A stretch of DNA of 63,773 bases, counting the filler, from Platydemus manokwari (Eukaryota): assembly GCA_037951405.1 (NCBI GenBank). It is 6 parts of 6 records of this genome, joined end to end, with 100 filler letters (N's around TTAATTAATTAA, not from the genome) between each part and the next. Parts side by side here need not be neighbours in the genome. Positions count along the whole stretch, not along the records: positions 1 to 9,472 come from JBBMOY011244429.1; 5 more parts are not named here. One strand, written 5' to 3'. Made by a program: the position numbers and the translations under genes. Positions 1 to 63,773 of the stretch are shown piece after piece. How positions within the stretch are numbered: the first letter of the stretch is position 1; each line of letters opens with the position of its first letter. Below the pieces are notes generated by a model. The model was not told the DNA's origin, searched no databases, and saw only the letters and a program-made list of their open reading frames with translations.

Positions 1-1488
1 TTTTAGTATCCCACAGTTTATTATTCTATTTATGTATTTATTAATTTATCGTTTCTATTTTTGGAATTTATAATTTATATTTGTGGTTACTATTTATGGA
101 AGAGTCTAGATCTTTTGAAAAAAAATTATATGATTTAATATTATTATTTTAGGGTATTTCTATACCCAACACTACTGTTACTAAATATATCTGTAAAGAT
201 ACTTGTTTATTACTTTAATTGGTAAGTGAGTATTTTATTTTTATCAATTTTCAGTGACTTGATCAGTCTCGAGGGCTCCAGATTTTATGGTCTCAGGAGT
301 AACAGTAAAATATCTGCTGTCTCTTGTGCTCAAGCAACAATATAATGTACAAACTGCGTCGATAGTGATTATCTCAAAATAAATATTATTTATTATTATC
401 TCGACGATGATTAAATAATGATAGGATGTCGAGTGCACTAGTATGAAATTAACATTCAAAAACCTTTGTAGACTTTGTGAATAAATGTTATAATTAAATT
501 ATAATTAAATTTCTATTAATTTATTCGTATTGTTTTTAAATTCTTAAGCGTTATTATAAATCATTTATGTGTTTGTAGACAGTTAAGATTAATAGTTAAA
601 ATTGTAAATGGTTTATTATTTTAGTAACAATTATGTAATACTTATATATTAACAAATAATTGTTTAAATTGTTAATAATATTATTACTACTTTTATCTTT
701 AACGAATATCTGATATAGATAACTTAAAAGGAGTTTGAAAATTAATAAATAATCCTTATTTAAATTAAAATGATAAAATCTGAAAATTGTGACAACTAAA
801 GTACAAACAGTATTAATATCTCGATAACAAAAGCATTACATTATTTCTGTTAGCCGCTATTGTTTTATAAAGCACGCATTGAAAATGAATTAAAAAGTCA
901 AGACACCAAGTTATCTATTGATTAAAGAAAATATATATCTTTTATTATTATTTATATCCGTTTTATTTGGTTATGGTTGATTATTTTTTATTACGCCATT
1001 AGCTTTGGTTTTGGACACTTGTTCGAGGGGACTTCGACTGAAATAGCCTAAAGGTTCCTAAATAAGAAAAAAATGAACAATATTCTTACTCCGCACAATC
1101 GATTTGCGAAAGAATAAATATGTATCTTTGTGCTCGAAGTCTTCCTCTGCGTCACTCGTTTTCCAAATGATCAATTAGCAAAAACGTACTCGAAGCTTAA
1201 TTTAATCCAAATAGACACTTTTTTCCGCTTATATTCCAATGTCGTGTAAAGTGTGTTCTGTGACAGTGTGATAGTGAGTATTTTACACATTTTTGATCGA
1301 CTACTTATATTAGCTCGAAATTTTTGTCGAAATCTTCTTCTTTCCCTCTTTACAATGAAATAAAATAATAATAATAAAATAAATTTGAATAGCAAATAAT
1401 ATTGTCAAAATGATTTACATTAATATTATCAACTATAATAACAATCAGAATAACATTGTCAATTAAATAACAATCAAAATGACATTGT

Positions 1489-2150
1489 TTAAATCAATAT
1501 TATTGTTGACCTCGGGCAACACTCATGTTCAATAACTATATTATACGGCATGAGATGCAGTGAATTGGACAAAAATAAATTTGAATTTAGGAACTCAATG
1601 AGCTTCTGATCTGGCTTAATGAATTCCAACATTACGACAAGCGGTAGGTTTTCTGCTATAATTCTGGTCTGTTCAAAGGTGGTTCTAGTTCGGAAAATTT
1701 TTCTTAATGCTATGTGGATTGTTGTAAATGCATCTATTATGTTGTTCCATAACATTTTGAAAGGAGTGTGGATGGCGTGTATTATTGCCTTGTCGTAGAC
1801 AATGTCTTCTTTTGGAATTATTTCCTTGATCATAAACTTCGATTTTGATGCCGTATAGGCGATTATTAGTGTTCTTTCATCTTGAGAGGCACTCTTTAAA
1901 TTGTTCGGCAACTCATTAGCGGCGTTAAAAATTCTTAAGGTGAATTCTTCTGGTTTTCTACGGATTACCGACTGTATGTTGTAAAACCTTGGATAATACT
2001 GAATGTAGGTATGCTCGATTTCCATATTCATGCTACGGGGATTTAAAGAATTAAAATTCATGCCCCTATAACAACGATGCTTATTTGTCCTTTTGATATT
2101 TAAGCAATTGGCATAAGAAATGACTTTTTGGAATAATTTTGGGTTTATAT
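1489..2150 (-). pseudogene. Accessory ORF of Gypsy element, distal domain, copy A (internally deleted and truncated in the exonuclease part)
   Basis: ORF 1489-2061 stays open upstream to about 2160 (KVKYINPKLFQK...RGMNF). ASKSKFMIKEIIPKEDIVYDKAIIHAIHTPF...IVIEHECCPR is paralogous to the minus-strand translation of about 8510-9020. Confidence 0.7.
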
Positions 2151-2153
2151 ATT

Positions 2154-4400
2154 TTAACTTTCCTTGATTTTCATTGGCCGAGACTTTTTAACAATGTTTT
2201 TATTGCTTGGCGAATTTTTTGCCAAAAGATTTTGATTTAATATTTTCAATTTTTTATTGGGTGAAGGGTTACAGGGTTTTACGTACATAAATTTATTTTT
2301 ATTTACAAATTTATTGTCTACTAATTTATTTACAATTTCATTACCATATTCCGAATATTTAAAAGAATATTTAATATTTACAAATTTTCCTAAGTTATTT
2401 TTATTTACATCAATTGTTTTCCTATTTAATCTATTTACAATTTTATTGCTACAATATACATTTATATCAAATTTATTCCTACAATATACACCCATACTAT
2501 TTTCATTTCTACAATATATATTCATACTGCAATATACACCTATACTATTTTTAACCACAAACAATTCCCTATTCTGTAATTATCAAGTCTCAATAACCTA
2601 CTTTCTTAAGAATTTTACTATACACCTTATAACTCATGGATCATCAACACCATAGTGGTCACGCTTGTAATTATTACTCCTAAAATTATTTTTCCTATTG
2701 TTATTTCATTTTCCATTTCTACTGATGTTTTCTTTATTTGCATTCTAGTTGTGAATTTCTCCTTAACTTCTGTTATTCTTTTTCTTTGCGTTACAATTAT
2801 CGGTTTTATTGTATATTTTATAAAAATTTTAGGCTGTATGACTATTTATTCTCGGTGTATTGTTATTTTCGGATTATTTTTCATGTAATACCAGATATTT
2901 ATTTGAACTGTCTGATCTTCTTTTATTTCTTGAGTCATTATTTCCTCTGCTGAATTTATCGTATGCTCTTATTTTTTAACATGCATTCTAACATTCACGT
3001 AGTTTAGTGCTTCCCATTTTATTTGTATTCAGATTTTTCTCAATGAACACTTTTCTCGGCATTTCTGGTGTTTGAACTATCATTGTTTTCATATTTTTAC
3101 CTTTCCTTATCATTAGTTGATCTATTACACCACAATTCAACTTATGGCTCCCCTTATGCTTTCATGGACTCTATCATCGGATTTTTTCCAAACTTGTTCT
3201 CCTCTAACATTCATTTCATTCAATATTTGTACATTAAATTGTTCTTTATCATTATTATCTATTAATGTTATTTGACCATATCTTGAGTATGCTTTGATCT
3301 TATCTTTTCTAAAATCCTCGTAAGAAAACATCATCATCGGACTTTGACATGGTTGAAAATTCGTTAATATTAACAAGGCTGACATCATTCTCGCTATTCT
3401 AGGTACTCGTCTTATACTTATAGCTGGTGGATCGACTTTTCTCTTCTTAGTATACATCATACAACTGCTATTATTATTGCTGTAACCATGATGGTGAAAC
3501 TTATTGTGCATGTTTTTCTTAGATTTTTAATGTCCTCTGTTTCCCTTATAATTTCAGTTAACTTTATCCTTTCTTTTATCAAAATACTCTTCCCTTCTTG
3601 TTGTTTAATTTCTAATTTATGTTTACATTGATCTGTTTATCCCTTAACTATCCTTTTCCATTCCTCATCCCCTAACTCTTTATGTTCATTAATTATTTCC
3701 TTATTTAACCAATCTAGCATCAGGAATTTATCCCCTTTTGTTGCACAAGATTTAAAAACTTTCTCACAATTGCATTTAGGTTTTAACACGTTCTTATAAC
3801 ATTGTTTTGCTGATATTTTATACATTCCTACTTTGGGAAGTAACATTGCTTGTTCTGGTACATTATTATTCAATGCTATATTTACTTCATTATCTACTGT
3901 TATTTTGATTGATGTTCCTATTAATGGTTGTAGATGATATCTTATTTTCCTAGTATGCGGTTCCCATGATATTCCTATCCTGTCTTTTCCTTTTGGAGCT
4001 TTAAATTTGCATTCATTTGCTACTGGTTTTACTTTATTCATCATTAATTATAAACCCCCTATCACTGATACTGTCAACTTTCTTTGACTCATGAATTCTA
4101 TCATGGCCATGATATTTACTCTCCATTGTTGTTCTAACTTTTCCTCCGATTTCCTATTATCGTTATTGATCTTAACCGCTCTTTCTTGCATATTTCTCCG
4201 TATCCTTGATGACACTTCATTATTATTTCTACAGATTTCTCTTTTTCATTAATTTATATATCATATATATGTTTTTAAGTTTCTCCATTTGCATTTATTC
4301 TGACATTCTATTTTTGCTCTATTATTTTCTGTCGTAACAAAATAGGGTAGTGTGAACTACTTAAATTCTGATTTTTCAATTCTACAAACGGATTCCTTAT
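2154..4400 (-). pseudogene. Decayed accessory/env-like coding region downstream of Gypsy integrase
   Basis: Chain of same-strand ORF fragments (3637-4044, 3137-3511, 2154-2564). Includes a signal-peptide-like stretch (RMMSALLILTNFQPCQS) and a TM-like stretch at about 2640-2710 (ITIGKIILGVIITSVTTMVLMI). It lies 3' of pol, where env or extra ORFs sit. Confidence 0.45.
2440..2560. repeat. Degenerate ~30-bp tandem repeat (core acaatataca), encoding YC(R/S)N repeats on the minus strand
   Basis: Four successive acaatatac/gcaatatac units about 30 bp apart. Translation GVYCSMNIYCRNENSMGVYCRNKFDINVYCSN. Confidence 0.6.
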
Positions 4401-4699
4401 CTTTCTTTTTTATAACTGATGAAGTGTTTACAACATTATTTGATATTATATTAAATTAACTTACGCCTTATTTAATTCTGTCTTATTACTTTCTTTTTCA
4501 GTCTTATTTGTGCATTAATTGGACTTATCATTAAGTTTATCATTAAACAAATTAACACTATTCGATATATCCTTCTTATTGATTTCATTTTTCATTCCTT
4601 CTCTATTTTTTCTATGGTGTTAATATTTAGAATATATTTTTGTGTTTTTTCTGGCTTCTTCCTTAGGGATCTTTTATATTAATTGTTGCTTGTTGCTCT

Positions 4700-6160
4700 T
4701 CTGCTTTTTTACACCTATTTACGTGAACGACAGGTGGGTCTTCATTTTTCTTTTAAATAAACATATTGGTATCGGTCACTTTGAATACCTCATAAGGTCC
4801 CTTATTTGGCCTTTGTAATTTAGATAAAATTCATTTCTTTACTTCTTGGACATAGATACTAACTTTATCTCCTACCTTAAATCCATGATTGTATGCTTTT
4901 TATCATAATAATCCTTATATTGCTTCTGTTTGAATTTTAAATTTAATTGAGCATGTTGGTATGCCTCTCCTAGTTTTTCTTTCATTACAGTTACATATTC
5001 CTTTTCATTTATTTATTGAAATGTTTGTGGCAAAAATTCTAAGTCTATTGGCAAATACGTATCTCTAAAATACATGAGATAGAATTGTGAATAGCCGGTT
5101 AATAACAGCTGTATTAAATGCGAGTGAGTATGGTTTTATATATTCATCCCAATCAGTTTGCTTTTTATTTAAAAAAATTCGATAGCATATTTTGTAATGT
5201 TTGATTGTAACCCTCTACTAATCCATCAATTTTTGATCTATATGTGGATTTATTGATTTTCTTTATTTTAAACAGTTCTGTCACTTCCTTTATGGTGTTA
5301 CTTAAGAAATCCTTTCCTCTATCGGTTAATAATTTACTGGGCACTCCATATTGAAATATTATGTTTTCCATTAGTAACTTAGCTATGGTTTCGCAAATGA
5401 CATTCTTGTAAAATAGTCACAGAATGCTATTGTGTATTTATTTCCTTTTTCCGTTATTGGTAAAGATCCTATTATAATCATTACACACATTTCCATTGGT
5501 CTTCCTAATGGTGCTAAAGATTTTAGAGGTACTTTTTTTATTCTACCGGTATTTTTCCTAGTTGCACATAATGAACATTGGTTACACTATTTTTCAACGT
5601 CTTTTTCCATATTATCCCAATAATGTTTGATTTTCAGCTCTCCGTTTGTTTTTCTTTTTGATAGATGACCTCCCAAGGCCCCATCATGGTAAGATAACAA
5701 CAAAAGTTCCCTTAATCTCTTGGGTACTACTACTAGATTTTCATCACCATATATTAGAATGTTTTCCTTATTTAACTTATATCCCTTTGTCTTTTAGCTA
5801 TCTTCTCTTTCTATGAACCATCTTATTTTTCTTATTTCACTATCTTCCTTTTTCTCATTTACTATCCCCGCATGTCTGTTTTGGTATTAACAGTTTGTAT
5901 GAATGAATTTACACCATTTATTCCTAATGTCTTTACTTCTGCTTTTTCAGGAATTCTGGACATTGTGTCTGCATTCGCATTTGATTTTCCTGTCCTATAT
6001 ATTATTTTAATGTTATGGTCTTGTAATTTTAATGCCCATTTAATTAATCGGCTGCTTGTATCCTTATGCTTCATCAAACTTTCTAATGGTTTATGATCAG
6101 TTTTTAATATTATTTAGGTTCCATAGATGTAGTGACAAAATTCTTTTAATGCAAATTTTA
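4700..6160 (-). mobile_element. Ty3/Gypsy LTR retrotransposon pol remnant: RNase H C-terminal part, H2C2 zinc finger, integrase core, GPY/F tail
   Basis: RNase H: TDHKPL...SSRLIKWALKLQDHNIKIIYRTGKSNANADTMSR. H2C2: LVVPKRLRELLLLSYHDGALGGH...CSLC. Integrase: YGVPSKLLTDRGKDF...DGLVEGYNQTLQNML. Tail: KGPYEV...VVHVNRCK. Contains stops and frameshifts. RH-before-IN order is Gypsy-type. Confidence 0.92.
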
Positions 6161-7479
6161 ACATTTATGTGTTTTAATGTTTATTCGCCTCGACGATCTC
6201 GACTTATATGAAGATAAGCTGATCCGCGTAAAAATCGATATGATTATTTTATTCTTGTCCCTTGCCTATCTTATCGTCTCTTCACTTTTATTATCAGTCT
6301 CTTTAATCAATTTATTTAACAAAATTATTCCCAAAATCGGTGGTGAATGACAATGTGCTTTATGTATTATTAACTTGTGATGTCCTATGCCAACTAGAAA
6401 TTCAAAAATCAACTCGATGTTTATGTTATAAATGTTTATTATTAATTACAATTATACATCGAAATATGAATTACTACGTTATACAATTAGAGCTATAAAT
6501 TACTACTTATATGACAATTATATGCAATTAGCAATGATTATAAAGTATTACAATATACAATGATATTAAACAACTACTTCTATGCACTTAAACGATGTAA
6601 TTAAATTCAATGTGCAATTCAATGGAAGCAGATTAAGGACCAACAGTTACCCTTTTTGATGTTGGGTCAGTGTCCGTTTCTTCAGAGTTTTTTCCGAGCT
6701 CTGCTCAATAAATATGAAGAATATACGATATATATATGGTAATATGTATTTTACAAAAATGTTTCTTACGTGATTTAAACCTTCGGTATTTGGTATAATT
6801 AAATAATCTTCCTATATTTCTATAGGGCATAAACTGGATCGCATGGCTTCGGCGGCAAATTATCTTCTTTACGAATTCACCCAACACACTATTCTAGAGG
6901 TTTCCAATTAAGAGTAATGCATATGATGTTTGACTACTTATATACGATTCAAGGGACAATAGGAAATTATTCGGATAGAATAAAATATGGGGGATTGATT
7001 CCCAGTTCAATTGTGACGACTTTTCACAATACACAAGGATTATTTCTCCGATGCGGTTGCCTTGAGGGAAAATATAGGGGTTATATAATTAATATTTTTG
7101 GTTGCTACACAGAAATAAGAAATTATTAACTTATTTCTATTCTAATTAATTTATTTTATCCAAAATGAACATAAAATTTTATCAAAGTTATCTTGAAATA
7201 TTATCATAAATTAAAACCATTTATAATTTTAACTATAATAAAAGTAATTTAATATTAAATCCAAACTTCTAAACTAATTGTTGTTATTATTATTTATTAT
7301 TATTAACCAAGAATATTAAACTATTTTTAATTAAGGGTTATTTAGATTTCTGCTTTAAATTATGTTTTTTAAAGAAAAAGAATTGCAATTGCACATTGAA
7401 GATAATATTTTGTACACAATAAAAATGATAAAAATTTGACTACTACTATACATCGAATCAATTAATGCAAAAATTGTTA

Positions 7480-9020
7480 ATAAAAAATGTCATTTTCCCG
7501 GAACCTCAACACTACAGGGGGTTCAGAGAAGCGTGTCCTCACGCGCACTTTTGCATCGCTTGAGAACTGTTGTATCCGATTTAGGCTTCCGGGAGAAATT
7601 ATTTTCAAAATTGGGGGATCCATGTCACCTTCGCAATGTCGGCTTGGAATTCAAATTAGAATTTCTTACTACTTCGTTGATTTGGTCCGTCATCAAACGC
7701 TCTTTCCATGTTCCGTCTATGGACATCTTCAGTTCGTCCATAGTCATTCGAAATCAGATAGTATTTCGTCGATCTCGTCCATTTCCAAGACATTTGAAGA
7801 TGTTGTGAGCTCATTAATCTATAACATTTGATTCATTTGTCTGATCGATGACAAGTTTTCATTTCTTTGATTTTGCTCCTCTTCAGCAGTCATTTGATTA
7901 TTTGCGTATTTAACTATCTTCTCTCTGAACGATCCGAAGTTTTCGTTCATTGATGTTAGATATTTTCTTTGGGACTTTCTTCTCTTTTTTTCATTAAATT
8001 TTCCTTTATTGGTCGCAATGTTCAAATCTCCTTGCCCTCTCTGATGACAGTCTTCTCATTCAGACTGATTTCTTCAACCCAATCGAAGATTTGGGTGGCA
8101 TTTATAATCAATTCATCTTCTTTCCTGAACTGTCTATTCTTGTTGCTTTTCCATCGATTTTCATATGTGTGGTACAGTTCCATTATAGAAATGACATCAT
8201 CTTTTTGATTAACTTGTCTGGTAATTTTGTTAAACAAATAAAAATTTACCTCTTCTATTGATAGATTGGACTTATCAATATTCTCCGGCAACAATTCATT
8301 CAACAGATCCGAACTTTTGAGATATTTGATACCCATAACCTCTGACAAATGGATATCAAGAGCCTTTAACTTGTTTTTTAGGCCATAACCCACGATGATT
8401 TTTCCTCGTGTATACGATATGACTTTTCTATTGGATTCTTCAGCGTCAAATCCGTAGCAAAGATTGCCACCACTTAAACCAGTTTTTTCCGCATTGTAGA
8501 ATTTAATTTCTGCTCTTGGGTAACACTCATGTTCGATAACTATGCTACCCCAGTAATTTCTTAGGCTGATCCAAACAGGGTGATATTTCCCCTTATAATC
8601 GACCGCAGTCTTAACTTCAATGAAAATGATATGGTGTTTTAATTTTTCATCTGTCACTTCTATGAGTTTTCTGATGAACATCACTTCTATTTTTATTTCG
8701 TTGTACGCATGAGATGTAGCGTATTGGGTAAGAATACATCTAGGTTTCTAGATTCGACAAGCTTCTGATCGGGCTTGATCAGTTCTGTCATTATGACAAG
8801 CGGGAGATTTTCCACTATTATTCTGGTTTGTTCGAAGGTAGTTCTTGTTCTGAAAACTTTTCTTAGTGCGATGTAAATTGTTGAGAACGGCTCTATTATT
8901 TAGTTTTCATTGCTCCACAAAATTCTAAAAGGGGTGTGGACTGCGTGTATTATTGCCTTATCGTAAACAATGTCATCTTTGGGAATCATTTCCTTCAGTA
9001 TGAACTTCGATTTTGATGCC
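7480..9020 (-). pseudogene. Accessory ORF copy B containing an ISG20/REX4-like DEDDh exonuclease domain (8022-8684), decayed
   Basis: IIFIEVKT...VWISLRNYWGSIVIEHECYPRAEIKFYNAEKTGL...RGKIIVGYGLKNKLKALDI...DDVISIMELY follows the REX4/ISG20 pattern (VAxDCEMVG..ARVSIVN..G....YVxP...TDYRT..SGI...KGKILVGHAL.NDLKAL...EDA.ATMELY). The upstream part has one in-frame stop and one frameshift; downstream fragments continue to about 7480. Confidence 0.7.
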
Positions 9021-9472
9021 GAATGCTTTCAAATATTTATTAAATCCCAGATCAAATAATTCACAAAAAAATACAAACCAATTCAAACTAAAATAGAAAT
9101 AAATTAATTAATATAAAAAATTACAAATAATAATTCAGAGAATAATATTTAACTTAATATTTTTTTCTGTTAGCAAAATTAAGTCTTGAATTAACATTCA
9201 TCTATTTAGCATTTGAATGTTATTATGCTGCTCTTTACACTTCCAACACTTGATAAAATCATATCTAGTTTACTCGTCGATGAAAGCAACAATAACATAA
9301 TAAATACGTTTTACAAAATAGTTTTCATAAAAATTGTATATTTTAATATAATTGATAATTTTACAGTAATGCAAATTAATAAAATCATATCTCCAAAACA
9401 TACTATCATGCAATTTAAAATGTTATTGTAGTAAGAACGTGCAGAAATAATTTATTTCAAAATATACTAAGA

Positions 9473-9572
9473 NNNNNNNNNNNNNNNNNNNNNNNNNNNN
9501 NNNNNNNNNNNNNNNNTTAATTAATTAANNNNNNNNNNNNNNNNNNNNNNNNNNNNNNNNNNNNNNNNNNNN
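9473..9572. other. Artificial contig linker
   Basis: 44 N + TTAATTAATTAA (stops in all six frames) + 44 N. Confidence 0.99.
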
Positions 9573-10283
9573 AAATGATTTGGTAAAACAAAAACTTTAA
9601 ACAACTAAAAAACATGAATAACTTTTGACTCAGCCTAATATTTGTTTAATAAGTTAGTGGGATATTTTATAAAATATTTTCTGTTTTAAATACAAAACAC
9701 ATATATTGGCATATATTTTATTTGGATTTGATTGGAATGATACAATTCATACGATTGATATCAAATAGTTTTTGCCTTAATATTTCATGAATCTCCATCC
9801 ATTAGTCACAGTTATTTCATGGCCAAACATTTGACAAAAGAAATTTGCTTTTATCACCAGTAAATCTGTATCAATAAACAAATCTGATTTGTTGTAGTAT
9901 TGTCTGACTTAATTCATAAGCGTCACGTCAACATTAATTGAGAACAGGGATTCATTTTTATTATATTTTTAATAATAATAAAATATTAGTCTTGACATAA
10001 TCGATATTTCCAAAATATGTGTTTATAAAATTAGATCTTGAATAAACGGTTTTGCGTTTGATCAGGTATCGAAATTTAAAAGATTTAAAAAAACAATTGA
10101 GTTATTTTTAAAATTTTTGGTGGATTTCTGATAAGATGATTGGATATTTGAAATAAATATTGCATTATAGCAAATAGTTTATGTCATAATAATAACTGCG
10201 CTCATCAGATCATTTCTATATTGAAGATTCAACCAACATGATTTTGTATTATTAAATATTTGTTATCTGATTGTATAAAACAG

Positions 10284-10948
10284 GTCATAGTGGTGCAGTG
10301 CGATGTGTTAGGGCTGATGCCCATCGTATTGTATCGGGCAGTTATGATCACAGCATTCGAATGTGGGATGTGAAATCTGGTGTATGTATATGTGTGTTAG
10401 ATGGACATACAAATCGCGTTTATACATTATATCTTGGAAAACAAGTTCTTCTTTCAGCCAGCTTGGATACAACTTTACGTGTGTGGAGTAACGATTTGAA
10501 GAGTTGTATTCATGTTTTAGAAGGTCACCGCTCTCTGACATGCGATATTGCTATGAATTCGGATGAATCACTTATTGTGAGCGGAAATGCTGATAACTCT
10601 ATCAGAGTATGGTTGCTCAGTACGGGTGAATGTATCTTGAAACTGGAAGTTGAAAGTGAACAATTATCAGCCTTGACAAGTGTCCATGTTGTACTGGATA
10701 GATTTATTGTTAGTTCTGGTACGGATGGCACTGTGAAACTATGGGATTTGAATAATGGCACTTATATTCGAGACATTGTTCGATTGGAACATGCATCAAG
10801 AGGTATCGTTTGGCGATCTCTGTCAGTTGATCATCACTTAGTATGTGCTGTCGGGAGTCGCAATGGCTTTGAGACAACGAAGCTGATTTTATTTGATTTT
10901 TCAGTTAAAACGCAAACATGGTCATTTACGAAATCCCCAATTTCATGA
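10284..10948 (+). CDS. FBXW7: F-box/WD40 protein 7 (FBXW7/Cdc4/Archipelago/SEL-10), terminal exon
   Basis: WD40 repeats GHSGAVRCV, GHTNRVYTL, GHRSLT, SGNADNSIRVW, DGTVKLWDL and the FBXW7-specific tail GIVWR...LVCAVGSRNGFETTKLILFDF. Acceptor CAG at 10281-10283. Upstream exons not recognised in this contig. Confidence 0.93.
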
Positions 10949-13900
10949 ACAATTTTCCTCAACTCGCTCTTTGATTCATTGTTTCACCCAGGCTACATCC
11001 GCTGTTGTTTCATTTCAACTTCCTGCTTTAATTGGTTTCGTCATACAAGCATATCAGGACAACACAAGAAATATGCAGTTGCCAACTTGTGCCGTTAAAA
11101 GGATTATTTAATCTCTTGTTGGTTATTATAAATGAACAAAAATAACGTAGTCAAATCATGTCTTAATAACTCTTATTGTTGTATTGATTAAAGATCAATT
11201 TTTTAATAAATAATTAAATTTAAAGAAATAGGCGATGGATTTAAATTGCCATCGAAAAATAAAAAACATTTGCATTGGTTTACTTATATGCTAATTTCAT
11301 TATTTTTTGCAATTATTCATGACTATCTGGCAATATTAAAACTTCCCACGTTAGAACCAAGTCTGCTATAAGAAAAGCAACTAAGTGTCCCATAACCGGT
11401 ACCATAGTGGAAAGTGACAACAAGGAACTCGAGGAGAGGAGTCTTATCAATTTAAATGAATCACCCAACTAGAGAAATAGTTACATTAAATTTGATGTCT
11501 TAAATTTACATTTCAGAGTTAAAAATTTGGAAATATTTTTATAAATCATTCTCTTCAATTGTAGTTAGTTTGAAAATATAAAATTGAGAGAGATTCTTTA
11601 ACTTCACAAAAATTTTGGTTTTCTTTATGTTTCCATAAACGACGTAAGTGGGTTTGTTTTTCTATAATCGATTTTAGTAATTACGACTGCACTATTAAAC
11701 AAAAATGAAAAGTATCACAAAATAAATTCTGCAGTGTTTAGATGTTTAAAATAGAAAAGCAGTAGATACTGGAAATGTTCATTTCTATCTACCTGATATT
11801 CCATTTTAATGAGGGAAATGAAAGTGAAAGTTGGTCTAAAATAATTGTAGATAATTCAGCTGAATAAATATAACTAAAATAAGTTAAAATAAGAAGTTGG
11901 TGTGTTTTCTTTGCAACAAATAAAACCGCAATTATTTAATCACCAACCAAAAAGATTTATTCTAAATATAAAATTGAAATCTTTAATTCCTCAGGACCTG
12001 TCGTTCAGTATTTGGTTCGCTTCTGCTCATAATTCTTTTCTCATAGATTGCATGATATTTCTGCCTTGATATAGACGTTCAATTTACTAATTAACTCACC
12101 TAATCTGTACTTTATAATCCTCAAGATATAAAGTTCACAACTTAGCTCGTACGTTCAATTGACTTTTGATACATAACGAGGAAGAGCGAATTATACTTTT
12201 CACAACACCTGGGCGTAAGCACATGATTTTAGAATATTTAAAGTTTTTTTAAATATGAGCACCAATTTTAATTAATATCCTATCACTATTCAAATATAAA
12301 TTTCAATTATAATAATTATTGTTACTCCATGAAATATCACAACGGAAACCAATCATTAGTCACGTGCAAGTATTTTTATCTCCAGTCTGTATCTATTATC
12401 TTCCTCACAGCTCCAACCGTGTAAGCTAGGGGGAGTCACTCTGTCCACCTAACAAAATCTATAATTAGAAAATAATGTGTAGTAGTGTCTCTTAGAATTA
12501 TAATATGCTTAAAGTTATATGTTGCTGAGTGCTAATTTATATATTATTTTCTATGCCTCTATGAGTCTTTGCAATGCATTATGATTTGTTGCTATTTTAG
12601 TTCTCCAAAATATTCAGGGAATACTTTTAATTGGATATATATTTAGTTGACATGTTGGGATTTCATGAGAAAAGATAAATATAATAGAATAAAAATTCTG
12701 GTGTTTTACGATAGATGATAAAAGGCAGTCATAGACTAGTAATAAAATTGCTAATACAATGAAGGTTGCGATTTAAACCCCAACAGAATCTGCTCCTTTC
12801 AGATCCGAAGGGAGTATTCGATAACAATACAGATAATATTTAGATTATAAATAGTCACTATTCTTCTATTGTCTCAACAGTATTATTCATGTTTCTATTC
12901 GTCTCAAATGATTTATTAATGGACTGTAACTGCTCCTAAAAGTGTTGAATGATAATGACAATTGTTAATGATGATGTTATCCAAATGAATATTAAGGATC
13001 TTAAAAATACAATACTATTAAAACAATTGAAAATCAATACTAAATAAAATGTTTATTTAGAATGAATAATAAATTAGAATGATTTTGATGTTACTTTTGT
13101 ACACCTAAGCGATGGATACAATTCCTACCATTCAAGAAAGCTGTTATGACCAACAAACCCCTACGAAATATTGAGGAAATATTTTGAAGGGATTTGAACA
13201 AAGTTCTATAAATTGTGAATAATATGCTGCAGATATTCTAATATGTGATTTTAAAATTATAATATCTTACTGTTAGGTCTTCTTGCAGAAAATAGTCTTC
13301 TCAATTGTAAATCGAGTCCTGATTTTCTTATGCAGCAATTGTGCATGTAATAATTGCAATGTATAATTGTTTATTATACTGGAACTAATCGTGGCATAGA
13401 GAGATTTTCAGCAATTAATTTTATTATATCAGGGATAAATTACCTCCTATTAAATTAAATGAATGGTTATTTTATTTTATTCTTCACGATTATCTTATTT
13501 GTAGCTAGAATTCATTATGAGCGATAACTAATAAATCGACTAGGAATATTGCTTTAATTAACAAATTTATTATAGTGCAAATTTAATAGATTTAATTTGT
13601 TAATATTTTTTGGTATGCTATGTTTATTGATTTATTACAACTTGAGTCACTATAAATTGAAAATTACGTGATAATTGAGTGAGTATTGAAATCCTATTAA
13701 TAGATAGGCTGAACTCTATTTTGTTTTTATTGATAAAATTAAATTATTATACCTGACTTCAAAAGGTGTAAATTATGAACTGAATTTGAGATTATTTTAT
13801 ATATCAAGAATAAAATAACTAAAATGAATTTATCTAAGGTATAATTATTATTACAATTAGTACAATTCAATAGACACCACCCAATACAATACGAAAAGTA

Positions 13901-16068
13901 AAATATTCAGAGTTTTAGGTAAATAATCAGGTTGTGGTTTGCTTTTAATTATCAGTCTTATTTAGAGTTTTACATCGATAAAACTTTTATAAATTTTAAT
14001 AATTTCTTATAGCCATGCTCGCAAGTGTCCTCAATAGATTTTATCAGTGGTTAGGACTAATTGGCCGTAACCAGTACTATAGGATCTTTCTTTTAGTTTA
14101 AGATTTTAGTTATACCCAAATTGAACTGGATTCAAGCTAAAACTTAATAATGAACGCATTTTTCTTTAGCCGATTGTGAAAAGTCGCAATACTTAATAAA
14201 TAAATACATAATACTTAATAATAAATACATAATAAATACTTAATCTACTAACTCTATATGATAGTCGTGTCGTTTGTCGCGTTTCCTATTGTACTGTGGT
14301 CTTTTTGAATTGACTGATGATATTAAATTGATCATTATGCACACCTACATTATGATACACTTGACATAATTTGTATTTCCTTGAGATTTTCTTTCTAAAT
14401 TTTTGATTTTCGATGAATCAAAATAATATTAGATATTTTTGCTAAATAAAATTCTGCTTATTCAAAATCAGTTTGAACAGAAGAACTTCTTTACTCTTGT
14501 TTGATGTTTAATATGCAGTTAATGAGCCCGTTTAAACGCAAAATAAATTATACATGGAGTAAGATTATTATCCCTATTAAATTGCACAGTACAAAATGTA
14601 AAATGTGATTCATCATAACGATACGTTAAAGATTTGAAAACTTTATACATAATTTTATAATTTAAATTTAAAATACGAATGTATAATTAGTAAAAAGGAA
14701 TTGATTAAGCTTATGAATCAGAAATTTTTTATTGGAAATATTCAATCTATCTGAATACTAACGGATATACGTTTTGGTTGCAGAAAAATATTGGGATAAT
14801 ATTAAAAATAATATTTAGAATGTGAATAATAGTTATGTTAAAATCAATAGAAGTCGACAAGTCAATAAAATAGAAACTCTAGTAACAATTGATCTATTGG
14901 AGTTCAAAAAGTTAAAGATTGATGAAACTTTCTAATATTATATTTGATATATAAATTTGAAATTAGTCAAGTGAACTAACTGTTTTAAAATCTTTAACCT
15001 ATTAATACGAATACCTATTAATGCACAATTCGAACGCCTGGTTAGGAAAAAATGTGTGTATGACACATGTAATTTGTTGTAAAAATAATGAATGTATGTA
15101 TTATTGAGTAGGTGTGCTTTTTATGAAACTAGAACTGCCATTTTATCTTCAGTTGTTTTTTAAATCAGAATTTTGTAAATTGTATAATTTATCCTTTTAA
15201 TACATATCCAAACAACCAAAATATAATCACGTTTGTTTATATGATATTATATATTTCCTACACCGAAATTTTAAAATATTTTACTGCTATTGAGATAGAT
15301 GACAATGATCGAATTCTAGTGTAAAGCACTCAATCATATTCTATAATGGGTTAACATCGATTGCTTTACGAATAAATAATTTGTATTTTTATAAAATTAT
15401 CTCAGATATTTCTTAAATTGATACACATTAAACGTATTGTTTGTTGAACTAATATTTTTTTATTCATATAAGAAACAAATAAACCACATTATTTCGGTTG
15501 ATTACCAACATCAGTTACAAATATCAAATTCAATCCTATTTTACTATTACTGCTTGCATAAGACTCGATAAAGCAAGTTTGCTAAAAAATACTTAACAGA
15601 AAATATTAATTAAAAACTGTTTTCTGAATAAAAGCACTTTGTGTAGTTTATTTTCCTTTTAATTGTTGATCGAAGTTGAATGAAATAAGATATAAAACTA
15701 AATTAATGAACCGATGAATATCTATTGAGAGTCCACATTAAAGAAGCTTGGTGTGATAAATAAAGAATGAAAAAATGAAAGGTAAGCACAAGTCGCTTGG
15801 AAGAAGTATCCGAGCCTAAAAGGCTAGGAAGAGAAGAAAAAATAATTGGAGAAAGAAATGCTGGAGTGTTGACTTAGATGCTTAAAATCAACAAATCAAG
15901 AAGTCAATTGATGGTCAAAGTTAACTCCGTCGAATTCCAATTGCAGCCCAATGAGTACCCACTAAGTTATTGGTTTTTACTTGTACTGGTTATGGATGTG
16001 TGATGAGATTGGCTATGGAGATGCTGACTGTTGTACAGATCAGACTCCAGACAATCTTTTGTGTTTCA

Positions 16069-16662
16069 TGTTAAGTATGTAGGTTGCGATTTAAGTATAG
16101 ATAATAATATAATAAATAAATATAGCGCAATATACTGAGAAGTGTAATTAATAATCAACCAAATACAAAATTATTTATAATACAAAATTAGATAACCAAG
16201 TGTATTACTATAATTATGTAAAAATAGGACTGGCGAAGTGTAAGCTCGCTTAACCAAGGGGTAAGATTCACGATAGAGGTGAACCATACAATGAATAAAA
16301 GCTATAAAAAAATGAGAGCAAACGAAGAATGGATTACTTAATACCGAATCTATCGACACGGTGGGAAACTATTATCTTTTTGGTCTTTACCTCGCTGAAT
16401 AAAGTCGGCTTGTGCTGGAGTTTCTTGTTAGACTGTGCTTGGCTCGTAGCTGATTAATGCTTGTGACTAATTTTCGCTGTCTACTTGTTGGCTTTTCGCT
16501 TCTAATCTTACTTTCGCTGTTTTCATTAATTTTATGGCCATTTGCTCTAAAACTCCAGCTTGTTATATTCTATTTTTGTTATGATTTTAACCAATCGCCA
16601 TTTTTCTATTTCTGGAATTTTAAAATCCTATTTTTTATGTGATTATATTTGTGGGCGTAACA
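16069..16662 (+). mobile_element. Putative solo LTR
   Basis: TGTTA...TAACA inverted termini, internal TATAAAA (about 16303) followed by AATAAA (about 16398) and a T-rich U5-like tail. No clear TSD. Confidence 0.4.
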
Positions 16663-19600
16663 TGTTATTTGTCGTTGTGTGACTCACTATGGTTTCGGAT
16701 CCTAACAAGTAGTTCAATAATTTCAAATGTAATAACAAATCAGCACATGGATTTTAAATCACCAGAGGTATATTTTAGGAAACGACTTGAATAAGTAGTA
16801 CTTTATTTCAGTAGATACTTGTTTATAAAAAAAAGACGGCTGTGCTGAGGAATAGCATCAACATTTTCAGTGCCCATAAAATCAAAGAATCAATCATCAA
16901 CTTGCCCAACCTTGATTCAAAAAATGTCAATCCAAAAAAATAAAACCAATTAAAAATACCGTTACAATAAAATTGATATCTAATTTATGAATTAAGTGCG
17001 TTGACATTTTTGTAAATTAATGTTGAATTTTCAATAACCATTAATTCGATTTACTCCAAAATTCCGCAAAAAAATCAGATAAATTCTTAAGTCGATTCAA
17101 AAGCAAATGTCCAGCTGTGCGAGAATTTGCTTTCATTTTTTCGTTGATAAATGTGTGGTTCACTGGCCCACTTTTTAGTACTGTATGAAGACTAATATTC
17201 TAGGAATCTTATAACAAAGACTGAAATTAAGTGTCTACAAATAAAATATTTTCATAATTTCAATTCAAAGATAATTTCTAGAATAATTCCATTAATTAGC
17301 CTATTATGGTTCGGAATTCGTTCAGATTTATATTTAACTTTATCAAATGTGTATATCTTATGTGCATTTATATACATGATAAATATCAACGACAGAGGCT
17401 ATAAGATTGCTTAATACTCTGAATTTTATTTAATTTAACAACTGTAAATGCTAACCCAAAATTTTGCTTGATACCCAACCTCTACAAGATTCTATATTAA
17501 CAATTCCTATAAATGAAAGCCGAAATGAAACTAAACACTTTTTAATTATACGATCGTTAAGGAAGTTATACAGACCTATAGGAATTATCATAGGTCATGA
17601 ACTTAGTATATCAATAATATCAAACTACACCACAAATATTTCCACGAATGAAAATAATTGTGACGAAAATAATACATTTATTAGTTTGAAACAAACACAG
17701 AAATAGCAATCTCAATGTAGTGTGGAGTCCAACCTAGCTCATAAAATATGACACACTAGTTTAGGAAGAAAAAATATTATAATTTAAAATTTAAAAACGA
17801 AACTAAATAAAAATGAAAATATAAAAGTATAGAAATCCAACCCTAGAATAGAAAAGATAAAATTAAAAATAAATTAATAGACAAAAGCATAAAAATTATT
17901 TAAAAAGAAAAACAAAATATTAATTTAAAAATTTTCACATAAGAAATTACATCAAAAATAAATAAAACAAAAAATTTGTTTTACGACAACAAATTCTTTT
18001 TGTTTAAAAGAACTCAAAGTCACCAAAGGCAATAAAAAATTTATTTCTAAAATCTATTTTTAGTAACTACATCATTGCTAAAAATAGTGTAGGTCAATTT
18101 ATCATCTTAAGTATCTAAAAACAGTAGGATATTGCTAAATTTAGACATGACATCTTAAGAATTATTAAAATTCGTAACAAAATAGGACAAAAATAAAACC
18201 ACAGATGGCGCATGAAATCTTCAAAATCACTGCATAAGGAGTTTATTTAATTTATTATTGAAAATATTTTTCAGGGATTTTGTAATTACCATGACTATTT
18301 ATAGTGTAATTATTATTATTATAAATTTCGAAAACTTACAATGTATTTGAAAGGAGCCAATTCTGTTGAAAAATAAAATCACAACCTTTATCATGTTTAT
18401 TATTATGTTATCAGGTTATAGTTGTCTTATCTTGTTCCTATAACACCAAAATTTCGATTAAATTTAATTTATTTCTATAAAACTTCAACAGTAGTATATC
18501 TTTATTTAGAGCTTTATAATATTCAGTTGAGTAAAATAACTATTCGATCATATTAGAAACGTTGAGATTTCAAGTACTCTAGACTGATACATATATTTAT
18601 AAATTGTTTTAAGCGAATCATTAGCCAGGCTGATTGTGGTCTAAGTATTATAACTGATAATCACTGCAGTTTTGTGAAATAAGTTTATAAATACACCAAA
18701 CCAACAATTTTTAGATGTATCTTTTTTAAATATTCATATTTTCAGACAATGAAATGTTCGACATCTTTCATAATATTAGAACATCGTCAGATAAAATAAG
18801 TCGGAGTCAATTAAGGAATCACATATTTAGTGTTGTTACAGCTTCCAGTTATTCACTAGATGTTTCGTTTGGGCCAGTTTTCGAAGTCAGTACGAAACTC
18901 AACTTGAAATGTTTGTTTAATTTATATATTTAATTTATCTATGGTTATTACGTCATGACTTTATGTTGTCCATAATTTACAATTTGCTGCTGGACTCGAT
19001 TCCAAACATAAATGTGATTCTTTCATTCAATTTTAAAAAGTATCTAATTCATACCAAACAACTATTTCATCTTATCATTTTTCATTGGTATCAGTATTTT
19101 TATCTTATTATTTACCGATATCACAACAAAAGAAAAAATATGCTTCTAATTAAGGTACACGCTAAAGTCTATACTTCTAGCCAAATTCAATCAACATGCT
19201 ATAAAACGCCATGGAATCCTAACGTCACCATTTCTAAGTGATCGCGTTGTAGAAATAGTCAAAATCGAGTTGATATTTTCGGTTTTAAAATAAAAAACAA
19301 AAAATGAACATGGTTGATATAATTTCCATTCAGAAATTTAAAACAAGATTCATTATTTTTATGGTTTGATTGTAAGATTATTTTCATATATTTTTTATCT
19401 TTTAAAATTTACTCCATTGTAGCATTCTTTTATTTCTTGAGTTTTCTGTTAATTTCTCCCACAAGATGTATTTTCAATGAAATTGAATTTAATTCAATTT
19501 TCGATTGCGTAAAGTGTTTTTATTATTTATAAATTATTTTATATTAAACTTAGATTTTTCAGTTTGTTTTAGTAATATGACAAATAAGTAGCAATATTTA

Positions 19601-19953
19601 GTGTATTACAAAAGTCTTGGCAAAATTCTAAATTTTTGAGAAACGTACTTTGACTTAATATTTATGGAAATATTTACATTATTTCTCATGTTTCATTTTA
19701 AAAAATAAAACATTTAATATGCTACAAATAAACTTATATTACAAATAAGACGATTACATGTACATTAATTATAATAAGACAATCCTAAATTCAAGAAACT
19801 ATAGATTTTCTAGTAATAATAAAAATTCTTAATCATGGAACACCCCAAATAAGTCATCAAATTTATTTAAACTAACTAAAGATTATTAATTAATTTTTAA
19901 ATAAATAATAAATTGTGAATTAAACATTTTAAACTACAAAATATTTACAGTGA

Positions 19954-20053
19954 NNNNNNNNNNNNNNNNNNNNNNNNNNNNNNNNNNNNNNNNNNNNTTA
20001 ATTAATTAANNNNNNNNNNNNNNNNNNNNNNNNNNNNNNNNNNNNNNNNNNNN
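19954..20053. other. Artificial contig linker
   Basis: 44 N + TTAATTAATTAA + 44 N. Confidence 0.99.
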
Positions 20054-21599
20054 TGTAAGAGCCATTAAAGAATGTGTATCTTTAAGGACATTATTTTTAA
20101 AATCATTTTTACTTAAACCTATTAAATATGTAATTGTTTTACTCTGTTTAAAGCAACACTAAAACAAAAACAATGTTATAATAAATTTATTATCATGCAA
20201 TTTTATTATTATTATTATTATTATCCATGATATTAATATAAATAAAAATACTTCATAAATATTTAATGGAAGTCGAAAAATTCCTTTGATAAATTTCAAT
20301 TCATAATCGATAACAAGACATATGTCATTATTTATTTTAGTTCGGTATAAATAAGTTTGTCAGAATAGTGGAATGTGATTTGTCTGAAAAGATTTTATTT
20401 ATTTTAATTTTATATGAACAATTTTTTAAATTTTAACTTGACTATAAATTTTAAAATATTAAAATTATTTATTCATTATAATTAATTACATAATAATTAT
20501 AAGATTTGTAATACATTTTTCCGTTTCAGTCAATCCAGCATAGATTAATTTAATTATTGTTACATTATAAAATGAAATTGTGTTTGTTGTTAATTTCAAA
20601 AAATATTTTAAAATTATTTAATCCAATCCACTATTTTTATAACTATCGATTTTGTTCTCTAATCAAACCCATGTTCACTTTAATTAATTTCATTACTACT
20701 TACTGAGTTAAAATTTAAAATATCAAAATAAAATTAGAATTAAATAATACTTGAATAATCATGATTTAAATATCTTATCTAACTAATTATAATGATGAAC
20801 TTGTTTATTTAAAATTAATAATAAACTACTTAGCATGGAATGTAATATATTTATTAATGAATATTATGATTCACATGAATGAAGATCACAAAATAGGAAG
20901 AATTCGTGGTAATTATACAGATCAATATTCATTAATCTATCAGTACTTGTGTATTAGGTGTCAATCAATTATAAATCCTACGGATAAAAATACATTTTTC
21001 ACCAACCAATGCACAGTATTATTTGAAATTGATAATTGTTGTAACTTTGTGTATTAAAATTTGAGATAAGACAATTATATATCTTTTCATTGAGATTATA
21101 AATGGTGACTAAAAACCATTACATCACTCCAACTAGTGAAAATGAAATCATTAATTAATCCAATAGAAATTTAAGCTCAATTATTCATGAAAAGTTTCTA
21201 AATAAATTATTTTATGAGTGTAGAATTCAAAATTTTCGTATGCTTAAGTAACATTAGCCCGATTTCAAAGATTCATAACTGGAAATTTAAAATCATCTTA
21301 GTTACCAGCTTCTGGCGAAGTGACAAATTCAGTCAAATACGAAAAATAAAGTGTCAACTTGTAAAGGAATATAGTAATCCGCAGCATTTGTGTTGAGATT
21401 CTATTTTAAAATAACAAAAAAAGTTAGATATGTTTTCATTGTTGCATATCATAAGCTCAGTTTTTTTTATAAATTTGCTGCGGTTGAATATAAGCCTGTT
21501 TTTGAGAGAGAATTATGAATTTTCAAGATAAGATTAACGCGTTTTACAATCAAGTGATTACATAATCCGTTTATGATTACTATTAGATTACTTCATTAA

Positions 21600-23400
21600 A
21601 TTATAATTTATCGAGTCTCACCATTTAAAATTTTTATGGGCTTAATAATAAGGTGTACGAGTATTCGCGAACTTGTTTGTGGGATACCGATTTTAGTATA
21701 TTCTTTTACAATAAATTGGTCTTCAAACTATTGGCCCTATTTGTCAAAATGCCAGAAACGTTATATCTAACAATTAAGGATTGCCTCAAAATGCTCTTTT
21801 CTTGCTGCCTAGGCAAAACAGTTATATTTTTAAGCTTACTAACTTGTTTATTATGTCAAAAGAGGATCTTTTGTTATTCTGAACATCGACGATGGAGTCA
21901 ATATCAATTACGATTTGCTCTATGAATTCTGAACTGTCGCGGAAGTAGGACTTTTTTGTTCTGATTTGATTAATTTTCCTTTTTGCACAATGCACACATT
22001 ATTTTAAAACTTTATTTATGAATAAGTACATGTTAAGCCAATAAAATTGTCTTGTATATACGAGAATATCTTCTTGCTTCCCATTTTGTATATCTCTTCA
22101 CATATGAACTTGACAAATTATGGGTCAAAATTGCTTAGGATTATCACATTGGCTCCACTCTCCTTTTCTATTAATAGTATATTATCCGTTATTTTCAGAT
22201 AATCATGAAATCTCTTGCAAGGGCTTGGTGGTATAAAATTTGTGTCACCTTCTGATGGCCCAGAAAGAGCTTTCATAATTTTTCAAATTTCACTGCCTTT
22301 CATCTGCTGCTCACAAATTTTCACGATGAAATCTCTTTAACTTTGAATTTGTGGTAATTATCATGTTTTTGTATTATCAGTTTTGACAAAATCGTGTTTG
22401 CTTTGCACTGAGAACACTAAGCTTCACCAGTTTCGACAGTGTTACTATGCTCCTTACCTTTCCGATCTCTTAATTCAAAGCTGTATTCCGATAGATTAGC
22501 TATCAATGTTTGAAACTGAAGATTAATTGGTTTTTTGTTTAACTTGAGAATTCTAAGGCTTTATGACATGTGAGTATAACAAATTTCTTCTCAAACTGAA
22601 AGATGAATTCGTGAATTTCAAAAAGCTCCTTTCATGTCATACAGTGGCATTTTCATTGCTCGGCAACAACTGGAATTAAAATTTTAATTTTCTTTTCATC
22701 TCTGCTTACAATATAACACAAAGATTTAATTTCGTCTCTAAAGAAAAATCAGATTTATCTTCAATCCAGAAGCCTGAATTCGCTTAAACACTTCTTTTAA
22801 TATAGCTACATGTTCTTCCCAAGTTTCTTTGTATATCAATATGTCATCGAGGTAAACGTTAACTCGTTATAATTATAAAACATTCAGTAGACGATGCATC
22901 AATTTTTGATTGTAACGGAAGTCTGTTGAAACTAAATTGGTCAGTCTTTGTACAAAAAGTTGTAACATTCTGTGAATCTGCTATAAGCTCAAATTGGTAG
23001 TACGCTTGTCCAAGATCGATTGAAGAGAAAATCTTGGCACTAGCTAAACTCTCTATGTCATCATGTGAATGTCAGGCATTATCATGTAAACTTCTTGGCT
23101 ATTCCATTCAACTTGCGAAAATTGGCACACATACGAATTGATCAGTACTTTTCCCCGATAAAAATTAGAGACCTAACCACTCCCATTTGCAACAAGTCCG
23201 AAACTAATTCGTCAATTTTATTCTTTAGGCTTTCTTTTATTTTGAAATATTTGATTTTCAGTAGTTTCAATCTCATGAGCCACTAACATCGTTCTTCCCA
23301 CATCAAATTTTGATACCACAAAGATCCAAGAATTTTGCTTTGTTAATTTACCAAGCTCGCTGCCTACCTAAAACTGACGAATTACTTACGTAATGCTGTC
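21600..23400 (-). mobile_element. Heavily degraded Ty3/Gypsy pol (RT, RNase H, integrase traces)
   Basis: Minus-strand fragments CANFRKLN, ASAKIFSSIDLGQAYYQF, NVYLDDILIYKETWEEHVAILKEVFKRIQASGLKIN (YxDD at about 22843-22854) and LSEYSFELRDRKGKEH. Many stops and frameshifts. Confidence 0.85.
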
Positions 23401-25950
23401 ATCATTCAAAAATTCTGATTTAATATCCGACCAATGATTCTGTTGATCTCCGTTGGTTGGATCCAGAATATATTTATCATATCTATACCTCCGTAAATAA
23501 AGAGAAATAACAATGTAGATGTTTCATGTTTTCTCCAAACAATTGATATTTTGGCCCAACATCTACTCGTTCTCCGTTTGTAAAAATGCTCAACTCAGCA
23601 TCATTGCGTTTCTATTCAAGACATGAATTCCAATTTTCTTTCACCAAAATCACCTAACAAAAGTATCTTAGTCCCATAGCATTTCAATTTCGACGTTATC
23701 AATAAACATCTCTCTCTCTATTCTCTTTCATAATTTTTCCGATGCATCACTTCATTTCTCTGTACATTTCGATTATTGTTATTATCATTTCTTATTGATT
23801 CTACCCATGGACGAAATGCTTTTTGATCATCTATCTCGCACATTACGTAATCATTATTATCCTCGTATTAGTTTCCAACGCCTTTCTAAGAGTTGATTAA
23901 AGCAGCGCAGCATGTGACAATTTTGAAAAAATGACTTATTTTACAACATATTATACATTTGTTTTCTCAATGAGTACTGACCTTCAAAACAGCCTCAATT
24001 GTCACATCAGAAACAATGTTCTTGTTGCAATCTTTTATCTTTCGATTCTGGCAAACCGCACCTTTCATTTTAAAGTTCTCTGGTAATCTATTTCATTGAT
24101 CGTAAGGTTTGTTCTCGTATCTAGTATTGTTTATCTTCCACTATTATTGGTTTTGAGTGTGGGAATCTTGTTTTGTGTCAGTGATTTCCCTTTCATTTTA
24201 TTAAATTTTTTATTAATCCGAATTCCAAACAGGTAAAATGTTGCTGTCCTTAATGATCACTTGAATATAATAATTAAAATAATATTTAAAATACAAATAC
24301 TGGAACTGAAATGCAATTATGAACCATTGAGACACAAGACAATACAATGTATTTTGTTAATTAAAATAATACACAAATCTATTGTGGAAGTATAGTAACC
24401 TCAAGAGAACAGTAAATGGTGTGCCACCTATGTATTCTGACAAGCCCCTCTAGAAATGAGAGTGGGTAACCAGAACCGAGTTTCTTATGAAATTTTAAAA
24501 AAAAATAAAACTATAGTCAGCCGTGCGTCAGTTGATAATTGTGACAATAAATAAAAATTTACTCATTTTTACATAAAATTATTCACAATTATTTTTATAA
24601 TATCTTAAGATAATTGGCTTGTGTAATAATAAATATTTAAACTGCAAACCGATAAGGAAATCGTACAATTAATTTTAAAAATTGAAATAAGGAAATTCGT
24701 CCGATAGATTTTGTATAAGTTCTTGAAAATAAAATTTTGTTGATTTATCTGGATAAAATTTTGTGTAGTGACTAATTTCTTTCACTTATATACCGTTTGT
24801 GTGTCCTGCCCTTGCTTTGAGGTGTATTGGAATATTTGTTTCTATTTCAACCAAAGTCTATGTGTCAGTATTAAATTTTGTATCAACCTACAATTTTAAT
24901 TTACAAACATTACTTAATTGAGAGTTTATTTTTAGCACTGACGTAGTTACTATATTTAGATTTTTGTTGGATTTTTCTAACCTTAAGGTCAGTAAAGTAA
25001 TATCTTATTTCAATGTGTTAAACAAAAAATTTGAAAAATCATGTTTATTTTTATTTTTTGTTGAAAATATATTGTTTTTATTTTGTTTTTATAATTATTT
25101 TTATTTCAAAAAGATTGTTTCTAGATCTTTTCATAATAGATTTTGTTGCACTTTGATGATTCCTCACACCAAGTAGTAATTATTAATTAAAAAACCTTTA
25201 TCTTAATTCTTAAATGAAGAAAATACGTTCTAAACATAAGTATATTTTATTAACTCAGAGAAGTGAAAGTGATTGATAAATAAATTAATAAATAATTGTT
25301 AAATAAATTAGGATAAACGAGGTTAATAATAATAAGACAGAAACATATAATTAAGAACAACCATAAGGTAACCATGATTTAAAGAAAAAGGAAAATTAAA
25401 GAAAATAAACAATTAGAACTAATATATAAACAACGCACTTAACAAAATAAGAGACAACATAGAAATTCCATCCACACTTGCCAATATGAATTTTAGTATA
25501 CATAACGAGATTTGCATAACGAGGAAAGATTACGGTGTGGATATTTAAATTTAATTCACGACACTATACAAGCCTTACGGTGAAAAACAATACTGTTACT
25601 TTGAGTAAGAAAAAAACAATTCTAGAATACGAAAATGACAGCCATTCCCAGTCAATACATCATTACTGAAGTACAAAAGAACCATAATATTTAACCGTAT
25701 TATAATGGTTTATTTAACTCTTAAACAAGTTATCTTTGAACAATTTTGTTTTCTATTGAAATAGACTACCATTCCTTAAGCTCAATTATTTGAATAAATA
25801 TGAAAAATATTCCATTTATTAAAGGTTAAAAACTTTATCACAGTCGTAAATTGACACACCCACAATAATTTTACTACAAAATTTTAAATTAAAGCAACAA
25901 TGAAAATTTATTTATTCAATAAAAATTGACCATAAAGATCATTATTAAAA

Positions 25951-26235
25951 TCATAAGTTCCTCCAGAAAAATATTTTAGACACTAATAATTTCAAAGGTA
26001 TATAAATTTCATTTTCTATACTCACCAAATAACGATTATTCCTAATATAGAACATAGCATTAGAATAAACATCCCCTTCTATGACTAAAACAATTCCGAA
26101 AGATATCATGACGATCAATATTGATAAAATAATAACTATCAACTTTATCAATGAAAAATACACATTGTTATTTCGTTCAGTTTCTTTACAGAATTTAATA
26201 TCTTTTGATTGTTGGAATTCCATCTTTTTATTCAT
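25951..26235 (-). CDS. Possible small membrane protein or first exon, unknown
   Basis: ATG-initiated 94-aa ORF with one long hydrophobic segment, about 320 bp downstream of the citrate synthase stop. No recognisable family. Confidence 0.25.
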   Translation of the reverse strand: MNKKMEFQQSKDIKFCKETERNNNVYFSLIKLIVIILSILIVMISFGIVLVIEGDVYSNAMFYIRNNRYLVSIENEIYIPLKLLVSKIFFWRNL

Positions 26236-26552
26236 ATATTAGAAATATCTTTGAATTATATTAACAAAATACGATTGATATATTATATATTTAATAATGG
26301 ATAAAAGATATCCAATTTCATTTGGAAATCCCTCAATTTTTTCATTAGAAATTAAATGTGATCCAATAAAAAGTGAATAAATATCCTTTTAGATTTTACT
26401 ATATACATAAAATGAAACAAATAAGTCCAAATATTTTTTAATAACATCAAATCATAGTTTTTAGATTGCTATTTTTTAAAACAATAAGTCTAATAATATA
26501 ATAATAACATAAAGCAACTACATCTATGATAACATTCATGATAATTTTTCTC

Positions 26553-29091
26553 TTAACCGCTTTTCCTTACAAGCTCCATTAATTTCTCTGTTGATAACGA
26601 CTTAGGTCTTTCAATGGGCAATCCAAGAGCTCGATCCCAAACCAAGGATGATAAAACACCTAGAGCTCGAGATACACCAAATAAAACCGTGTAAAAATTC
26701 ATTTCTGTCATTCCATAATACTAAAAATATTAGAAATCATATATCTTAAAAATCATCAATATAAAAAAACAAAACAATCAAATCCCTTAGTTCAACTTTA
26801 TTAGATAATAAATAAAATTGATTTATTCCATTCCTTTATTACTCATATAAATCATTTCTTACTACAATTCACTTTGGGAGACTTTAATTTTTCATATTGA
26901 ATTTTGATAACCAATATAGATATGCATCATTTTTTGTTAAAAATAAAAATATTAAAATTAATATTTGATTTGCTTATTCTATTAATAGATTTTGACTATA
27001 TTTTGTTAAACTTAATAATATTTGGTTTGAGATTATCAAGAGATTCACATTGTTGAAGATATAATGATCGATTGGGTAGAAAGAAGAGGAGTATAACAAT
27101 CAAATTCTTTCGTGTATCCGATGTTTTCAAATATGAATTTTATGAACTGAAAAGATTATTTAAAGGAAAATAAAAATCAAATTATTTTGTTTTAAATTTG
27201 TTTCAAACTTCAAGTAAAGACAGGATTTGATTCTTCAATAAAAATATATATAAATCTCGTTTGCAAAATTGACATGTTTATGTTTTATTAATTAAAGATA
27301 TCGTGCAATGGCCAGATCAAAAAAATGTTTACTTTCAATAATATGAAATGAAATAAATTGTGCTAAACATATGGAGCAAGTTGATTTTAAAAATTTTCAA
27401 AAAAAATTATAACCAATTTAAATAGGAATTACAAGAATTTGAAAATTATATGCTAGAAATAAATGAATTAATTTTAATAGATTAATTAATATTTTTCTAT
27501 AACTTTGTTTATCGTTACCGAATATTAACATATGACATGATATACAAAAATAACTTCATTTCTAATTTCGAACAGCCATATCTTATTGAAATGAAACAAA
27601 ATCATTCTAAAAGCAAAAATTCCAAATAATAACATCATTCGATATATTTGTTTTATTGTCAAAATCTATTAATGAAACATCGTAGAACAAATATCAAATA
27701 GCTTTTTGCAAAACCTATTTTATCTTAGGAGTGTGGGTGAGGAATAAACTTATAATGGGTTTATTGGAAAAAGTCCGCATGCTAAAAATGTAAAAGTATA
27801 CCCAAATATAAACACTTAATATCCTAATTAAAAATATAATAGTACAAAATAATCTCATTTCTTTCTGTTAAATAATATTGGTGATCCAATTAATAATTGT
27901 TAATTATATTTCATTCACAAAACAATAATTGTAATTCAAAATTAAAATCAAGACTAAATATTGCAGTTGACAAAACACTTCATACAAAACACGTATCACT
28001 ACATAAAATCAATAATTATAATTATTTTATCATACATTGTTTCATTTTAAAGTTTACCAATGAACCATATTTTATTATTGATATGAGAAAGACTCTTTTA
28101 TGTGACCATATTGTTGATGAACAATCATATTTGTTATAATTTTCATTATTTGATCTCAAATCAAGCTTGGCCAACTCAAACCATTTGATAACCCCTCTAT
28201 TTTAAAAATTTATTGTCACCATGTCTACTAATAAAATGTTTATTATTTATTTACAATAGAGATATCGATATGATTTTAGAATTCTGTAAATGTTAGCCAT
28301 CATATTGAGATATTAAAAAATTTTATCGAAACATTGTATCGACCATCATTTTGACGGAGATTATCAATTTTAGTTTGAAATTTTACTCAATCTCATTGAA
28401 ATTAAATCAACTATCATTTCAATTAATCATAAATTATCTAAAATTATTGAAAATTTCGTTAAATATAAACCAATTTCGATCGGAACTAGTTGGCTAAATC
28501 GGCTCTAAATATTGAAGTAATAAATGGTTTCGTTAAAATTTCATTTTATTTTTTTAAAGTTTTATCGATGATAAAATAATAATAATAATTTTGAAAAATC
28601 TAAACATACTTGAAGTAATACTCCACTATGGGCGTCGACGTTCGGAAAAGGATTAGCGATTTTACTTTTTTTACCCAGAATGACCGGAACGATTTGATAT
28701 AATTGACTAACAACCTTGAATAATGGATCATCGGGCAAATGTTTTAATGCGAATTCTCGTTGACACATATACCTAGGATCAGTTTTACGCAAGACAGCGT
28801 GCCCATAACCTGGCACAACCTTAAGTATAAAGATAGATTCATTTTGAAAATAATGCTAGTTCTGACTTGTCCTGCTTTGAGTGTATCTTCTATAAATTGA
28901 ATTATCTCATCGTCACTTGGTTTTGTCGTTTTAAGATGTTCAAGCATTTTTTGAACCCACCTTAATACTTCTTGATTGGCAAGACCATGAAGTGGTCCTG
29001 CAAGGCCACACATAGATGCTGCGTAAGATAAATATGGATCTGATAAAGCACTGCCTACTAAATGACAAGTATGGGCGCTCACATTACCACC
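26553..29091 (-). CDS. CS: Mitochondrial citrate synthase, last three exons (28867-29091, 28610-28819, 26553-26720)
   Basis: [73 protein letters not shown]...IERPKS. Phase-0 GT-AG introns of 47 and 1889 bp. 5' exons lie beyond the contig end. Confidence 0.97.
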
Positions 29092-29567
29092 CTGAAAATA
29101 TTGGAAAATTATCATTAACTTAATAAAAAGGCCATGGATAGCATTTTAAAAAGAAAATTAAAAAAATAACCTTAAATATTAACCAAGCTCCAAAACAATA
29201 ATTTTTATTATTATAAATAATTGTTATAATCATCGATAATAATAACAAATATTCTATTTGATCGTATGGTTGCGTATTTACAATATTTTTAAACTATATT
29301 TCTAATGGTACTGGGTAATGTCAGTCGATGTAAGATCAACGAGACTAAGACATCAATACCTTAAGCTATATATGTATTCTAGAACGTCTAGGATATATCA
29401 TTAAATTAAACATTTGTTATACATTTTATTCCATATAACCCTTTAAAAAATCAAACACAAAATGGAACTTTATTAAGGAATGTCAACTGTATGATAGTGT
29501 TTACGCCATTAGAATTACAAGACATATACAATAAATTGTATAAATCAAGTTTATCTTGAAATATGTC

Positions 29568-29667
29568 NNNNNNNNNNNNNNNNNNNNNNNNNNNNNNNNN
29601 NNNNNNNNNNNTTAATTAATTAANNNNNNNNNNNNNNNNNNNNNNNNNNNNNNNNNNNNNNNNNNNN
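29568..29667. other. Artificial contig linker
   Basis: 44 N + TTAATTAATTAA + 44 N. Confidence 0.99.
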
Positions 29668-29690
29668 AGAGAGAGAGAGAGAGAGAGAGA
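29668..29690. repeat. (AG)n microsatellite at contig start
   Basis: agagagag... directly visible. Confidence 0.95.
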
Positions 29691-29905
29691 TTATCTAATT
29701 AATAGAGATGTATTTATCATGACCAACTGAAAATTCGTCTCTCTATTATTCTCTATTTTTAACATAAGCGAAATTCAGGATTAAAATATTTTCTGATTCT
29801 ATTAAATATTAGTTTTTCATAAAAACACACCCAGCATTTTGGATAATAATAATAATAAAGGTTTTAAATTCATTTGACATCAATAATGTTTCGTTTTATC
29901 CATAT

Positions 29906-31020
29906 CTACAAAGTCAAATGAATAATTTTATCTAATTTTATTTCTTTATAAAAACACCGTGCCTAAAAATAAACCTAAATCGTAATAAATTCAACATTTA
30001 TATTTTAAATATTTTCAAAAAAAAATCAATAATTTCCAAATTGTTAATATTTGATAATTAATTAATGTGTTCATCATTAACTAATAACATACTGTTAATA
30101 AATGAACATCGTGATTGACCAGCTCTATATCAGTTCCAATATTTTCATTCAACAATTTTGAATTAATGCCTTGACCACAAAATTTAATCAATTCATCATC
30201 GAAATTATCAAATGATATTTCTATCACGATTTCTTAATCATTAACAATGTTTCAAAACAAACTTATATTAGACGATAACATCGAATCCAGCGCTTCGAGT
30301 AATACTTTGACTGAAAATTTGAAACAAATGTAATTTGATGATTGTATTGAAATGTCATTGTCACATAACTTCAAAGGAAACACTGAGCGGTCATTATTCA
30401 AAATTTCGACATGACAATAGTCTTCGGAAACGTCTTTTAAGATACCTTCATGAAATTTAGCAATTTTTGAATCATAAGATCTATAATAAATAAATAAACC
30501 AATAACTATTTGTGATTTATTCTCACGTGGCTACAATGTTTGGCTCATGAGATAATACAGGATTAAAAATTAAACTAAAAGGTAAATTTTGAAGGCACTT
30601 TTGCAATTTTTTAACAAAATCTAAGTCTTTTTTAATTCTATTATCAAATATTTTGTTGACAAAACGGACATTTTTTCGATAATCAGCCAGAATTTTTCGC
30701 TTTCTAGCAAAAAAATGTTTGCTCATTCGTATAGGTTTTCCAAAGCATTTCTTGATTATTCGCCATTGACCTAATTTAAGTTCATTGGTTTTTAATTTAG
30801 GTAGATACACCGACATGTAAAGTTGCAACTTATTTGATCCAAAAAAGATTGATCTATCAGTAGTTAAAATAATTTATAAATGCCATTCTAACTTATCTAT
30901 TTCCGAATAAAACCATTCATATAATATCCAATTTGCAGTTTTTTCAGACTTCAAAAAATTATTCAAATGAAAGTAATTGTTAAATGTTTTATCATCTTTA
31001 ATGGCAGAACAAAATGACAT
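29906..31020 (-). CDS. LIN9: Divergent LIN9/Mip130/Aly-like DIRP-domain protein (MuvB/DREAM subunit family); 3' exons uncertain
   Basis: Exon 1 (30893-31020) LNNFLKSEKTANWILYEWFYSEIDK, a 39-bp GT-AG intron, then SIFFG...LPKLKTNELKLGQWRIIKKCFGKPIRMSKHFFARKRKILADYRKNVR. This matches LIN9 LRNLLKLPKAHKWCIYEWFYSNIDK...PNLKT..L...W..IRR.MGKPRR.S..FF. Exon 3 is Tudor-like (FHEGILKDVSEDYCHVEI). Confidence 0.8.
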
Positions 31021-31153
31021 TTTAAAATATTAATAATACTCAACTTATTTAAAAAGATATTTAATAATGCATATAAACAAAGTGTTTAATAAAAATTAAA
31101 ATACTTTAAATGAAGTCAAAATAAAACAGAATTTTTTGTAATAACAAATTTAT

Positions 31154-34100
31154 TTAGATATTTTGTTCTAACATCAACTTATATGATCTGAACTTTTCAA
31201 CCAAGGAATCGGATTTGGATCGGCTTTGTAATTGAATCAAGCATGATGCAATAATATCAAGAAATTGACTAGAATAAATTTGACTAGAAAAAAGAATATA
31301 ATAATCAAAATTGAAAATAATTCGAATATTACTTTTCCCTAGGATTCATTTGCATGTGCAAAAAGATATCAAAGCAGATACATAATGAATTATATATACG
31401 ATTCAAATGTCTCTTCAAATCTTGATCCTTAATGTAGATGGTAATGTTTTTTAATCAAGAAATACAACGTTTCTCATACTTTCATTTTTAAAACCTCAAA
31501 GTATCCTTGGATAATTCTAACAATCGGTATATCAATAGCCAAGAAACATGAAACGGTCCAATCGGCAGGAAATTTACATGAATCACAATATGATTCAAGA
31601 TGGCTTATAATAATATCTAATAATAATTATTATTTTATTAATTCAAATAAATATTCAATTATAAATAATAGAATACTCACCCATCGGTAGGAATGTGCCA
31701 CAATCTTTGAATTTACTGACAACTTGCATAATGGTTTGTTTGAGACTAACATCACGTGTTTCAAGACAATCGATTAGATTCAATTTATCGATTTCTTTCT
31801 GAATCAATTCTTCCCAAATTAATCGAATACTAGTGATATCCTACAATGGAAATGTATATATTTATACATAAATGATCAGTGAATTATCGATTGAAACCAA
31901 CATTTTGTCCACTGACGCGTAAAATAGATAATTTAGATACAGTGAGATCATATTGATCAGCATAATCAGTTAATAATCGATAAATACTGAATAATCGGCT
32001 ATTCAGATCAATATACACCTGACCATCATGATCACCGATTTCTTCAATAATCACTCGTTGTAAATGAAGTATTTCCACTTTATCTTCCAATTCTTTCAAA
32101 TAATCAATTTCAACATTTTGATTACCTGAATCACATGATATTATATTCAAACAAATCAAAACCACACCACATCACCTCCAATGACAGCTCGAACAAACAC
32201 TATAGCTCTACTAATGCATTCCAATCGTTCATCGAGATTGAAATTCGTACATTCGGTAACAGCTAAATTATCCAATACCTTTGCTGCTTCCAATAATCGA
32301 TTCTGTAATTCATAATGTTTCCATAACAATGTTTTAGCAGCAACATTTTGTGGATCAGCTTGTAATCGATGTTGTAAATATGATTCCAAATGAATGGTGT
32401 TGAATTTGAGTATTTCATTGGTCAATCCATTATCGATCATCCATGAATATACCTGTGGTGGTGACAAATCAATGATTTCTAATCGATTTTCAAATCATTT
32501 CAATACCTCAAAATGTGCCATTATATCATCTTTTCTATCGAAAATCGTATTGAGAATGATATTCAAATCGTTCAGAGCATTGTTACGGCCGGTATTGTTT
32601 GGAAATAGAAAACTCGTATCTTGTATGTCTTGACTCTTTGACAATACAGATAAAGATGATGATTTCGTCACTGGATTCGAAGTATATTTGCTAGCTTCCA
32701 GCAGACTTGATAATGATTCGAGAAGATATTTATAAGCATCATTTCTATGGAATCACACAAATCCAAATCAATCATTATTCACACACAACAACGCTACCTT
32801 GCTTCTATGGAACTAATTTCAATCGGATTCTGTGGTCTGTGGCCTTCTTTCAAATAATTGAATGCAAAATCATTGGGATCTCTAATCTTGGCAGCATGTA
32901 AACACAAATGAACAGCACCCCATGTGCAACCAACTGCCCGAAGTCGGCATATAATGCTTCCTAAATCAATATTTGGTCCAACTTGTTCATAAAGTTCAAT
33001 TGCTCGAATGAGAAGAGATTCCTTTTCCTGTTCGATTGTATCTTGATTCAATGATTTGGAATTATTGGTCAAAGTATCAATCTATAAAATAATAATGATA
33101 ATAATAATAATGATAATATATTTACATTGACTAATATTTCATTAGCTCTTGAACATAAAGCATCTTCCATTCGATAAATATTGGGACATGTTTTCAATAA
33201 AGCTTCAATAATAGCATCAGTTGATGCTCCATCAGATAGATAATGTTGTAATAAACCAGATATTAATGATACCAATAATGTCCGTTTATTGGGCAATAAT
33301 AATTGTTTCATGGTACATCTCAACAGTTCATTTTGTATTTCTGGTGATAATAATCTAAATTATCATTATCATAATATATAAATAAGGAGACAGAGTGAGC
33401 ATAAAATATACTACTTGATAATTTGATGGAATTCATGTTCGCTGAGAATTCTCCACAAACCCACAATCTCAATGGTTGTTTTCAATAATTCTAATAATTC
33501 CAATGCCAATGAAATCGGTGCCTGTTGTGACATGGCGGGTATTTTCATGATATCAATGGATTTCAATCGAGGATAATTGTCACGGATGAAATCACTGAGG
33601 TGAATCAAATGATGGAGAAACCATGATAATTCTTCACAATCATGAGTGCTGACAATCTGTGATGGATATCATCATTGAATAACAATAAATGATAATGATA
33701 TTTACATATGTATCTTGACCATTTGGTTTATAATATTCACCAATACAATTATCCCATAATGGTCGAAGAATTCTTGCAGCATACATACAGAGCGCTTGAT
33801 GTAAAGGGTTAACATGTTCATAAATCTTTCCACCTTGTTGTACACTAGCAGCTCGATTTTTAATGCTTTCATTTAAATAATACAGCACCACCTTAATAAT
33901 AATGAAAAATGATTATAAAAGATAATAATAATGAATATGATCTTCCTAAAACATACTTCAGTAGCTCTGGACGATAAGAAAGAGTTTTTCTTATCACTGG
34001 CAATCACTAAAGCAGCATAAACCGTTTCCTCTGGTCCATAATGATTGATCCATGATCTAATCTGTGGACATTGTGGTGAAGTATTTTTCTCCAAAATTTC

Positions 34101-35919
34101 TCTCAAATGATGAATTGGGCTTGGCAATTCTAGTTGTACAATACTGTCCACTGAAACCATAAGGAATCTACGAACTGGATCCAAATGTTGTGTTTGGATA
34201 ACAGGCACAGCCGAGTGTTTGTTGTCAATTTTATCCAATGGTGCCAAGAACCAGGCACTTCCATGAGTCCATGACATTGTCAATGTTTCGGCAAGTTCAT
34301 TTAATAAAAATGCATCAGGACTAATCGTATAAAGTGCTTGATTTTCAATTGATGTTCCACAAACCATCAACAATGATCCACGGCTTTCGCAACACAATCT
34401 GATATTATTCATCTTGCCAAACATGCCAGATTGAGTGACAGGTGGCATACGAATATGACTTAATTGAAGATTTTCCATGAAATATAATCGGACACCGCTT
34501 TGAGTCACGGCCATTAGTTTCAAGGGTCCATAACCGGATCCGAGTGGGCACAATTCAACTATGCTAGAATATATTTAATAATAGATTATAATAGAAAATC
34601 GGAACTATTACTTTCTAAACTGATGCTTTTCAACTGATTTGACATTTTTCGAAGCTTTCGAAACAAAACTATCTTCAGTGATATAGCCTAAACGTTGCAA
34701 ACCATCATTCGGAAGTAGTTCATATTGAGCGATTAATGAATTATCTGATCTTGTATAAAACATGTTTCTACTGGCATCAACTGCAATTTGTACAATGGGT
34801 TCTAAATGGAATTCAATTATAAAATACTCCATCATTTTATGAAATACCATTCAACATTAAGCTATTTACAATTACATTCGGCAACAATAACGATAGTTTC
34901 CACAATGAATGATTGATAAGTTTAGCACAGACTTTGTGATCAATTTCACTGGCAAACTTCTGGCAACTGTAAACTGATGATTGGCCAAACTTGAACCATG
35001 ATGGTTTTTCTGACCAATACGATATTTCGAGCACATTTCCAGATTTTGTTCCTAATATTATCCTTCCGTTTACACTTTGAATTGTAGTAACATGCTCATT
35101 ATCTGTGGCAATTCTAAAAAACGGCTCCGAAACTAATTCAAATGTGTTCATTTTATTTCCACAAATCGAGACTCCGAGTATTAAAATCTCCAGTTGACCA
35201 GCTATACAAAGCAAATAATGTATGCTAGAATGGAATGCACCATGTTTTGGTTTTATTAACTCAACAGCCAGAATTGTTTCATTACATCCATCATAATATG
35301 CCAAATCCGAACTAATTAAAAGATTTTAAAAATAAATTGATAGACTTTTGATTTATGTACCATTAAATATTCATATTATTTATTTTACTTAAATTTTTAT
35401 AAATGACATTGAATATATTCATAAAAGACAATTATAATGCATATGTTTTTAATATATTTAGAATAATTTGAAACTAAATTGCCAAAACATTATGATTACC
35501 CGTTCTCAAAATTCCAAATAAACAAATCTGAATCAACAGTGAGCCAAATTCTATCAACATCTCGAAAAACACCCATCATACAATTCTGTTTCATATCTAA
35601 CAAAAAATTTAATTTATTAAATAAGTTAGTGATTGCATGCCTTTTGTACGCTCTTGTAGTTCTATTGGGATTGCTGAAGTTTTTAAAACTCTCACACTGC
35701 CACCTATTGACTCAGAAACGCTATGGTAATCACTGCCTTTAAGACCACTTACAGTGACATGATCTAGAAAGATGAAAATATATATTTTATTGACAAAAAT
35801 GTACTTTGCTGAATGTGCAATTGATCTATAAGGCTAAAAAAGTTTTTTTCCTTAAAAAGTTGGCTTTCGAGAGAATGTAGAATTTTGTCATAGGAATAAA
35901 AATGACTATAATCATCCAT
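31154..35919 (-). CDS. NUP155: Nuclear pore complex protein Nup155 (Nup157/170 family), complete, many short introns
   Basis: ATG at 35919. Motifs [111 protein letters not shown]...RANEIL, LLWKHYE...AAKVL...[12 protein letters not shown]. Last exon ends at TAA 31154-31156. Confidence 0.95.
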
Positions 35920-38430
35920 CTTTTGCAATTTAATTCAAATAACGAAATAGCAACTAAATAATATTAAAACAACAAATTTGAAATTAATAAAAAACTTCAT
36001 ATTTATACCAAAAAGTATATCGAATAAGGAATTTGTAAAATATTACATACTGTAACTAAAATGGTGTTAAATTAACAATTTTGATATGTTTTAAGTCGAC
36101 ATTAATTAACAAAACTATTTATTGTTAATTGATTTGTATTAGAGAAAGTGACTCTCCACCCTTGGGTTATATAATACTTACTTTGTGCAGTTTAAAAAAG
36201 ATTTTCTTCATTTCATATCGGATGAATAACGATTTATTTAAAAACCTACAAATATTTAATGACCAATTTATTTGTCTTTTAGTTAGTGCATGGTGAAATA
36301 AGAATACAAAATTTTCAAATTTATAAGACTACGAGGATTAATTTGTCAAAATTCTGAAAAATACACAAAAACATTTTGTCACCAAATTAGCATTTAATTA
36401 ATCAATATAATAATCTAGAATTTATTCTCTCATTTTTTCAAACGAAATACATGTTGAATATTAACTAACAATGAAGTCTGAAAATTGTAATTTAAATTGC
36501 AAGACACAAAGTTTGACTTGTCAATAGACACAATTAAAATCGTATTGAAACACAATAGTAAATTACCACTCAAGCTGGGATTTTACTCTTTTATAGTGTT
36601 ATTTTGTTAATCCTGAATATATTAATATTTCTTGAGATTTTTTTTAATAATTATTTTTAAGTTGCTATTTTTTGTATGTTTCTATTTCAAAGAGAGACTT
36701 CAGTAACTTGTATTATGACAAAAACATACACATAATTATCATTGTAACACTATATTGAATTAAACTATATGCCTGTCTGATTAAACTGGGTCACTTTAAT
36801 TGTTGATTCTGCATTTATTACACAAAGCAATGAAAAGTCGGGAAATGTTCTGAATTGGATGTGGAGTGGAGACATACTATAAATAAAATTTACAATACAA
36901 TGCTGCATCGGAATTGTAAACACGATACAGTGCGGGTTTCAAGAATTGAACATTTTACTTTACATATTTATGTTGATTTATTTATATCAGATAGGGTTTT
37001 CTATTTGAAGGTTTTTTATTTGAAGTAAATGGAAAAAGGAGTATTTATTCATAAATTATTATTTATTAAATAATTTGATTTATTTAAATCAAAGATAAAA
37101 AGAATATGAATAAATATTCTTAATGCTTCTAACAGACTGCAAGAAATTTCAACAAGGACTCCAATATAGAGAAATAAAGAAAAATGAATCCAATGCAGCT
37201 GATTAACTCAAGTAATATATGCAGAAAAAAACGGAGAGAGGACATATATGACTCAGACTCGGAATAGCCTTCTGCGAACAAGCAATTCAACAGAGCCGAT
37301 CCTGAAATGATAAACATGTGTTTATATAAGAGTGATTATAATCTGGTCGCTATTAACTAGGATATTGTATAAAAGAATACCTTCTTGATTTAATTTACCT
37401 TAAAAATCTTTTAAGTATGTGTTTATTTTTTTATTTGTATAAAAATATTAAATTTAAAATTTTAATTCCCATATTTTATATAATTTTTATCATAATTTTC
37501 ATTTGTGATAGTCAACGAAAATAAAATAGTTTAAAAATGGGAATAAATTATGATATAATTATAATAATATTATAAATAATATTAATTTGACGAATTTATT
37601 TAGAAATAACAATGATAAAATATTACAAAAATCTTGAAAAATCTTGTGGAAGATTTAGAATATAAATCTTGAAATAAACTTGATCAGAATTTCAGACAAC
37701 GAGCGTTTGCCATCCTAATAACCTTGCAATATTTTTTAACTGCAAAATAAATTTTTTTTAGAGATCAAATAATAATTTTTTATTGCACAACGAATTAATC
37801 AATAAATAATTGAACAAAAGCTATGAGTACATCTACCGAATTAAGGATAATCATAACTTGAAATTTGTAGCAGACAACTGAAAAATTGCGATAATTTGAG
37901 AAACACCATGAAAGATTGCCTTTGAAATTTCTATCGACAATTACTCAAAGCTTGTGAACAATCATCGAACGGAAATCAGCATTACTAACACCAATTGCAT
38001 ATTCGCTAGAATTTCTGTCAAGGTTAATATTTTTATGATGACAAAGCTAGTTGAACACAACAAGTTTACAAAATTTGTAATTTAAAATCAACTGTAAAAA
38101 CTTATCGTTCTCTATGGAATTCTGGCATTCAAAGAGTTAGACGTCTCCGAGTATAAAATTTAGTTAGAATTAAACTATATGATCTTGATTGAGAAACTAA
38201 TTAAGTATCTGAAAAATTATTAGTGGGTGTTAAACTAACTTTACAATTAGCTGGAGTAATATGAATATAAAAAATTGATTAGTATGACAGAGGGGCTAAA
38301 TATACAGTAGTAATTATTAAAGTGGATAGTGAAACTGGAATTAAAGTGAAGAATTTATTATTGTTGTAGAAACCTTATTGATGTAATCAAGAGTCCTATT
38401 GTGTTACACAGTGTGAGAGTCCAAGCCTCA

Positions 38431-38991
38431 TGTTGGGTAGATCACAAATCAATCAAAGGGTTTTAAAAACCAACGAAAGAACCCTAAAAAAGGTTAATAC
38501 ACATAAACCCGATAAGCACATGTGCCGTCAGACAATCAGATTCGTTTTAATATTAGTCCCTATTTAGAAGGTAAAAATCGCCAGGCACATACCTACAGAT
38601 ATCAGCACGCTCTAATATCCGTCTATGGCACGAGAGATGCGAAGAAAAATTCAAGTAGATGGATTATTGAACAGATTTAGTAAACTGAAAACGAAGGTCC
38701 GTGACATGTATCAGGCCCACTCGACAAGTCTATAAAAAGAATTTGAGTTCCATGAATATCTGCCGGTCTCTGGTTGGTAACTCGCGTATTAAGTTTATCT
38801 TTGTGTGATTTTTAGTAAGAAGTCTTTTTGATTAATTTCTATTCTGTTTTTGACTTTCGGGCATTGATTTCGTCTTTCGTGATTTACAATTGTGAGTTTT
38901 GAAAAGATTTATTTGTAGTTAGTGAGATTTCAGTTGTGATATTTTGAGTAGAACAGTTTTCAGATATAAATTGTGGGTGAATATCCCAACA
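38431..38991 (+). mobile_element. Solo LTR (561 bp), family X copy 1
   Basis: TGTTGGG...CCCAACA perfect 7-bp inverted termini, flanks CTCA/TTCA (near 4-bp TSD), TATAAAA at about 38730. Colinear with the reverse complement of 49146-49709. Confidence 0.88.
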
Positions 38992-39049
38992 TTCATATCG
39001 ATGGAAATTAAAACAATCAAAACCTTGATTACATCACATTAATATTACA

Positions 39050-39330
39050 TTGATTGATTGGTGGAGCAAAAGAATCAAAGGTTGCAGTTTGGATTTCACG
39101 AACGCGTGCTATTCAATACGATACATGCGCCTCTGAAACTCCATGAGGCATTGGAAAACAAAAACAATCTGAAACTTGATTTCCAACTGGTCTAATAACG
39201 GCACAAAATTGGCTAACAACTGGCTATTGTTGCCAAAAATGGACGCTTTTTATAATGTCCTCGCACATATTATTAAATTGAATCATTTAAACAATTTTTT
39301 TCCAGAACACTGTTAATTTTTTTCGATTTA
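39050..39330 (-). mobile_element. Possible hAT-like transposase relic
   Basis: Minus-strand translation MCEDIIKSVHFWQQ*PVVSQFCAVIRPV resembles the 'I....FW..L..L..IL.P' segment of hAT transposases. Contains stops. Confidence 0.25.
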
Positions 39331-40526
39331 ACTAAATTATTAATGGCTTTCTTCAAGAATTTTTGTAAAGAATATTTTCTCAGAATTTTTAATTATTTTT
39401 TAAAAGTTTATTTGTTACATCTTCTTTATCATAAAGAACCAGAATCATTGTAATTTTTATTTAGTTGTATTGTTAAAGATTGTCGAAGTGGTTTGTAATA
39501 ATTATAAGTTCAGATTACAAATGTACAATCTGTAAACGGATATAAACTCACACGGTATTGATTATCAGAAGGATTTTAATAAAAGTAAATATATTCCCTA
39601 AAAAATCTTCAACTTATCTGGACTCCAAACAGGTAAGAGGTTGTTGTCGCTTCAACGCTCGGTTAGTATAATAAAAAAAATAATATTTAAATATGTATGA
39701 TAATCGAATAAAATATAATCGATAAAAACAAAATATAACAAAACAAAATGAATTAATAGACAATAATTAGTAATCTAAATACAATGAGTTTATAATAATA
39801 CAAGGCGGTGTTTGCTATTGTGGAAGCAAAGAGTGACAAGAAAACAGTAAAGGACGTACCACGTAGGTGCTCGGGTAAGCCTCCCAAGACAAAAATGACA
39901 GTGGGGAGCTTCATGTGGAGCTTATATATTTTAACGGACCACAAGGCTTAAACTAGCCGTGGGTCTAGATTTAATTAAACAGTTAATAAATTTACTTGTA
40001 GAATGTATAATTTCTTTTTAAAAGAAAATTCTTCAGTAATCAAAATCTACAAATCAAAATTGACGTACAATAAAATTGGAATTGGTATAAGATAGTTTCA
40101 GAATTTTGTTTCGTCGAATAGCGAGATTTCCCTACAATTGCTTAAATGAGTCATAATTGTGGTTAGTCGAAGTGCGAAAAATTATTGTTACTGTCAATAT
40201 TTATACTATTTTGTATGCTAGTAGGAGTCATGCTCCTTTTTGCTATTTTTGGTAACATTCTAAGCCTAGTAGCATATGCTACTAATTTTAGTATATGTAC
40301 ATCAAAAGTTATTATTTTTAGTTTGAGAGTATATTTTTAGCAACTAGTGTTGTTATCTCTGTTTTTCGCACATCGTCGGTTCTATTTTTAAATTCCAATG
40401 CGATTTTTCCTTATGACCTAAGTGTTGATTAGTTTTGGTGCAGTATATATATTTATTTACATACAAATATTTATTGATAAAACACAGTTTTTTATAATAC
40501 ACGTCAGACAGTGTCCGACACCATCA

Positions 40527-43500
40527 TCACATAGTGGCAGGGCAAAATATCACTATATCGACTAGAAAAATAGAGATTGTTCGATTATTGATTACCTGTA
40601 GGTCAACTAGATATTTTGATCCTGTGAATTGACAGTATTTCTCAACAAAAACATCATTTTCAGTGTACTTGTTAATGTAGTTTGCCGTTAATTCCATGAT
40701 GTTCATATGTCGATTGAGAATAAAAGAGTTTGATACGTTACACTTTGTAAACACGTGAGTCTGGGATTCCACTTCGTAAAGACACTTCCGGCATTGATGT
40801 TTTTGCATGAATTTTTTATTTAAAGTAGCCAATGTATCGTAGCGTGCTTGATGAAGGAAGCAGAATTCCGAGATTGACAGTCTACCGTTATATATCACTT
40901 TCTTCCAGGTAGAAGTTATCTCCGGTAGAATTTTGGTGTACTAGTTTTGACCATCTGAGTTGGTAGCTTCTGTTGAAGAATATCCGTAGTAACTTGGTCA
41001 GTTTGTTCAGGCGCTTCTTTCCTAGTAGAGCTTCTGTAGATAAGTCCACAATGTCTATTGTAATATTTTGATAGATTCTTATTCCAATATCTCCATCTAT
41101 GATTTGGATGTCTTGGTTGTCAGCATTTCCATCTGAGCATATCTGATTGCTTTTCGAATTTTGTCTAGTATGAGTCACATAGTATGTCCTAGCAAAAAAT
41201 ACAATTTTACTATTAATGAACATACTGTATGCATGTAATTTTTGCCAGGGTAGCAGTACACTGTCAGCCAGTTTTTCGGATAGACACTTGACTTCAATTT
41301 CCAGATTGTAAATTGAATTGTGGAGTTTTAGTGAGAAATTTACTCCCAAGTATCTATAGTAATATTCTACTTGCAACTGAGCAGTCTGTTGATTGTTGAT
41401 TGTCGGGCCCATGGTTGTTTCTTTTGATTTAATATTCCAAACATGTTCGCATTTGATGGGCTTAAATCGAATTCCCAGTTGGTCCACCATTGGTAGCGAT
41501 GAGTTCATCAAGTTTTGGCATTCTTCCACGCTTTTGGCGATGATAGCAATGTCATCAGCGTAAGCTAGAGTTGTAATTCGGTGACTTGCCAGCATTATAC
41601 CAGCATTTTGCACTTGCTCTATTTGAACAAAAACCGAATTTATTGCGACATTGAACAAAAGCATGGAGATAGGGCACCCTTGCCGTACTCCTCTTCTGAT
41701 GATAATGAATTTGGTTGTGTATTCTTTACACTGGAACGCGGTTTGGAAGTTGTTGTATAGGCTCCGAATGATTTGTATTGATGTCATGTTTTTGTACGTA
41801 ATTCTGTTTCTGCCAGGGGCGCTAGGCTTTTTGTCCTTTAATATAGCTTAGGTTTCTTCAATGTTGAAGTTCTTGATTTTGAAAGTTGGTGCTCGTTTGA
41901 TTAGGCTGTTCAGAATGGTTTCGAGCATATTTTAGAACATTTTTCCATTGAATGTACTTTGTTTTGCTTCCTGGTGTAGTGACTTTCCAATTTTTGTTTC
42001 GGAGGACAACAGTCTGCATCATTTGAACTAGTGACAATCTTAAACGCAGAGGCTGGCGCTATTTTGTACAGTTTCTGTAAACATAGATCAGTTTTCCCTA
42101 GGTCGGTTGATTGATTGCTTTTACCCTTATAAGGGTTTCTTTCATCTTTGATTGAGCTTAATTCTCTGAAATGAATGATGAATAGTTTGTATTTGTCATG
42201 GAGTGATGTCTTCTCCAATTTGCTGCATAGTTCATTGGCCAAGATTTCTCTTGTCTCGATGGTGGTTCGAGGATTGTTATTGGTTATCGGCAGAATTATG
42301 TTTTTCAGATTATTTTTTCGCAAATATTTCTGTGTTCATCAGTAATAATATCATTCATCGGGTCCAACAGTGAGATCGTTACTTTTTTAGCTTTTACTTT
42401 CACCAGGATCCATTGTTTTGATTTCAAGAGAGCTGGACAGAATACTAGTTCTCGATTTTTGAAAAATCTGAAATCAAGGCTATCAATAATATCTTTGACC
42501 TTGTTTCTCGTTATTGCTTCACTGATGAACAGGTAATGTAATAGGTTGCGTTTCTGTTTAAATTCACTTCTTGGTATTAGGCACATATGTTTCTCAGAGA
42601 AAAGAACATAATCTTCCTTGTTCACTATTGTCTCAGCGCCTCCACCGATTTTTGATAAGTTCTTAATTAGACAGGAAGTACTTGATGTATTATCTCGATG
42701 TCTATTGCTGCATTCTTATCTTCAGTCATAATCTTTTCAGCATAGCCACAGATCATGGGTCCGCAGTCATCACTGTTTGATTGGCAAATTCTAGTTTTGA
42801 AACTGGTAGGTAATTTTATGACCATGATCATCCCGTTTGTAGACTGATTAATGGTATCAACCAGAACTTTTACTCTCTCCATGGCCAATTGTAAGAAATG
42901 ACTCTGGTCTCCGATAGGATCGATTATTTCTGCGATGTCGTTGATCTGTCCACAGAAGAGAGTCCAGTGCGTATTTGATACATTGACTGGTGCAATTATT
43001 TTACTTGCCAATTGTGGAATGTTGTACAAAATTGAGATCGCCTGGTCTCTTACTGTATTGCAAAATCGCTTGTGTGTTGTATGAATCGATGCATATGATC
43101 TTCGGATTTTCAGGAATAGATTTAATATATGCATCAATTTGGTCTCTGGAACCAAAGCAGGTTATCAGGCACTGAGGGGTCAAAATTAAAGAACCGGAAT
43201 CTCCCTTAGTATAACCCCATCAATTAATTTTGCATTATTCTGTTGAGATATCAGGTCTTGGAACCTATCTTGGCTTAGATGCAATTAAGTCTTGGCTCGG
43301 GCTGGCGAAGGATGGGATCGTCAGCTGTCTCTTTTTTGTAGTTTCTCTCGGTTTAGGTTGTTCGATCGTTGTTTGAGTATTGGCATTCACTTGGATTTTG
43401 ACAATTTCTTTAAATGGAGAGATAATTTTTGGTTGATCAGTTTCTTTATCGAGGTCAATCTCCATAGTATTATCAACATTCTTCCCGTCGTAAGTAGTTG

Positions 43501-44375
43501 GAGATTTGTTTTTTAGTTCTTTTCTTCATAGTTTTCTCGTTTGCTCTTGGTCAAATTATATTGACGATAGCTTGTTTCAACTTTTTCATTTTTGGTGTTC
43601 GCATTTATTGTAATCATTATCTATACTGATTACGTTCCTCGCTTTATCTAGATTCATTGATAAAGATTTGTTCGGGATTTCAATTTTTTGTGTTTATTTT
43701 CAATGGTTATCTTCATATTTTCGGTTCTTGTAACCTTCATATGATTTCGTTGCACATGGTGATAATTTCTTCGTCCCTATTTTTTATTTCTGTCAAGTTT
43801 GAAGCCTTCGTCGTCGATAAATATAGATTTTGGATTCTCTTTGTTGTTAATTTTGGAAGCTTCATAATCTTTTTGTTTATCTACTATTTCGGCATAGGAA
43901 CGTCAGCATTGAGATCTGCATCTGGATTTTTGGTTTTGTCTATTGTCCCTGGCGATTGGAGGTTTTTGGCCATATCAGTGACTTCCAAGTACGGACAAAA
44001 GTTTTTCTATCAGTTGGCGTTTCAAATCTTCTTCATTTGCGAAATTTTCAGTTTTTCGAAAATTTCGATTTTTTGGCCCTTTCAAACCTCGTTTACCAGA
44101 TCTCAGATCGTTTTTATATGAGCCTTCCTGGGGACTGGAGATATAGAACCTGTCATCCTTGTCGGAGAACTCTTTTTTTTACCTTTGCTATTGCCTCGCC
44201 TGTTCAGAAAAGGTTTCTCGCCAGGTAAGTTTAGATTTTCCATCAGAATAAAATTTAGGTTTTTTAGAAAATCGCTTGTCTGAGTTTCTTCTAGGACTGG
44301 GGGCATAATTAAGCCCGTCACCTAGCTCAACATACTCTTTTTTAAGTCCTTGATAAGAGGCTAACATAAAGTTGA
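40527..44375 (-). mobile_element. RLE-type non-LTR retrotransposon (NeSL/R2-like) with Ulp1 protease domains, RT, CCHC knuckle and restriction-like endonuclease; decayed
   Basis: Ulp1/C48: APVNVSNTHW...IIDP...QSNSDDCG. RT: SAPG, RGVRQGCPISMLLFN, LAYADD, FKPIKC, YRYLG. C-terminal: CRKC...ESQTHVFTKC...RH...LVDLQVI...FLVDI. Frameshifts, stops and internal deletions. Confidence 0.92.
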
Positions 44376-44452
44376 GAAATGCTGCTTCAAAGGTATGAAA
44401 GGAAGTCGTTTCTGCATAGAATAGTAACGGGTGATGAAAAATGGATTAATTT
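44376..44452 (+). mobile_element. mariner transposase fragment (cut by contig end)
   Basis: Translates EMLLQRYERKSFLHRIVTGDEKWIN, the canonical Mos1-like motif around the first catalytic Asp of DD34D. Confidence 0.9.
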
Positions 44453-44552
44453 NNNNNNNNNNNNNNNNNNNNNNNNNNNNNNNNNNNNNNNNNNNNTTAA
44501 TTAATTAANNNNNNNNNNNNNNNNNNNNNNNNNNNNNNNNNNNNNNNNNNNN
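44453..44552. other. Artificial contig linker
   Basis: 44 N + TTAATTAATTAA + 44 N. Confidence 0.99.
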
Positions 44553-44892
44553 ATCATTAAGAAATATTTGATTTTTAATCAATTTATTTTTCAGTAAGGA
44601 ATGATTGTTTGAAATTTTAATTTTGCAATTATTTTTTTTAATATTTAATAGCTCTTATTAATAATGATGTGAAAGCAGACATATGTCTGATAATATGCCA
44701 AATTATAAAAAAATAAAATTCTTGAACGCAAAAACTATTTTAATTTGATTTTTAATTAATATTAAGAAATATTTTTATATTTCAGAGTTTAGAAATTTTT
44801 TGTAAAATGACATTAGAATAATTTAAACACCGTTTCTTTAAATAAATCAGTTTAAACTTTTGGAATTTTTCAAATGAATTTCATGAATTTTA

Positions 44893-45695
44893 ATGAAATT
44901 ACTAATACATCTAAAGGATAAAAGAAATAATACGCTAACACTTATCATGAAATCTCAGATTATTAATTCTATGTCAGGGAGAAATGTATATTTTAACTGT
45001 GAACATATGCAGAAAACTGGTTCGTTCAAAATTAGAAGTGCGTTAAACATTGTAACTATATTTTCTGACCAAGTATGTAACATTTCATGATTAATTTTCG
45101 AACATTATTTGTCCAAAATGAGTAACGAATATGTTAAAGATGTCGTGACTCATTTGGGTGGAAATCACGGTCAATCAGTAGTTTATGCTGCGAAACTTTT
45201 TAGTCTTTAAAAGTGGTGTACTTAATAAATGATAAAATGATAGCTTAAAATCTCATCTATAATATTCTAGAAAATGTCCACGATAAAATGTGATCCTCTA
45301 AGTAATTATGATGGCCAGTTATATTTTTGTGATAACACTTATAATGGTCGAATTGAAAGTTGGGTACGATTACCAAAAGAACACGATTATGTAATTATTC
45401 CTCCATATAACGATTATGAAATCATTTGTATCCAAGTAAGTAGATATTATTAACTGAATTATTAGTTGGATAATTAATATTTATTTCCTTTATTCAAAAT
45501 ATTGGTTAATAAACTTGAAAACAATTTGATGTTGATTTTGCATATAAATAAAAATATCCATATAGGGGAATTTATGTTTGGAATTTTATAATCAAGTACC
45601 AGCTTTGGATGCTGTTCTAATATCAACAAGTGGTGGTGGGCTAATTTCGGGTACTGTTGTGTAGCTCTGAAAGGTCTTAATCCTAACATTAAAGG
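44893..45695 (+). pseudogene. SRR: Serine racemase/threonine dehydratase-like (PLP fold II) intron-containing pseudogene
   Basis: NVYFNCEHMQKTGSFKIRSALN, VVTHLGGNHGQSVVYAAK, IIPPYND, VPALDAVLISTSGGGLISG...LKGLNPNIK. In-frame TAA at 45208-45210, conserved-site substitutions, and no recognisable 3' exons. Confidence 0.82.
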
Positions 45696-47811
45696 TAATT
45701 GATTTAAATTTTGGAATACATAATCAATGTTAAATCAATAATTCATTGAATAATTAATTAATTATTAATTCGAAATTAATTAAAATTACAAATTAAAAGC
45801 TATCGGTGATTTCAAAGCATATCTAGATTTATTTATTGAACTGGTAACATTAGTGATATTTATTCCACCGAATAAGTTATTTGAATTTCTAATTCACAGT
45901 TGTTGGCTTGAAATCAAATCATTAAAACTATAAAAGCTACAAAAGCTGCATTGCAATAAAGGAAAGACAAACAACAAAATAAGCACAACATTTATACAGT
46001 TGGTAATGCAAATATTTTTTTTCGCCTCTAGCGGTATTTTTAAATCAGATCACCTTTTCAATCACATGGGTTTTATGCTTTGTTTATTTCAAATAATGAA
46101 ATGTGTAATGGTTATGAGAGTTTATTGTATGAACCAATCAGAGTTTTGTAGTCATTTTAAACCATTTAGTATCGAATATGACATCTAATTCACCATTTAT
46201 TGATTTATTCGAACCTTTGGCTATTTCGAACATGTTTTACTTGACCGTGGATAAGCATTGTAAATACATTCTAGTTTTTATATCAAAATATCCCTCACAA
46301 GATGATCCATTATATTATTTATTATTTCATTAAAGATATCTATTTCAATATACAACACAACTTTAATAGAATCGGATTCCAAATTAACTTGTAAATTAAT
46401 AAAAAAGAATAAACCAATGAAAATAGATTATGTAAAAATAAATTATCGGATAACAATAAAATATTGACAGTGCTAAATATCAACAAATAAACAAGGATGA
46501 TAATTTTAGAATTATTGCTTTCATTCATTATTTAATACTTATATCTGCTAGGTAAAGCGGTTGTCTTTATTTTAAGAGGTAAATAGTCTGTTGTGGAGTA
46601 TCCACAAGAGCCCTAATTTACTGACTACCTGAGGGTGGTTAAATATCACCACAAATTGTTGCTAATATTAACAGAAGATTTTAATTTATTTAATTAGGTG
46701 AAATGAGTTTGCACAGTTCAAATAATATTGAGTTGAAATATTATTTAAAGGCATACAACGAAATATTCTAAATGTAAATAGAATATAATGAAATTACTTG
46801 TGTTCTTGAAAGGGCTCCTCTTTTCAACTTTAGTATAATCCTTTTATATTGATGCAAATGCTATAGAGGCTTGTGATGGTTAATTATTTTGACGATATTA
46901 GAGCAAAATTAGTCGATATATGAGTACCAAATGCTTATTTGATTGTTTTGATAATCGATTTCATATTCATAATTATTGTTACAATACCAGTTTCAGATGG
47001 ACGTGTTAATCGAGGCAATTATGAATTTTTCAAAAAACTTCTCAGAAAACAAAAAACTGTTTGAATTTCTGATTCACAATTGTTGTCTTGAAATCAAATG
47101 ATCAAGATTATAAAAGTTACAATATCTAGTATAGTAATAAAGTTAAGACCAAACAACAAGAATAAGCCCTGTATATATATGGATTAAATAAAATATCATT
47201 TTGTGAATAAATTATTCTAATAATATTATAAATAAACTATCTGTAATGGAATTTAGTCCTTTCTATCATTTATTTTGAATATCATTCAATTATTTTATAT
47301 ATTACCACATTTTATATTACATCAATATCTCTGTTTAGTATGTGATTATTGGTTCGGTTTGATTATTTACTGATATTTGTTTGATGTTTGTATCAATGTT
47401 TATTGTTTTCAGCTTTTTGCGTAGAACCTGTGAGTAAAGTATTGAAAGAGCTAGTGTGCAGGTGTCAATCTTTTTATAATATGATAAAACCGATATAAAT
47501 GATAAAAAAAATATTCCAGAATCTTAGTCCTCATTCTGATGCTCATTCATTATATAATATTCATATCCATTTCAGGACTGTTTTGGTTCCCTAGTAGCCG
47601 GGAAAACTGACTGTTGCTTCTATTTCTTATAATTTATTACTTCATTAAACTTGACTCGAAGTTATAGAGGATATTTCGATTTTATAATCGCACGTCCTTC
47701 ACAAACACATTTTCCAAATTTTCATATAATGTGTTTAACAGATGTTTTATTAGTATAAAAGCTTTTAAATTGAGAAAGCTTTGGCATGGCGTTCTCGTTA
47801 CACATTTTCAG

Positions 47812-47814
<3 letters not shown>

Positions 47815-47847
<33 letters not shown>
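47815..47847. repeat. (TA)n microsatellite
   Basis: Directly visible. Confidence 0.95.
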
Positions 47848-47848
<1 letters not shown>

Positions 47849-49145
47849 CAACTTGTCTATAAATTTTGCATCAACTATTGTTGAGGAGAACCTACAGCAA
47901 TCCTAATAATGTAACAACAGAACACTCCATTTTTACAATTTAATAAAATTTTAGTTCAACATTCAGATTCTACAAATCGTCCTTAAATCAATACAAGCAA
48001 CAAATTCTCACCAAATACATCACTTTATCAAATATTTTTACTACATTGAAATTCTCGTTTCTCTAATTCTATTGATTTTTATTTTCAAATAGAAATCTAA
48101 CAGCAATCCTATCAATTTTTCACTGACATCTTTATTTTAATAATCATCTCCAACAATCAGATCCACATTTCCAAACTTCAATAAAAAAGCCATAAAATAA
48201 CACGCTTTCTAACAATTCGAATTCAATCCTGCCAGCTCTAGAATAACGATGGGATTAACATTATCTAGCTTTTAATATGCTGCAGCACACATGTATCACA
48301 TTATTTTGATAAACATTTATCTTAATATGTTTTGTGCAATGAAGAATTTGTGATAATGAACATTTAATTTATTTATCCTGTTGTACGAAACTTGTTATTG
48401 AAGAATATTATATTCTGACTTTAATTTTTATCATTATAATGCTATAGTTATTTTGTGATAAATAATATAGAATTTTTATAAATAAACTCTAAAGACGAGA
48501 AGAGTGCGGTAACTATTGTTGATCAATTGTCAGAGCCATCAATCAAAAGAGCTATTAATCCAACAAATCCGTTTTTATCAAATTGATCGAATTCTGATTT
48601 ATGATAAAGATAAAAACTGGGTTTTAATTTTGATTGCTTATCTGATCGACCTGATCACAGATTTTTTATTAAAAATAATTTAATAAACTGGCTTCTTACT
48701 CGGATTTACTTTTTAATAAATTTGATTTTACAATTTTGATAAAAATTGTTAATTTTGTCAAATGTTATTTTTATTAAATTTTTATATAAAATAAAACAAA
48801 AGAATTAATTTAATAACAAATAAAATAAATAGACAGTGATATGAAAACAAATTTAATGGCAAGAGAAAATAAATAATAAAAAAATAACTAATGACGATTA
48901 AGAATAATAAAATCAAACAACAAATAAGGAATGCAAAAAATTGCGTAATGAAGAACATTAGATCATCCGAGGGAGCAGTCTACGCACCGAAAATAGTATG
49001 AAACGTTGATGTGGATATCAACTATCATCCACTAAAAAAGTACATAACAAGACTGTAGTTAGAGCGGAATAGTCTACGATAGTTTACCAATATATTCAAA
49101 TCACATCGGATTAATCATTAGTGGATTTTGGTGTTAATATCAATA

Positions 49146-49709
49146 CATTGGGATATTAATCAACAATTTAAATCTAAAACCTGTATTACTTAAAATATCA
49201 CAATCGAAATATCTATGACTATTAGTGAATTTTTTACAACTCTCAATGGTAAATCACACAATAGGGGATCAGCACCCGAAGGACAAAAACAGAATAAAAA
49301 GTAATCAAAAAGATCGATTACTAAAAACACAAGCATGACACATGAGTTACCGACCAAAAAGACTGACAGATATTCATGGAACTCAATCTTCTCTTTAGAC
49401 CTATAGGTTTGTGTCTTCTTGATGTCACTGGTCTTCGTTTTCCATTTACTGAATCTGTTTGTAGATCAATCTACTTGAAATATTCCTCGAATCTCTCGTG
49501 CCATTGGCGGATATTTGAGCTTTCTACCATCTGTAGGTATGTGCTTTCAATTCTTAATATGAATTAAGCTTCTGAGTATGGATTAATATTAGAACAAATC
49601 TGATTGGCTGACAACACACGTGCTTATCGGGTTTGTGTGTGTCGACCCTTTTTAGGGTTCTTTTCTTGGTTCTTGTGACCATTTTGATTGATTTGTGATC
49701 TACCCAACA
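49146..49709 (-). mobile_element. Solo LTR (564 bp), family X copy 2
   Basis: The reverse complement begins TGTTGGGTAGATCACAAATCAATCAAA exactly as at 38431, aligns throughout and ends ATATCCCAA. Flanked by an AATA direct repeat. Confidence 0.9.
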
Positions 49710-52700
49710 AATACATCATTGCGGAATTTTTGAAGAAGATATTGTACTGCAAAGATTATACTAATTTTACTTATTTCATCTTGTCCACCGTTTCAAACTT
49801 TAAGTAATCTACTTTGGTGGTACGCTGGACATTGTGCCTAGAATTTTTTGTGTTATCTTTTCCTTTGTTGAAATATTGTATTTTCCTTTCCAAATAATAT
49901 TCGCCACAATATTATGTGAACATTTATTCGAACGAATTTTGTTATTATTTTCTAATCCGTTAACAGTGTAATTCATGTTTATTATTCAAGCCATATTATT
50001 CTGAACATATTTTTTTCAAACGAGTAAATATTTTTATTGTTGTCATCATCGTTAACGTTAGACCCAAGGCTTTTAAGCTTCACAAAATGGTAAAAATTCT
50101 CACAAAAAAACTAAATATTAAAAATACATCATTTCATTAAATGTACTAATATCTTCACTGCTGGGTCGATCTTCACTAACTGATTGTCAAACTTTTCTAC
50201 GTCCTGCAAGTAGTCGTATTTATAAGAATTCTTAAATTAAAACTAAATAATCAATCTATTATAATTATAAGATATAATAATTAATTAGATTGATAATTAT
50301 AATAATTTTAAAATAGGGTATTAATTTTCAATCATATTTTATAATATATTTCAATCTAGCCAAGCTGTAAAGTAATATAAGATTGAGTTTAACTCGGATT
50401 GAAATAATAATTCAAGTGTGGTTCGTAAAATTAAATAATTTCTGAAACCTCAAAAATACCTGGTATATTCTTCAACAAATCATTATGCCAACAGATAGTA
50501 CAACGCAGGCAATAATGCAACTTAAGAAAGTCGCTCTCAAAATAAAATAGTTTTATGATGAAGAAATTGAAATATTGATGTTCTACTTTTATTATTTCAC
50601 CATTTTTTTTTAATTTTTAACTTGTTATCGAAATGGTATTTTAAGTTTTTCAGTGTACAAAATTAATATAAGATTCTTATTATTATTTCTTTTTACATAA
50701 ATTGTTCCGTTTAAAATTTGTTTCATTTATTTTTTAAACCAGTTTCAAGAAAAATGCTTTTGAAATAAATGTTAAAATACAAATGGAATTATCGTCATAG
50801 TAAAATTCAGACCAATTAACATGAAGCTAATGTAACTTCTTCAAAAATCATAAGTTAAATGCCAGACCTGCTGTTTCAGAATTTCTTTTCTATTTTCTCT
50901 AGTTAAATATTTCTTTTCTGTTTTCCTGAATTTTAAATTTATAACATTTCTAAAACAGAACGTTGGTATATTAATATGTAATCAATATTCGTAAGCAATT
51001 ATTGTTTTGATTAGGAAGTTATTATATTGTTTTAGTTTACATTGTATCCTAGGGTTATTAAGAAAAAGGGCGCTAAAATGAAATTCTTAATTTGTTGAGT
51101 GTATGGCAAAAATCTATATAGTTTATTTAATCATATTCTTTTAAAAAATATTGAACTTTTATTTACGTAATTAAGAAGGATTTTATTTGATCGAAATTAA
51201 ATATTGAATTGACTTCAGAATCTCTTAAAATTAGATTATTTGAAAACGTGCAAAATTAGGTCAAATTGCAATTTTTTGAAAAATTGCGAGGACCCACTTC
51301 TTTAATATTATAAGTAAATTGAGACATACTTTAAATGTGTACAATTATTTGATAGAAACAAGTAATATCGGACTATTAAGCATGTAACGAGTTTAATAAG
51401 TTTATTTATAATTAAATAAATTTAAATTTACAAAATTAAAAAGCTAATGTAGAAGTGTCATTATTAGAGCAAGAACGTAGATTAAAAACTATATTTTGTC
51501 CCAATTCTTCATCCTAAAAAGTGAGGTTAACTGAACTATATGAATAAATCAAACATCGCAATGAAATATAAAATTACCTCTTGCGTAAAAATTCATCATT
51601 ACGAAAATAGATCAATGGACTACTTTTCTTAACTTATTTCAAAACCCCGACAGGCCACTGGATTGATATGAACCTTAAGTGAGTTTGATCAAAATATTAT
51701 TTAGGTTATAAATAATTATTATTTTAATTGGATTACAGTATTATCCTATTTATCGACGTACAAAGACTGTGCTTGAAATATAAATATAAAGTTTTAAAAA
51801 GTTTGAATCCCATAGAATTGTACCTCATTAAATCCAATTAAGCTCTACAGTAATTCCTGAAAACAATATAATCTGACAAATGAAGAAAACAATAGTCAGA
51901 TTATACTTGTACTAAAATAAAATACTTGATAATTACCGAATGAAAATGGAAAAATCATCTTCTGAATTGTAAATTATGAACAACCAACGTTGATACCATT
52001 GCTTCCATAACTCAAAATGTTTGAAGAAATAAAACTTTCAAACATTAATAAATAATATTGATAAACAACCACGACTTACTGCATATTTAAGTGAAGAAAC
52101 ACACGATTGATCCGCATGTATAAAATCATATTCCGTTGCACAAGTGTCATACACACATTATCGTATCTATTCATTGGGTTTTTCTAACAATAATGGATGG
52201 GTGTCTCATTTTCAAAACACTTAAACATAGACTGCTACTTTCACTCTACTGCAAACTACTACCAAAATTTTGTCGAAAATCAGGGCTTGCGTTTTCAAAA
52301 TGAAAATAACATTTTTATCACTAGCAGTTTAGTTAAGAATTTAAACCAAAGGTTCATTTCCACTGTACACCAAACCTCAAAGAATATCTGCTTGTTTATG
52401 CGCTTCCGTCATTGCAAACTGTTTTTTAAGGTGATCCATGCAGCTGCGAAATCTGTAAATGATCTAAGATGGGTGAGTTTCTACTAAATAATGTCAATCC
52501 AAAATTTATGTCGTCACATTTTTATACTACGATGTGTCTTGGTATAAGTTTTTTTATTATTGATCAATTCAATAAATTTTTTCTGTAGTTATTTATTACG
52601 AAGTTATTTATTATAAAGTCATCTGATTCCTTAATTGAATGATATGTAACTTGATTTTTGGAAAAATACCAAATTTTATAGCTTCACTTATCAAATTTAT

Positions 52701-52949
52701 TTCAGTCAATACAAGCGATTAATTTTTATCGTGCAATTATTTATTTCAGACTGTTTAAATTTATATAAAAATCTATATTCGTGCAATCTTAAAAATAAAA
52801 TTTTTAAATCAAACAACAGGGAAATTGTTACAGGAATTAAATTTTTGCGATATATTATCAATAACAAAAAATTATATATGTATATATATATGTGTGTGTG
52901 TGTATGGGGAAAGGCAGGAAACATGAGCAAGCTATACTAAAATAGCAAA

Positions 52950-53340
52950 ACTGATAGCGTATCTGATGATGTTAAAATGCTTATGACCCTCAGCCCATAT
53001 GAACAATGGAAGAAGAAAAATGCCGAGGCAATCAGAAAATCATATTTGTCTCTGAGTTAGGAGATGTCTATACAATTTATAAGGCTTATACGGACCAAAA
53101 GAAACAAAAGAATGAGTGTTGAGATCGCGTACTAACTCTCCAACACTGGCCAACATGAACAACAAGTGCATAACAGAGCTATTCGGCAATGTTAGAAAAC
53201 GAACAAGAAAACTTCAAATGGAGAAATCTCGAATCAGAAAATCACATACATCGATCTTGAGAATTCAGTTTAAAAGTCGACATGGGAACTTGTGCCACTC
53301 CGTCGTGAATGCTGATATGTTTGTGAATGACAAATCTTAG
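52950..53340 (+). mobile_element. Possible Ty1/Copia gag-like relic
   Basis: YEQWKKKNAEAIRKSYLSLS* resembles the W.KK...A...I.LSL motif of copia gag (UBN2). Stop-riddled. Confidence 0.25.
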
Positions 53341-54615
53341 TTTTTTTATAACTTCGAGAAAAATATGAGTTGACAGAAAACGAAAATAACAAAAAAACCA
53401 AAGCTCACAACAGGTTGCAACAATTGTGCAGTCTAAAAAAACTGAGAAGAATTAAAGAAAAGCAGAAATAAGCTGGTTAAAAGCTACATCAGAGATTAAA
53501 ATGCCTCAGAGAATTCCAAATAAATTCCTACCTTCAAATTTAGTCGAAATCCAATTATTTTGACTTAAATTATACTTATGTCCACCTACGCGCACATTTA
53601 TTAAGGATTCATGAAAAAGATTCTTGAATAAATATCTTTGACATTATGATTTTGTACAAAAGGTTAAAAATGATTATTTTATTTATTGTACAATTATAAA
53701 AATATATTATTATTTATAAAATCTAAATTATTATTTAATAAATTTTAAAAAAAATTGCTAAATATAAGATTAATAAAATAAATCAAAGTGCCACAGTTAA
53801 TAAGGTTTCATTAATTTTTAATAATTTTAAATGTCAAAAATTATTAGCAAATAAATAGTTTAGAGTTTAAAATAAGGGCATAAAGTTCCGAAAAACAATA
53901 CAATTCCCGAATGGTAGTAGGACAAAAAGTAGACAAAGTCAACCACTACATAAGTTGACGAAAAACTATCAATTCACTAACAAATGATTGGAATTTGAAT
54001 TCTAGCAAAATTCGACTAATTCTAGACAAAAATTGAAGTTTGAAGTTACATCATAGCGAACATTTAGATTTTAAATCGACGAGTCAAATGATTATCAAAA
54101 ATCATCTAACTTGGAAAACAAGTCACCTTGTATTAATTTTAGTAAAGACTCTTGGTAAAGAATTTAATTAATCTATCAAAAGGATCCGGCTATTTCGGAT
54201 CTCTAATCAATCAAAAATAAGTAAAGTTGTTGTTCAGTTGTTGTGATATGAGCAAGATAACTATACTCAGTGTAATAAATTATTCATGTGAATTAAATAT
54301 TGTGTCCAATCTGTGATTTGATATTAAATAAAAATTTAAAAGTAAATTCATGTTTGTGCTTGTTATTTAAAATCCTGTATACATAAGTCGAACATAAATT
54401 GATTATTGTGAATTTATGCTGTTGAGTTTATTAACATCCTTGAAAAGACAAATATAAAAGAGTTACTTATATGCAATATATATAATTATATTATATACAT
54501 TATATATTATTACATGTATTATAAATAAAATGAGGATTATTGAGCAAAAATTATTATATTGTAATTAAAATTACAAATAATAAGCTAAAATAGACAAAAT
54601 TATGATATAATTTTT

Positions 54616-54715
54616 NNNNNNNNNNNNNNNNNNNNNNNNNNNNNNNNNNNNNNNNNNNNTTAATTAATTAANNNNNNNNNNNNNNNNNNNNNNNNNNNNN
54701 NNNNNNNNNNNNNNN
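54616..54715. other. Artificial contig linker
   Basis: 44 N + TTAATTAATTAA + 44 N, followed by a (GT)n-like tract at 54716-54739. Confidence 0.99.
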
Positions 54716-55691
54716 GTGGGTGTGTGTGTGGGTGTGTGTAACTCTGATAATTTTATATACTAATGCGATGATAGTAAAATTGTCATTAATTTTTGAAAAG
54801 TATTTTAATTAAAGTAATACATTTTAATTAAAGATATCTATAATTAAATCCAAATCAAATTCAAATTCCTTTGCATAAATATTGTGGTAACATTTACATT
54901 TATGTGAATGTTTAATTTTTCATAAAAGTGATAACACTTGTATGTTACTGTACATCACAAATAAATCACTTCCAGAATGTCGATAAGGGACGGGGGAAAC
55001 CAGTATCATATTCGAATTCCGAAACCTCTTTTAAATTTGGAGCATTTCCATATTTATGATTTTTTTGATAGAGAGAAAATTTTCCTCTTGATTGCCATTT
55101 TCAAAAATTCATTTGATTACTGCAATTACATATTTTTTTTCTGTGTATCTAGTCTGTTTTTACGCATCAATGTACTTATTTTAAGTTAAAATACAAGTGC
55201 TTAGCTACTGAGATGCTTGAATTAGTTTCCAATCATTTTTCTTGGATAATTCTGATACTAAAAATGGATTGCAATAAATTGCAACTTGACATACTTTGAA
55301 CCGTTATTTAAATAATTAATTTTTACACGATTTTAAATTCCTATATTCTTTAAAATCTGATTCCAAACAAATAAAATTCATCTTAGGTACTTACATAAAA
55401 AATTCGAAATGTTTATAATGAATATATTTAAGTGAGCTATATAGCTTTTTGAATTACAGTCAACAAATTTAATATTTATTTTAGGACTCCTTACTTAAAC
55501 TAAGCTGAAAATATTGTGTTTAAAATAACAATTTGGTTAAAGCTGAAACCTAAAATCAAAATCTATGCGTTGATTAAACAAGTTTGTATTAAAAATTCTA
55601 GGACGTTTTCCTTAAATTTATAATAAAAATTTAATCCAACAAAATTGAAAAAGGTAGGAAAAATTTATCTAAGAATAATATAAATTTAAAC

Positions 55692-56606
55692 TTACATTAG
55701 TCTGTCAACTATAATTGAAAGCAAATCAATATAAATATGACAACTCATTTCGGTCATTTCACTTAGTTTGTTAACTAATTCGATCAAAACTTTTTCGTTG
55801 AAATTATAACAAATGAGAAATGTTTGACAATAAAATACTGAACTCAATACCAGAAAATCAGTATTAACCACATTTAAGGACGGTGGATTAGAAATTCTTG
55901 TTTCGGCTCCACGAATTTTAAATGTTTCCGTTTTAGCATCAACCATCATGAAATAATCATCAAATTCTATACAACAATCAATCGTTACCGTTATTAAGTT
56001 ATTAAATATTATTATGATATCTTCGGTTAAATTGTCTTGGAGTTTGAATATTATAAAAGCAATGGCTATGCAAATATCTGATCGAAGATTAGGATTTTCT
56101 AATAATAAACAACCTGATAAGTTATTCCAAAGTATTTTGGAATTGGCTGCTAACCATTCTCGAGAAGGAATATTCCATTCTATAGTTGAAAATGCATTAC
56201 AAATTTGATCCAGAGCATCGAAAGATTTATAGGTCTTATTTTCAGCCAATTTCAAGGGATTTAGAAGATCACAGTATTTAGTTAAAAACTTTTGACAATT
56301 GTGCTTATCGGAATTTAATACCGGATGAAATGTTAGGAAACGTTTCAAAAATTGATCTTTTGGAATGCCATTGATGTCTCTACATTTAGCAAATAAAAAA
56401 TTGTCTTTTTTATAAACATCAATCTTTGATCTCCATCCTTTTTCATCGTTTTCCACTTCAATTGTGTATTTGGTTTCTGCGATTTGGCAAATTTCTTTAG
56501 TAAACTCGTTTTTCAAATCCCAAATTGGATGATTTATATTTTCATATTCTCTGGTAATTTGGCGCGTTATAAAATCATTGTTTGGTGTAGTTTGATCGTA
56601 GTTCAT
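55692..56606 (-). CDS. Unknown 304-aa ORF, probably a large exon of an alpha-helical orphan protein
   Basis: 915-bp open frame in very AT-rich DNA. The apparent stop lies inside a consensus donor (AT|GTAAGT at 55695-55690). No family recognised. Confidence 0.6.
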   Translation of the reverse strand: MNYDQTTPNNDFITRQITREYENINHPIWDLKNEFTKEICQIAETKYTIEVENDEKGWRSKIDVYKKDNFLFAKCRDINGIPKDQFLKRFLTFHPVLNSDKHNCQKFLTKYCDLLNPLKLAENKTYKSFDALDQICNAFSTIEWNIPSREWLAANSKILWNNLSGCLLLENPNLRSDICIAIAFIIFKLQDNLTEDIIIIFNNLITVTIDCCIEFDDYFMMVDAKTETFKIRGAETRISNPPSLNVVNTDFLVLSSVFYCQTFLICYNFNEKVLIELVNKLSEMTEMSCHIYIDLLSIIVDRLM

Positions 56607-59600
56607 TTTGATTATAAATTTAATTAAATATTTTAATCGATTTGTTTTTAATTTTGATTAAGAATGATTCAGTTTCCATTTTTTAAACTAAAAGACATCG
56701 TAGTGCTTGTGAATGATTATTCATATTTTACTTCGCTAACAGTTTTGGTTAGTTCTTCTATTTTTATTTCTTAGAATTATGACAATTTTTGACGGTTGTT
56801 AATGAGAGGGAAAATTCACATTTCATATTTTTTGGCTACTGACTTTTTTCTAACAAATTTAAAGTGATTATAAGATCGCAATTCATTAACAATCGATACA
56901 AAGATTAAGATATTAATATTTGACATTTGAAAAAAATGTGTTGGCCTATGGATATAATTGGTGTGTTTGTGTTGGTTAAACTCTGATATACAATTGTTAA
57001 TTAACTCAACAGGTGATTTCAAAATCAAAATTATCAGCAAAATTAACCACATCAATGACATCATAACACTTGTATGTGTTCAATTTAGAACAGTTTACAT
57101 AATAGGTTTCTTTTACAATTACATAATTAATTAAAACAAGGAATGTGAACAAACAATCGACCTCTTCAATACTTTCCAAAAACTTATCATATATTTTAAA
57201 ATATAAAAGTAAATAAATTTTTGAACTTTCACATTGGCTTTTAAGCTTAAATTTTATCAAATTGTTTCAACCCGGATTAATTCGAAATAAACTATATCAG
57301 CACATTTTGGTTTTATTTAAAATAAACTTTGTCACTCAAAATCGTTCACAAATTTACTTGTGTTTTTTGACTGGATTGATTAACTATTCATATTATTTTT
57401 CTTAGTGGTCAGTTCCTTCCTCACAAGATTATATTTTAGATTTATATTTTCATTAGACATGATTTAAGTGTTAACTTATCGGCCATTACGCAAATAAATG
57501 TACAAATCAGATTTTTTTTTCATAATTCTCAAACAACTAAACCTTCATTTCATTATAGACTAAACGAATTAGCTCATATAGAATCAAGAGCTTGCTTTAA
57601 ATGTGGTAGGAGAGGTCAAGTCGCACAAAACTCCAAATCAAGAGGCCATATCAAAATTTTGTATTATTAGATTTTCTTAAGTATTTAAATCACTTGTCGA
57701 ATAATGACGATGATTTCATGAAAAGTAAAAATTTTAGTAAAAATTTAAAAAGAAAAAAAGGCAAATTGAGCCATAGGTCATTGATAATGATGTATGTAAT
57801 ACCAAGAGCGATAATAATAATCAATGAAAACTTTGAAGATTCTTTACAGACAAAGGAACTAAGAATTGAATCTGAAATAAAATTATCGCTAAAACAAAAT
57901 TGTAGTAAAAGAGACAGTCAACGCAGCCAGTATATGTAATGGCAAGCGATACAAAGTTCTAGGTAAACAAACAAAGCTGAGGTAATGGTGGCCTATTAGG
58001 CCAAGATACGTGAATGGTAAGGTGTTTTCGATAAAATAATCGGATAAATAAAAACTCATCTTTTTTGTAATTCATAAGCAAAAGTTGTCAAACATTATAA
58101 TCAATAGTAGTTTATAACATGAAGTTAAATGATTGCAGTTTAACATTTTTAAAAGCTAGTAAATTTATTAAGATTCGTGGAGACCTTATAAGTGAGTTTG
58201 TATGTTCTAGATCAATTAGGCAATGTAGTGTTGGATTTTCGAATAGGAAATTTAGTAGAAATGGATACTACTAATACCTAAATCAAATGAAGTGTTTCTA
58301 AATAACTCTCTTTGTATACTATGTAAACACATTTGAAAAAGACACTGATTATTTATTATTTTAACTCAGCCACAATTTTATGCTAAAATACAAAATAGCC
58401 GTATGTTACGAACTAACGAAAGTGAATCAATACAAAAACAAATCCAACAACAATAACATCGCAGCATCCCTCAATGTTTTCAATTGGGTCGACTCATTCC
58501 CAGCTTTCAGCCTATATAAAGATGATACCTCAGTCCTAGTGTCAATCTTGCTATTAAAGTCTGCAAAGGCCTAAATCCAAGTGGAAAGTCGATATGAAAG
58601 TGGCATTTTGTGATCCTATTTTTATTTTACTCTTTTGTGATCTTATTTTGATTCTTTGTATCATTAGACTCTTTGCATGAAATGATTATGATTTATTTAT
58701 GAATATTTTTGATAATTTTACTTTGTGGGCGAAATCAAAATTTAAAAATGTTGACGAAATAGAAAATGAAATTAATAATGTAGGCGAAAAATAAATTAGT
58801 TTAGATTGGTTCAGATTTTCAAATAAATATTATGATTGAGAATTCCAGTGATGTAACTGTATATATCAACGATATTATTATCTTTTCTGATGGTTTTAAT
58901 GAGCACATTAATGATATTGACAAATCTGAAAATACAAGCATCAAAATGTAAATGTGCTAAACGGACAGAACTTCATTATGATTATTTTCAAGTATTATTT
59001 AAGTTTATAATTAATTAAATAACTATATTTTTTTTAAAATTTCATGATAAAATTTATTTTTATAGAAATTATAATTAAGAGAAAAATTGCTTAAATTAAT
59101 TGGATTTCCATTGCCCTTCCTTATTCTGATTTTAAATGAGTTGATTTTCTGGATTAGTGAATAATAGTTAGCAGATCTTTTTTGTTAACCAAAATTTTGA
59201 ATGCATCTGCAATATATGCAGTTAAAGATTTTTCCTGCATTAACAATCTTTAATTAAATATCAAGTAATACATCCATGTTAATTTTATCTTAACCTTGTA
59301 AATATTGTCTTTCTTTTTAAGCTTGGAAATAAGAAACAATTTTATTGTCGATAAATTTTGCATTCTAAAAATTATTTAAAATTTTTAGTTTTATTTTGAT
59401 TTTTTTTTACCATTTTTTGAGAATTGATTAATTTATGGAGTTCATATGAAGGCAGTTTTTTGTGTATATCCTGTGTAAGTAAGTAATAGAAAAAATATTT
59501 GAGGTAGAGACAAATAGAGACAAAACAGAATAGTTAATAACCTCACATTATGTTAATTTGATTACATTATCGCAAGTGAGACGATTTATGAACACAACAT

Positions 59601-59997
59601 CTTTTGTAGTAAATCAAGTTTTGTGTATCATTTATTTTCTTGTTAATAATATTAAAACTATATCGAAAAAATAAAGCAAATAAAAACTATTGTAAAGATA
59701 CATAATTGATGCGATTGAAGTTTAAATTGTCCTTTATATTATTTAAAAATTCCAATGTCATAAGAAATATTGTTTTAACTGTTGATAAGTAGTAAATAGA
59801 GAAACTACATGTAAAACAAAAATTCATTTTAGAAAAACTAAGTTCTGTTATTTAATGTTATTACTGCTGTACTCACGAGTGTTATTGCTTTTATCGTTCA
59901 TACAACGATAATAATGATGATAATAGCATATTGAATGTTCATGTGATTTGAACCATGCAAAACATAACGACTGAAAAATTAATTATTTAGACCGATG

Positions 59998-62900
59998 TTA
60001 ATCAAAATCCATTTTTAGGGCATCCTTAGCATTCATTATTTTCTTCCACTTCAGATTTGCACTATATTTCGTTTCAAAGTCACCAAGTTCTTCTAGTGGC
60101 TCAGATTTTATTAATTTTTGCTTTTCTAAATAAATTAGAGCTTGTCTCTGGTTAGCTAGTGCACCAGATACACTTTGTCCCGGAATATCAAAGTATATGC
60201 TGTCCATTAGTTGCTTCTCCGTTGTCCAAACATTTTCCTTTAAATTACTGTACACTTCCAAAATTCTTTCTGTTCTGTGTTTAATGTACTCCTGAGTTTT
60301 CTTCAAAGGATTCTTGATCAAATCCCCATGACCAGGAAATATTAGCTGCAAATTTTCGGCCATTTGATGTAGTTGTGTCAAAGATTTCATGTAACTATTC
60401 AAATACTCCAAAGTTGTTGTTCCATTTCCTGAGATAAATAAATAATAAAAACTTGACAAAGGACTTTCATGGCTGAAAGATTCAATGAGGGACTTTAAAC
60501 AGAGACTTACGAAACTATGAAATCCTATAATATTGATATACGGAATAAATGAATTATATTAGTAAATATTTACAATGTAGAAACGAATTTATGTGAGTAC
60601 ATCTATTTTATTTTTAAGATATATCAAGGGTACAATAAAACGGTGATTATTTAAAAATTAATTTTTATTTATACAATAAATGATCGGTTTATCTTATTGA
60701 TTGGATTGGCTTGAAACATTTACGAAAATTTTGACCTTTATATGTAGCGCCAAATGAAAGTCAAGGAGTTGATTGATGTAAATTTTTAATAGACTCATAT
60801 TCACTGTATAGCGTTTATGTGTTTGTTATTCTTAAATCAGAAAACCCAGTGCAACTAAAAACATTTTGCTACTATAATATTTATCGGTATTAATATTCCT
60901 ATCAAACATACAATTTACATGGAAATAATGTACGAATTAGAAATACTAAATTTAAATAAAAAATAATTCTGGTTAATTGTGCATAAATCAATATCAAAAA
61001 TAACCTAAAATCAGATCACCAGAAAATAGATATTTCTGATTAGTGAGCTCAAGGCAGATATGGTCATCAGTATGTCCTGGAGTGTGCAAAACCCTCAATT
61101 GTCCCAATCCGGGAACATCAATTTCTTGATCATGAACAAGTCGTTGATATGGAAAATTTATGGTGTCATGCTTGTCATTTGAATGAAATTTCAAAACATT
61201 TGGTACAATTCCAGTCATTGCTTTGAGTGAGACCTTGCAAATAATTATTAATATAAGTACGAAAAACTTTACTACTCTCATTATTCATTTGAATTTCATT
61301 ATTCGAAACAATAATCCTTTATATAATTAATCAGTTAATAATTTTGATATTTGTGTGTTCTATTCATATATGATACATGAGACAAATGTAAGGCGTGATT
61401 TGAAAATGAACTTATTCATTTCATCGTTCAATTTCTAAATGGTACCTTTTGAATTAAATTTTTTAAAATGCTTAATCAAGTTTTCATTAAAATAACGAGT
61501 CATGATATCATGTTTCCTTAAAAATACCTATGCTGGCATTAAATTCAAAAGCCATTTAAACGCAGTGAAGTATAGGGCTCACTTATTTATAAAATAGTTA
61601 ACCCCATCAAAAATCAGTGTTAAAGAAGTTATAATAATTATCCTTACATAATTATTTTCAAAAATAAAGTTGTTCATTTTAATATTTGAAGTAAACTTTG
61701 TATTCCAGATTTTGATTGTCGAAACAAGAAATGATAAGAAAATCGAACACATATGTTTCTAACGATAATTCTCTCAAGTTTTAAATGCTAACCCACAGTG
61801 CCTTTACTCATACTGAACATCAATTAAAATTTTAACATGTGGATCTATTTTTATCTATTCTGGTTTCATCACAACAATTAGATAACAACAGATTGTATTA
61901 TTATAAGTTTTCAAGAAAGAGTTGCAACAATCCATAAAGTTAAAATATACATTTTCATTACAATAAAATGAAAAATAATATTGATCCATCAATGTTTTAA
62001 ATACAAGTAGTGTGGTTGATAAAGAGTTCAGTACTATTATTGAAAATGGACTAACTAGAAAATAAATATCAATATAAACCTCTTTATTAGATCAAATATA
62101 TCATTGAATAAATTACAAAGTTCGACAAATAAAGCACATTTGAATCGAATATGAATGTAATCATTGTAAATTAACGCAAGTTTAAGGGAAACTGCTATAA
62201 ATTGACTTTAATTGATGGTTAAATAAGGTCGGCAATATTTGGATTGGATTAATAAAAGTTCATTATTTTAAGATTCGTCAAAGTATTCTGTGCAAAAGTG
62301 CTCGATACATTACGATATTCATTCTGAAGTTGTTTCAGAATAAAATTCGAATGTCAATGAAAGACATAAACGACAAACATATTTAAATATCAGTTTTAAT
62401 ACTGGTTAATTACAACAACTTTTATTGAAGTCATTAATTTCGATTAATGAATCAAATCAATCAGTATTCTATCCCAGATGACAAAATTTTGTATAAATAT
62501 TTATTAAAATCTCATCAAGATGTTTTTTTACAAATATTTGAGTTTTTGTTTAAATAATCATGATTTATTAAACGAGATTTATGTAGAGATAATTTATTAC
62601 AAATTGAAAAATATTAGACAAAATTACCATTGGGGAAATTCTATAAGATTTAAATTATAAAAAACCAGCCATAAATAAAAAAACATTTTCAAAGAAATCA
62701 ATTATTTATCTTTTTAATCAAAACAGCGTTACACGAGCCAAAATAATCAGAAGCCGACTATTTTACTAACAGTCCACCAGAGAATTGATTAACTTTAATG
62801 AAATTTAGCTTAAATTTAATTAGATTAAATAAATTAAATATGATATTTTTATAATATTTTTATAAATCATTTAATTATTTAAAATTATTTTTAAATTATT

Positions 62901-63577
62901 TTATTTATATAAATAATTTCTGATTAACTTATTATTTTAATTAGTTAATTAATTGTTTTTAATTATTTTTTAAATTATTTTATTTATATAAATAATTGTT
63001 AATTAAATAATTTTTTAATTAGTTAATTAATAACAATTAAAATATGTAAAAATAAAAATATATTTAAATAATATTTATAAATAAATAAAAAATAACAATT
63101 ACCATTGTAAAACAATAAATATCAAAAAAAATAATTAATTAAATATTTATCAATAAAATTAGTTGAAAATATAATAAAAAATCAGAAAATATTAAAAAAT
63201 AATAAATAATATATCAAATAATATCATTTGGATTTATCAAGACATTTATTCAAGTTCATTCTTACTATTAATTCTTTCACACCACCAACATGATCGTCAT
63301 GCCAATGGGTGAGAATTATATCTCTGATAAATGCTTTCGGTCCAGCATTCAAAAGCACATCTTGTAAATTTTTTATATAATTAGGATGATTTGCGTTGCT
63401 TGTGTCAATTAGAACACGGCCTTTATTTTGGTCACCATGTCCTAGTAGATAACTATTAGTTCCTTGTAATGTTGTATAACCGGGATTGGTTCCCAGAACT
63501 CGAATTATACCAGGACTTATTTGCTGTACAGGAGGTAATTTAGGAATAATTGTCAATAGTGAGACTGCTAACGAACC
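59998..63577 (-). CDS. LACTB2: Endoribonuclease LACTB2 (metallo-beta-lactamase fold), exons 63266-63577, 61005-61233, 59998-60428
   Basis: [33 protein letters not shown] (HxHxDH), [16 protein letters not shown]|NGTT, IFPGHG, YIKHR. GT-AG junctions have consistent phases (0, 1). Confidence 0.95.
62860..63030. repeat. AT-only degenerate direct repeat in a LACTB2 intron
   Basis: ttatttttaaattattttatttatataaataatt...ttaattagttaattaat occurs twice about 80 bp apart. Confidence 0.7.
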
Positions 63578-63773
63578 CTAAAATTTAAATATACACTAAT
63601 CAAATCTGTTGAATCCGTTTTTTAATTAATGTTCAATTAAATTAAAAGCTTTAACAATTTTAACATATAATTAAAAATATATAATTTATATATAATTTAT
63701 AACATAATTTAATTATAATATAATTTATAACATATAATTTATAAATTTTTAATTAAATAAAAATGATAAATTG

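Follow-up and report, generated by a model that had tools for sequence, protein, structure and literature searches.

The question raised by this locus is why an open frame resembling the 3′-5′ exoribonucleases of the ISG20 and REX4 type, with most of its catalytic residues replaced, lies close to the remains of a gypsy retrotransposon. It was originally predicted that an LTR element had captured a host nuclease and keeps it as a non-cutting RNA binder. Having analysed the whole 63,773-nucleotide stretch of Platydemus manokwari DNA (hereafter the window), whose eukaryotic DNA is AT-rich and holds host genes split by introns, we favor with moderate confidence the reading that the frame belongs to an accessory gene of two domains, carried by large env-pol gypsy elements and present here as a broken copy, likely from a minority branch that had lost the catalytic residues before this copy decayed. 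The parts of this copy (copy A) that concern the nuclease are as follows, the motifs being placed by alignment columns:

8022..8747, minus strand: open frame of copy A, forming the 3′ portion of the accessory gene, with the DEDDh domain at about 8657-8139
8610..8618, minus strand: ExoI motif, E-V-K where the family has D-x-E
8370..8372, minus strand: ExoII position, Lys, where the 29 intact members have Glu (17) or Asp (12)
8196..8213, minus strand: ExoIII region, with Val at the His position and the Asp retained

The frame has 241 codons from stop to stop, starting at 8747; its stop codon occupies 8022-8024, and translation from a GTG at 8684 gives 220 amino acids, with an ATG at 8681. Queried alone, the ORF gave no match in Pfam and its model from the single sequence has a pLDDT of 37, but ISG20L2 (E 0.024) and ISG20 (E 0.077) are the top two of four phmmer matches in the PDB, and a profile of the homologues’ core finds it with an E-value of 8e-34 and an HH probability of 99.2. 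The predicted likeness to REX4, ISG20 and AEN is thereby borne out. At the catalytic columns, whose identities are taken from the accessible text of PMC10899777, it has E44, K46, K126 (codon AAG), V179 and D184, keeping one of the five residues of D-E-D-H-D, exactly the pattern of altered ExoI, Lys at ExoII, missing ExoIII His and retained ExoIII Asp that had been described. The description of the AAG codon as two changes from GAY was overstated, because ExoII is Glu in 17 of the 29 intact members and Glu is a single transition from Lys. Judged by its sequence, then, the ORF is a genuine ISG20/REX4-type DEDDh domain with altered catalytic residues. It keeps 14 of 20 conserved non-catalytic columns as against 1 of 5 catalytic ones (p 0.064; the same comparison gives p 0.012 for the homologue P0007), and by eye the ISG20L2 RNA contacts M186, R226 and W229 correspond to T, N and K.

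The extent given for the frame calls for a correction, because it takes in just the 3′ portion of a longer gene, the 5′ half of which is broken across 8707-9024. Most long homologues are 420-680 amino acids in length and consist of an N-terminal domain (N-domain) of about 170 residues, then the nuclease, then a variable tail, and the N-domain is present twice in the window:

8707..9024, minus strand: broken 5′ half of copy A (beta-helix N-domain), adjoining the DEDDh ORF upstream
1489..2187, minus strand: sibling copy B, N-domain frame open, downstream of the pol remnant as in intact relatives

In copy A this half is frameshifted near 8707, meets a stop codon in frame near 8900 and changes frame near 8995, and its homology stops near 9021-9024. 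It is 76% identical to the N-domain of copy B, whose open frame is the best of 1306 window frames against the N-domain profile (E 1.4e-9) and which, past an internal deletion, continues in the same frame into a match of about 14 residues to the DEDDh ORF before it ends. We also considered the direct repeat formed by 1548-1856 and 8707-9024 as a pair of LTRs and rejected it, because a dN/dS of 0.12 over 90 N-domain codons marks it as protein-coding; on this sequence comparison, the N-domain remnants are products of divergence under past purifying selection. A 20-nt GT-AG stretch at the junction of the N-domain and the DEDDh domain was likewise rejected as an intron by eye, the spacing in the homologues fitting better without it; the distance from N-domain to ExoI, counted by eye, is alike in P0007, P0046 and the window.

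For the N-domain of the metagenome locus L001, an AlphaFold model built from a 28-row alignment (pLDDT 89.6) is a double-stranded beta-helix. Its top matches are ALKBH6 (Z 12.6, rmsd 3.8, 137 residues aligned), Ofd2 (Z 12.5, rmsd 2.4, 129 aligned) and ALKBH7 (Z 11.4), whereas plain cupins score at Z of about 10.9, some 1.5 Z below the best matches, and Foldseek returns cupins. The AlkB signature consists of an HxD/E...H iron triad together with Arg ligands of 2OG. Among 25 N-domains aligned and inspected by eye, neither the triad nor the Arg ligands are conserved, and one His is nearly invariant. Since the triad is not conserved, we do not class the domain as AlkB; it is predicted to be an AlkB/cupin-like beta-helix lacking the iron site, and the modeled fold may equally be that of a plain cupin.

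The gene’s association with gypsy elements comes from one metagenome scan, in which 285 pattern matches yielded five loci, four of them with the same assembly prefix. Context was read from both of the long loci, L001 and L004 (L002 and L003 being too short). Each encodes in one frame a Monjiviricetes-type fusion glycoprotein, a protease, reverse transcriptase, RNase H and integrase, with the gB-type env (PF24664; E 9e-84 in L001 and 5e-94 in L004) upstream of protease and reverse transcriptase, and the accessory gene follows the polyprotein on the same strand after 960 nt in L001 and 334 nt in L004. No gag match to Pfam was found upstream of env in these two loci, both of which are open at the 5′ end. 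In L005, the end of a membrane-anchored ORF lies upstream of the accessory gene. The long polyproteins (L001:20-9040 and L004:1-9624) extend 400-500 amino acids past the integrase into a signal-like, beta-rich, transmembrane region with no Pfam match; by Pfam, L001 has two aspartic-protease-like stretches and L004 up to three, those of L004 being separated by an additional membrane-anchored module. On the flanks of the accessory gene are small ORFs, helical or basic/acidic in character (L001:9207-9875, L004:11583-12008 and L005:2715-2972); those of L001 and L004 have no Pfam match, and none of the three has a significant match in the window.

The window holds the corresponding remains of such elements:

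4690..6155, minus strand: decayed gypsy pol, RNase H to integrase, with 5 stops and 5 frame changes relative to L001
2627..4245, minus strand: broken frames after the integrase, with a hydrophobic end; by position likely the membrane-anchored tail of L001 and L004
6160..7110, no strand assigned: non-coding stretch, candidate LTR, matched by many contigs of run X1
7500..8010, minus strand: remnants of short basic-then-acidic frames behind the DEDDh ORF, matched by an X1 contig over 7503-7987

The pol remnant matches that of L001 and L004 at E 1.6e-71. Per segment it is 37-63% identical to L001, with RNase H at 63% and the integrase zinc finger and core at about 50% identity to L001 and L004. 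In the window’s elements between 1.5 and 9 kb, pol is represented by RNase H and integrase only and the gB-type env is absent. The frames at 2627-4245 have no significant match among the post-integrase tails of L001, L004 and L005. As for LTRs, the window holds no second copy of 6160-7110, where neither a PPT nor a TSD is recognized by eye, and neither the window nor the metagenome loci yielded an LTR pair (copies there are partial and contigs end). The remnants at 7500-8010 likely belong to the element, to judge from the X1 match. Relative to the pol remnant, copy B is placed downstream, like the accessory gene in L001 and L004; copy A lies upstream of it, and since the nearest pol is thus downstream of the ORF, its linkage to pol is inferred by way of its sibling, copy A presumably being what is left, at the 3′ side, of another element that has been truncated. 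Several homologues are found on contigs of 14-17.6 kb, which may approximate the length of the element. The predicted carriage by a gypsy LTR-type element therefore holds at the level of the family, because the gene stands behind an env-pol polyprotein in both long loci and their pol matches that of the window.

A HMMER scan of 1.84 billion representatives returned 36 homologues at E<=1e-3 (best 5e-15), 25 of which match Pfam RNase_T at E<=0.01; a word-based search for homologues gave nothing nearer or longer, and scans of viral contigs gave no match to the family. The family profile matches ISG20L2 (5e-28), ISG20 (8e-19), SDN1 (2e-16) and PAN2 (about 1e-5). In the 36-row catalytic count, which excludes the window, the host-like P0032, the four domains of P0021 and P0015 (replaced by P0046, a full-length member of its cluster), the set D-E-(D/E)-H-D is complete in 29 rows, cut short in one and altered in six, and Lys occupies ExoII in none of the 29. 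Because the full set is so common, the family norm is likely, on sequence grounds, an active 3′-5′ nuclease, and the idea that the element family as a whole keeps a non-cutting decoy is not supported; an intact motif among relatives was the outcome that the original prediction had itself set against a decoy. The excluded P0021 (778 aa) is a pseudo-nuclease outside the element family, with four tandem REX4-like domains whose catalytic columns are all altered.

The altered members nevertheless extend the catalytic loss beyond one copy, as predicted, and make it probably older than the window’s. Lys at ExoI, a Glu-to-Lys change, is shared by the window with P0007, P0046 and P0025, and Lys at ExoII with P0046 and P0025, P0026 having Arg. 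P0007 (535 aa) and P0046 (564 aa) are full-length open two-domain proteins that keep 12-17 of the 20 conserved non-catalytic columns, and according to the accessible text of PMC10899777 one catalytic substitution suffices to abolish ISG20L2 activity. At the remaining sites the altered members differ from one another (DKINL, DKKGN, EKKVD, AEFLD and YYTKD), and in P0023 and P0036 the site was lost separately, each time on a long branch. In a tree from all columns, with P0015 standing for P0046, the window groups with P0007, P0046, P0025 and P0026 (91/77); with the catalytic columns removed, these five group at 92/26 and the window branch is long (2.2). The ORF thus groups weakly by sequence with this dead branch, a profile of which returned only P0015.

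Run X1 is perhaps the window’s own source, and its contigs are accordingly read as other copies in the same genome rather than as an independent occurrence. In two of them (records 3 and 4) the N-domain and DEDDh parts are adjacent and 83-89% identical to the window; across 8620-8708, record 4 matches the window in length while record 3 lacks one letter, and in no X1 contig are the two halves in one frame. Three X1 contigs continue past 9021, with a median of 255 letters unlike the window. Among 40 of the 101 rows of ORF differences to X1 contigs, 10 of 21 are synonymous, against an expected fraction of 0.21 (p 0.005), and two listed differences fall at Asp columns invariant in the family (residues 122 and 142). 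The synonymous excess and the changes at these two columns together fit a history of selection followed by decay, as read from sequence. Over 680 nt the DEDDh half is unbroken, although the rate in its neighbours predicts 3.7-6.4 breaks (P 0.024-0.002), a test biased by the fact that the ORF was picked for being open. The claim that the window copy is maintained finds no support, because its 5′ half is cut short, contains a stop and does not share the frame of the DEDDh half; the copy is likely a pseudogene that makes no functional protein.

Could the ORF be a decayed duplicate of the host's own REX4, close to a retrotransposon only by chance? Its named best matches are the host proteins ISG20L2 and ISG20 and the window has no LTR pair, but the ORF nests with two-domain element proteins, apart from the host-like P0032 and P0021 (100/100), the family N-domain lies upstream and no intron is evident; this reading, to which we give next to no credence, is largely refuted by the element loci, the pol match and the N-domain. 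A less extreme departure from our account would have the gene split in this lineage, with the dead DEDDh half kept as an ORF of its own from the ATG at 8681 by the element or the host; of the rival readings this one comes nearest to the decoy that was originally proposed. The open codons beside broken neighbours, the equal length of record 4 across the junction, the lack of any X1 contig with a fused frame and the excess of synonymous changes all fit such a split, which we still consider improbable: in copy B a single frame joins the N-domain to DEDDh residues, the long homologues are all fused, the window has changes at otherwise invariant columns, and what lies upstream is a truncated coding remnant, with no promoter shown.

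It is harder to separate our reading from one in which catalytic loss reflects relaxed selection or decay, repeated independently several times, the dead forms having no function. We regard this as rather unlikely, though well ahead of a split gene. The dead-branch clade is weakly supported once the catalytic columns are removed, Glu-to-Lys is a single G-to-A transition that can converge, the altered members are unlike each other at the other catalytic sites (with the separate losses in P0023 and P0036), and the window differs from other X1 contigs at the two invariant Asp columns; yet P0007 and P0046 remain long open two-domain frames with their conserved columns, Lys at ExoI is found in all four dead-branch rows that cover the site and in none of the 29 intact rows, and, more weakly, there is no shared difference at 8370-8372 among 40 of the 101 rows, both long contigs spanning the codon. 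A separate doubt concerns the active members, which, instead of evading defence, might serve element replication as trimmers of primers, cDNA overhangs or the 3′ ends of RNA. To our knowledge most gypsy elements do without such an exonuclease gene, and a step that replication needed should not have disappeared several times from genes that are open in other respects (6 of 36 altered), so that a replication role is possible but not what we would expect, even though the relatives REX4 and ISG20L2 process structured RNA (accessible text of PMC10899777) and a replication role has already been proposed for the rotifer DEDDy ORFs described below (accessible text of PMC5408684).

Returning to the broken accessory gene of an env-pol element, the usual family member would be a 3′-5′ exoribonuclease made from a separate ORF, with the beta-helix N-domain acting as a module that binds nucleic acid or a partner. 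By analogy with SDN1, a small-RNA-trimming exonuclease matched by the family profile, and with the arenavirus NP exonuclease, the intact enzyme would likely trim host small RNAs or the element’s own exposed RNA, and such trimming would blunt RNA-based host defence. In the dead branch, the scaffold may have been kept as a non-cutting binder or competitor, by analogy with Maelstrom. In its boldest form, which we offer tentatively and think rather unlikely, the proposal is that env-bearing gag-env-pol gypsy elements of invertebrates encode an undescribed anti-silencing protein of two fused domains, an AlkB-fold reader and an ISG20-type exonuclease, which in one branch has become a dead decoy with lysines at metal-ligand sites. 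The accessible part of PMC7968707 describes the arenavirus NP exonuclease as a viral DEDDh enzyme for immune suppression and Maelstrom as a DEDDh-derived RNA binder without the catalytic motif; both are of a different lineage from the family here, and the analogy is functional only. Little is known of proteins with which animal retrotransposons suppress RNA defence, and an intact enzyme with dead homologues of the same architecture would form a natural pair for testing a captured nuclease against host RNA surveillance, the window copy itself being a fossil pointer to the family.

Capture of an exonuclease by LTR elements has a precedent, whereas the DEDDh two-domain form is apparently undescribed. 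In the accessible texts of PMC5408684 and PMC6431247, the rotifer Juno and Vesta LTR elements and Terminons carry ORF3 DEDDy exonucleases with intact residues. As here, ORF3 is a separate 3′-5′ DEDD exonuclease ORF behind pol in gypsy-like elements, and its DEED variant motif may be set beside the DEEHD of 17 of the 29 intact members; unlike the family here, which is of the His type, resembles ISG20 and REX4, is fused to a beta-helix and has dead members, it is RNase D-like and intact. A Tyr-type, RNase D-like ExoIII was not encountered in our family, which has RNase_T and ISG20 matches. Host REX4, ISG20, ISG20L2 and SDN1 are the closest solved nuclease relatives and share the same five catalytic columns; the family differs from them in being element-borne and in its extra N-domain, and the window copy in keeping one of five catalytic residues. 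On the side of the element, the accessible text of PMC13524379 describes GAG-ENV-POL “ancient errantiviruses” of HSV/gB type in Nematoda, Bryozoa and Platyhelminthes, which L001 and L004 resemble in having a gB/chuvirus-like env in frame upstream of PR-RT-RH-IN; by eye, their env is similar to the C1a rows given for Platyhelminthes in supplement 3. Term searches of the main text and 7 supplements of that paper found no report of such an accessory exonuclease gene, which would add an unannotated gene to the gB-type errantiviruses. In supplement 1, eight of nine flatworm rows have no listed LTR, and extra ORFs behind pol could explain this.

Burro, a giant gypsy element of planarians, likewise has env in frame with pol, between gag and pol, and has captured many accessory domains (BIR, BCL2-like, MATH, ankyrin and dUTPase); in the accessible part of the review, its list includes no DEDD or AlkB domain, unlike the elements here (PMC6431247). 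Orchid Ty3/gypsy elements carry an AlkB domain that is a functional demethylase according to the title of PMC9289625; it is another AlkB-like fold on gypsy, although here the HxD...H triad is not conserved. An ISG20/REX4-type or beta-helix-DEDDh gene in such elements was not found in the searchable literature, including the accessible text of PMC11796362; subscription papers, Sacco et al. 2022 (PMID 35550022) and Repbase, Dfam and GyDB lie beyond that reach and may annotate the gene. The accessory-gene family of env-bearing gypsy elements is thus real and apparently undescribed.

Elsewhere in the window, pieces at 57766-58241 and 58811-58918 (both plus strand) are decayed and resemble the L001 gB-type env (tblastn E 0.003 and 0.011), and a piece of reverse transcriptase follows them; from these matches, the genome likely holds one more env-pol element, older than the others. 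A non-LTR remnant at 40527-43161 (minus strand), in which RVT_1, zf-RVT and a protease of Ulp1 type (Peptidase_C48) are recognized, resembles NeSL-type elements. Host genes recognized by Pfam encode a WD40 propeller (10271-10948, plus strand), citrate synthase (28744-29145, minus strand) and a Nup133/155-like protein (33873-35325, minus strand), and exons at 59998-63577 (minus strand) look by eye like those of a metallo-beta-lactamase-fold protein. A 560-nt dispersed repeat, inverted and 75% identical, occurs at 38431-38989 and 49148-49709.
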